Part shown: positions 1 through 45,449 of the stretch, one piece after another
Numbering within the stretch: the stretch's first letter is position 1
Layout: each line of letters begins with the position of its first letter
NCBI GenBank assembly: GCA_019114845.1
Contig: DXEU01000149.1
Span: forward strand, 1-45,449
From: Candidatus Lachnoclostridium stercoripullorum
GTDB taxonomy: Bacteria; Bacillota; Clostridia; Lachnospirales; Lachnospiraceae
Length of the DNA: 45,449 nucleotides
Direction of reading: 5' to 3'
The notes under the pieces: generated by a model
What the model was told of the DNA's origin: nothing
Database searches by the model: none
What the model saw: only the letters and a program-made list of their open reading frames with translations
Program-made: the position numbers and the translations under genes

Positions 1-173
1 TTCGCCCCCATTTTCAGGGACGAATGGATGGATTTAATGCGGTTGTTTTTCCGCAGGTGCGGTTTTGCGTCCAGATTGCTGACTGCGGAGATGCGTCCGA
101 TTTTTTCAGAGATCGAAGATACGCGGGATAGTATCTCGTCTGTAATTGTGAAGGAGGGGGTCTTTTCTCTCAT
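1..173 (-). CDS. Fic family protein, N-terminal part (runs off the window edge)
   Basis: Not in the ORF track. Manual translation from ATG at 173 gives MREKTPSFTITDEILSRVSSISEKIGRISAVSNLDAKPHLRKNNRIKSIHSSLKMGA, resembling the Fic-family N-terminus (P-F-T-I-T...R-I-K-S-I-H-S-S-L). Starts 4 nt after the lepB stop; the catalytic HPFxDGNGR motif would lie outside the window. Confidence 0.65.
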   Translation of the reverse strand, partial: MREKTPSFTITDEILSRVSSISEKIGRISAVSNLDAKPHLRKNNRIKSIHSSLKMGA

Positions 174-177
174 AATT

Positions 178-747
178 TTATTCATCCAGCCACGCGATTT
201 CCGTGAACGGGAAATAGCGGAACAGCACCTTGGCGATGATCTGGTCCTTCTCCACGTAGTGGTTGCGCCAGTATCTGGCGTCGGAGGAGTAGTTCCGGTT
301 GTCTCCCATCATGAAATAGCAGCCCTCCGGCACCTCGAAGTGCATGGGCTCCTCGGGAATCATGGGTTCCCGAATGTAGGGCTCGTCCAGGGCCTCCCCG
401 TCAATGAAAACCTGGCCATTCTCGATATCCACCGTTTCCCCCGGCAGGCCGATGACCCGCTTCACATAGAGGGTTTTGCCCGTGGGGTCGTCGGGGAAGT
501 GGAAGATGGCGATGTCCCCCCGCTCCGGGTCGTGGAGCCGGTAGGACAGGCGGGAGCCGATGACCCGGTCCCCGGTCATGATGGTGTTCTCCATGGAGCC
601 GCTGGGCACCCGGCTGTTGGCGATGATAAAGGTATTCAGAAAAAAGGCGATGGCCGCCGCCACCACGATGATCCAGATCCAGCTGAGAATCTCCTTCTTC
701 AGGGAGAATGGCTCCTTCTCCTGGGCTTCCTTTTCTTTATTTTCCAT
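178..747 (-). CDS. lepB: Signal peptidase I
   Basis: N-terminal TM helix, catalytic Ser in VPSGSMENT, Lys in YVKRVIGLPGE, GDNRNYSSDAR box. Start set at MENKEK (GGAAAGGA upstream); the alternative start is 777. Confidence 0.95.
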   Translation of the reverse strand: MENKEKEAQEKEPFSLKKEILSWIWIIVVAAAIAFFLNTFIIANSRVPSGSMENTIMTGDRVIGSRLSYRLHDPERGDIAIFHFPDDPTGKTLYVKRVIGLPGETVDIENGQVFIDGEALDEPYIREPMIPEEPMHFEVPEGCYFMMGDNRNYSSDARYWRNHYVEKDQIIAKVLFRYFPFTEIAWLDE

Positions 748-938
748 TCTATATTCACGATCCTTTCCGATATCCATTCCTTATATTTACCAGCATCAGT
801 TTATATGAGAAATTCCGGAAGTGCAAGGGGTTTTCGGAAATGGTCATAAAATTTTCATATTTTGCCGGAAATATCCATGGAAAAAGGAGGGGCAGTTCCC
901 TTATAATAGACGGAAGAACCACATCGGGAGGAGACATC

Positions 939-1988
939 ATGAGGACGGAGAGCAAGAAGAACCGGCGCTTTGCCGCCGCCGGAGCGGCCTTTCTGGGGGC
1001 ATCCCTGCTCCTTTTATGGGCAGCGAGAGAATTTCCGGGCTTTGCCGACTGGTACACGGTCCACATTTACCCCGTCTGGGTGGGAATGTTTGGCCGGATC
1101 TTCGGCGTGCTCCCTTTTTCCGCCGCAGAGATTGGCCTGTACCTGCTGGCGGGGGCGGCCGCCCTGTACATAATAAGGAGCTGGAGGAGACCGGAGGACA
1201 TCGGAGCACGTGCACTCTTTTTGGCGGGAGCGCTGTTTTTGTCCTACAGTTTAAACTGCGGGGTCAATTACTCCTGCCGCCCATTCTCCGCCGACCTCCC
1301 CTACGGCCGGGAGGAGAGAACGGAGGAGGAGCTGGCGGAGCTCTGCGCCTACCTGGCAGAGCAGGCCAACCGCCTCGCAGACTGGGCCGGTGTCTCCCTG
1401 ACGCCGGGGGAGTACGCGGCGGAGGGCAGGGCGGCCATGGGGAAGCTGGGGGAAGAGTACCCCAGGCTGGCCGGATATTATCCCCAGCCCAAGTATCTGA
1501 CCTTCCCCTGGATTCTGTCGGTGCAGCAGCTGTCGGGAGTCTACTCCCCCTTCACCGTGGAGGCCAACTACAACAACGCCATGGTCTCCTACAACATCCC
1601 CCACACCATCTGCCATGAGCTGTCCCACCTCAAGGGCTTTATGCGGGAGGACGAGGCCAATTTCATCGGCTTTCTGGCCTGCCTGGAGTCGGACAGCCCC
1701 GCCTTCGCCTACAGCGGCTACACCATGGGGTGGATCTACGCCGGAAATGCCCTGGCGAAGGTGAACCCGGAGGCCTACCTTCAGATCCGCAGCCGCCTGG
1801 ATGAGAGAATTCTGGCGGATCTGGAGGCCAACAACCGGTTCTGGGACCGGTACGAGGGGAAGGTGGCCGACGCGGCGGAGGCCGTCAACGACACCTACCT
1901 GAAGGCCAACCGCCAGGAGCACGGGGTGGCCAGCTACGGCATGGTGGTGGATCTGATGCTGGGCTGGTACGGCCAGATGGACAATTGA
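939..1988 (+). CDS. DUF3810-like membrane protein, putative zinc metallopeptidase
   Basis: GGAGGAG RBS before ATG 939; several N-terminal TM segments; GVYSPFTVEANYN, HELSH (HExxH) followed by EDEANF. Confidence 0.8.
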   Translation: MRTESKKNRRFAAAGAAFLGASLLLLWAAREFPGFADWYTVHIYPVWVGMFGRIFGVLPFSAAEIGLYLLAGAAALYIIRSWRRPEDIGARALFLAGALFLSYSLNCGVNYSCRPFSADLPYGREERTEEELAELCAYLAEQANRLADWAGVSLTPGEYAAEGRAAMGKLGEEYPRLAGYYPQPKYLTFPWILSVQQLSGVYSPFTVEANYNNAMVSYNIPHTICHELSHLKGFMREDEANFIGFLACLESDSPAFAYSGYTMGWIYAGNALAKVNPEAYLQIRSRLDERILADLEANNRFWDRYEGKVADAAEAVNDTYLKANRQEHGVASYGMVVDLMLGWYGQMDN

Positions 1989-2087
1989 CATTTCTCCCCG
2001 GCCTACCGTATACTGGACATAATAGACACGGATCTCTGCGACACTTTTTACAGACGGATGGAAATTCGGCGGAAAGGATTGACAAAT

Positions 2088-3191
2088 ATGGATTTGGAAA
2101 AATTGTATGACAATCTTCCGGGGCCACCGGACACGGTGCTGATCATCGACGACGATGAGATCAACCGGGCAATTCTCGACAATCTGTTCTCGGACACCTA
2201 CGTGATTCGGGAGGCGGAAAACGGCCGTGTGGGCCTGGAGAAGCTGCTGGAGGAGAGGGAGCGGATCTGCGCCGTCCTCCTGGACGTGATGATGCCGGAG
2301 ATGGACGGGCTTCAGGTGATGCAGGAAATCAGCCGGAGAAATCTCCAGACCCAGATCCCCGTATTTCTCATCACCGCGGAGGCCAGCGACACGGTGATGC
2401 GGGAGGCGTACCAGCTGGGGGTGATGGACGTGATCAGCAAGCCGGTGATCCCCTACGTGGTCAAGCGGCGGGTCAACTCCGTGGTGGAGCTCTACCAGGC
2501 CAGAAAGCGGCTGGGAAATGTGGTGGATCAGCAGCAGTCGGAGCTCCTCAAGCAGGCTAAGCTGATCATCGACCTGAACATGGGGATGATCGAGTCCCTG
2601 TCCACCGCCATCGAGTTCCGCAGCGGCGAGTCCGGGGAGCACGTCCGGAGAATCCATGACATCACCAGACATATGCTGACCCACACCCCCCTGGGGGAGG
2701 GACTGTCCGGGGAGGAGATCCAGTGGATCGCCATGGCCTCCATCATGCACGATGTGGGCAAGATCGCCATCCCGGACGCCATTTTAAATAAACCGGGGAA
2801 ATTGACGAAAGAAGAATATGAGATCATGAAGACCCATACGGTCCAGGGCGCCGCCCTGCTGGAGAAGATTCCCCAGATGCGGGAGCACGGGGCCTATGAG
2901 TATGCCTACGACATCGCCAGGCACCATCACGAGCGCTGGGACGGCCGGGGATACCCCGACGGCCTGAAGGGGGATGAGATCACCATATGGGCGCAGATTG
3001 TGTCCCTGGCGGACGTCTACGACGCCCTGGTGAGCAGCCGGGTGTACAAGGGGGCCTTCGACCGGGGGGAGGCCCTGCGGATGATCCGGGATGGGGAGTG
3101 CGGGGTGTTCAACCCCGAGCTGATCCGCAACTTTATGACGGTGGAGCCGGAGATATGGAAGGCGTATGACCAGAAACAGGAGGAGAGATAA
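2088..3191 (+). CDS. Response regulator with HD-GYP output domain (RpfG family, cyclic dinucleotide phosphodiesterase)
   Basis: REC domain (IIDDD, LLDVMMPEMDG, ISKP); HD-GYP motifs HDVGK, HHERWDGRGYPDGL, ADVYDAL. GAAAGGA RBS before ATG 2088. Confidence 0.92.
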   Translation: MDLEKLYDNLPGPPDTVLIIDDDEINRAILDNLFSDTYVIREAENGRVGLEKLLEERERICAVLLDVMMPEMDGLQVMQEISRRNLQTQIPVFLITAEASDTVMREAYQLGVMDVISKPVIPYVVKRRVNSVVELYQARKRLGNVVDQQQSELLKQAKLIIDLNMGMIESLSTAIEFRSGESGEHVRRIHDITRHMLTHTPLGEGLSGEEIQWIAMASIMHDVGKIAIPDAILNKPGKLTKEEYEIMKTHTVQGAALLEKIPQMREHGAYEYAYDIARHHHERWDGRGYPDGLKGDEITIWAQIVSLADVYDALVSSRVYKGAFDRGEALRMIRDGECGVFNPELIRNFMTVEPEIWKAYDQKQEER

Positions 3192-3541
3192 TGGACGAGA
3201 AAAAGAGACAGAGGCTGGAGGAGGCGGGAATCCGCGTGGAGGACGCCCTGGGCCGTTTTATGGGAAATGAGATGCTGCTTGAGAGATTCCTGGGGAAATT
3301 TCTGGAGGACAAGAGCTTTGGCCAGCTGCAGGAGGCGGTGGCTGCAGGCGACCGGGAGACGGCGCTGCGGGCCTCCCACACCCTGAAGGGGGTGTGCGGC
3401 AATCTGTCCATCAGCAGGCTCTATGAGCTGGCAGCCCGCCAGGTGGATCTGATGCGGGCAGAAAAATGGGAGGAGGCTGTGGCCATGATGCCGGAGATGG
3501 AAGAGGCGTACAGGACGGCTGCAGCGGCGATCCGGGGGTGA
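3191..3541 (+). CDS. Hpt (histidine phosphotransfer) domain protein
   Basis: 116 aa helical protein with the ASHTLKGVCGNL Hpt signature; TAATG overlap with the upstream gene. Confidence 0.9.
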   Translation: MDEKKRQRLEEAGIRVEDALGRFMGNEMLLERFLGKFLEDKSFGQLQEAVAAGDRETALRASHTLKGVCGNLSISRLYELAARQVDLMRAEKWEEAVAMMPEMEEAYRTAAAAIRG

Positions 3542-3546
3542 CGGGC

Positions 3547-6096
3547 ATGAAGAATCGCCAGAGACAGGCGGGGGTGAAGAGCCATTTCCGCAGGAATATG
3601 TACCTGTACAGCTTTATCCTGACGGTGCTGATCATTCTGGGAGCTCTGACCTTCTACCTGCTGAGGACGGAACTGTTAAAAAACACCCAGGATCTGGGGG
3701 ACGCCCTGGCCAGAAGCTATTCCTCGGAGGAGAGGAACAACCTGACGGTCTACGAGACGCTCCTGGATTTCGGCACGGAGATTTACGACAGCCCCGGGCA
3801 GGCAGATCAGCCGGAGGAGGAGAAGGAGCAGATGCTGAAGATCTTCTTCCGCAGGATCGAGAACACCCTGGGGACGGGAAAGGTGAAACCCTACGCGGTG
3901 ATCGGAGGGCGCATTGTGTCCCACAACTCCTGGGAGGGAGCCGGGGAATACGAGGCGGAGGAGACAGAGTGGTATCAGCGGGCCATGGAGGCCGGCGGGA
4001 AGGCGGCCTTTACGGGAGTCTACACGGACGCCGTCTACGGCCGGCCGGTGATCACCATCTCCAGGAAATGCGACAGCGCCGACGTGGTGCTGGCCCTGGA
4101 CATTTTCCCCGAGAATTTCCAGTTTCAGTTCAACCCGCCGGACCTCCCGGAGAACGCCTCCTTCTACCTCTGCGATGAGAACGGCACCCTGATCTACGCC
4201 AAATCCGCCATGACAGACGACGAGGAGGAGGCGGGCCGCTACGCCCTGTCCATCCTGGAGAGCATCCGCAGAGGGGAGCAGGACAGCTATGACGCCTACA
4301 TGCGGGACGCCGAGGGCAACCGCAGAGGCGTCTACTATGATTATCTGCCCAACGGCTGGATCTCCATCATCACCGTCCCCTTCGCCACCATTCTCCAGAA
4401 GTTAAACTATCTGGCGGCGGTGTTTTTGGGGATCGTGGGAGTCGGGTTTGTGGGCATCGCAGTTCTGGTGTGGCGGGACGCCCGCTTAAACGCCAGGGTG
4501 AGGCGGACCAACGAGACGGTGCGGGTGCTGGGCAACTCCTACTTTGCCCTGTACCGCATCAATTTCGCCAAGGGCACCTACGAGATGATCAAGGGCTCCG
4601 ACTACGTGCGGGAGAGAATCCCCGAGGAGGGGGACTACAAGACCCTGCTGGAGGTCATGAAGGAGCTGATCGAGCCGGAGGCCTACGACGAATATATGGA
4701 GAATTTCTCCCTGGCCAGCATCCGCAGCCTGGTGGCCAGGCGCATGAGGGATTTCGGCGGAGATTTCCGGCGGCTCTTCGGGACCACCTACCGCTGGATG
4801 AACGTGCGGATGCTGTTCGACGAATCCCTCTCCCCGGAGGAGGTGGTGCTCTGCTTCCGGGAGGTGGAGGAGGAAAAACAGCGCCGCTTCCAGGAGCAGA
4901 AGCTGCTGGAGGAGGCCCTGGAGGCCTCCAGGAGAAGCGAGAAGAACAAGCACGCCTTTTTCAGCAACATGTCCCACGACATGAGGACCCCCTTAAATGC
5001 CATCATCGGGCTGTCAGAGCTGGTGCGGCAGAACCTGGGGGACCAGGAAAAGGTGTCCGATTATATGGATCAGATCGATCTGTCCAGCCGCCAGCTGCTC
5101 AGCCTGATCAACGACATCCTGGACATGTCCCGCATGGAGCAGGGCAAGGTGGCCCTGGATTACCAGCAGTTCAATCTGAAAAAATGTGTGGAGGACTGCG
5201 TCGCCACCTTCCGCATCCAGGCGCAGCTGGAGAAGAAAAATCTGGAACTGTCCTTCGACCTGGAGGACGAGACGGTGCTGGGGGATTCCGTCCGCATCAG
5301 CCAGATCATGAACAATCTCCTCTCCAACGCCCTCAAGTTCACCGGGGAGGGGGACGAGATCCGGGTGTCCGTCAGCCAGTTCGCCAACCAGAATGTGGCC
5401 AAGTACAAGATCGTGGTGGCGGACACCGGCATCGGCATGTCGAAGGACTTCCTGCCCCAGCTGTTTGAGCCCTACGCCAGGGAGACTCGCTTCGGCGTGA
5501 AGAAGGTCTCCGGGACGGGGCTGGGAATGCCCATCGTGAAGAATCTGGTGACCCAGATGAGCGGCCAGATCCACGTGGAGAGCGAGCTGGGAAAGGGCAC
5601 CGCCTTCACCATCGTGATTCCCTTTGAGGCGGTGAAGGAGGAGAAGGAGGAGAAGAAGATTCCCGCAGAGAACAGCGGCAGCCCGGCCTTTGCCCTGGCT
5701 GGGAGGACGGTGCTTCTGGCGGAGGACAACGCCATCAACATGGAGATAGCCACGGAGATCCTCGCCATGAGCGGGATGAAGATCATCCAGGCCTGGAACG
5801 GGCAGGAGGCGGTGGAGCGGTTCAGGGAGTCCGCCCCCTTCTCCATCGACGTCATTCTCATGGACATGCAGATGCCGAAGATGGACGGCTGCGAGGCGGC
5901 GAGAAATATCCGCGTGCTGTCCCGGCCGGACGCCAGGGCGGTGCCCATCATCGCCGTGACCGCCAACGCCTTCGCGGAGGATATCGCGGCCACCACTGCG
6001 GCGGGGATGGATGCCCATGTGTCCAAGCCCATCGACTTCAAGATCCTGGAACAGACCATGGAGAATCTGATGGATGGGGGCAAAAAAAGAGAATAA
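3547..6096 (+). CDS. Hybrid sensor histidine kinase/response regulator with Cache-like extracellular domain
   Basis: Two TM helices flanking a Cache-like region (WYQRA...YTDAVYG); H-box MSHDMRTPLN, N-box NLLSNALKFT, G boxes DTGIGM and GTGLG; C-terminal REC (AEDN, LMDMQMPKMDG, SKP). Confidence 0.93.
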   Translation: MKNRQRQAGVKSHFRRNMYLYSFILTVLIILGALTFYLLRTELLKNTQDLGDALARSYSSEERNNLTVYETLLDFGTEIYDSPGQADQPEEEKEQMLKIFFRRIENTLGTGKVKPYAVIGGRIVSHNSWEGAGEYEAEETEWYQRAMEAGGKAAFTGVYTDAVYGRPVITISRKCDSADVVLALDIFPENFQFQFNPPDLPENASFYLCDENGTLIYAKSAMTDDEEEAGRYALSILESIRRGEQDSYDAYMRDAEGNRRGVYYDYLPNGWISIITVPFATILQKLNYLAAVFLGIVGVGFVGIAVLVWRDARLNARVRRTNETVRVLGNSYFALYRINFAKGTYEMIKGSDYVRERIPEEGDYKTLLEVMKELIEPEAYDEYMENFSLASIRSLVARRMRDFGGDFRRLFGTTYRWMNVRMLFDESLSPEEVVLCFREVEEEKQRRFQEQKLLEEALEASRRSEKNKHAFFSNMSHDMRTPLNAIIGLSELVRQNLGDQEKVSDYMDQIDLSSRQLLSLINDILDMSRMEQGKVALDYQQFNLKKCVEDCVATFRIQAQLEKKNLELSFDLEDETVLGDSVRISQIMNNLLSNALKFTGEGDEIRVSVSQFANQNVAKYKIVVADTGIGMSKDFLPQLFEPYARETRFGVKKVSGTGLGMPIVKNLVTQMSGQIHVESELGKGTAFTIVIPFEAVKEEKEEKKIPAENSGSPAFALAGRTVLLAEDNAINMEIATEILAMSGMKIIQAWNGQEAVERFRESAPFSIDVILMDMQMPKMDGCEAARNIRVLSRPDARAVPIIAVTANAFAEDIAATTAAGMDAHVSKPIDFKILEQTMENLMDGGKKRE

Positions 6097-6163
6097 TACC
6101 GTTGTGTTCTATCATCCAAAATGGTAAAATAGTACATAGATTTCCATAAAAGGGGGTTCTCAT

Positions 6164-8695
6164 ATGAACAAGATGCTGTATGACTTAATGGACTGGGCTG
6201 GAATCGAAGAGATGGTTTATTCAGAGGCCCGTCATCCTGAAAATCTTCTGGGAGCTCATGTGGTGGACGGCGGAGTGCTGGTTCAGGCGTTTGTTCCCAC
6301 GGCGGAGAGCATAGAGGTAAAGATGGGGGCAGGGACATATCCGATGGAGATGGCGGATGAGGAGGGCTTTTTTGCTGTTCTCATTCCCCGCAAGAGCGTG
6401 GCTCCCTATACGCTGAAGATCACCTACGACAACGAGACCAAGGCTGAGATCTGGGATCCCTACTATTTTGCCGAACAGATCACAGAGCAGGAATTAAAAA
6501 AGTTTGACGCCGGCATCAACTATGAGGTTTACAAGAAGCTGGGCGCCCACCCCATGACCGTGGACGGGGTGAAGGGCGTGCTGTTCGCCGTGTGGGCCCC
6601 CTGCGCCATGCGCGTGAGCGTGGTGGGAGACTTCAACCTCTGGGACGGCAGAAGGCATCAGATGAAGCTCCACGAGGGCTACGGGGTGTATGAGCTGTTT
6701 ATTCCCGGCCTGGAGGAGGGAACGCTCTACAAATACGAGATCAAGAAGATGAACGGGGATCCCGTTTTGAAGGCGGACCCCTACGCCAACTACGCGGAGC
6801 TGCGCCCCAACACGGCCTCCGTGGTCTGGGACATTGAAAAGTATAAATGGAACGACAAGGCCTGGATGGACAAGCGGGCCAAGGCGGACACGAAGGCCAA
6901 GCCCATGTCCATCTACGAGCTGCATCTGGGTTCCTTTATGAGAAAGGAGATTCAGACGGACGAGGAGGGAAACCCCATCGTCGGCTCTGAATTTTACAAT
7001 TACCGGGAGATCGCCCCGAAACTGGCGGAGTACGTCAAGGAGATGGGGTACACCCACGTGGAGCTTCTGCCGGTGATGGAGCATCCCCTGGACGCCTCCT
7101 GGGGCTACCAGGTGAGCGGATATTACGCCCCCACCAGCCGGTACGGCACGCCGGATGATTTCATGTACTTCATGGACTACATGCATGGCCAGGGCATCGG
7201 GGTGATTCTGGACTGGGTGCCCGCCCACTTCCCCAGAGACGCCTGGGGCATGGCGGAGTACGACGGCACCTGCCTCTACGAGCACCGGGATCCCAGAAAG
7301 GGAGCCCATCCCCACTGGGGAACCCTGATTTACAATTACGCCAGACCTCAGGTCTCCAACTTCCTGATCGCCAACGCTCTGTTCTGGGCGGAGAAATACC
7401 ACGCCGACGGCATCCGCATGGACGCTGTGGCCTCCATGCTCTACCTGGACTACGGCAAGAACGGCGGCGAGTGGGTGCCCAACATTTACGGCGGTCATGA
7501 GAATCTGGACGCGGTGGAGTTCTTAAAGCACCTGAATTCCATCTTCAAGAAGAGAAAGAACGGAGCCATCCTCATCGCCGAGGAGTCCACGGCCTGGCCC
7601 AAGATCACCGGCGACGTGAAGGACGACGGCCTGGGATTTGACTATAAGTGGAACATGGGATGGATGAACGACTTCCTGGGCTATATGCAGTGCGATCCCT
7701 ATTTCCGCAACTACCACTACGGGGAGCTGACCTTCAGCATGATCTACGCCTACAGCGAGGATTTCATCCTGGTGTTCTCCCACGACGAGGTGGTGCACGG
7801 GAAGGGCTCCATGGTCAACAAGATGCCGGGAGCTACCTTCGAGGAGAAGTTCGCCAACCTGCGGACGGCCTACGGCTTCATGCTGGGCCATCCCGGCAAG
7901 AAGCTCCTGTTCATGGGACAGGATTTCGGCCAGATGGACGAGTGGAATGAGAACCGGGAGCTGGAGTGGAACCTCCTTCAGTACCCCATCCACAGCCAGA
8001 TGCAGGAGTATGTGAAGGCCCTCAACAAGCTCTATGCCAAGTATCCGGCCCTGAGCCAGATGGATTATCACCCCGACGGCTTCCAGTGGATCGAGTGCAA
8101 CAACGCGGCGGAGAACATCGTGATCTTCGTGAGAAAGACGAAGAAGAAGGAGGAGACCCTGCTCTTTGTCTGCAACTTCGCCCCGGTGCTCCACGAGAAG
8201 TTCCAGCTGGGCGTGCCCTTCGCCGGCAAGTACAAGGAGATTTTAAACAGCGACAGCGAGGAGTTCGGCGGCAGCGGCTGCACCAACCCCAGAGTGAAGA
8301 CCTCCAAGAAGGAGGAGTGGAACGAGCGCCCCGATTCCATCGTCATCAACGTGGCGCCCATGAGCGTCAGCATCTTCACCTGCACGCCTGAGGCACCCAA
8401 GAAGGCGGTCAAAAAGACCTCAGTCAAGAAGGGGACGGCCAAGGCGGCAGCGGCGGAGAAGGCGGCCCCCAAGGCGGCCAAGAAGGAGACTCCCAAAAAG
8501 ACAGCGGCAGCCGAGAAGGAGTCCCCCGAGAAGGCGGCGCTGATCGCCCACCCGGCGGAGAAGACGGGAACGGCCCTGGCGGAGAAGGAGGATCCGAAGA
8601 AGAAGGCGGGAACAGCTCTGGCGGAGAAGGAAGATCCGAAGAAGAAGGCGGGAACAGCTCTGGCGGAGAAGAAGGCTCCGAGGAAGAAGGCGTAA
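6164..8695 (+). CDS. glgB: 1,4-alpha-glucan branching enzyme with Lys/Ala-rich C-terminal tail
   Basis: FAVWAP, VGDFNLWDGR, SWGYQ, LDWVPAHF, DGIRMDAVASMLY, IAEEST, SHDEVVHGK: GH13 branching-enzyme motifs. Confidence 0.97.
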   Translation: MNKMLYDLMDWAGIEEMVYSEARHPENLLGAHVVDGGVLVQAFVPTAESIEVKMGAGTYPMEMADEEGFFAVLIPRKSVAPYTLKITYDNETKAEIWDPYYFAEQITEQELKKFDAGINYEVYKKLGAHPMTVDGVKGVLFAVWAPCAMRVSVVGDFNLWDGRRHQMKLHEGYGVYELFIPGLEEGTLYKYEIKKMNGDPVLKADPYANYAELRPNTASVVWDIEKYKWNDKAWMDKRAKADTKAKPMSIYELHLGSFMRKEIQTDEEGNPIVGSEFYNYREIAPKLAEYVKEMGYTHVELLPVMEHPLDASWGYQVSGYYAPTSRYGTPDDFMYFMDYMHGQGIGVILDWVPAHFPRDAWGMAEYDGTCLYEHRDPRKGAHPHWGTLIYNYARPQVSNFLIANALFWAEKYHADGIRMDAVASMLYLDYGKNGGEWVPNIYGGHENLDAVEFLKHLNSIFKKRKNGAILIAEESTAWPKITGDVKDDGLGFDYKWNMGWMNDFLGYMQCDPYFRNYHYGELTFSMIYAYSEDFILVFSHDEVVHGKGSMVNKMPGATFEEKFANLRTAYGFMLGHPGKKLLFMGQDFGQMDEWNENRELEWNLLQYPIHSQMQEYVKALNKLYAKYPALSQMDYHPDGFQWIECNNAAENIVIFVRKTKKKEETLLFVCNFAPVLHEKFQLGVPFAGKYKEILNSDSEEFGGSGCTNPRVKTSKKEEWNERPDSIVINVAPMSVSIFTCTPEAPKKAVKKTSVKKGTAKAAAAEKAAPKAAKKETPKKTAAAEKESPEKAALIAHPAEKTGTALAEKEDPKKKAGTALAEKEDPKKKAGTALAEKKAPRKKA
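8561..8692 (+). repeat. Three tandem 42-bp coding repeats (K[T/A]GTALAEKEDPKK) in the glgB tail
   Basis: Units begin at 8561, 8603 and 8645. Confidence 0.9.
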
Positions 8696-8718
8696 CCGCC
8701 CACAGGAGAAGTTAAAAT

Positions 8719-9546
8719 ATGTCTGAAACATTGAAAAGCTGGCTGTCCGGCCTCTCAGGATTCGGCATGGATCTGCTGGTGGCAGCTGTAATACTCGGCA
8801 TTGGTTTCAAGATAACGGGAGCGGTCCGCCGGATGGCGGAACGCTCCTTTGCGAGGATGGAGATGGAACTTTCCCTGCGAAAGTTCCTTCTCTCTCTCAT
8901 ACAGGCTCTGATGTACGGCCTGCTGATCTTCATGGCGGCGGAACGGATCGGAATCCAGTCCTCCTCCATCATCGCCCTGCTGGGCTCCGCCGGCGTGACC
9001 CTGGGCCTGGCCCTTCAGGGAAGCCTGTCCAACTTTGCCGGCGGGGTGCTGATCCTCCTGGTGAGGCCATTCAAGGTGGGGGATTACATTGTGAGCGAGT
9101 ACGGGGAGGGGACGGTGGCGGCCATCGGCCTGGTGTACACCACCCTCAACACGGTGGACAACAAGACGGTGGTGATCCCCAACGGCAGCCTCTCCAACAG
9201 CCCCATCACCAACGCCACGGCGGAGGATTTCCGCCGCCTGGATCTGACGGTGGGCATCGGCTATCAGTCGGATCTGCGCAAGGCCAAGGAGATTCTGCTG
9301 GACATCTACACCAGCCACCCCTGCATCCTGAAGGACAGGCCGATCCAGGTGTTTGTGGACCAGCTGGCGGCCAGCTCCGTGGTCATCGGCGGCCGCGGAT
9401 GGACGGCCACCGGGGATTACTGGCAGACGAGGTGGGACATCACGGAGAAGATCAAGCTGCGGTTTGACGAGGCGGGGATCCAGATCCCCTTCAATCAGCT
9501 GGATGTGCATGTGAATTACGAAGGAAAAGGAGATACAGAAGGATGA
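8719..9546 (+). CDS. mscS: Small-conductance mechanosensitive channel
   Basis: GSAGVTLGLALQGSLSNFAGGVLILLVRPFKVGDYI, VVIPNG, FDEAGIQIPF motifs. Confidence 0.93.
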   Translation: MSETLKSWLSGLSGFGMDLLVAAVILGIGFKITGAVRRMAERSFARMEMELSLRKFLLSLIQALMYGLLIFMAAERIGIQSSSIIALLGSAGVTLGLALQGSLSNFAGGVLILLVRPFKVGDYIVSEYGEGTVAAIGLVYTTLNTVDNKTVVIPNGSLSNSPITNATAEDFRRLDLTVGIGYQSDLRKAKEILLDIYTSHPCILKDRPIQVFVDQLAASSVVIGGRGWTATGDYWQTRWDITEKIKLRFDEAGIQIPFNQLDVHVNYEGKGDTEG

Positions 9547-11039
9547 GGGAATGTGGAATACTTCTTCCAATTACCAGTATCCCGTCCCCCTACGGGATCG
9601 GCGGATTTTCAAAGGCGGCCTATGACTTTGTGGACTGGCTGCGGGAGGCAGGACAGCAGTACTGGCAGGTGCTGCCCTTCGGCCCCACAGGCTACGGGGA
9701 TTCCCCTTACCAGTCCTTTGGCGCCTTTGCGGGAAATCCCTATTTCATAGACCTGGATACCCTGGCGGAGGAGAAGCTGCTGACCAAGGCGGAGTGCCTG
9801 GAGGCGGACTGCGGGCAGTATCCCGGCTACGTGGACTATGAGCGGATCTACAAGACCCGCTATCAGGTTTTGAGAAAGGCGTTTGCCCGCTGGAAGGCGG
9901 GCGGGTGCAAATCCTCCCAGGATCTTTGCCCGGAGACGGAGGAGTACTGCGTCTACATGGCGGTGAAGGATCATTTCCAGGGGAAGAGCTGGGCGGAGTG
10001 GGAGGATGAGATCCGCCTCAGAGAGCCGGAGGCGATGGCGAAGCTGGAGGTGAAGCTGGAGGAGGATATCCTGTTCTACCGCTTCCTGCAGCTGAAATTT
10101 CAGGAGCAGTGGAAGAAACTCAAGGCCTACGCCAACGGGAAGGGAATCCGCATCATCGGCGATATCCCCATCTATGTGGCCTTCGACAGCGCGGACAGCT
10201 GGTTCCATCCGGAACTGTTCCAGTTCAACGCCGAGAGGGAGCCGGACTTTGTGGCGGGCTGTCCCCCGGACGGCTTCAGCCCCACCGGGCAGCTCTGGGG
10301 CAACCCCCTGTACCGCTGGGACTACCACAAAAAGACGGGATACGACTGGTGGATTCGCCGGATGGCCTACTGCTTTGAACTGTGCGATGTGGTGCGGGTG
10401 GACCATTTCCGGGGATTCGACGAGTATTACGCCATCCCGGCGGAGGACGACACCGCCGCCGGCGGCCACTGGGAGAAGGGACCGGGGCTGGAGCTCTTTG
10501 ACGCCATTGAGAGGAAGCTGGGCAAGCTGGAGATCATCGCGGAGGATCTGGGCTTCTTGACCCCCAGCGTGTTTGAGATGGTGAGAAAGTCCGGTTTCCC
10601 GGGGATGAAGGTGCTGGAGTTCGCCTTCTCCGCCGACGGGCAGAGCATTTACCTGCCCTACCACTACGATGAGAACTGTGTGGTCTACACGGGAACCCAC
10701 GACAACGACACCGTTCAGGGCTGGTATCAGACGATGCCGGAGTGGGACAGAGACTTTTCCGTCCGCTACCTGGGCAACGGCCACACGCCGGAGGAGGAGA
10801 TCCACTGGGATTTCATCCGGGCAGCCCTGGGCAGCCGGGCCAAGCTGGCGGTGATTCCCATGCAGGACTACCTGGGGCTGGGGAGCGAGGCCCGGATCAA
10901 CGAGCCGTCCACCTTGGGGAACAACTGGAAATGGAGACTGCTGCCGGAGAATCTGGACGAGGATCTGGCGGGAAAATGCCGGGATCTGGCCTGGGTATAC
11001 GGGCGGACCGGCGAGGAGGATAAAGAAGAAAGCGTATGA
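9543..11039 (+). CDS. malQ: 4-alpha-glucanotransferase (amylomaltase, GH77)
   Basis: GILLPITS, WQVLP, SPY, GDIPIYV, GQLWGNPLY, RVDHFRGF, IAEDLG, YTGTHDNDT; ATGA overlap with mscS. Confidence 0.97.
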   Translation: MRECGILLPITSIPSPYGIGGFSKAAYDFVDWLREAGQQYWQVLPFGPTGYGDSPYQSFGAFAGNPYFIDLDTLAEEKLLTKAECLEADCGQYPGYVDYERIYKTRYQVLRKAFARWKAGGCKSSQDLCPETEEYCVYMAVKDHFQGKSWAEWEDEIRLREPEAMAKLEVKLEEDILFYRFLQLKFQEQWKKLKAYANGKGIRIIGDIPIYVAFDSADSWFHPELFQFNAEREPDFVAGCPPDGFSPTGQLWGNPLYRWDYHKKTGYDWWIRRMAYCFELCDVVRVDHFRGFDEYYAIPAEDDTAAGGHWEKGPGLELFDAIERKLGKLEIIAEDLGFLTPSVFEMVRKSGFPGMKVLEFAFSADGQSIYLPYHYDENCVVYTGTHDNDTVQGWYQTMPEWDRDFSVRYLGNGHTPEEEIHWDFIRAALGSRAKLAVIPMQDYLGLGSEARINEPSTLGNNWKWRLLPENLDEDLAGKCRDLAWVYGRTGEEDKEESV

Positions 11040-11059
11040 CGAATGTCATACGCTTTCTT
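11026..11059. terminator. Bidirectional hairpin containing the stop codons of two convergent ORFs
   Basis: Perfect 15-bp inverted repeat AAGAAAGCGTATGAC-gaat-GTCATACGCTTTCTT. Confidence 0.75.
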
Positions 11060-11273
11060 TGTCATCGGCCAGAGTCCAGCCGAAATCTCCGTGATAGGTC
11101 ATCCGCCGGGTCATACCGCCATCGATGCAGATGTTTTCCCCGGTGATAAAGCCAGCCTTGTGGGAGCAGAGAAACAGCACCATGTTGGCGATATCCAGCG
11201 GGTTTCCCACCCGCCCGGCGGGCTGCTGGGCGCCTCCGGTCACCGCGGCGATTTTTCCCTTAAATTTCATCAT
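11046..11273 (-). pseudogene. Short-chain dehydrogenase/reductase remnant with a large in-frame internal deletion
   Basis: The SDR N-terminus (FKGKIAAVTGGA) is joined directly to the SDR C-terminus (QQPAGRVGNPLDIANMVLFLCS..AGFITGENICIDGG). The rest of the Gly loop, NNAG and the YxxxK catalytic motif are missing. Confidence 0.85.
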
Positions 11274-12051
11274 TCTCTGCGTCCTCTGCGGGATCTTCCT
11301 CCGTGGCTTCCGCCTCCGGGGACTCCTCCTCTGCGGGTTCCGCCGCAGCCGTCTCCTCGGGCTGCTCGCTGGCGAGAATGGAGGTCTCCGTTCCCTCGAT
11401 GCTGTTCAGCACCTCCTTGTCCCCGTCCTTGTGGGAGGTGAAGGTCACCTGCACCTCGTTGCCGGTGAAGTCCCGGGCGTGGAGGGTGAGGCCGTGGGAG
11501 TCCATGTCAAATTTGACCTCCCCGGCGGATCGGTCCTCCGAGAGGGGAAACACCTGATCCTCCTGAGAGTCCACCGCATAGACACTCTCAAAATCCACCC
11601 CGGACTGGGTGTCCGCCAGGGTGATGGTGATGACGCCCTCATCGTCCAGCGTGTACTCCGTGATGGCGGGGGCGGTGTCGTCCAGGATGTTGATGTGGGC
11701 GAATTCCGCGGCGGACATGCCGTTGAAATTCTGGACGGAGACTTCCAGGACCCCGTTGGAGTCGATGGGGACGGAGTAGGTCTTGCTGCCAAGCTTCTCC
11801 GCGTTCACCGCCTCCCCGTCCTTGGCGATCACCAGATTCTTGGTGGGAAAGAGGGAGCGGATCCGCACGGTGGCCGTGGTGGTGAGGTAGTCCTCCGTGT
11901 CCCCCACGGTGATCTCCACCTTCGGTTTCGCTGTGAACAGGTAAAAAATGATGCTGTTTATCACAATAAACGGAAGAACGTAGAAAAGGAGAACGGTGCG
12001 CAGGTCTCCCGAATCAGTCTTCCTTCTTCTGCGAGTTCTGGTTTGCTTCAT
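11260..12051 (-). CDS. Hypothetical single-pass membrane protein (basic N-terminus, beta-rich extracellular part, acidic tail)
   Basis: CAGGAGG RBS before ATG 12051; MKQTRTRRRRK, then one TM helix, an Ig-like beta pattern (DDTAPAIT...DTQSGVD) and an E/A-rich tail. Confidence 0.8.
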   Translation of the reverse strand: MKQTRTRRRRKTDSGDLRTVLLFYVLPFIVINSIIFYLFTAKPKVEITVGDTEDYLTTTATVRIRSLFPTKNLVIAKDGEAVNAEKLGSKTYSVPIDSNGVLEVSVQNFNGMSAAEFAHINILDDTAPAITEYTLDDEGVITITLADTQSGVDFESVYAVDSQEDQVFPLSEDRSAGEVKFDMDSHGLTLHARDFTGNEVQVTFTSHKDGDKEVLNSIEGTETSILASEQPEETAAAEPAEEESPEAEATEEDPAEDAENDEI

Positions 12052-12255
12052 ATGATGACGCCTCCTGATGATCAATATAGTGTTGGTGCAGTCTTTCTGG
12101 AAAAGTTCTGACCTATAGCATATCAGAAAATTCATGGTCTTACAAGTTTTAACTTCTAAATTCCCGCCGTCTGTGCTATGATTAAGGTAATAGAAAGAAT
12201 TATGAAAAAATCGTAAGAAAAAAGAGCGTTTTGGCCGTCGGCCGGAGAGGCAGAT

Positions 12256-12813
12256 ATGATAAGAGAAGCTGTGGAATTTGCGGTGGAAGCCCATAAGGGA
12301 GCTGTGAGAAAGGGGACGCAGACCCCCTATATTGTGCATCCTTTGGAGGCTGCCGTGATTGTGGGCAGCATGACGGAGGACCAGGAGCTAGTCGCGGCGG
12401 CCATTCTCCACGATGTCCTCGAGGACACGGACGCGAGGGAGGAGGATCTGCGGCAGCGCTTCGGCGACCGCGTGGCGGATCTCGTGGTGGAGGAGACGGA
12501 CGACAAGACGCTCTCCTGGCTGGAGAGAAAGAAGGGAAAGCTGGAGCGGGTGGCGAGGGGATCCCGGGATCTGAAGATGGTGGTGCTGGGGGACAAGCTG
12601 AGCAATATCCGGTCCATCGCCAGGGATTACCTGACCCTGGGGGAGAAGCTCTGGGACCGCTTCAACGAAAAGCGGAGGGACGTCCAGGCCTGGTATTACT
12701 GGGGGATGGCGGACTGCCTGGCGGAGCTGGCCCCCTGCGAGCCGTACCAGGAGTATGTGAGCCTCTGCCGCCAGGTTTTTGGGGAGAGAGATCCCCGGTG
12801 GGGAGAGAAATAG
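12256..12813 (+). CDS. Stand-alone HD-domain protein of the RelA/SpoT hydrolase (small alarmone hydrolase/Mesh1-like) family
   Basis: AHKGAVRKGTQTPYIVHP, AAILHDVLEDT, ETDDK, DKLSN motifs; no synthetase domain. Confidence 0.85.
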   Translation: MIREAVEFAVEAHKGAVRKGTQTPYIVHPLEAAVIVGSMTEDQELVAAAILHDVLEDTDAREEDLRQRFGDRVADLVVEETDDKTLSWLERKKGKLERVARGSRDLKMVVLGDKLSNIRSIARDYLTLGEKLWDRFNEKRRDVQAWYYWGMADCLAELAPCEPYQEYVSLCRQVFGERDPRWGEK

Positions 12814-12845
12814 CGGAGAAATGCCTTGTGCGTTTCTCCGTTTTT
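12814..12845 (+). terminator. Rho-independent terminator after the HD gene
   Basis: CGGAGAAATGC-cttgt-GCGTTTCTCCG followed by TTTTT. Confidence 0.75.
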
Positions 12846-12854
12846 CAGTATAAT
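12826..12854 (+). promoter_or_regulatory. Putative sigma-A promoter overlapping the terminator
   Basis: TTGTGC-17 bp-TATAAT. Confidence 0.55.
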
Positions 12855-12871
12855 GATAGAAGCCTGTCTGA

Positions 12872-12934
12872 ATTTCAATGAGGCCGCCCATGTCAGGCGG
12901 CAGATTTCACGAGGCCGCCGGTTCTGGGCGGCAG
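12872..12934. repeat. Two tandem imperfect hairpin repeats (ATTTCA..GAGGCCGCC-N-GGCGGCAG)
   Basis: Units at 12872-12903 and 12904-12934. Confidence 0.7.
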
Positions 12935-12961
12935 ATTCCAGGAGATTAAAAATAGAATAGA

Positions 12962-12996
12962 GACAATTTCACAGGATAGGGGACAATTTCACAGGA
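12962..12996. repeat. 15-bp direct repeat GACAATTTCACAGGA, 20-bp period
   Basis: Exact copies at 12962-12976 and 12982-12996. Confidence 0.8.
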
Positions 12997-13056
12997 GCCT
13001 ATGAGGGCCGCAGTGCGGTCTGACCGCCTCTTTTCCGCCGGGAAAGGAGAGAGAAA

Positions 13057-13773
13057 ATGAAAAGACGATTGGCAATCTGTGTGCTGGCCGCCCTTTGGCT
13101 GGGCGGGGCACAGGTTTACGGGGAAGAGTATGTGGAAGACAGCCGGACGGTGATCTACCGCCAGGTGGAGGGCGCCTCCAGGATTCCGGAGGAGCTCTCT
13201 GTGGACGGCGGCGAGACCTACCGGCTGGAGGAGAGAGAGATTTTTGACGAGCGGTGGGAGGATGGATTTTCCTTCCCCGTGATTTTTAGAAACTATGGGG
13301 CGGATGTGTACTATTTAAATGGGACGGCGGTGAAGGGCGGGGAGGAACCGTTCCAGGAGGAGTGCGGGGACCTGCTCTTAGGGGCCATCGGCCAGAGCCG
13401 GGAGAATTATCTGGTGGAGGGCGTGGCCTGGGACGGGGAGAGCTATGTGGATGAGAGCGGAGTTCCGTGCCGGAGAGCCCTGGCGGTGGGAAAAAAGCGG
13501 GTGTGGAGCGAGCGGACGGTCTACTGGGGGCGAAGGCTGGCTCAGGAGGAGCCGGAGACGGAGGCCCAGGTGATCGTCCTGGGAAGCCCCATGGAGGACA
13601 TTTTCCTGCCTGCGGAGGCGGCGGGGGAGGAAGGGGAAAAGCTGGCTCTGCTGGTCCGGGCCGCGGTGGCTGTCCTGTCCCTGGGGATCCTGCTCCTGCT
13701 CGCTGCAGGGGCGGTGTGCTGGGTGAGAGAGAGAAAGAGAGAGAAGGAGGAGCGGCGGGGGAGAGAGGCGTAG
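13057..13773 (+). CDS. Hypothetical secreted protein with C-terminal membrane anchor
   Basis: GAAAGGAG RBS; Sec signal peptide (MKRRLAICVLAALWLGGAQVYG); C-terminal hydrophobic helix followed by a charged tail. Confidence 0.75.
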   Translation: MKRRLAICVLAALWLGGAQVYGEEYVEDSRTVIYRQVEGASRIPEELSVDGGETYRLEEREIFDERWEDGFSFPVIFRNYGADVYYLNGTAVKGGEEPFQEECGDLLLGAIGQSRENYLVEGVAWDGESYVDESGVPCRRALAVGKKRVWSERTVYWGRRLAQEEPETEAQVIVLGSPMEDIFLPAEAAGEEGEKLALLVRAAVAVLSLGILLLLAAGAVCWVRERKREKEERRGREA

Positions 13774-13791
13774 CCGTCTGCGGCGGCGGGC

Positions 13792-13869
13792 AGGCCGCCG
13801 GCCAAGGAGGGCACCGGCGGCAGTCTAGGCCCGCCGGCCGTGGAGAGCCTCGGCGGCAGCTTAGGCCGC
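13792..13869. repeat. Tandem ~35-bp GC-rich hairpin repeats between convergent genes
   Basis: AGGCCGCCGGCC...CGGCGGCAG units at 13792-13826 and 13827-13862, plus a partial third. Confidence 0.7.
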
Positions 13870-14688
13870 AGGAGGTGCGTCAGGCACCTGTCTGCCCTCG
13901 TGGTCGATGTGATAATTGTCCCGGTAGATGAGCTGGGAGATGGGAACAAGCTCATAACCCGCGTCCTTTAAGCCGGTGATCACGGCGTCCAGGGCGGCGG
14001 GGGTGTATTTCGCTCCGTTGTGCATGAGGATGATGCTGCCGTTGCCCAGGTGTTTGTGGTCCAGGATGGTGCGCACGATGGAGTCGGCCCCGTAGTCCTT
14101 CCAGTCCAGGGAGTCCACATCCCACTGCACCGGGTAGTATCCCATGTCCCTGGAGACGGTGACCACCTGATCGTCGTAATCCCCGTAGGGCGGGCGGAAA
14201 AGGGTCATCTCCTGGCCGGTGAGGGCTTTCACCTGGTCGTGGACCTGCGCAAGCTCCCGGCGGATTTCCTCGTCGGAGAGCTGGCTCATATTTTTGTGGT
14301 TCTGGCTGTGGTTGCCCAGGTCGTGCCCCTGGGAGGCGATGTATTTGACGTCCTCCGGGTATTTTTCCACCCAGCTTCCGGTCATGAAAAATGTGACCTT
14401 CACCTGGTGCTTTGCCAGGATATCCATGATCTGGGCGGTGTCCTCATTTCCCCAGGCGGCGTCGAAGGAGAGGGCGACCTGGGGCTTTTCCGTCTGCACG
14501 CAGTAGATGGGGAGCTGGCGCTTCCCGGCCAGGTGGTTGGCGGAGCCGGATGCCCGGAAAATGCTCATGGAATTTACGGTGAGGGCCATCTGGCCCTGCT
14601 CGTAGAAGGTCAAAGCGGCTCCCATGGCCAGAAAGACGACGGCCATCCAGAAGAGAATGTTTTCAGACAGGCGATGCTTCAGTTTCAT
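13861..14688 (-). CDS. Polysaccharide deacetylase (CE4/NodB, PdaB-like sporulation type)
   Basis: N-terminal TM; SFDAAWG, TFFMTG, GNHSQNH, FRPPYG, WDVDSLDW, IILMHN motifs. Confidence 0.92.
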   Translation of the reverse strand: MKLKHRLSENILFWMAVVFLAMGAALTFYEQGQMALTVNSMSIFRASGSANHLAGKRQLPIYCVQTEKPQVALSFDAAWGNEDTAQIMDILAKHQVKVTFFMTGSWVEKYPEDVKYIASQGHDLGNHSQNHKNMSQLSDEEIRRELAQVHDQVKALTGQEMTLFRPPYGDYDDQVVTVSRDMGYYPVQWDVDSLDWKDYGADSIVRTILDHKHLGNGSIILMHNGAKYTPAALDAVITGLKDAGYELVPISQLIYRDNYHIDHEGRQVPDAPPAA

Positions 14689-14799
14689 AGAGAGGATCTC
14701 CGGACAGGGATTTGTATACAGTCTATGAGGGGGGAGCGGGGGATATGAATGGGAGGCGAAACAGAGTGCGCGGAGAGGGGAAAGAGGCCAACTTGCCGG

Positions 14800-14828
14800 T
14801 TGACAATTCATGGGAAATGGCGTAAAAT
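14800..14828 (+). promoter_or_regulatory. Sigma-A promoter of the proS leader
   Basis: TTGACA-17 bp-TAAAAT. Confidence 0.85.
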
Positions 14829-14837
14829 CAACCTGAA

Positions 14838-15095
14838 TATGCCAAAGACGATGAAGAGGAACAGTAGGTTTTCACACATTCCAGAGAGGACGCCGCCGGT
14901 GGAAGGCGTCCATGTCCCTGACTGCCGAACCGGCCTCGGAGTCCCGCATGATGAATGCGGCGCAGCCGGCGTTAACGGATGATGAAGTGAGCGGAGAATG
15001 GAAGGCCTGGGGCCTCGCCTGACTTCGTTAAAATGGGTGGTACCGCCGGGCGCTCCGGTCCCTTTTTGAGAGAGGGATCGGGGCGCTCTTTTTTT
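14838..15095 (+). ncRNA. T-box riboswitch (Pro) upstream of proS
   Basis: Stem I features (AGTA, AGAGAG), putative specifier GAA-CCG at 14927-14932, T-box AATGGGTGGTACCGC at ~15032-15046, terminator GGGCGCTCCGGTCCCT...AGGGATCGGGGCGCTC plus T7. Confidence 0.92.
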
Positions 15096-15137
15096 GCGCT
15101 GCCCCCGTTTTCAGTTCAATTTGAAAGGAGATTGATT

Positions 15138-16571
15138 ATGGCAAAGGACAAGAAATTAGTGGAAGCCATCACATCCATGGACGTGGATTTCGCCCAGTGG
15201 TACACGGATGTGGTGAAGAAGGCGGAGCTGATCGACTATTCCAGCGTAAAGGGCTGTATGGTGATCAAGCCGGACGGCTACGCCATCTGGGAGAACATCC
15301 AGAAGGAGCTGGACAAGCGGTTCAAGGAGACGGGAGTGCAGAACTTGTACATGCCCATGTTCATCCCGGAGAGCCTGCTGGAGAAGGAGAAGGACCATGT
15401 GGAGGGATTTGCCCCCGAGGTGGCCTGGGTGACCCACGGCGGCCTGGAGCCCCTTCAGGAGAGACTGTGCGTCCGCCCCACCTCGGAGACCCTGTTCTGT
15501 GATTTCTACGCCAGGGATATCCACTCCTACCGGGATCTGCCCAAGCTCTACAACCAGTGGTGTTCCGTGGTGCGCTGGGAGAAGACCACCAGGCCTTTCC
15601 TCCGCTCCAGAGAGTTCTTGTGGCAGGAGGGCCACACTGCCCACGCCACCGCGGAGGAGGCGGAGGAGAGAACCATCCAGATGCTCAATCTGTATGCGGA
15701 CTTCTGCGAGCAGGTGCTGGCCATGCCGGTGATCCGGGGTCGGAAGACGGACAAGGAGAAATTTGCCGGCGCGGAGGCGACCTATACCATCGAGGCCCTG
15801 ATGCACGACGGAAAGGCTCTGCAGTCTGGAACCAGCCACAACTTCGGGGACGGCTTCGCCAAGGCCTTTGACATCCAGTTCTCCGACAAGGACAACAAGT
15901 TAAAATATGTGCACCAGACCTCCTGGGGCATGACCACCCGCCTCATCGGCGCCATCATCATGGTGCACGGCGACGACAACGGCCTGGTGCTGCCGCCGGC
16001 CATCGCCCCCACCCAGGTGGTGATCGTGCCCGTTCAGCAGCAGAAGGCGGGCGTCCTGGACAAGGCCTACGAGCTGAGGGATGTGCTCTCCAACTTCCGG
16101 GTGAAGGTGGACGATTCCGACAAGAGTCCGGGCTGGAAGTTCAGCGAGTCCGAGATGAGAGGAATTCCGGTCCGCGTGGAGATCGGCCCCAGAGACATCG
16201 AGAACGGACAGGCAGTGCTGGTGCGCAGGGACACCCACGAGAAGACCACCGTGGCCCTCTCCCAGCTGGATGTGAAGGTGGGAGAGCTGCTGGATGAGAT
16301 CCAGAAGCATCTGTTTGAGAAGGCCAAGGCCCACCGGGATGCCCACACCTACACGGCCACCACTTTCGAGGAGTTTGAGAAGACGGTAAATGAGAAGCCC
16401 GGATTCATCAAGGCCATGTGGTGCGGCTGCCAGGAGTGTGAGGACAAGATCAAGGAGCTGACGGGGGCCACCTCCCGCTGCATGCCCTTCAAGCAGGAGC
16501 AGATTTCCGACAAGTGCGTCTGCTGCGGCAAGCCGGCCACCAAGATGGTGTACTGGGGACGGGCGTATTGA
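15138..16571 (+). CDS. proS: Proline--tRNA ligase (archaeal/eukaryote-like type)
   Basis: GAAAGGAG RBS; [49 protein letters not shown]-terminal Zn-binding Cys pairs and terminal GRAY. Confidence 0.98.
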
Positions 16572-16585
16572 TCGGAGGAGCGGAT

Positions 16586-17776
16586 ATGAGAATTCCCCGC
16601 GAGGTGGAGAAGATTATTGAGACCCTGGAGGCGGGGGGCTTTGAGGCCTACGCCGTGGGGGGCTGCGTGCGGGACACGCTCCTTGGGCGGGAGCCGGAGG
16701 ACTGGGACATCACCACCTCCGCCCGCCCGGAGCAGGTAAAGCGCCTGTTTCGGCGCACCATCGACACCGGGATCCAGCACGGGACGGTGACGGTCCTGGA
16801 GAACCACAGAGGCTTTGAGGTGACCACTTACCGCATCGACGGGGAGTACGAGGACGGCCGCCACCCCAACAACGTGGAGTTCACCGCCAGCCTGACGGAG
16901 GATTTGAAGCGGAGGGATTTCACCATCAACGCCATGGCCTACAGCAAGAAGACGGGGATCGTGGACGAATTCGGCGGCGTGGAGGATCTGGAGCGGGGGA
17001 TCATCCGCTGCGTGGGGACGGCTAAGGAGCGCTTCACGGAGGACGCCCTGCGGATCCTCCGGGCCATCCGCTTTTCCGCCCAGCTGGGGTTTGACATAGA
17101 GGAGCGGACTCTGGAGGCTGTGAGAGAGATCGCCCCCAACCTGGTCCATGTGAGCAAGGAGCGGATCCAGGTGGAGCTGACCAAGCTGCTGAAATCTCCC
17201 CATCCGGAGCGAATGCACCTGGTGTTTGACACCGGGATCGCTCCCTATGTGAGCGCCCACTTCGCGGAGGCGGGAAATCCCGGCGAAGGCGGGGCCAAAA
17301 ACTGGCTGACGGCGGAGTTTGAGGCGGAGAAATCTGTGCGCTGGGCCGCCTTCCTGCGCGCCCTGGAATCCCCCGGGGCCTGCAGAATTTTGAAGGAGTT
17401 AAAGCTGGACAACGACACCATCTCCCGGGTGCGTCTGCTGGCGGAAAACTGGCGCCGGCCTCTCCCCGCAGAGAAATACGAGCTGCGGAAGGCCATGAGC
17501 CGGATGGACGGGGAGATGTTTGACTGCCTCCTTGGGTTCCGAGAGACGGCTGGGACGGACAGCCCTGCCCAGGCGGAGAGGCTCCAGGAGCTGACGGGGG
17601 AGATTCGCCGGGCCGGAGACTGCATCTCCTTAAAGGAGCTGGCTGTGACGGGGAGGGACCTGATCGACGCCGGTGTGAAGCCGGGGCCGGAGATCGGGGA
17701 GTGCTTGAACCGCATGCTGGAGGAGGTTCTGCGCTGCCCGGAACACAACACAAAAGAATATCTGCTCAGATTCTAA
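16586..17776 (+). CDS. cca: CCA-adding tRNA nucleotidyltransferase
   Basis: VGGCVRD, DWDITT, EVTTYR, DLKRRDFTINAMA, EDALRILRAIRF, ERI motifs; GGAGGAG RBS. Confidence 0.95.
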   Translation: MRIPREVEKIIETLEAGGFEAYAVGGCVRDTLLGREPEDWDITTSARPEQVKRLFRRTIDTGIQHGTVTVLENHRGFEVTTYRIDGEYEDGRHPNNVEFTASLTEDLKRRDFTINAMAYSKKTGIVDEFGGVEDLERGIIRCVGTAKERFTEDALRILRAIRFSAQLGFDIEERTLEAVREIAPNLVHVSKERIQVELTKLLKSPHPERMHLVFDTGIAPYVSAHFAEAGNPGEGGAKNWLTAEFEAEKSVRWAAFLRALESPGACRILKELKLDNDTISRVRLLAENWRRPLPAEKYELRKAMSRMDGEMFDCLLGFRETAGTDSPAQAERLQELTGEIRRAGDCISLKELAVTGRDLIDAGVKPGPEIGECLNRMLEEVLRCPEHNTKEYLLRF

Positions 17777-17859
17777 AACAGGCGGCCCCTTCATATTCTG
17801 GAAGTAGCCGGGCGGGGGACTCCCGCCCCAGAAAACGAAAGGAAATGGGAGGGGCAGCC

Positions 17860-18837
17860 GTGAACGACAATTATATAGAGATCCTGGAGCAGTACGGGCT
17901 GGAGCTTTTTTCCGCCAGGAAGGGAAGGGGAGCCTGGCTCTGTGAGACGGACAAAGGGTTGAAGATGGTGCGGGAGTACAGGGGAACCATCCGCCGTCTG
18001 GAATTTGAGGACGAGGTGCTGAGGACGGCGGCGGAGAACGGCCTTCTGGCGGACCCATATATGCGCAGCCGGGAGGGAAGCCTGGCGGCCGTGGCCGGCG
18101 ACGGGACCAGGTACATCGTGAAGGACTGGTACGCGGACCGGGAGTGCAATCTGAAGGACACCAGGGAGGTGGTGCGGGCGGTGGAGAAGATCGCTGGCCT
18201 GCACCGGATTCTCCGGCAGATCCCTTTCCGGGAGGAGTGGAGCATGGGTTCCATCATGGGGAAATCCCTGGCGGCGGAGATGAAGCGCCACAACCAGGAG
18301 CTGTGGCGGGCCAGGAATTTTGTCCGCTCCAAGAGAAAGAAGACGGATTTCGAGCTTCAGGTGATCCACGGCTTCCAGAATTTCTATGAGCAGGCTGCGG
18401 AGGCGGCGGAGGGCATGGCCCGGATCTTTACAGAAGAAAAAGACCGGGCTCTTTTTTTATGCCATGGGGACCTGGATCAGCACCATCTGCTCATGACCGG
18501 GCGGGGGATGGCGGTGGTGGAATTCAACCGCATGCACTTTGGCGTGCAGGTCACGGACCTGTACCACTTCCTGCGCAAGGTGATGGAGAAACACGAGTGG
18601 AACAGCGCCCTGGGACAGTCGGTATTGGATGTGTACCAGAAATACCTGCCCCTGTCGGAGACCGAGAGAAAATGCCTCCACTACCTGTTTCTGTACCCGG
18701 AAAAATACTGGAAACAGATCAATTTTTATTACAATGCCAACAAAGCCTGGATCCCGGAAAAAAACATCGAAAAACTGAAGAAACTGGAAGAACAAGAGAA
18801 AAATCGATGGAAATTTTTACATCAGCTGCAAGGATAA
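17860..18837 (+). CDS. CotS-family spore coat protein (kinase-like fold)
   Basis: GTG start after GGGAGG; LCETDKGLK, LCHGDLDQHH, DLYHFLRKVMEK, YPEKYWK motifs typical of clostridial CotS/YsxE-like proteins. Confidence 0.85.
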   Translation: MNDNYIEILEQYGLELFSARKGRGAWLCETDKGLKMVREYRGTIRRLEFEDEVLRTAAENGLLADPYMRSREGSLAAVAGDGTRYIVKDWYADRECNLKDTREVVRAVEKIAGLHRILRQIPFREEWSMGSIMGKSLAAEMKRHNQELWRARNFVRSKRKKTDFELQVIHGFQNFYEQAAEAAEGMARIFTEEKDRALFLCHGDLDQHHLLMTGRGMAVVEFNRMHFGVQVTDLYHFLRKVMEKHEWNSALGQSVLDVYQKYLPLSETERKCLHYLFLYPEKYWKQINFYYNANKAWIPEKNIEKLKKLEEQEKNRWKFLHQLQG

Positions 18838-18894
18838 TGCTTTCTTTTTTGTGCAGAATGATGTATAATATTCACGTCAGCAATGAGCCGTGCG

Positions 18895-19023
18895 CAGGCT
18901 GTCAGGGGCAGCCCCGCGCTGTGCTTGCACAGAAGCGGGGCTGCCCCTGACAGCCTGGATAGGGCGAAGCCCGTGAGCCCCCGGAATTTTCCGGCCCGCC
19001 ACGGGCCGGAAAATTCCGGGGGC
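18895..19023. repeat. Two long perfect palindromes (23-bp and 22-bp stems)
   Basis: CAGGCTGTCAGGGGCAGCCCCGC (18895-18917) with its reverse complement at 18935-18957; GCCCCCGGAATTTTCCGGCCCG (18977-18998) with its reverse complement at 19002-19023. Confidence 0.92.
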
Positions 19024-19113
19024 CGCAAGGCGTCGCAGGCCGCAGTGCCGCAAGGCGTCGTAAGCCGCAGTGCCGCAAGGCGTCGTAAGCCGCAGTGCCG
19101 CAAGGCGTCGCAG
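19022..19113. repeat. 25-bp tandem repeat GCCGCAGTGCCGCAAGGCGTCG[TAA/CAG], ~3.7 copies
   Basis: Full units at 19039, 19064 and 19089 plus a partial unit at 19022; no spacers. Confidence 0.92.
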
Positions 19114-19224
19114 ATCGCGGGGGCCGCAAGGCGCGGCGTGCGCAGGGCTGTGAGCCGCAGGTGCAGGACGTTGCTGGCGCAAATATGCCGCGAACCACGC
19201 GGAATTCAGGAGGAGACAGCATCT

Positions 19225-20961
19225 ATGAAAGATTACATGAAAATTTATGAAGAATGGCTGAGCAATCCCTATTTTGATGAGAAGACCAAGGACGAGCTCC
19301 GCGCCATCGCCGGAAATGAGAACGAGATCAAGGAACGCTTCTACATGGATCTGGAGTTCGGCACCGCCGGACTGAGAGGCATCATCGGCGCCGGAATCAA
19401 CCGCATGAACATCTATGTGGTGCGCCGGGCGACCCAGGGCCTTGCCAACTACATTATCAAGCAGGGCGGAGCCGACAAGGGCGTGGCCATCGCGTTTGAC
19501 TCCCGCCACATGTCTCCGGAATTCGCGGAGGAGGCAGCTCTGACTCTGGCTGCCAACGGCATCAAAGCCTACAAGTTTGAGTCCCTTCGTCCCACCCCTG
19601 AGCTGTCCTTTGCGGTTCGCGAGCTGGGATGCATCGCCGGCATCAACATCACCGCCAGCCACAACCCGCCGGAGTACAACGGCTACAAGGTTTACTGGGA
19701 GGACGGCGCACAGTTCACCCCGCCCCACGACAAGGGCGTGACCGAGGAGGTGCTGGCCATCGAGGATCTCTCCACAGTGAAGACCACCACGGTGGAGGAG
19801 GCCACAAAGGCTGGAAAATATCAGATCATCGGAGCTGACATCGACGACAAGTACATCGCCCAGGTGAAGGCCCAGGTGGTCAATCAGGACGCCATTGACA
19901 AGATGCAGGACAGCATCAAGATTGTATATACGCCTCTCCACGGCACGGGAAATATCCCGGTGAGAAGAGCCCTCAAGGAGATTGGCTTCACCCATGTGAC
20001 GGTGGTTCCCCAGCAGGAGCTTCCCGACGGAGACTTCCCCACCGTGAGCTACCCCAACCCCGAGTCCAAGGAAGCCTTTGAGCTGGGACTGAAGCTGGCC
20101 AAGGAGCAGGATGCAGACCTGGTGCTGGCCACCGACCCGGATGCAGACCGCCTGGGTGTGTATGTGAAGGACAGCAAGTCCGGCGAGTATATCCCCCTCA
20201 CCGGCAACATGTCCGGCTCCCTGCTCTGCGAGTATGTGCTGAGCCAGAAGAAGGCCAGAAATCAGATTCCGGCGGACGGCCAGGTGGTGAAATCCATCGT
20301 GTCCACCAACCTGATTGACGAGGTGGCCAAGGGCTACGGCGTGCAGCTGGTGGAGGTGCTCACCGGCTTCAAGTGGATCGGCCAGCAGATTTTAAAGAAT
20401 GAGCGCACCGGCAAGGGAACCTACCTCTTCGGAATGGAGGAGAGCTACGGCTGCCTGATCGGAACCTACGCCAGAGATAAGGATGCCGTGTCCGCCACGG
20501 TGGCCCTCTGCGAGGCGGCGGCTTACTATAAGACCAAGAACATGACCCTGTGGGATGCCATGGTGGACATGTATGAGAAATACGGCTACTGCCTGGATGC
20601 AGTGAAATCCATCGGCCTCTCCGGCATCGAGGGTCTGGCAAAGATTCAGGCCATCATGGACTACCTGAGAAACAACACGCCGGCGGAGATCGGCGGCTAC
20701 AAGGTGGTTTCCGCCAGAGACTACAAGCTGGACACCATCAAGGACATGGCCACCGGCGAGGTGAAGCCCACCGGCCTGCCCGCATCCAACGTGCTCTACT
20801 ACGACATGGAAGGCGGCGCATGGGTTTGCGTGAGACCGTCCGGCACGGAGCCGAAGATCAAATTCTACTATGGCGTCAAGGGCACCAGCCTGGAGGACGG
20901 CCAGAAGAAGTCTGACGACCTGGGCGAGGCTGTGATGGCCATGGTTCAGAAGCTGATGTGA
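19225..20961 (+). CDS. pgm: Phosphoglucomutase / phospho-sugar mutase
   Basis: AGGAGG RBS; FGTAGLRG, ITASHNP (phospho-Ser), TDPDADR, EESYG, RPSGTEPKIKFY. Confidence 0.95.
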   Translation: MKDYMKIYEEWLSNPYFDEKTKDELRAIAGNENEIKERFYMDLEFGTAGLRGIIGAGINRMNIYVVRRATQGLANYIIKQGGADKGVAIAFDSRHMSPEFAEEAALTLAANGIKAYKFESLRPTPELSFAVRELGCIAGINITASHNPPEYNGYKVYWEDGAQFTPPHDKGVTEEVLAIEDLSTVKTTTVEEATKAGKYQIIGADIDDKYIAQVKAQVVNQDAIDKMQDSIKIVYTPLHGTGNIPVRRALKEIGFTHVTVVPQQELPDGDFPTVSYPNPESKEAFELGLKLAKEQDADLVLATDPDADRLGVYVKDSKSGEYIPLTGNMSGSLLCEYVLSQKKARNQIPADGQVVKSIVSTNLIDEVAKGYGVQLVEVLTGFKWIGQQILKNERTGKGTYLFGMEESYGCLIGTYARDKDAVSATVALCEAAAYYKTKNMTLWDAMVDMYEKYGYCLDAVKSIGLSGIEGLAKIQAIMDYLRNNTPAEIGGYKVVSARDYKLDTIKDMATGEVKPTGLPASNVLYYDMEGGAWVCVRPSGTEPKIKFYYGVKGTSLEDGQKKSDDLGEAVMAMVQKLM

Positions 20962-21016
20962 TCACAGCCGCATATAATCGCTGATATATGTAATGACTGA
21001 TAAAATGTGAACAGCG

Positions 21017-21064
21017 GGGCGCTGCAGGCGCGGGAATCCCACGTCTGCGGCGCTCTTTTGTTTT
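21017..21064 (+). terminator. Rho-independent terminator after pgm
   Basis: GGGCGCTGCAGGCG...CGTCTGCGGCGCTC followed by TTTTGTTTT. Confidence 0.75.
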
Positions 21065-21090
21065 GAATGTTTTATGGAGACGACAAACCC

Positions 21091-22119
21091 ATGGCACAAA
21101 GAGATTACCGAATTGACAATGCAAAGGGAATTCTGATTATCCTGGTGGTGATCGGACATTTCCTCCTCCCGGTGGCCTCCACCCGCTTCACCACCAACAG
21201 CCTGTACCTGATCTACACCTTTCACATGCCCTGCTTCATCTTTATCTCCGGTTACCTGGCAAAAGGGGTGTACCGGGACGGGAAATTCCGGTGGGACAGG
21301 CTTTTGCGGCTCGCATGGCTGTATTTCCTGTTTGAGCTGGGAGTCCACGTGACGGAGGGGCTTTTGGAGGGGCATATCGGATGGCGGATCGATTTCCTCC
21401 ATGAGAGCGGTGCGCCCTGGTATCTGCTGGCCCTGATTTTCTGGTATCTGCTGATCCCGGCCTGCTTTTATATGGGAAAATGGATCTCCCTGCTGCTGGC
21501 ACTGGCGGTGGGCCTTGCCGGCGGGTACGCCGGCGGGCTGGGAGATTTTCTGGCAGCGGACCGGGTGCTGGCCTTCGCCCCATTCTTCTACCTGGGATAT
21601 TTCTTCTCCGGGAAGAATCTGAGGGATCTCTGTCGCGGCGGGCGGCGCCTGACCGCCATCGCCCTGGCGGCGGTGTGGGCGGCGGTGATATTTCTCGGCA
21701 CCTACGACTACCTGGAACCCTACCGCCTGGCGGTGTACGGGGCCATGTACGACCGGTTCGCGCCGGAGCTCTATCCGGTCTGCTGGCTGATCCGCCTGGT
21801 CTGCTACGGGGCAGCCCTCAGCCTGTCCCTGGGGCTGATCGCCTTTTTGCCGGCGGCGAAGCTTCCTCTCCTCACCAAACTGGGGCAGCGGACGCTGTCG
21901 GTGTACGTGCTTCACCGCCTGATCCGGGACCTGTGTCAGTATTTTGACCTGTACCGCTTCCTCAACGTCCACTCCAAGATCCAGGTGCTGACGCTCATGG
22001 GCGGCTGCGTCCTCCTGTCCCTGCTGCTGGCCTCCGGGCCGGTGTACCGGGGATTTCAGCTTCTGGCGGAGCTGCCGTTCCGCCTGGCCGGACGCCCCGG
22101 GGCCGGGAGAAGGGGCTAA
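21091..22119 (+). CDS. Acyltransferase family 3 membrane protein (O-acetyltransferase-like)
   Basis: RDYRIDNAKGILIILVVIGH, FHMPCFIFISGY, PWYLLAL, LGQRTLSVYVLH; polytopic. Confidence 0.9.
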   Translation: MAQRDYRIDNAKGILIILVVIGHFLLPVASTRFTTNSLYLIYTFHMPCFIFISGYLAKGVYRDGKFRWDRLLRLAWLYFLFELGVHVTEGLLEGHIGWRIDFLHESGAPWYLLALIFWYLLIPACFYMGKWISLLLALAVGLAGGYAGGLGDFLAADRVLAFAPFFYLGYFFSGKNLRDLCRGGRRLTAIALAAVWAAVIFLGTYDYLEPYRLAVYGAMYDRFAPELYPVCWLIRLVCYGAALSLSLGLIAFLPAAKLPLLTKLGQRTLSVYVLHRLIRDLCQYFDLYRFLNVHSKIQVLTLMGGCVLLSLLLASGPVYRGFQLLAELPFRLAGRPGAGRRG

Positions 22120-22152
22120 AGCGGCGTTCAGAAAAATGTAAGAATAAAGGAT

Positions 22153-22181
22153 TTGCACAGAGAGGTCTACTGTGATAGACT
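22153..22181 (+). promoter_or_regulatory. Promoter with overlapping BlaI-type operator
   Basis: TTGCAC-17 bp-TAGACT; the imperfect palindrome GTCTActgtgaTAGAC (22165-22180) overlaps the -10. Confidence 0.65.
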
Positions 22182-22265
22182 TGCCATATAGGCAGGACGA
22201 TCAAAGTAGACCTTTTGCGCGTGGGTGGAAGGCTCTGGGGAGGTCCTGGGGGAGGAGGAGAGGTT

Positions 22266-22631
22266 ATGGACGAGTTAAAGCTGTATGAGAGCGAATATCG
22301 ATTTATGGAGATCATCTGGGAGGCTCAGCCGGTGAGGTCCACGGAGCTTGCCAGGCTGGCGGCCTATCAGCTGGGGTGGAAGAAGTCCACCAGCTACACC
22401 GTGCTGAAGAAATTATCCGGCAGAGGCTTTGTGAAGAATGAGGGGGCGGTGGTGACGGCACTGGTGCAGCGGGAGGAAGTACAGCGGTACGAGAGTGAGA
22501 GTTTGGTGGACAAGAGTTTTGGAGGCTCTCTTCCGGCCTTCCTCACCGCATTTTTGAGGGATCGCAGGCTGACGCGGGAGGAGGCTGAGGAGATTCGCAG
22601 GATGATCGAGGAGGCGGTGAAGGATGACTGA
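22266..22631 (+). CDS. BlaI/MecI/CopY family repressor
   Basis: KLYESEYRFMEIIW, GWKKSTSYTVLKKL, FGGSLPAFLTAF; GGAGGAG RBS. Confidence 0.93.
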   Translation: MDELKLYESEYRFMEIIWEAQPVRSTELARLAAYQLGWKKSTSYTVLKKLSGRGFVKNEGAVVTALVQREEVQRYESESLVDKSFGGSLPAFLTAFLRDRRLTREEAEEIRRMIEEAVKDD

Positions 22632-24195
22632 CCTGTTGATAGCGGTTTTGAATCTGACCATTTCTGGGGGTGCAGCGGCGGGGATCGTCTGGATTCTGCG
22701 CCTGTTTTTGAGGAGGATGCCGGGGGTTTATTCCTATATTTTGTGGCTGCTGGTATTTTTTCGCTTTGCCAGCCCCTTCACCCTGGAGACGGCTCTGAGC
22801 CTCTTCCCGGTGAACCGGGAGAGCGTGGAGCCGGATATCGTCTACGAGATGGCGCCGGCGGTGCACACGGGGATCGGGGTGGTGGACCGGGCGGCCAACT
22901 CGGTTTTGCAGGGAGCATTTGCGGGAAATCCCCAGGGATCGGTCAATCCCCTGCAGGTGGCGCTGGCCATAGGGGCCCTGGCATGGGCGGCGGGGATCGC
23001 GGTGATCCTGGCGGTGCAGATTGGAAAGCTCCTTCGGCTGCGCGGGAGACTTCGCACGGCTGTCCGCCTGGAGGGGGAGGAAGGGGCTGTGGAGTCGGAA
23101 TGGGTGGAAGTCCCGGCGGTGTTTGGAATCCTTCACCCGGTGATTGTGCTTCCCTTCGGCATACCGGAGGGGGAGCGGCGATGGATTCTGGCCCATGAGC
23201 GCGCCCATATAGCCAGGAGGGATCATTTGGTGAAGGCGGTCTGCTTTGTGATCACGGTCGTCCATTGGTTCAACCCCATGGCGTGGATCGCCTACGGGAA
23301 ACTCTGTCTGGACATGGAGATCAGCTGCGATGAGCGGGCGGTGAGGCATATGGGAGCCGAGGAGAGGAAGGCGTACAGCATGGCCCTCCTGCAGTTTGCC
23401 GGGAGGCGCAGCGGGCTTTGGATCTCCCCGGCCTTCGGCGAGAGCCATACCAGGGAGCGGGTGAGGAGAGTGCTGGCTTCCCGCCGCCGGACGGCTGGCT
23501 GCACGGCGGTGGCCTGTGCCTGCACGGCCCTGGCGGGCTGCTGTCTCCTCACCAGCCCGGAGCCGGATGTGAGCGTCTCGGCGGTGACCATCATCGGCGG
23601 GGCGGACGGCCCCACCTCCATTTTCCTGGCGGGAAAGACGGGGGAGGGGGAGGAGAGCCTTTCTTACCGCCCGGCCCTGTGGGAGATGGATGCCCCGGCG
23701 GAGTCCGCAGCTTTAGGCTGGGCGGACGCGGAACTGCCGGATGCGGGAGCCATGGCGGTGATTTGCGGCGCCCCCGGGGTGACGGTGTTCGTCAGCGAGG
23801 ATGGGGAGCTGCGGGAGGTGGGATCGGTGAATCTGGGGGCCTTGGATGAACGGTACCGGGAGCTGTACAGCGGCGGTGCACATTCTGAACTGGGATTTTC
23901 TGTAAAGGCTGCTGGAAATGCGGTGGTGATGGGGATGACACAGGCGGGAGAATGGCTGCCGGGCCATATGTATCTGCTGCTTGCGGACAGCGGGGAGCTG
24001 TACCGCACTGACGGCGGGGAGCGCATGGCGGAGATCTTTGAATCCCTGGAACGCCAGGCGGGACTCTCCGGGGATTCCCAGGGGGAAAGCCCGGAGCGCA
24101 TGGTGCTGGTGTCGGAGACCGGCCTCCTTCAGGACCTGGCCATTGAGATCACAGGGCGGGGAGGGACTGTCCTCTGTCCCCTATTTTTTCAATAA
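22624..24195 (+). CDS. BlaR1-like M56 membrane metallopeptidase with non-penicillin-binding sensor domain
   Basis: TM segments, ILAHERAHIARRDH (HExxH), HWFNP, DMEISCDE; the C-terminal region does not resemble a PBP/class D beta-lactamase fold by eye. Confidence 0.88.
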   Translation: MTDLLIAVLNLTISGGAAAGIVWILRLFLRRMPGVYSYILWLLVFFRFASPFTLETALSLFPVNRESVEPDIVYEMAPAVHTGIGVVDRAANSVLQGAFAGNPQGSVNPLQVALAIGALAWAAGIAVILAVQIGKLLRLRGRLRTAVRLEGEEGAVESEWVEVPAVFGILHPVIVLPFGIPEGERRWILAHERAHIARRDHLVKAVCFVITVVHWFNPMAWIAYGKLCLDMEISCDERAVRHMGAEERKAYSMALLQFAGRRSGLWISPAFGESHTRERVRRVLASRRRTAGCTAVACACTALAGCCLLTSPEPDVSVSAVTIIGGADGPTSIFLAGKTGEGEESLSYRPALWEMDAPAESAALGWADAELPDAGAMAVICGAPGVTVFVSEDGELREVGSVNLGALDERYRELYSGGAHSELGFSVKAAGNAVVMGMTQAGEWLPGHMYLLLADSGELYRTDGGERMAEIFESLERQAGLSGDSQGESPERMVLVSETGLLQDLAIEITGRGGTVLCPLFFQ

Positions 24196-25143
24196 TTCTT
24201 TTATGTCCTCCAGGGCGCTGCCGAAGCGGCGGGAGGAGGCGGAGGGGTTGCGGAGAAGCAGGTTCTTGCGCCGGCGGTTCATGAGGGAGGCGATTGCCAG
24301 CCGCTTTTCCCGGATCTCCTGGCTGCGGGCCATGAGGGCGCTCATGCGGTCGCCGTACATGGCCTGGCCCAGTTTCTGCATCGCTTCGGTCTTCAGCTGC
24401 TCCACCCGTGTGGCGGCGTCCTCCCGGGCATCCGCAAGCTTCTGAGCGGCGTCCTCCCTGGCGCCTACCAGCTTCTGGGCAGCGTCCTCTCTGGCCACGG
24501 CCAATCTCTGGGCGGCATCCTCCCGGTATTCGCTCACCCGGTCAGAGGCATCCGCCCGCAGCAGGGCCAGCTGTACCTGGATATCGTCCAGTTCCGCCTT
24601 CATGCTGGTCATGGCCTCCAGAGCTCTGCCCAGATCCAGGGCGTCGCGGACAGACTGCACCGTATCTTCTGCGAAGAAGACGGAGAGGATGAGGACTCCG
24701 GCTATATCTGCGGCTGCGGGAATCCCCTGGACCAGCCGCGCCACAGGGGGATGGAGCACCTCTGTGAGGAGGATGGTGAGGAATCCCCAGGCGATGGAGG
24801 AGCTGAGACAGATGTAGCCCCGAAAATTAAACCGCTGGTCGCTGTAATCCCAGTATTTCATCTTGAACAGCCGCTCCATGGTCCAGCCGGTGACGTACTC
24901 CAGGATCGTCGCGGCCACGACGCCGGAGAGGTAGACCAGGAAAAGATTGTCCTCAAAGGGCAGGGAGACCCACAGCATCATGACGGCCCCCGTCCCGTAG
25001 AGGGGGAGAAGGGGCAGGCGGAGAAAGCCCCGGTTGACGAGGCGCTTTTTCAGTATGGATACGTAGGCGGATTCGAAAATCCACCCGGCGAAGCAGTAGA
25101 GATAGAAGAACGTGAGCCATTGGTACCAGGTGTAGCTGTACAT
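24181..25143 (-). CDS. Putative ABC transporter permease (CmpB/DUF1113-like) with coiled-coil tail
   Basis: GGAGG RBS; YCFAGWIFE, NRGFLRLPLLPLYGTG, LEYVTG, WDYS..FNFRGYICL motifs; 15-bp convergent overlap with the M56 gene. Confidence 0.85.
   Translation of the reverse strand: MYSYTWYQWLTFFYLYCFAGWIFESAYVSILKKRLVNRGFLRLPLLPLYGTGAVMMLWVSLPFEDNLFLVYLSGVVAATILEYVTGWTMERLFKMKYWDYSDQRFNFRGYICLSSSIAWGFLTILLTEVLHPPVARLVQGIPAAADIAGVLILSVFFAEDTVQSVRDALDLGRALEAMTSMKAELDDIQVQLALLRADASDRVSEYREDAAQRLAVAREDAAQKLVGAREDAAQKLADAREDAATRVEQLKTEAMQKLGQAMYGDRMSALMARSQEIREKRLAIASLMNRRRKNLLLRNPSASSRRFGSALEDIKELLKK
24412..24525 (-). repeat. 33-bp coding repeat (REDAAQ[K/R]LxxA) x4
   Basis: REDAA units recur at 33-bp spacing. 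Confidence 0.85.
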
Positions 25144-25238
25144 AAGAAACCTCCATTTGTGTCTGCATTCAGTTGCCGTGAGGCGGTTTGACCGCCTGTG
25201 GGGACAGTATAGCACAAATGGAGGTGCGAAGAAAGGCT

Positions 25239-26717
25239 TTATAAAATCTCTTCCAGGAGGCGGATGGATTCCTCGATGGCTTTCAGGGTCTCCTCCTTGG
25301 AGCAGATCAGTCCCGACTCAGGGAGATACTGGTAGAAGTCCCGGAAGGCCTCCAGGAAGGAGGGCTCCGTGATCTCGATGTAGTTAAATGTCGAGTTGGC
25401 GGCGTCGACGCCGCAGAAGGTCAGGGAGTCGTCCCCCCGCAGGGCGGCAAAGAAGTACCGGGACAGGCGGAAGGTGATGGGGTTGGTCAGCCGCAGAAAT
25501 TCCAGGTCCTCCTCGCAGGCGCAGTACATGCTCTTCAGGATGCGGATCCGGTCCGGGATCTCCAGGGGCATGGCGTACTGGCTGGGAATGTCGGAGATCA
25601 CGCCGGTCTGCGCGAAATCCTCCATGCCGCTGCGGCTGAAAATGCAGGAGTGGTTCTCCATGGAGGAGAGCTGGCGGACCCGGGCGCAGCCCAGTCGGAT
25701 GATCTCATCTCTCCCGGGGAGATCCGGGCGGACGTATTTCTCCACCATATCCTCCGTCAGGAAGGTGGAGAGGCACGGCTGCCATTCCAGGGTGTGGAGG
25801 GAGCCGGGGGACAGATCCCGGTCCAGCATGTCCCGCAGAATGGTGGTGGGAGACGTCTGGGAGAGCATCATGGAGGTGGTCTTCCCCAGGGAGTCCAGGA
25901 ACAGGTTCCTGAAGTGGGACACGATCTCCGGGCGTCTCAAGCAGAGGGCGGTCTGCCCGTCGCAGGAGAGGAGGATCACCATGCTCCCGGAGACCATATA
26001 ATAAGGAAATGCGTGCTGCACCGGCTCCGGCAGAAGCTCGTGGGAGTAGAAGCAGTACACCCGGTAGCGGAAATGCCGGGAGACGGTGAAGGGCAGAATG
26101 TGGAACAGGATGTCCAGGTTGGTGAGGGGCGTCGCCTCCGCGGCGGGCACCTTGATCATGGGGGTGATGTGGCGCAGCTCCAGGGGCTGGGCGCTGTCTG
26201 CCGGGGAGAGCTCAGACAGCAGCAGAGCCTTCAGGGCGGGAAGGTTGCCGGGGGCGTAGAGCAGGAGCTCGCCGGGCCCTCTCCGCCTCATATGGGAGGC
26301 GCAGGTGAACAGAAGCTGGCGGACGGCGGAGAGGCCGCAGATCAGGGCGGAGTCCTGCAGCAGGGCGCTCTCCGCATCCGGGAGGAGGGAGAGGGTGCCC
26401 ACCGTTCCCGAGATTCCGGAAAACCAGCTGTCAAGCCCGGCCATGGATTCGATGGATTTTTTGATGTACTGCCGCTGCAGATAGATGTCCTCCCCCATCA
26501 GCTGGATGGCAAACAGTTCCTTCAGCTCCGCCTTTTCGGCGGGGGACAGCTTCAGGACAGAGAGGAGCTTCTGGATCAACTCCTCCGAGGCATTTCTCTC
26601 ATCCGACAGAACCTTCTGCAGGGTGGTGCGGTTGACGCCGGCCAGGGAGGCCGCCTTGTAGATGGTGAGACCGTTCTCACTGATATATTTTCTCAACAGA
26701 TTTCCTAAACTTTTCAT
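25239..26717 (-). CDS. XRE/Cro-type HTH transcriptional regulator with large uncharacterised C-terminal region
   Basis: N-terminal LGNLLRKYISENGLTIYKAASLAGVNRTTLQKVLSDER HTH; divergent from the kinase cluster. Confidence 0.8.
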   Translation of the reverse strand: MKSLGNLLRKYISENGLTIYKAASLAGVNRTTLQKVLSDERNASEELIQKLLSVLKLSPAEKAELKELFAIQLMGEDIYLQRQYIKKSIESMAGLDSWFSGISGTVGTLSLLPDAESALLQDSALICGLSAVRQLLFTCASHMRRRGPGELLLYAPGNLPALKALLLSELSPADSAQPLELRHITPMIKVPAAEATPLTNLDILFHILPFTVSRHFRYRVYCFYSHELLPEPVQHAFPYYMVSGSMVILLSCDGQTALCLRRPEIVSHFRNLFLDSLGKTTSMMLSQTSPTTILRDMLDRDLSPGSLHTLEWQPCLSTFLTEDMVEKYVRPDLPGRDEIIRLGCARVRQLSSMENHSCIFSRSGMEDFAQTGVISDIPSQYAMPLEIPDRIRILKSMYCACEEDLEFLRLTNPITFRLSRYFFAALRGDDSLTFCGVDAANSTFNYIEITEPSFLEAFRDFYQYLPESGLICSKEETLKAIEESIRLLEEIL

Positions 26718-26731
26718 AACATTTCCCCCAC

Positions 26732-26849
26732 TGTGACAATGAATTTATCTTAACATGAAACATATTGCATGCCAATGTGTGACACTGCATTTTGACAATC
26801 CGTCACAATTGGTGTCACATATTGATAAAGTGGATTATTGAGATATAAT
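26732..26849. promoter_or_regulatory. Divergent promoter region with repeated TGTGACA/TGTCACA sites and a + strand promoter
   Basis: TGTGACA at 26732 and 26778, TTTGACA at 26791, GTCACA at 26802, TGTCACA at 26813; TTGATA-16 bp-TATAAT at 26822-26849. Confidence 0.6.
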
Positions 26850-26944
26850 TTTAAGAAAATGGCTGAAATTGGCTCTGACATTGGCGGATACTTACATAAT
26901 TATGCATAAAATGTCGAGCCCGGCAGATAGGAGGAAATGAGAGT

Positions 26945-27580
26945 ATGAATTTACAGAAGTGCAGCAACGGCCACTATTACGATGGAGACGTGTACTCCAG
27001 CTGCCCGCACTGCAAGAATCAGCAGGCATCGGAAGGCAAGACAGTTGCCCTGGATGTGTCGCCGAGCGGCGGCGGAGATGTGACGGTGGCCATGTCCACG
27101 GACGAGGGCCCCACCCTGTCCGGCATGGTGCAGGCGGTGAAGGATAATTTCGGCAGCGCCCTGCCCTCAGATGACCAGAAGACGGTCAGCTTCTATGACG
27201 GCAATCAGGTGCTGGCGGAGAAGGACCCGGTGGTAGGCTGGGTGGTCTGCGTCAAAGGAGGACTGTACGGGCAGGATTTCCGCCTGAAATCCGGCCGCAA
27301 CTTTGTGGGAAGAGCGGAGAACATGGATATCTGCCTGCGGGGAGAGAGCACTGTCTCCAGAGACCGCCACGCGATCCTGATCTACGAGCCCAGACAGAAC
27401 CTGTTTCTGGTGCAGCCCGGGGAGACCAAGGAGTTGATCTACTTGAACGGCAACGTGGTTCTCACCCCCATGGTGATGAAGAAGAATGATATCCTGCAGG
27501 TGGGAGATATCTCCCTGATGCTGGTTCCCTGCTGCGACGATGTGTTCCACTGGGAAGAGGAAGAGAAAAAGGACAGATAG
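26945..27580 (+). CDS. Zn-ribbon + FHA domain protein
   Basis: N-terminal CSNGH-x9-CPHC; acidic linker; FHA motifs VGR, VSRDRHA, LNG. Confidence 0.9.
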   Translation: MNLQKCSNGHYYDGDVYSSCPHCKNQQASEGKTVALDVSPSGGGDVTVAMSTDEGPTLSGMVQAVKDNFGSALPSDDQKTVSFYDGNQVLAEKDPVVGWVVCVKGGLYGQDFRLKSGRNFVGRAENMDICLRGESTVSRDRHAILIYEPRQNLFLVQPGETKELIYLNGNVVLTPMVMKKNDILQVGDISLMLVPCCDDVFHWEEEEKKDR

Positions 27581-27623
27581 TCATCCGGCAGGAGATGAAA
27601 AAGTGACAAGGGAGGAAAAATAA

Positions 27624-28559
27624 ATGAATAGTGGTATTGTTGGAGTTGTGGAAGGATTGGCGGCCCTGGTCAGCGGACTGGGATTCATGTTCTATGCGAC
27701 CTTGATCGGATCCGTTCTTATTTCCTACATTTTAGTGGGATACATGATCATGTGCGTGGGCCGCAAGGCGGGCCTGACGGAGGATTGGATGGCGTACATT
27801 CCCATCGCCAGACAGCTGTATCAGATGCAGATTGCGAAATGCCCCTGGTGGTACATTTTCCTGTTCCAGGGATGCTTTGTGAACAACGCTGTGCTGGTAA
27901 TTCTGTGCATTATCTTCGGAGCCCTGTTTAAGAGCATGCCCCTGACCCTGCTGGTGGTGATCCTCTGGCTGGTGGCTTCCCTGGTGTTTACCTTCTTCTA
28001 TTACCGCAAGTATTATCCGCTGTTTGGATTTAACCCCAACACCGCATGGCTGGAGATCGTGTGGACCTTCGGAACGGCCAGCACCATCCTGCTGATCCTG
28101 ATGGCCTTCTCTGATTCCATCCGCTACCGCGCGGACGGCCGGGCCCTCAGCAGCGAGATGCCGGTATTTGCCAGACCGGAGCAGCAGTCCGAGAGAAGAA
28201 GCGTGCAGCAGCCTGCGGAGGACCGCACAGTGGCCAGAAGCCGTGCGGAGATCACCGGTGTGGACGGCAAGTACGCGGGGGCTTCCTTCGATGTCAGCGA
28301 CGGCTCCGAGGTGGTATTTGGACGCTCCGCTTCTGACGCCAACGTGGTGTTTGATCAGTTTGACACGGATATCAGCAGAAAGCATTGTTCCATCCGCTTT
28401 GACGCGGCTGCCGGGGATTACGTGGTGACGGATACGTCCACCAACGGCACCTACTTAAACGGCGGCAAGCAGATTCCGTCCGGCACACCCACCCACGTGG
28501 CGAGAGGTTCCGTCATCTATCTGGGCAAGAGCAGGAAGAATTCCTTCCGTCTTGGATAA
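27624..28559 (+). CDS. Polytopic membrane protein with C-terminal FHA domain
   Basis: About 5 TM segments with a KAG..WMAYIPI motif (DUF5684-like); FHA motifs FGR, ISRKHC, STNGTYLNG. Confidence 0.88.
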   Translation: MNSGIVGVVEGLAALVSGLGFMFYATLIGSVLISYILVGYMIMCVGRKAGLTEDWMAYIPIARQLYQMQIAKCPWWYIFLFQGCFVNNAVLVILCIIFGALFKSMPLTLLVVILWLVASLVFTFFYYRKYYPLFGFNPNTAWLEIVWTFGTASTILLILMAFSDSIRYRADGRALSSEMPVFARPEQQSERRSVQQPAEDRTVARSRAEITGVDGKYAGASFDVSDGSEVVFGRSASDANVVFDQFDTDISRKHCSIRFDAAAGDYVVTDTSTNGTYLNGGKQIPSGTPTHVARGSVIYLGKSRKNSFRLG

Positions 28560-28577
28560 AGGAGAGGGGCAGAGAGA

Positions 28578-29306
28578 TTGATTTCTTATCATTTGATAAG
28601 CAAGGTAGGAGAGAGAGACAACAACGAGGACAGTGTGGGCATGTTTCAGGCCGGGGCAGAGTATTGCTTTGCCCTGGCCGATGGCCTGGGCGGACACGGA
28701 AAAGGGGAGGTGGCTTCCCGAATCGCCGTGGAGCAGGCGGTGGCGGCCTTCGCGGAGGCGGGTAAAGCCTCGGAGGAGGTGATCCTCACCGCTTTCGGCA
28801 ATGCCCAGGATGCCATCCTGGCGGAGCAGCGGGCAGACCGCACGGCCAGCGATATGAAAACCACCTTCGTGTACCTTCTGGTGGGCGAGGAGGAGATCCG
28901 CTGGGCCCACATCGGCGACTCCCGGCTGTACCGATTTGAGCGCGGCAAGCTGGCGGAGCGGACGCTGGACCACAGCGTTCCCCAGATGCTTGTGGCGGCG
29001 GGAGAGATCAAGGAGAAGCAGATTCGCCACCATCCGGACAGAAACCGTCTTCTGCGGGTGATGGGGGTCAACTGGGAGGAGCCCCGGTATCAGCTGGGCG
29101 GCCCGGTTCCCGCTTCCCCCGGCCAGGCATTCCTTCTGTGCAGCGACGGATTCTGGGAATGGATCGAGGAGAAGAAGATGCTCTCCGCCCTGAAGAAGGC
29201 GGATTCCCCGGAGGACTGGATCAGTCGGATGGAAGAGATGATCCTGAAACAGGGACGGGGAAAGAACATGGACAATTATTCGGCGATCGCCGTATGGGTA
29301 GATTAG
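28578..29306 (+). CDS. PP2C/PPM family Ser/Thr phosphatase
   Basis: TTG start; RDNNED, ADGLGGH, HIGDSR, CSDG, DNYS motifs. Confidence 0.93.
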   Translation: MISYHLISKVGERDNNEDSVGMFQAGAEYCFALADGLGGHGKGEVASRIAVEQAVAAFAEAGKASEEVILTAFGNAQDAILAEQRADRTASDMKTTFVYLLVGEEEIRWAHIGDSRLYRFERGKLAERTLDHSVPQMLVAAGEIKEKQIRHHPDRNRLLRVMGVNWEEPRYQLGGPVPASPGQAFLLCSDGFWEWIEEKKMLSALKKADSPEDWISRMEEMILKQGRGKNMDNYSAIAVWVD

Positions 29307-29321
29307 TCAGGAGGAGAGACG

Positions 29322-29927
29322 ATGGCGGTGGTTCGGTGCCCCAACGGGCATTATTATGATGATCAGAAGTTTTCCAGGTGCCCCCACTGCGGTATTTTCG
29401 CCAATATGGACTTAAACCAGATGAAGGGCGGCTCCAAGCGCAAGGAAAACGACGAGAAGACGGTAGCCCTCTCCAGTTCAGAGCGGTCGGTGGAGAATTT
29501 CTGCCGCACCATCTCCCTGGAGGAGGCCATGGCCGATCCGGCAGACGACCAGAAAACCGTGGGCTACTATTCGGACAGCCATGGAAATGATTTTGTCACC
29601 GGTTGGGTGGTCTGTGTGAAGGGGCAGGAGCGCGGCAGGGATTACCGGCTGTACCACGGGTTCAACCAGGTGGGCAGAAGCCTGGGAATGGCGGTCTGCC
29701 TGTCGGCGGATCCCGGCGTCAGCAGGGAGAATCACTGCGCTGTGGTCTACGAGGCCAGGGAGAATCAATTTTACCTGGTGCCGGAGGGCGGAAACTCTGT
29801 GCTTCTGAACGGAAAAGTGGTGAGCGGGCCTGAGACGCTCCGGACGGGGGACCGGATCGGAGTCGGGGCCAGCGAACTGGAATTTGTGGCATTCTGCAGA
29901 GAGGGAAGAGTATGGGAAGACGAATGA
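29322..29927 (+). CDS. Zn-ribbon + FHA domain protein (paralogue of 26945)
   Basis: CPNGH-x9-CPHC; GWVVCVKG; VGR, VSRENH, LNG. Confidence 0.9.
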   Translation: MAVVRCPNGHYYDDQKFSRCPHCGIFANMDLNQMKGGSKRKENDEKTVALSSSERSVENFCRTISLEEAMADPADDQKTVGYYSDSHGNDFVTGWVVCVKGQERGRDYRLYHGFNQVGRSLGMAVCLSADPGVSRENHCAVVYEARENQFYLVPEGGNSVLLNGKVVSGPETLRTGDRIGVGASELEFVAFCREGRVWEDE

Positions 29928-31615
29928 GATGGCTCCCGGCAGTCCTGGCGCTCAGCCTGTTTGCCGCTCAGCCGGTCCAGGCGGATGAGACGCCAGGGCA
30001 GGAGGACAGCCCCAGGCTGGAGCAGGTATATCTGAATATGCCGGAGATCACGGTTTATGGATACGGGCTGGAGGAAGCGGGCGCCTCCCCGGAAGCATGG
30101 CTGGGAGACGAGAGGCTGACCCCGGTGTCGGCCTCTTCCTTTTCTGAGACAGGCGAGGGAGTCAGCTACTATGTGCTGCTGGATGTGTCCAACTCCATCC
30201 CGGAGTCCTATTTCAATCAGTTGAAGGAAGGCATCTGCGATTTCTGGGACGGCCTGGCGGCCGGCGACACGGCGACCCTGGTCACCTTTGGCGAGTCCGT
30301 GAAGGTGCTGCAGGAGGCGGGAGCCGGCACGGACGCCGTGCGGGAGAGTCTCCAGAGCGTGGACAATATTGACAATCGGACGATGCTGTTCGAGGCGGTG
30401 AGCCAGGCGGCGGATCTGGCGGACAGAAGCCAGGGAGCCTCCTGCCGGAGAAAGGCGTTCATCGTCATCTCCGACGGGGAAGACGTGGCGGTAGGCGAGA
30501 AGAGAGCCCAGGAAGCCCTGGATGAGCTGAAGGAGAAGGGGATTCCCGTCTACGGCGCCTGCATCCGGGATACGGCATTGGATCATATCAACAGCTTCGG
30601 CGAGTTCGCCAGGCGCTCCGGCGGAGACGTGCACGTGTTTGAGGCGGATCAGGCCAGGGGAGTCCTGGAGGAGATCCGCGGGGAGCTGACCCAGGCGGAG
30701 GTCCTGGAGTTTGCCGCCCCCACCAACCGGATTACCAACGAGTATGAGACCTTCTCCCTGAGGATTCAGGGGCAGGACGCCCCGCTCACCAGGGAGGTTC
30801 TCTCCTGCCGCTGGATTCCGGACGAGGAAGCTCCTGTGATCCTGGAGGCGGTGAAGGGGGAGGAGAGGCAGATCCTCGTGACCTTCAGCGAGCCGGTGTC
30901 CGGGGCGGATCAGACATCCGCGTACACCCTGACCCGCAGGGGGGAGACGGTGGTCATCCAGTCCGCTGTGTATGCGGCGGAGCGGAGAGACCAGGTGGTG
31001 CTCACGGCGGCGGAGCCCCTGAACCGGGGAGAGTATGCGCTGAGCTGCCAGGGAGTGAGGGATGACTCCCAGGAGCAGAACCTGGTGAGCGGCGATTTCA
31101 CCTTTGAACTGAGCACCGGGGATCCCCAGCCGGGGATCGATCCCGGGTCCCAGGCTGTCCTGTTTGGCTGCCTTCTTGCGGCTGCTGCGGTGATCATCGC
31201 TGCGGTGGTGGTTGTGCGCCGGAACCAGAAGGCGAAGGAAGTGATCGTTGTGGACGGACAGTCTATCACCGCCTCCTCCGTCAGCGTGAAGCAGCATGTG
31301 ACCACCGGCCAGCCGGAGAAAAAGACATTCTGGATGGTGGTGTCGGTGGAGGGGAGAAATCCCAAGAAGATGGAGCTTTCCATCGACCGCAGCCTGATTG
31401 TGGGACGGGCGGACATCTGCGATCTGTACTTTGACGATGGAAGGATGTCCAGGCAGCATTTTGCCCTGGAATGGGATGGTTCTTCCATGTATGTGACGGA
31501 TCTGAATACGACCAACGGGACCACGGTCAACGGAGTGAAGATAACAGGCAGAAGAAGACTGGAGCCTGGTGATCGCATCTGCGCCGGAGCGGAGGAGATG
31601 GAGATCAGCTGGTAG
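29924..31615 (+). CDS. Signal peptide-vWA-Ig-like-TM-FHA membrane protein
   Basis: ATGA overlap with the upstream gene; signal peptide ending VQA; MIDAS DVSNS...T...ISDG; Ig-like VTFSEPV segment; TM helix then RRNQK; FHA VGR, MSRQH, TTNGTTVNG. Confidence 0.88.
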   Translation: MRWLPAVLALSLFAAQPVQADETPGQEDSPRLEQVYLNMPEITVYGYGLEEAGASPEAWLGDERLTPVSASSFSETGEGVSYYVLLDVSNSIPESYFNQLKEGICDFWDGLAAGDTATLVTFGESVKVLQEAGAGTDAVRESLQSVDNIDNRTMLFEAVSQAADLADRSQGASCRRKAFIVISDGEDVAVGEKRAQEALDELKEKGIPVYGACIRDTALDHINSFGEFARRSGGDVHVFEADQARGVLEEIRGELTQAEVLEFAAPTNRITNEYETFSLRIQGQDAPLTREVLSCRWIPDEEAPVILEAVKGEERQILVTFSEPVSGADQTSAYTLTRRGETVVIQSAVYAAERRDQVVLTAAEPLNRGEYALSCQGVRDDSQEQNLVSGDFTFELSTGDPQPGIDPGSQAVLFGCLLAAAAVIIAAVVVVRRNQKAKEVIVVDGQSITASSVSVKQHVTTGQPEKKTFWMVVSVEGRNPKKMELSIDRSLIVGRADICDLYFDDGRMSRQHFALEWDGSSMYVTDLNTTNGTTVNGVKITGRRRLEPGDRICAGAEEMEISW

Positions 31616-31638
31616 GGGGATCTGCCGGGGAGGCACAT

Positions 31639-32985
31639 ATGAGGTATGAGAGAGAAATCTGCCCCAACTGTTTTGACACAGAGTACGGGCAGGGCGAGTG
31701 TGCCAAGTGCGGATACAGAGAAAGTTATGAAACAAGGAGCGCCAGGGCCCTTCAGGCGGGAACGATTCTCAACGGGCGCTACATCGTTGGGAGAGTTCTG
31801 GGCGAGGGGGGCTTTGGCATTACCTACAAAGCGTGCGATGTGGAGGGCGGGGGGCTCTGCGCCATCAAGGAGTACGCCCCCGCCGCCGACAGCGAGCGGC
31901 AGGCGGACGGGCTCACCCTGAGGACGGCCAGCGGCCGCGACCCCGCTCGCTATGAAAAAGGGCTGAAACGGTTCATGGAGGAGGCTCAGGTGCTGCATCG
32001 GCTGGGGGAGATGCCCAATGTGGTGCGGATTTTTGACCTGTTCCAGGAGAACCACACGGCCTATTTTGCCATGGAGTTGCTGGAGGGGGCCAACTTGAAC
32101 CAGATTGTCCAGGCGGCCAGGGGAGTGCTGCCGTTCAAGGAGATCACCTCCATCATCGTCCAGGTGGGGATGGCCCTGGCGCAGATTCACGAGCAGGCGG
32201 GGATCTTTCACCGGGACATCAGCCCGGAAAACATCTATGTGACCAGGGACGGCCAGGTGAAGCTGATTGACTTCGGAAATGCGAAGGAGCTGACCAGGCA
32301 GAAGGATCAGGAGTACTCCGTGGTGCTGAAGCCCAGCTTTGCACCTCCGGAGCAGCACTCCTCCAGGATGCAGCAGGGGAGCTACACAGATGTCTACTCT
32401 CTGGCGGGGACCTACTATTTTGCCCTCACGGGAATTCGCCTGCCCTCGGCGGTGGAGCGGCTCACGGGCGAGACCTACATCCCCCTCAAGCAGATGAATC
32501 TGGGGATACCGGAGGCGGTCTCGGATGTGGTGGATCAGGCTCTGGTTCTGGACTGCCGGAGACGGATCCAGACCATGCGGGAGTTCGTGGAGGGAATTTT
32601 AAAGAGCGAGCGGATGGCGGCAGTCAAGGGGCCGGAACCGCCGGCACAGTCCCCTTACCTGGAGATTTTGGCGGGGGAGATGAGAGGAGCAGTCTGGCAG
32701 ATCCCCTCCAACGTGGAGATCAAGGTGGGGCGCTCTGCGGCCAGGTGCGACATCGCCATAGCCGGGCATTCGGATGTGAGCAAGGAGCATCTGAAGATTT
32801 ATTATGACGGACAGAAGGGGCTGTTTTACATACGGGATATGTCCCGGTTCGGGACGTATATCAATGGGATTCGGCTGGAGCAGGGAACCGTTTTTTCGGC
32901 CCGGCCTCCCGTAAACATAGCGCTGGCCAGCCAGGCCTGCGTTCTGAGAGCGGCAGTGGCGCCGGCGGGCGCCGGACGCAGATAG
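31639..32985 (+). CDS. Soluble Ser/Thr protein kinase with N-terminal Zn ribbon and C-terminal FHA
   Basis: CPNC...CAKC; GEGGFG, AIKE, HRDISPEN, DFG, APPE, DVYSLA; FHA VGR, VSKEH, SRFGTYING; no TM helix. Confidence 0.93.
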   Translation: MRYEREICPNCFDTEYGQGECAKCGYRESYETRSARALQAGTILNGRYIVGRVLGEGGFGITYKACDVEGGGLCAIKEYAPAADSERQADGLTLRTASGRDPARYEKGLKRFMEEAQVLHRLGEMPNVVRIFDLFQENHTAYFAMELLEGANLNQIVQAARGVLPFKEITSIIVQVGMALAQIHEQAGIFHRDISPENIYVTRDGQVKLIDFGNAKELTRQKDQEYSVVLKPSFAPPEQHSSRMQQGSYTDVYSLAGTYYFALTGIRLPSAVERLTGETYIPLKQMNLGIPEAVSDVVDQALVLDCRRRIQTMREFVEGILKSERMAAVKGPEPPAQSPYLEILAGEMRGAVWQIPSNVEIKVGRSAARCDIAIAGHSDVSKEHLKIYYDGQKGLFYIRDMSRFGTYINGIRLEQGTVFSARPPVNIALASQACVLRAAVAPAGAGRR

Positions 32986-32998
32986 GAGGAGCAGGGAG

Positions 32999-33796
32999 AT
33001 GAACGTGGTAAAGGATCTGAAAAAGGACATTCCCCAGTGGACCATCGGTGTGGCGAGCATCATAGGGACCAGGGAGTACCAGCAGGATTACGTGTACTGC
33101 TGCAGCTGCGACAATGGCCTGCTGGGAGTGGTGTGCGATGGAATGGGCGGTCTGGACGGCGGGGAGCTTGCCAGCAGCACCGCAGCAGAAGCCCTGGGAG
33201 AGGCATTTGCCGGCAGAGACATCCGGCTGCCTGTCCCGGAGTTTTTGAAGGAACAGGCTGTCCGCATCAATGACCAGGTGCTGGCCCTCACGGGGAAGAA
33301 TGGGAAACCTCTCCGGGCGGGCACGACCATGGTGGCCGTTGTGGCGGACGGCGGAAAACTTTACTGGCTGTCCATCGGCGACAGCCGCATCTACATTATC
33401 CGCGGCGAGGAGATGAGCCAGGTAAACAGGGAGCACAATTACCGCTTGACGCTCCAGGAATCCCTGAGGAGCGGGCTCATCACCCAGGAACAGTATGAGG
33501 CGGAGGAGAAGAGGGGCCGGGCGGACGCCCTGATCAGCTATCTGGGCATCAGCCGGCTGAACCTGATGGACATCAACCGCGCGCCGCTGGAGATGATGGA
33601 CGGAGACATGGTTCTCCTGTGCAGTGACGGACTTTTTAAGAGCTTAAACGACAGCCAGATCAAGGCGCTGGTAAAGGACAATGATATAGATATGGATATT
33701 GCGGCGGACCGCCTGTGCCAGATGGCCCTGAGCAAACGCCGGGGCGGCCAGGACAATACGTCTGTTCTGCTGCTTCAGTACCATAAAACGGAGTAA
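32999..33796 (+). CDS. PP2C/PPM family Ser/Thr phosphatase
   Basis: REYQQD, CDGMGG, SIGDSR, CSDGL, DNTS motifs. Confidence 0.93.
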   Translation: MNVVKDLKKDIPQWTIGVASIIGTREYQQDYVYCCSCDNGLLGVVCDGMGGLDGGELASSTAAEALGEAFAGRDIRLPVPEFLKEQAVRINDQVLALTGKNGKPLRAGTTMVAVVADGGKLYWLSIGDSRIYIIRGEEMSQVNREHNYRLTLQESLRSGLITQEQYEAEEKRGRADALISYLGISRLNLMDINRAPLEMMDGDMVLLCSDGLFKSLNDSQIKALVKDNDIDMDIAADRLCQMALSKRRGGQDNTSVLLLQYHKTE

Positions 33797-33810
33797 CAGG
33801 GGAGAAGATT

Positions 33811-35874
33811 ATGATACGTTGTTTGAATTGCATGCAGGAATTTGACGAGCAGTATGGGGTGTGCCCCAACTGCGGTCACATTCCGGGAGAAGATCCCAAG
33901 GAACCATTTCAGCTGAGACCGGGGGTCGTGCTGGCGGGCCGCTATGTGGTGGGAACCGCACTAGGAGTGGGAGGATTCGGAATCACCTACCGCGCCTGGG
34001 ACAACACGCTGCAGAAAATGCTGGCCATCAAGGAATACTATCCCAGCGCCAACGGGATTGTGAACCGCGTCCCGGGAAAGCCGCAGGTGATCGTCTACTC
34101 CGGCAACCGGGCGGTGGAGTTTGAGAACGGAAAGGTCCGTTTCCTGGCGGAGGCCAGAAACATGGCCAGGTTCAACACCCACCCCAACATCGTCCATGTG
34201 TACGATTTCTTTGAGGAGAATGGGACCGCCTACATCGTCATGGAGTTCCTGGACGGAATTTCCTATAAGCAGTTTATCGCCGCCAACGGGGGAAAAGTGG
34301 ATCAGAAGGTGGCCCTGGAGGTGACCCTCTCGGTGCTGGACGCCCTGAAGGAGATCCACAAGGCGGGGATCATTCACCGGGATATCAGCCCGGACAACGT
34401 ATTTATCTGTATGAGCGGCATCATCAAGCTCATCGACTTCGGAGCCGCCAGATTCTCCACCGGCGAGGAGGAGAAGACCCTCTCCATCATCCTGAAGCCG
34501 GGCTACGCGCCGCCGGAGCAGTACCGCAGCCGCAGCAAGCAGGGGCCTTGGACGGATATCTACGCGGTGGGCGCCATGTTCTACCGGGCGCTGACCGGGG
34601 TGATGCCGGACGAGTCGGTGAACCGCATGGTTCAGGACCGGGTGGTTCCGCCCCATGAGCTGAATCCGGAGATCCCGGAGAATCTGAGCAACGCCATCAT
34701 GAGGGCCATGGCCCTCAATCAGGAGCTCCGCTTCCGCAACGTGGACCAGTTCCGGGAGGCAATCCAGGGGCAGGCTCCGGTGCGGGATGTGAAGGAGGAG
34801 CTGAAGAGAAGAAAGTTGTTTCGAGCCGGGATTGTGGCCGGCGTGTTTACCGTCATCATCGCCGCGGGGGCGGTGTGCCTGCTCCTGTTCCGCAGCAGAA
34901 GCGCGGATGCGGCCCTGGACGACGCCAAGATCCTGGTCTGGTACCCCGTGAGCGGGGAGGAGACCGGGGAAGGCGAGGAGGAATTCCTCTCCATGGCCCA
35001 GGCTTATCAGGAATATTATCCCAACATCGAGATCCAGGTGGAGGCAATCCCCGCCGACGAGTACGGGGAGAGGCTTGCGGAGGCGCTTGAGACAGGGGAG
35101 AACGTGCCCACAGTATTTGAGAGCACGAGCCTGGACAGCAGCTGGAACGAGAAGCTGGCCTCTGTGGACGAGGCATATGAGTGGCTCACAGAGCGGGAAG
35201 AGATGGGAAATTACTACTTCCTGGAGGAGTACCGGGGAGCGGCCGAGAATATGCTGCGGATGCCCATGAGCTTTGAGGTGCCCGTGGTCTACGGGGACAC
35301 CCTCATGGCGGAGGACGAGGACGGCAGTTTCCTCGGCGCGGAGGAGCTTGCGGACGCCCTGGAGAGCGGAAACGGCTACGCGGTGGATCCCGACGCGGCG
35401 GATCTCTACGGGGAGCTTTTGCCGGATCTGGATGAGAGCCAGGGCTATGAAGATTTTGTGGTGGATCTGGACGCGGAGAACGTGGGAAGCGGCGAGAAAT
35501 TCGACGCCGACCAGGAGCGGGCGGCTGCCCTGGAGGGCAAGGTGGAATACTACCTGTCCGACACATCCGAATATGAGAGAGTTCAGGCGGACATGGCTGG
35601 CGTCTACCAGGTGATCCTTCTGAAGGATATGCCCCTCACCGGAAGGCTGACCAACCTGTGGAGCGTGAGCGCGGACGCCAGCCCTGCGGAGCAGAAGGCG
35701 GGAGTGCGGCTCCTCTATTTCCTCATGTCAAAGGAAAATCAGCAGATTATGAATATACAGAACGGACGGGGACTGCCGCTCCACCGAGAGATTTTTGACG
35801 AATACGAGACTATGAACGCAGAATTTGCAGGCATCGGCGAGAGCCTGGAGCAGATTACAATGAAAGCGCGTTAG
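33811..35874 (+). CDS. Receptor Ser/Thr kinase: Zn ribbon-kinase-TM-extracellular solute-binding-protein-like domain
   Basis: CLNC...CPNC; GVGGFG, AIKE, HRDISPDN, DFG, APPE; TM helix; ILVWY...YQEYYPNIEIQVEAIPADEYGERL..AL..G..P resembles the start of carbohydrate ABC SBPs. Confidence 0.88.
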   Translation: MIRCLNCMQEFDEQYGVCPNCGHIPGEDPKEPFQLRPGVVLAGRYVVGTALGVGGFGITYRAWDNTLQKMLAIKEYYPSANGIVNRVPGKPQVIVYSGNRAVEFENGKVRFLAEARNMARFNTHPNIVHVYDFFEENGTAYIVMEFLDGISYKQFIAANGGKVDQKVALEVTLSVLDALKEIHKAGIIHRDISPDNVFICMSGIIKLIDFGAARFSTGEEEKTLSIILKPGYAPPEQYRSRSKQGPWTDIYAVGAMFYRALTGVMPDESVNRMVQDRVVPPHELNPEIPENLSNAIMRAMALNQELRFRNVDQFREAIQGQAPVRDVKEELKRRKLFRAGIVAGVFTVIIAAGAVCLLLFRSRSADAALDDAKILVWYPVSGEETGEGEEEFLSMAQAYQEYYPNIEIQVEAIPADEYGERLAEALETGENVPTVFESTSLDSSWNEKLASVDEAYEWLTEREEMGNYYFLEEYRGAAENMLRMPMSFEVPVVYGDTLMAEDEDGSFLGAEELADALESGNGYAVDPDAADLYGELLPDLDESQGYEDFVVDLDAENVGSGEKFDADQERAAALEGKVEYYLSDTSEYERVQADMAGVYQVILLKDMPLTGRLTNLWSVSADASPAEQKAGVRLLYFLMSKENQQIMNIQNGRGLPLHREIFDEYETMNAEFAGIGESLEQITMKAR

Positions 35875-35891
35875 GGCGGACGGGGGAGACT

Positions 35892-37391
35892 ATGAAGCGA
35901 TGTCTGAACTGTATGGAAGAATTTGAGGATCACCTGAGGATCTGCCCCGCCTGCGGCGGGGGAAAGGGCAGGGAATACCCGTTCGCCCTGAAGGCGGGAA
36001 GCATTCTCCAGGGGCGGTATATTGTGGGCAACTGTCAGAGAGCCAGAGCCTGCGACATTCGCTATATAGGCTGGGATGCCCTGTTTGAGAGAAAGGTCTT
36101 TATCGAGGAATTTTATCCAGCCAGGCTGGCGGACCGGGATGAGAACGGGAGAGTCTGGCCTGCATCCGGGCAGGAGGAGGCGTACCGGGAGAATCTGGGG
36201 CGCTTTGTCCATTTCAGAAAAGAGCTGATCCGGCTCTACAAGGAGACGGACATCGAGGAGGTATACAGCTGCTTTGAGGAGAACGGCACCGCCTACGCCG
36301 CGTTCCGCTATACAGAGGACCGAACCCTGGAGGACCTGGTCAGCGGGAACGTCCTCTTAGAGGACAGCGACGCCATGGCTTTCCTCTACATGGCCCTGGA
36401 GGCGGTGAAAAAGATCCACGGCCTCGGCCTCACCCACGGGGCGGTGAACCTGGAGAATCTCCAGGTGACGGCCGAGGGCAAGCTGGTGCTGACCGGCTTC
36501 GGGGAGCCGTGCCACTGGTGCGGGGATCCGGAACAGATCGACTATGGAAACCCGGGGGAGGAGACGGATCTTTTCGGCCTGGCCCTGGTGTTCGGGAAAA
36601 TGCTTCTCGGCAAGAGCGGAGCCGGACCGGCGGAGATTGTGAAGTATCTGGATTCCGGAGACCACCATCTGCCGGTGAGGACGGTTCAGGCCTTAAAGCA
36701 CAGCCTGACCAGGGATCCCAAAAAAAGGCTCACCTCCCTGGACAGCTTCTATGACCGGCTGTTCGGCGACAGCATGACCATGAAGCTGGCGGAGGGCGAG
36801 GGGAGGTCCCGGGGCTCATCGGGGAGAGGAAAACGCCGCCTGGTGATCTGTGCGGCGGCGGTGATCCTGTTTTTGGGCGCTTTCCTGGCGGCCAACCGCC
36901 CGGGAAGAGAGCAGACGGGCCTGATCGAACTCCCCGGGGACACGGAGACGAGAGGAGAGTTCGCGGCCGCAGCCGGGGCGATGGCCGGACAGTTCAGAGT
37001 CGGGCGCGGGGCCTCATCGGTGAGGCTGGGAAAAGCCGGATTGGAGCTGTTGAAGGGCGGCACGGGGAATTCCCAGGAAGGGGGATTCGGAGGCCTGAAC
37101 GCCCTGCTCAAGGAAAAGACGGAGGAGGACGGCGAGGCCGAGGAGGAGAAGGAGACTTCCTCCAAATCGACTTCCAAGGTGTCTGACAAGTCATCGGCGA
37201 AAGCGCCCGCCAAGGTGCCGGAGACAAAAGCGCCCGCCAAGGCGCCGGAGACGAAAGCGCCCGCCAAGCCGGCCACTCAGCCGGCCACTCAGGCGCCCAC
37301 CCGGGCACCGGAGACCACAGCGCCGGAGAGGCATTCACCTTCTGAGACGAAGAAAGATGCCCTGGTTGTCCCGAAGGGGCCGCAGGGATAG
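35892..37391 (+). CDS. Membrane pseudokinase (Zn ribbon-degenerate kinase-TM-low-complexity tail)
   Basis: CLNC...CPAC and LKAGSILQGRYIVG match the neighbouring kinases, but the Gly loop is lost, AIKE becomes FIEE, HRD becomes HGA and DFG becomes GFG. Confidence 0.85.
   Translation: MKRCLNCMEEFEDHLRICPACGGGKGREYPFALKAGSILQGRYIVGNCQRARACDIRYIGWDALFERKVFIEEFYPARLADRDENGRVWPASGQEEAYRENLGRFVHFRKELIRLYKETDIEEVYSCFEENGTAYAAFRYTEDRTLEDLVSGNVLLEDSDAMAFLYMALEAVKKIHGLGLTHGAVNLENLQVTAEGKLVLTGFGEPCHWCGDPEQIDYGNPGEETDLFGLALVFGKMLLGKSGAGPAEIVKYLDSGDHHLPVRTVQALKHSLTRDPKKRLTSLDSFYDRLFGDSMTMKLAEGEGRSRGSSGRGKRRLVICAAAVILFLGAFLAANRPGREQTGLIELPGDTETRGEFAAAAGAMAGQFRVGRGASSVRLGKAGLELLKGGTGNSQEGGFGGLNALLKEKTEEDGEAEEEKETSSKSTSKVSDKSSAKAPAKVPETKAPAKAPETKAPAKPATQPATQAPTRAPETTAPERHSPSETKKDALVVPKGPQG
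37200..37330 (+). repeat. 27-bp (KAPAK[V/A]PET) and 12-bp (PATQ) coding repeats
   Basis: Directly visible in both DNA and protein. Confidence 0.8.
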
Positions 37392-37544
37392 ACGGATCTA
37401 TGCCGCCGGACCGGCGGCGGGATTTATAAAGGCGATGGCGCGGGAGGCGAGCGGCTGGGCCGCAAGCCGGCCGCGAGATCGCGGCGGATGGGAGAAAACC
37501 TTCTGCCGTCCGCATAGAAATACAGGAATGGATAGGAGACAGAC

Positions 37545-39725
37545 ATGGAAAGACGTTGCATGGGATGCATGGAGATGTACGATGAGCAGTTTGAGATCTG
37601 TCCGCACTGCGGGTACGTACATGGGACTCCGCCCAAGGAGGCGTATCACATCACGCCGGGTTCCCTGCTGGCGGGGCGGTATATCATAGGCCGTGTGCTG
37701 GGCTTCGGCGGATTCGGAATCACCTATATCGGGTACGATCAGGTGCTGGAGACCAAGGTGGCCATCAAGGAGTATATGCCGGGAGAATTTTCCACCCGTA
37801 TGCCCAACCAGCAGATGGTGACGGTTTACTCTGGAGAGCGGGCGGAGCAGTTCCACGAGGGAATGTTGAAAATCATCGACGAGGCCAGAAGGCTGGCCCA
37901 GTTCCAGAATGAGCCGAACATCGTGCACATTTACGACTGCTTTGAGGCCAACAACACGGCCTACATCGTCATGGAGTACCTGGACGGCGAGTCGGTGAAG
38001 GAGCTTTTGGCCAGGACGGGAAAGATCCCTGTGGATCAGGCATTGGATATTGTGCTGAAGGTGATCTCGGCCATGAAGAAGGTGCACGAGATCGGCATTA
38101 TCCACCGGGATATCGCACCGGATAATATCTACATACTGAAGGATGGAAATGTAAAGATTCTGGACTTTGGAGCGGCCAGGTACGCCACCACCAAGCACAG
38201 CAAGAGCCTTTCCGTGATCATCAAGCCGGGGTACGCGCCGGAGGAGCAGTACCGCAGCCGGGGCGACCAGGGGCCGTGGACGGATGTGTACGCCCTGGCG
38301 GCCACCTTTTACAAGATGATCACCGGGGTGACGCCGGAGGACGCCATGGAGCGCAGCGTCAAGGACCTGCTGAAGAAACCGTCCAAGCTGGGAATCTCCA
38401 TTCCCAAGGGGATGGAGACAGCCATCATGAACGGGCTGAACGTGCGGATTGAGGACCGGACCCAGACGATGGATGAGTTTGAGCAGGAGCTCATGGCCGC
38501 GGAGGTGAAGGAGAAGGTGGCCAGGCAGCGCCGGGCCGACGTGGGAAAGATCCCCATGTGGGCCAAGATCGCCGCTGCGGTGGGCAGCTTGGCGGTGATT
38601 GCCCTGGCGGTGATCGTCATGACCTTCAACTTCATGCCCAAATTGGAAGAATACGCCCTGCCGGAGGGAAAGACCATGGTGCCCAACATGGTGAACCAGG
38701 ATCTGGAGACGGCGGAGCAGATGGGAAATGAGAAACAGCTGCAGGTGATGGTGCAGTCCATGAAATATTCGGCGGTGATCCCGGAGGGAAATGTCACCAA
38801 CCAGCTGATCCCCACGGGAACCGTGGTGGATGTGCAGACGGAAGTGGGACTGGAGATCAGCCGAGGCAAGGAGAAGGTGGTGGTTCCCCTGGTTCAGGGC
38901 ATGGGCCAGGAGGAGGCAGTCGCCGCCCTGGAGGAGGCGGAGCTTACCGTGGAGACCAGGGAGGTGGACAACGAGTACTTCGCCCCTGGTTCCGTAGTGA
39001 GCCAGAGCATCGAGGGCAACACCACAGCGGTCAAGGGAGATACCATCATCCTGGAGATCGCCAAGGACAACGGCGGCGGAGATCCAAACATCATGGTGAG
39101 CGTTCCCATGCTGGAGGGCATGGACCTGACGGAGGCTCAGCAGCTTGCGAGGGAGGATCACCTGTACATCTATACGGTTGAAAATGAATTCAGCGACACC
39201 GTGCCGGAGGGAGCCATCATCTCCCAGGAGACGGCTGCGGGAGAGCAGGTGGCGCAGAACTCCACCATCCGCGTGGTGGTCAGCATGGGACGGGAGAAGG
39301 TTCAGATGCCCGGCGTGGAGACCATGGAGCGGCAGGCAGCGGTGGATGCCCTGGAGACCCTGGGACTGACCGTCACCATAGAGGAGGAGTACTCCAACAC
39401 CTTTAGAGAGGGAACGGTTATCAGCCAGAGCGTGGCTGCGGATGAGATGGTGGAGAAGGGAACCTCAGTGACCCTGACCATCAGCCGGGGACCGGCGCCG
39501 CAGAGACAGACTCAGCCGGCCAGACAGCCGCAGACCCAGACGGCCAGACAGCCGGCCACCCAGGCACCCCAGACGCAGGCTCCGGCGCCCACCCAGCCCG
39601 CGACCACAGCGCCGCCGGCTACCCAGGCGCCCACTCAGGCACCCACCCAAGCGCCCACCCAGGCTCCCTCCAACAACAAGGAGAACCTGATCAATAATCA
39701 GCTGGGCGGAATCGGAGCACAGTGA
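37545..39725 (+). CDS. Receptor Ser/Thr kinase with Zn ribbon and four PASTA domains
   Basis: CMGC...CPHC; GFGGFG, AIKE, HRDIAPDN, DFG, APEE; TM helix; four VP.v.G....A...G.v..Q repeats; Q/T/P/A-rich tail. Confidence 0.93.
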   Translation: MERRCMGCMEMYDEQFEICPHCGYVHGTPPKEAYHITPGSLLAGRYIIGRVLGFGGFGITYIGYDQVLETKVAIKEYMPGEFSTRMPNQQMVTVYSGERAEQFHEGMLKIIDEARRLAQFQNEPNIVHIYDCFEANNTAYIVMEYLDGESVKELLARTGKIPVDQALDIVLKVISAMKKVHEIGIIHRDIAPDNIYILKDGNVKILDFGAARYATTKHSKSLSVIIKPGYAPEEQYRSRGDQGPWTDVYALAATFYKMITGVTPEDAMERSVKDLLKKPSKLGISIPKGMETAIMNGLNVRIEDRTQTMDEFEQELMAAEVKEKVARQRRADVGKIPMWAKIAAAVGSLAVIALAVIVMTFNFMPKLEEYALPEGKTMVPNMVNQDLETAEQMGNEKQLQVMVQSMKYSAVIPEGNVTNQLIPTGTVVDVQTEVGLEISRGKEKVVVPLVQGMGQEEAVAALEEAELTVETREVDNEYFAPGSVVSQSIEGNTTAVKGDTIILEIAKDNGGGDPNIMVSVPMLEGMDLTEAQQLAREDHLYIYTVENEFSDTVPEGAIISQETAAGEQVAQNSTIRVVVSMGREKVQMPGVETMERQAAVDALETLGLTVTIEEEYSNTFREGTVISQSVAADEMVEKGTSVTLTISRGPAPQRQTQPARQPQTQTARQPATQAPQTQAPAPTQPATTAPPATQAPTQAPTQAPTQAPSNNKENLINNQLGGIGAQ
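39500..39670 (+). repeat. Low-complexity QPATQAP/TQAP coding repeats
   Basis: TQAP recurs at the 3' end of the PASTA kinase gene. Confidence 0.8.
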
Positions 39726-39794
39726 CGGGAGCGGAGCACAGGAAGATAGGATAGAACCAGAGGAATGTTCAGATATAAGAAGGAGGCAACGCAT

Positions 39795-40493
39795 ATGAAG
39801 AAACAATTGGGAGCTGTTTTGCTGACACTCGCCCTGTCGGCGGCGGCATCGGTGACCGCCTGGGCCGGCTGGGAGACGGACGGGACGTCCTGGTGGTACA
39901 ATTATGACGAGGGGGGCTACGCCTCCTCCGGCATCCGCACCATCGACGGCCTCAACTACTGCTTTGACGCCAACGGCTACATGCTGACCGGCTGGCAGTA
40001 CCTCGACTGGAAGTGGTACTTCTTTGACGCCGGCGGCGTCCAGGCTCAGGGCTGGGCCATGATCGACGGGACCTGGTACTACCTGGATCCCAACGAGAAC
40101 GGCGCCATGAGAACCTACTGGCTGACTCTGCCGGATTCCAAGAACTCCAGCAAGATGAACCAGTACTACCTGGATGAGACGGGGGCGCTCCAGACGGGAA
40201 TCTTCTACCTGTCCAAGGATGTCCACGACGGCTGGCAGTTCACCTACGAGGCGGACGCCGACGGCGTGCTGATCTGCAATAAGAAGGAGACAGCTGGGGA
40301 TACGGAGTACTGGCATGACGATGCCGGACGCATCCGTTTCCGCAATCCGGACACGATCCGGGCCGCAGAGGAGGAAGGAACGGACGAATGGCAGTATCTG
40401 TTCAGCCCGGCCTGGCAGGAGGAGGCTCTGAGAGAGCAGCAGGAAGAAGAGATGATGAACTACGAGGACGAGTTTGACGACTGGTGGGATTGA
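39795..40493 (+). CDS. Secreted cell-wall-binding-repeat (choline-binding-like) protein
   Basis: AAGGAGG RBS; signal peptide ending AWA; GW...WYFFD..G / YYLD..G repeats; no catalytic domain seen. Confidence 0.88.
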   Translation: MKKQLGAVLLTLALSAAASVTAWAGWETDGTSWWYNYDEGGYASSGIRTIDGLNYCFDANGYMLTGWQYLDWKWYFFDAGGVQAQGWAMIDGTWYYLDPNENGAMRTYWLTLPDSKNSSKMNQYYLDETGALQTGIFYLSKDVHDGWQFTYEADADGVLICNKKETAGDTEYWHDDAGRIRFRNPDTIRAAEEEGTDEWQYLFSPAWQEEALREQQEEEMMNYEDEFDDWWD

Positions 40494-40501
40494 TGAGCAG
40501 C

Positions 40502-40529
40502 GGGGCAGAGGTCGCATGACCTCTGCCCC
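40502..40529. terminator. 12-bp perfect hairpin closing the kinase cluster
   Basis: GGGGCAGAGGTC-gcat-GACCTCTGCCCC; no clear U-tract. Confidence 0.55.
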
Positions 40530-40570
40530 ATCAAAATGTCCGGGGACAGCGCGCTGCGGGCAGGCATATG

Positions 40571-40616
40571 GACGACGAAAAGGGCCGCTCCTGTGGGAGC
40601 AGCCCTTTTCGTTGTT
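40571..40616. terminator. Bidirectional rho-independent terminator
   Basis: CGAAAAGGGCCGCTCC-tgtg-GGAGCAGCCCTTTTCG with A/T tracts on both sides. Confidence 0.8.
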
Positions 40617-40757
40617 ATTGGGAATGGTAGGTATATAAATAAGAAAATGTTATAGGGGGGCCGGACGGTATCACCCGTCCGGTATGAGTATGAAAAAGCT
40701 TTCTAATCCCAAGCATCTGCTGCTTGAAATAAGGCTCGTTACCCTTTCGGATAACTT
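40571..40757 (-). ncRNA. Candidate structured small RNA
   Basis: Minus-strand hairpins GTTATCC-GAAA-GGGTAAC, TTCAAGCA-gcaga-TGCTTGG and CCGGACGG-gtgata-CCGTCCGG, ending at the terminator; TTGACA on the minus strand at 40781-40786. Confidence 0.4.
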
Positions 40758-40927
40758 ACTTATAATATAAAGAGCAAATGTGTCAAAAGTATGTCCCCTC
40801 CATAAAAAAAGAATAAAATTTCTGACGGAAAAATAAAAAAGATGGAAAATAAAAAATTTGAGAAAATCTCTTTGAAAAACCAGGGATCTTGTATATAATA
40901 AAAAAGAGGAAGAGACAGGAGGAAGCT

Positions 40928-41941
40928 ATGAATATGTTCATGTCCAATGATATTGGAATAGATTTGGGCACTGCCAGTATCCTTGTGTACATTAAGGGCA
41001 AGGGCGTAGTGCTGAAGGAACCGTCCGTGGTCGCCATCGACCGCGATACCAATAAAATCATCACATTCGGCGAGGAGGCCAGGCTGATGATCGGCCGCAC
41101 GCCGGGGAATATTGTGGCGGTGCGCCCCCTGCGCCAGGGCGTGATCTCCGACTACACGGTGACGGAGAAGATGTTAAAGTATTTCATCAACAAGGCGGTG
41201 GGCAAGCGCACGCTGCGCAAGCCCCGCATCAGCGTCTGCATCCCCAGCGGAGCCACGGAGGTGGAGAAGAAGGCGGTGGAGGACGCCACCTACCAGGCGG
41301 GAGCCAGGGAGGTGACCATCATCGAGGAGCCGGTGGCGGCTGCCATCGGAGCGGGGATCGACATCTCCAAGGCCTGCGGCAACATGATCGTGGACATCGG
41401 CGGCGGCACCTCCGATATCGCCGTGATTTCCCTGGGCGGCACGGTGGTGAGCACGTCCATCAAGGTGGCGGGAGATGATTTCGACGAGGCCTTGGTGCGC
41501 TACATGAGAAAGAAGCACAACCTTCTCATCGGCGAGAGGACGGCGGAGGAGATCAAGATCAACATCGGCGCGGCCTACAAGAGACCGGAGTCCCTGACCA
41601 TGGAGGTGCGGGGGCGGAATCTGGTGACCGGCCTGCCAAAGACCATCATGGTGACGTCGGACGAGACGCTGGAGGCCCTCAGAGAGCCGGCCATGCAGAT
41701 TGTGGACGCTGTGCACGGAGTGCTGGAGCGGACGCCCCCGGAGCTGGCGGCGGACATCTATGACCGGGGCATCGTGCTGACGGGCGGCGGATCTCTGCTC
41801 AGCGGACTGGATGTGCTGATTCAGGAGAAGACCGGAATCAACACCATGATCGCGGAGGACCCGCTGACGGCTGTGGCCATCGGCACGGGCCGCTTTATCG
41901 AGTTTACCCACGGCGGCGACAACCGGGATCGGGAGTATTGA
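40928..41941 (+). CDS. mreB: Rod shape-determining protein MreB/Mbl family
   Basis: IGIDLGTAS, EPSVVA, RPLRQGVI, IEEPVAAAIGAG, VDIGGGTSD, LTGGGSLL. Confidence 0.95.
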   Translation: MNMFMSNDIGIDLGTASILVYIKGKGVVLKEPSVVAIDRDTNKIITFGEEARLMIGRTPGNIVAVRPLRQGVISDYTVTEKMLKYFINKAVGKRTLRKPRISVCIPSGATEVEKKAVEDATYQAGAREVTIIEEPVAAAIGAGIDISKACGNMIVDIGGGTSDIAVISLGGTVVSTSIKVAGDDFDEALVRYMRKKHNLLIGERTAEEIKINIGAAYKRPESLTMEVRGRNLVTGLPKTIMVTSDETLEALREPAMQIVDAVHGVLERTPPELAADIYDRGIVLTGGGSLLSGLDVLIQEKTGINTMIAEDPLTAVAIGTGRFIEFTHGGDNRDREY

Positions 41942-42145
41942 TCGCCGGAGGGACATGCCTGAGAATCCAGGCGGACATATGTGAATGAGACAGTCAAGGT
42001 GCTGCAAAATCAAGGATCCCCCATCTGTGCGGTGGAGGCCGGTTGCCCGCGGAGGCGGCCATCGGCGGCGGGAGAATTGGATTTTGCGGCACTTTCATAT
42101 TCTGAGCGAATTCTGAGCGAACGTGCGGGAGAGGGGGAGATTTTG

Positions 42146-44368
42146 TTGGCCACGGTGCGGGGATTTGTGGAGCGCATCAAATATCGCAACGAGGAGAACG
42201 GCTACTCGGTGCTGGTGCTGGCGGCGGAGGACGAGGAGTACATACTGGTGGGAACCTTCCCCTACATAACGGAGGGGGAGATGCTGGAGGCCTCGGGCTC
42301 CATGGTGGAGCACCCGGTCTACGGGGAACAGCTGCAGGTGGAGAGTTTTGAGATCAAGACGCCGGAGGACGCGGACGCCATGGAGCGGTATCTGGCGTCC
42401 GGGGCCATCAAGGGGGTGGGAGCCGCCCTGGCAGCCCGGATTGTGCGCCGCTTCAAGGCGGACACCTTCCGCGTCATGGAGGAGGAGCCGGAGCGCCTGG
42501 CGGAGGTCAAGGGCATCAGCGAAAAGATGGCCATGGCCATCGGCGCCCAGATGGAGGAGAAGCAGGGGCTGCGCCAGGCCACCATGTTTCTGCAGAAATA
42601 CGGCATTTCCGTCAATCTGGCGGTGAAGATTTACCAGACCTACGGGGCCAGAATGTATGGGATCATCGAGGAGAACCCCTACCGCCTGGCGGACGACATC
42701 CCGGGGGTGGGCTTTAAGATGGCGGATGAGATCGCCAGGAAGGTGGGCATTTTCACCGACTCCGACTACCGGCTCAAGAGCGGGATTCTCTACACGCTGC
42801 TGCAGGCGGTGGGAAACGGGCACACCTATCTGCCGGAGGAGGAACTCCTGGCGTCGGCTGCGGAGCTTCTGCGGGTGGAGCCGGAGGTGATCGGGGACCA
42901 GCTGATGGATCTCCAGATGGAGAAGAAGCTGGTGATCCGGGACCAGGACGGGCGGCGGGCGGTCTACGCATCCCAGTACTATTATCTGGAATTGAATTCC
43001 GCCAAGATGCTGTTCGACTTGAACATCCGGGGAGAATTTGACCGGGAGAGCATTTTCAAAAAGCTGGACCGCATCCAGGAGGAGGAGCGCATAGAGCTGG
43101 ATGAGATGCAGAGGATGGCGGTGGCGGAGGCGGTGGAGAACGGCCTTCTGGTGATCACCGGCGGCCCCGGAACGGGAAAGACCACCACCATCAACACCAT
43201 CATCCGCTATTTTGAGGAGTCAGGCATGGAGATCCTGCTGGCGGCCCCCACCGGGCGGGCGGCGAAGCGGATGACGGAGGCCACGGGGATGGAGGCGAAG
43301 ACCATCCACCGCCTGCTGGAGATCACCGGGGTCCCGGACGACAAAAACGCTTCGGGGATGCATTTTGAGAGAAATGAGGAGAACCCCCTGGAGGCGGACG
43401 TGGTGATCATCGACGAGATGTCCATGGTGGACATCTATCTGCTCCACTCCCTCCTGAAGGCGGTCAGCCCGGGGACGAGGCTGGTCCTGGTGGGGGATGT
43501 GAACCAGCTGCCCAGCGTGGGCCCCGGAAATGTGCTGCGGGACATCATCGATTCCGGCTGTTTCCACGTGGTAAAGCTGACCAAGATTTTCCGCCAGGCG
43601 TCCCAGAGCGACATCGTGGTCAACGCCCACCGCATCAACGCCGGCGAGCGGATCGATCTGGCAAAGAGGAGCCGCGACTTCCTCTTTATCCGCCGGGATC
43701 ACCCGGACGCCATCATAAGCGCCATGCTCACCCTGGTGCAGAAGAAGCTCCCCGGGTACGTCAACGCCCACCCCTTTGACATTCAGATCATGACGCCCAT
43801 GCGCAAGGGCGCCCTGGGGGTGGACCGGCTCAACGGCATTCTCCAGGAATATTTAAACCCGGCCGACGGGAAGAAGGCGGAGAAGGAGTCCGGCGGCGTC
43901 ACCTACCGGGAGGGGGACAAGGTGATGCAGATCAAAAACAATTATCAGATCGCCTGGGAGACGAGAAACCGGTACGGCATTCCCGTGGAGAGCGGCCTGG
44001 GGGTGTTCAACGGGGACCTGGGGGTGATCCGGGAGATCAACCATTTTGCGGAGACGCTGACGGTGGAGTTCGACGAGGGCCGCATGGTGGAGTACAGCTT
44101 CAAGCAGCTGGAGGAGCTGGAGCTGGCCTACGCCATCACCATCCACAAATCCCAGGGAAGCGAGTATCCGGCGGTGGTGATCCCCGTGCACAGCGGGCCG
44201 AGGATGCTGATGACCAGAAACTTGATCTACACGGCCGTCACCCGGGCCAGGTTCTGCGTCTGCCTGGTGGGGGTGCCGGAGGCGTTCCAGGCCATGGTGG
44301 ACAACGAGCAGGAGCAGAGGAGGTATTCCGGGCTGAAGAGCCGGATCCTGGAGCTGGCGGATCTGTGA
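42146..44368 (+). CDS. recD2: ATP-dependent RecD-like DNA helicase
   Basis: N-terminal OB/HhH (NEENGYSV, IKGVG); Walker A GGPGTGKT, APTGRAAKR, DEMSMVD, GDVNQLPSVG, YAITIHKSQGSE, YTAVTRA. Start set at TTG after GGGGAG. Confidence 0.95.
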   Translation: MATVRGFVERIKYRNEENGYSVLVLAAEDEEYILVGTFPYITEGEMLEASGSMVEHPVYGEQLQVESFEIKTPEDADAMERYLASGAIKGVGAALAARIVRRFKADTFRVMEEEPERLAEVKGISEKMAMAIGAQMEEKQGLRQATMFLQKYGISVNLAVKIYQTYGARMYGIIEENPYRLADDIPGVGFKMADEIARKVGIFTDSDYRLKSGILYTLLQAVGNGHTYLPEEELLASAAELLRVEPEVIGDQLMDLQMEKKLVIRDQDGRRAVYASQYYYLELNSAKMLFDLNIRGEFDRESIFKKLDRIQEEERIELDEMQRMAVAEAVENGLLVITGGPGTGKTTTINTIIRYFEESGMEILLAAPTGRAAKRMTEATGMEAKTIHRLLEITGVPDDKNASGMHFERNEENPLEADVVIIDEMSMVDIYLLHSLLKAVSPGTRLVLVGDVNQLPSVGPGNVLRDIIDSGCFHVVKLTKIFRQASQSDIVVNAHRINAGERIDLAKRSRDFLFIRRDHPDAIISAMLTLVQKKLPGYVNAHPFDIQIMTPMRKGALGVDRLNGILQEYLNPADGKKAEKESGGVTYREGDKVMQIKNNYQIAWETRNRYGIPVESGLGVFNGDLGVIREINHFAETLTVEFDEGRMVEYSFKQLEELELAYAITIHKSQGSEYPAVVIPVHSGPRMLMTRNLIYTAVTRARFCVCLVGVPEAFQAMVDNEQEQRRYSGLKSRILELADL

Positions 44369-44411
44369 GTGATTTTGCCTGTGAGTCTATGAGAGGAGGA
44401 TTTCCTGACAC

Positions 44412-45161
44412 TTGAAATATGATTCCCATCTGAGAGGGGCGGCGGACGTTCTGTCCGAGATCCTGTTTCCCAGGCGGTGTCCCGTCTGCGATCAGGTTCT
44501 GCCCTTTCGCTCCGGGAAAATCTGTCCCGGATGCTTTTCCAAACTTTCTTTTACAAAATCACCGGTCTGCAAGAAATGCGGCAAGGAGCTGATCAGCGAG
44601 ACGGGCGAATACTGCTATGACTGCGGGCGGAGGAAAAAATCCTTCGAGTATGGGATTGCCCTGCTCAATTACGACGAGGTTTCCAGAAAATCCATGGCCA
44701 TGATCAAGTATCACGGCCGCAGGGAGTACATGGATTTTTACGGGGAGGCCATAGCGAGGAGGTATGAGAAGCGGATCCGGCGCATGGGGGCGGAGGCCCT
44801 TCTCCCCGTGCCGGTTCACCGCCAGCGTCTGAAAGTCCGGGGCTTTAACCAGGCGGAGGCCCTGGCGGAGTCCATCTCCCGCCATCTGGGCACCTGCATC
44901 CCCGTGCGCACGGATCTGCTGCTGCGGAATAAGAGGACCCTGCCCCAGAAGGACTTAACCCCCGCGGAGCGCCTGAAAAATCTCTCCCAGGCCTTTGAGT
45001 CCGACCCCAGCCGGGTGCGGGAGGCTGGGGTTCGGCGGGTGATTCTGGTGGACGATATCTACACCACCGGGAGCACGGCGGAGGCCTGCTCCAGAGCTCT
45101 TTTAGCGGCTGGGGTTCAGGAAATCTATCTGCTGAACATCTGCATCGGGCACGGGAGGTAG
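44412..45161 (+). CDS. comF: ComF family protein (double Zn ribbon + PRTase-like domain)
   Basis: FPRRCPVC, CxxC pairs, PVPVH, RGFNQA, ILVDDIYTTGST. Confidence 0.93.
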   Translation: MKYDSHLRGAADVLSEILFPRRCPVCDQVLPFRSGKICPGCFSKLSFTKSPVCKKCGKELISETGEYCYDCGRRKKSFEYGIALLNYDEVSRKSMAMIKYHGRREYMDFYGEAIARRYEKRIRRMGAEALLPVPVHRQRLKVRGFNQAEALAESISRHLGTCIPVRTDLLLRNKRTLPQKDLTPAERLKNLSQAFESDPSRVREAGVRRVILVDDIYTTGSTAEACSRALLAAGVQEIYLLNICIGHGR

Positions 45162-45196
45162 GCCAGGGCAATCATCCCGAAATCGCAGTCGGAGAA

Positions 45197-45240
45197 TCGC
45201 GGGCGGAGTCAGAAAAACTCGCGGGCGGAGTCAGAAAAAC
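45197..45240. repeat. Exact 22-bp tandem duplication TCGCGGGCGGAGTCAGAAAAAC
   Basis: Copies at 45197-45218 and 45219-45240, immediately upstream of the tRNA promoter. Confidence 0.9.
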
Positions 45241-45243
45241 CTC

Positions 45244-45272
45244 TTGACAGATGGAAAAAGAAGAGGTATAAT
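45244..45272 (+). promoter_or_regulatory. Consensus sigma-A promoter of tRNA-Gln
   Basis: TTGACA-17 bp-TATAAT. Confidence 0.92.
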
Positions 45273-45289
45273 TTCAACCGTTGTTGTGA

Positions 45290-45362
45290 TGGGCTATCGC
45301 CAAATGGTAAGGCAACGGACTCTGACTCCGTCATTGTGAAGGTTCGAATCCTTCTAGCCCAG
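45290..45362 (+). tRNA. tRNA-Gln (anticodon CTG), CCA not encoded
   Basis: Acceptor TGGGCTA/TAGCCCA, D arm GCC/GGC, anticodon stem ACGGA/TCCGT with CTG at 45322-45324, T arm GAAGG-TTCGAAT-CCTTC. Confidence 0.97.
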
Positions 45363-45408
45363 TTTCGGAGAGCAGGATTTTGCTCAGTTTTGTAGAGCAA
45401 GATTTTGC

Positions 45409-45437
45409 TTGACGAATGGGAAAAAACAAGTTATAAT
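45409..45437 (+). promoter_or_regulatory. Sigma-A promoter for a gene beyond the window
   Basis: TTGACG-17 bp-TATAAT. Confidence 0.8.
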
Positions 45438-45449
45438 AATACATGCTTT

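Follow-up and report, generated by a model that had tools for sequence, protein, structure and literature searches.

A conserved multi-receptor phosphothreonine locus predicted in Candidatus Lachnoclostridium stercoripullorum and related Clostridia

We describe an accessory locus of Candidatus Lachnoclostridium stercoripullorum in which 11 open reading frames, all on the forward strand within positions 26945-40493 of contig DXEU01000149.1, encode three intact kinases (g6, g8 and g10), one pseudokinase (g9), two PP2C phosphatases and five FHA domains (Table 1). The window, that is, the whole stretch of DNA analysed, comprises 45,449 nucleotides. This gene content had been proposed in an initial annotation of the same DNA; open reading frames, Pfam and catalytic motifs bear it out, and the Pfam search suggested there recovered the expected domains on the 11 frames. 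We consider it somewhat probable that the locus is a phosphothreonine operon, in which receptor kinases sense wall fragments and oligosaccharides and direct a membrane FHA complex controlling envelope export or remodelling. Firmicute Ser/Thr signalling has been studied mostly through the single PrkC/PrpC pair, and the cluster points to an additional Ser/Thr network in gut Clostridia, accessory in nature and much more elaborate than that pair. With named candidate phospho-sites (e.g. T47, T63 and T79 of g4), a pseudokinase that is conserved, sensors that are interchangeable and two pairings of phosphatase and adaptor, it makes testable (i) which ligands activate bacterial receptor kinases beyond the PASTA kinases, and (ii) by what means exporters and type VII secretion of Gram-positives are gated through threonine phosphorylation.

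Table 1. Features of the cluster and its flanks, in window coordinates; each FHA match lies above the Pfam cut-off.
Feature	Position	Strand	Description	Pfam match	Evidence
HTH gene	25239..26717	-	Divergent XRE-type HTH protein, 492 aa	HTH_3/HTH_31	Pfam
Operator-like palindromes	26773..26824	.	TGTGACA-N16-CGTCACA at 26778-26807, inside 13-bp inverted repeat		
Predicted promoter	26822..26849	+	Sigma-70-type, TTGATA-16-TATAAT		11/12 match
g1	26945..27580	+	Adaptor, g1 type: Zn-finger (CxxGH...CPxC), Thr-repeat linker, FHA	FHA	Pfam, alignment
g2	27624..28559	+	Polytopic membrane domain (DUF5684-like, weak), canonical FHA	FHA; DUF5684 (weak)	Pfam, alignment
g3	28578..29306	+	PP2C phosphatase, g3 type; gene-order partner of g4 adaptor	PP2C_2	Pfam, motifs
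g4	29322..29927	+	Adaptor: Zn-finger, Thr-repeat linker (T47, T63, T79), FHA	FHA	Conservation, motif enrichment
g5	29912..31615	+	Signal peptide, beta-sandwich/vWA (intact MIDAS), Ig, single TM, cytoplasmic FHA	FHA; VWA; Big_5 (weak)	Pfam, fold model
g6	31639..32985	+	Soluble Zn-ribbon Hanks kinase with FHA, active motifs	FHA; Pkinase	Pfam, motifs, tree
g7	32999..33796	+	PP2C phosphatase, g7 type	PP2C_2	Pfam, motifs, gene order
g8	33811..35874	+	Zn-ribbon kinase, TM, MalE-like (oligosaccharide-class) solute-binding domain	Pkinase; SBP_bac_8	Pfam, motifs, fold match
g9	35892..37391	+	Zn-ribbon pseudokinase, TM, low-complexity tail	Pkinase (weak)	Motifs, tree, dN/dS
g10	37545..39725	+	Zn-ribbon kinase, TM, 4 PASTA	Pkinase; 4 PASTA	Pfam, equivalog score, tree
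g11	39795..40493	+	Exported cell-wall-binding-repeat protein; ORF open from 39765	Choline-binding repeats	Pfam
Terminator-like hairpin	40571..40619	+	Hairpin and U-run, -34.7 kcal/mol		

The 11 genes are tightly packed, with intergenic spacing of -16 to 43 nt except for the 153 nt between g9 and g10, and purine-rich stretches, mostly Shine-Dalgarno-like, lie 5' of the 11 starts; for g11, 39795 is the more likely start. The cluster is probably co-transcribed: RNA-library contigs span all 10 gene junctions, although a DNA origin of these contigs is possible and they cannot demonstrate a single transcript. Contigs of five RNA runs (two studies) start at 26852-26876, at the predicted promoter, and those of two unlabelled runs read through it; we take the starts as a weak hint in support of the promoter. 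The fragmentary run X13 provides no start. Downstream, one RNA-library contig ends at 40640, near the terminator-like hairpin. The divergent HTH gene probably belongs to the unit and, judging from its HTH domain, to which assignment was limited, is likely to encode the transcriptional regulator of the operon. It is single-copy in the genome, and homologues adjoin the cluster in 5 of 80 related loci, plus G025 and G011. This gene falls outside the interval 26945..40493 delimited by the initial annotation. The operator-like palindrome is probably part of the unit as well: the 13-bp inverted repeat abuts the -35 box, and the half-sites with their 16-nt spacer recur beside the divergent HTH gene in L024 and L074. 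The half-sites were not seen upstream of five of the six other HTH homologues shown. Since the palindrome was also missing upstream of the first adaptor in the 15 subtype loci examined, we tie it to the divergent HTH arrangement only.

The cluster is an island solely in the sense of an accessory locus. It is present in about 7 of 200 sampled genomes of the family and is lacking at the corresponding site upstream of mreB in five congeners; cultured carriers among the named records are Hungatella effluvii DSM 24995, Blautia luti MSK.16.34, Blautia sp. MSJ-9 and Faecalicatena contorta ET51. A foreign block is not supported, since GC is normal (55-63%, against 59% for the genome) and searches found neither a plasmid copy (g5 as query) nor one in viral contigs (alignment A1 as query); on these grounds we rejected a mobile element or phage cargo. 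The locus is also not self-contained, as had been claimed, because a different contig encodes a fourth kinase of the cluster-kinase subfamily, one whose outer domain is of LRR type. The host genome is 83% complete, which limits every genome-wide absence given here. Within it, TerD, WXG100, EssC, DUF58 and MotA/ExbB were not found, and none of the 11 genes encodes a giant cadherin/FN3 protein, MoxR, DUF58 or a transglutaminase-like protein. In keeping with the earlier view, this is not a Ter, T6SS or T7SS locus in the host genome, and we rejected membership of the Ter, Esr/PFNA and TolQ-motor groups, whose marker families were not found in the 83% covered. A TolQ-like or TPH-vWA motor cluster was likewise rejected, as no MotA/ExbB gene was found in the host genome and the g5 TM helix has no conserved Asp, the trans-pore residue expected of such clusters.

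Patchy presence and a variable site would also suit a role in phage defence or abortive infection, with a TerY-P-like triad of vWA, PP2C and kinase at its core, and triads of this kind work as anti-phage systems, according to a portion of PMC11090510. PADLOC, proposed earlier as a means of excluding known systems, does return PD-T4-6, mad6 and Stk2, but these matches are confined to the kinase domain, with the partner genes unmatched except for one PP2C. The main neighbour families contain no recurrent nuclease or toxin effector, the vWA domain is predicted to be extracellular, and plasmid and viral copies are missing from the searches above, so we regard this role as very unlikely. The systems PD-T4-6, MADS and Stk2 were dismissed as generic kinase matches, none being matched at system level.

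Conservation supports a phosphothreonine operon kept as a unit. The initial annotation was to be refuted if the genes were not conserved together; among 80 related loci, a PP2C gene adjoins a Zn-finger-FHA gene in 78, and the latter is followed by the vWA-TM-FHA gene in 74. All 86 PP2C-adaptor adjacencies in related loci are type-matched (60 g3-g4, 26 g7-g1 and 0 crossed), with the g7-type PP2C directly before the g1-type adaptor in 26 loci. The identical 11-gene order recurs in L026 and L027, and the order g2-g11 in G011. Ratios of dN/dS of 0.09-0.18 for the nine genes tested indicate purifying selection. The last gene of the subtype, g11, is itself conserved: all five subtype genomes checked have it behind the PASTA kinase, as do G011, L026, L027, L060 and L073.

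The kinases g6, g8 and g10 retain Lys, alphaC Glu, HRD, Asn and DFG, which places them among the Hanks-type Ser/Thr kinases. In g9, E replaces the catalytic Lys, HGA replaces HRD and GFG replaces DFG; g9 is a pseudokinase, predicted to be inactive, whose gene is kept by selection (dN/dS 0.12 against the G011 orthologue), and many of its orthologues carry PASTA repeats instead of the low-complexity tail. We rejected g10 as the housekeeping PrkC: it scores 330 bits against a cut-off of 450 for NF033483 (Stk1 equivalog), and the canonical PrkC/PrpC pair, of rsmB-prpC-prkC-rsgA type, sits elsewhere in the genome on contig C72. The outer domains of the kinases appear to be swappable and often of wall- or glycan-binding type; relatives bear, among others, PASTA, SBP, GH25, OmpA, beta-lactamase/D,D-peptidase-like, C-type lectin, F5/8-type, MORN, Sel1 and LRR domains, of which Sel1, MORN and LRR, together with WG, are non-glycan, and 5 of the 14 outer regions scanned have no Pfam match. 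With a TM of about 0.6 to fold matches longer than itself and only 33% conservation, the solute-binding domain of g8 allows no more than a putative ligand assignment. The mutual identity of 37-42% among the cluster kinases marks them as paralogues, as are g1 and g4, which would fit genes for kinases and FHA proteins heaped up by recent duplication, one kinase decaying and the whole lacking a joint function. Such a heap is scarcely credible, however, and is largely refuted by conservation: the order is kept across families; every kinase slot, g6 among them, forms a separate clade across families in a quick tree of 79 rows whose placement of PrkC is a long-branch join and is not interpreted; pseudokinases occur in 39 of 80 loci, a count excluding calls with missing N-terminal columns (start-codon miscalls); and dN/dS stays below 0.2.

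The candidate substrates are the adaptors g1 and g4, which are 37% identical. In the g4 linker, T79 is invariant and T47 and T63 are at least 90% conserved (34 sequences). The motif [DE]xxT[VI], with hydrophobic residues at +3, was counted 215 times across 149 adaptor linkers, whereas shuffled sequences gave a mean of 17 (maximum 28); in the other linkers (vWA TM-FHA, kinase-FHA and juxtamembrane) Thr-motif enrichment is absent or counts are 9 or fewer. Both g3 and g7 retain every metal-binding Asp and hence belong to the PPM/PP2C family, as stand-alone phosphatases with no fused KI-FHA. The predicted g3-g4 complex (median 0.27, mark 0.32) counts neither for nor against pairing. On the reader side, the FHA Arg, Ser and His are conserved in the g2, g5 and g6 classes (G, R, S and H being invariant in 25 of 25 for the g2 class), and the GR, SxxH and NG motifs predict phosphothreonine binding by these three, g6 itself having F at the Asn position. 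Adaptor FHA domains (n=154) have R in 93%, S in 75% and H in 89%; because Asn-Gly is missing in most and Ser is present in 75% only, phosphothreonine binding by g1 and g4 is uncertain. The g2 membrane domain matches DUF5684 in 2 of 24 members, with Atlas scores below 0.9, too little for an assignment. For g5, the MIDAS residues D91, S93, S95, T157 and D188 are invariant in 55 of 55 sequences, and the vWA domain, placed between signal peptide and TM helix, is predicted to be extracellular. Its structure model (pLDDT 87.9) has ArnB (8s05) as top fold match, followed by pilus adhesins and integrin-type vWA, which suggests a receptor or adhesin-like protein.

The adaptor layout, a flexible Thr-bearing N-terminal part followed by FHA, is GarA-like, with GarA and OdhI among the closest solved relatives. 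Given also the SBP-kinase fusion in g8, and a non-canonical adaptor FHA Asn position that could fit phospho-independent targets, one may envisage a nutrient switch resembling GlnH-GlnX-PknG-GarA: sugar on g8 would lead to phosphorylation of g1 and g4, whose FHA would fold onto its own phosphothreonine and release cytoplasmic enzymes. We think this quite unlikely, as the 70 largest neighbour families include no recurrent metabolic gene, three of the five FHA domains sit on membrane proteins or a kinase, and the accessory genes are envelope-related.

We instead favour the phosphothreonine operon, for which we propose the following model. Ligands would activate g10, via PASTA, and g8, via its sugar-type binding domain, with g9 as a non-catalytic co-receptor or scaffold. 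The activated kinases would phosphorylate two to three acid-x-x-Thr-Val motifs in the flexible g1 and g4 linkers, and these phosphothreonines would draw in the FHA domains of g2 and g5, both membrane proteins, and that of g6, a soluble kinase. While g6 would amplify the signal, the metal-dependent, adhesin-like g5 would cluster with the receptors; reset would fall to g3 acting on g4 and g7 acting on g1. In relatives the switch could act on type VII secretion, on an FHA2-ABC exporter, or on wall hydrolases and proteases, and in the host copy the output could be g2, g5 and g11 themselves or unlinked targets. The model draws on the genes present and their catalytic motifs, on conservation and purifying selection, on motif enrichment and on the neighbours, and its ligands, phosphorylation, binding and output are predictions. 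The multi-receptor envelope-sensing network envisaged in the initial annotation thus stands as a conserved multi-receptor phosphothreonine network, whose sensing of the envelope we infer. A further possibility, which we hold only tentatively, is a plug-in, metazoan-style surface signalosome of gut Clostridia. Swappable receptor kinases and a pseudokinase co-receptor would write on two multi-Thr adaptors, each with its own phosphatase, and the adaptors would polymerise via FHA-phosphothreonine contacts, forming a membrane cluster round an integrin-like, metal-dependent vWA receptor; the assembly would detect neighbour cells or wall damage, and its connection would differ between lineages, leading to an Rv1747-like exporter, to wall hydrolases or to type VII secretion.

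The neighbours of related loci indicate what the phosphothreonine operon might control. An Rv1747-like FHA2-ABC exporter, which in clostridia has just a short linker between its FHA domains, is embedded in 25 of 80 loci, and many others contain wall hydrolases or proteases; accessory genes in relatives include CHAP, amidase, M15 peptidase, polysaccharide deacetylase, trypsin-FHA and FHA2-ABC. T7SS genes stand beside the cluster in 3 of 80, L027 carrying both EssC/TsxC and WXG100, and L096 and L099 part of that set. The host genome, at 83% completeness, yielded no FHA2-ABC exporter, EssC or WXG100, and a search without positive control found no FHA2-ABC in five same-subtype genomes. The earlier statement that the cluster has no obvious output therefore applies to the host copy and not to its relatives. 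These neighbours also raise the prospect of a threat-sensing trigger, resembling T6SS PpkA/PppA/Fha, that evolved for type VII or other contact-dependent secretion and in the host copy would be orphaned or work in trans. Beyond the three adjoining loci, T7SS genes lie beside vWA-less sub-clusters in G025 and G035 and beside related modules in G435 and G640, kinase-less clostridial clusters (L019-L021) carry Zn-finger-FHA and two PP2C-like genes, and kinase, PPM and FHA genes are known from T7SSc-j loci (PMC11217815, in part). Nevertheless, we consider this trigger unlikely: EssC and WXG100 were not found in the 83%-complete host genome, EssC matches 1 of 7 cluster-bearing genomes (a count omitting vWA-less sub-clusters, which do adjoin EssC) against 43 of 200 sampled overall, and purifying selection persists where no T7SS was detected. 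As an obligatory output, T7SS was rejected on the EssC and WXG100 results.

The cluster is apparently undescribed; we found no paper on it in the literature, and it is absent from the portions of PMC12419801 and PMC7159879 available. The claim that no characterised equivalent exists was nonetheless overstated, as smaller vWA, FHA, kinase and PP2C modules are known (ArnA/ArnB, DRA0331-0334 and T7SSc-j). The comparisons below refer to portions of the sources cited. For single components, PASTA kinases bind muropeptides (PMC6213207), and Rv1747 clustering depends on PknF/PstP (PMC9312465), the exporter in the 25 related loci sharing the Rv1747 architecture. In mycobacterial GlnH-GlnX-PknG-GarA, a kinase that is activated by an SBP and has a metal-binding Cys domain targets an FHA protein bearing Thr, but GlnH is an amino-acid SBP and a separate protein (PMC6069109). 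TerY-P triads share a vWA with MIDAS, PP2C and a zinc-ribbon kinase, but their vWA protein TerY stands alone, their Zn ribbon (or an OB fold) is C-terminal to the kinase and their definition includes no FHA or receptor domains (PMC11090510), whereas the cluster has N-terminal Zn ribbons, a vWA-Ig-TM-FHA fusion and no TerD found. In the T6SS, a membrane kinase, PP2C and FHA reader (PpkA/PppA/Fha) drive phospho-dependent membrane complex assembly; that pathway is Gram-negative, with one kinase and one phosphatase inside the T6SS locus (PMC5995506). T7SSc-j loci of Bacillota carry membrane kinase, PPM phosphatase, FHA and vWA genes (Garrett, Higginson and Palmer 2024, PMC11217815), and some cluster relatives adjoin EssC, WXG100 and YukD. 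However, TsxC and TsxA occur in every T7SS subtype and neither was found in the 83%-complete genome; the vWA of TscE is cytoplasmic, and the portion covered describes no Zn-finger-FHA pair or multi-receptor set (PMC11217815). The Deinococcus radiodurans DRA0331-DRA0334 operon unites the same four ingredients, vWA, Ser/Thr kinase, FHA and PP2C, and its FHA protein is a phospho-docking adaptor between kinase and phosphatase (10.64898/2026.01.23.701218). It differs in having four genes, one kinase and a PP2C fused to KI-FHA, with no PASTA/SBP receptors, pseudokinase or vWA-TM-FHA fusion described in that portion, and the likeness is drawn from gene content. In Sulfolobus acidocaldarius, ArnA (ZnF-FHA) and ArnB (vWA), under kinase ArnC and phosphatase PP2A, pair a Zn-finger-FHA with a beta-sandwich/vWA protein, which the Zn finger and FHA bind directly, in a phosphorylation-dependent complex that regulates motility genes (PMC12852372; PDB 8s05); the corresponding pairing here is seen in the 74 adjacencies and the ArnB fold match of g5. 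Unlike in ArnAB, the vWA here is predicted to lie in a different compartment, exported and TM-fused to its own FHA, and the cluster adds Thr motifs on the adaptors, several receptor kinases, two phosphatases and a pseudokinase. Collectively, it seems that the cluster, with its predicted function, is an enlarged form of a smaller vWA/FHA/kinase/PP2C module that was already known.

The cluster is real and conserved. The eleven genes proposed in the initial annotation (g1 to g11) lie on the forward strand at the coordinates it gave, with intergenic gaps of -16 to 43 nt and a single gap of 153 nt. Pfam agrees with its domain inventory: five FHA domains (g1, g2, g4, g5 and g6), two PP2C phosphatases (g3 and g7) and four kinase domains (g6, g8, g9 and g10). 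Three of the kinases (g6, g8 and g10) have complete catalytic motifs, and g9 is a pseudokinase, its kinase domain having lost the Lys, HRD-Asp and DFG-Asp. The proposed surface modules were also recovered, namely vWA/Ig in g5, a solute-binding domain (SBP) in g8, four PASTA domains in g10 and wall-binding repeats in g11. All four kinase-fold proteins share an N-terminal four-Cys ribbon, and a CxxGH...CPxC finger opens both adaptors, g1 and g4. A housekeeping PrkC/PrpC pair lies apart from the cluster, on contig C72.

Features in the window, in the source genome (G000) and in related loci
Feature	Location	Strand	Remark
BlaI/BlaR1-like repressor and M56 peptidase pair	22266-24195		upstream of the cluster
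Divergent HTH gene	25239-26717	-	492 aa
Sigma-70-type promoter	26822-26849	+	strong; ahead of g1
RNA contig starts	26852-26876		five runs, two studies
g1 to g11	26945-40493	+	
g9-g10 spacer	37392-37544		three strong hairpins, z -5.6
Terminator-like hairpin			after g11
Promoter-like site of mreB	40872-40899		
mreB, recD2, comF-like gene	40928-45161		downstream of the cluster
Orphan kinase, cluster subfamily	G000:C67:382-2730 (L122)		close to contig end
DUF6382-FHA gene	G000:C164:3360-4496 (L123:361-1497)		adjoins DUF5702 gene
Three more Hanks-type kinase genes	G000:C121; C71; C72:12575-13279		unlinked, context unrelated
In-frame PP2C and kinase-TM-SBP fusion	L060:13,000-16,400; L073:13,000-16,400		943-948 aa

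A genome scan with an adaptor alignment returned at least 576 stretches encoding a relative, more distant adaptor relatives from other clusters included. Analysis covered the best 80, of which 38 had complete flanks of 10 kb. Among these best 80 of at least 576, PP2C was present in 79, vWA-TM-FHA (the g5 class) in 77, membrane-FHA (g2) in 52, kinase-FHA (g6) in 48, kinase-SBP (g8) in 39, kinase-PASTA (g10) in 33 and a true pseudokinase in 39 (24 of the 38 with full flanks); four records carry labels outside Bacillota. Conservation as a unit was checked in the same loci: PP2C and adaptor are adjacent in 78, adaptor and vWA in 74, and the complete 11-gene set recurs in unchanged order in two loci (L026 and L027). 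The wall-binding gene g11 lies 3' of the PASTA kinase in five of five further same-subtype genomes. The g5 sequence matched eight of 200 evenly sampled family genomes, of which seven carry the cluster and one a lone vWA gene; of 400 phylum genomes it matched four, three of which belong to two other families, and each has kinase, PP2C and FHA genes next to it. A quick tree built on 79 kinase domains groups them by slot (kinase-FHA, kinase-SBP, kinase-PASTA and g9-type pseudokinase) across families. Against genome G011, dN/dS is 0.09-0.18 for nine genes (all but g1 and g3), with the kinase fold of g9 at 0.12. The vWA-TM-FHA genes are expanded in tandem in L067 (three genes) and L118, the latter with a 1286-aa version bearing an M4 peptidase-like helical domain. 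A different clostridial cluster, which we take to be contractile-injection-like (L019, L020 and L021, from G048, G033 and G008), places Zn-finger-FHA relatives directly next to a pair of degenerate PP2C-like genes and one DnaJ-like gene; no kinase was seen in it.

The cluster is accessory and not visibly mobile. It is flanked by a CmpB-like membrane gene and mreB, and in all five congeners inspected mreB is kept, the flanking genes are usually kept and the cluster is absent from the site. In G011, g2 to g11 occupy this site in unchanged order, and another contig ends in g1 and the HTH gene. Cluster GC equals genome GC, and no copy was found in the plasmid and viral sequences searched. The closest named relative among the matches listed is a Lachnospiraceae record (L025; 79% on g4), and the stretch is present in data sets labelled as chicken gut. 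In this genus the stretch ahead of mreB is a variable hotspot; the BlaI/BlaR1-like and M56 pair, retained in several cluster-less congeners, is not part of the cluster.

The cluster is probably expressed. RNA-library contigs bridge every gene junction, and those of two unlabelled runs read through the promoter-proximal start point. Because such contigs neither prove a transcript nor exclude DNA, and the runs were picked with the cluster as query, they give a weak hint of transcription from the predicted promoter. The divergent HTH gene is single-copy in the genome, and its homologues adjoin related clusters; next to it, both here and in L024 and L074, stands the palindrome TGTGACA-N16-YGTCACA. 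The g9-g10 spacer, about 100 nt longer than that of G011 and matched in the rest of the genome by a single short stretch, is possibly an mRNA processing or stability element.

The adaptors carry the predicted phospho-acceptors. Their poorly conserved linkers (149 proteins) contain 215 [DE]xxT[VI] motifs, against a mean of 17 and a maximum of 28 in shuffled linkers, at a density of 17.6 per 1000 residues versus 0.9 in 505 unrelated neighbours; T79 of g4 does not vary, and T47 and T63 are nearly invariant. With types set by best BLAST hit and loci anchored on g4, a g3-type PP2C lies directly 5' of a g4-type adaptor in 60 cases and a g7-type 5' of a g1-type in 26, with no crossed pair. FHA domains are canonical in the g2, g5 and g6 classes and partly degenerate in the adaptors. 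Just one further FHA protein was found in the genome: the DUF6382-FHA protein of a presumably Tad/Flp-pilus-type locus, a candidate reader in trans.

On the outer surface, all five MIDAS residues of g5 are invariant in 55 sequences, and its model (pLDDT 87.9) comprises a signal helix, a beta-sandwich/vWA, an Ig domain, a TM helix and FHA, with fold matches to ArnB, pilus adhesins and integrin-type vWA domains. The g8 outer domain resembles MalE-class oligosaccharide binders in fold. Relatives swap the kinase outer domains among PASTA, SBP, GH25, OmpA, beta-lactamase-like, C-type lectin, F5/8-type, MORN, Sel1, WG and LRR modules; in one scan of relatives, 5 of 14 outer regions had no Pfam match. 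The orphan kinase on C67, 45-48% identical to g8 and g10, carries an extracellular LRR domain in addition to its TM helix and may be an extra receptor into the same adaptors.

Candidate outputs vary among relatives. An FHA-FHA-ABC exporter of Rv1747 architecture occurs in 25, LytTR regulators in 29 and T7SS genes in three of the best 80 of at least 576 loci; CHAP, amidase, M15, subtilase and trypsin-FHA genes are also present, and in two genomes (G025 and G035) vWA-less sub-clusters adjoin EssC, YukD and WXG100. An EssC match was found in one of seven cluster-bearing sampled genomes versus 43 of 200 overall, and in two of five same-subtype genomes, and neither EssC, WXG100 nor FHA2-ABC was found in the source genome (83% complete); secretion is therefore one optional output of the cluster, not the defining one. 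Cluster parts directly beside EssC, YukD and WXG100 genes were seen in L014-L017, L027, L096, L099, L113 and L129, and the adjoining EssC proteins tend to retain the FHA pThr residues (three examined).

The initial annotation's suggestion of an undescribed system holds for the architecture and not for the kind of switch. Full-text literature searches aimed at the cluster, whose coverage left out most subscription papers, found no description of it, and on a defining test it falls outside each of the named known systems. What is new is the architecture: the vWA is exported and fused to FHA, the receptor set is multiple and swappable, the pseudokinase is conserved, and phosphatase and adaptor come in two pairs. 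Switches of this kind are already known, and ligand and output remain putative. In its predicted working, the cluster resembles the T6SS threonine pathway (PMC5995506), the PknG-GarA (PMC6069109) and PknF-Rv1747 (PMC9312465) switches, and the vWA/FHA/kinase/PP2C modules of Sulfolobus (PMC12852372) and Deinococcus (10.64898/2026.01.23.701218).
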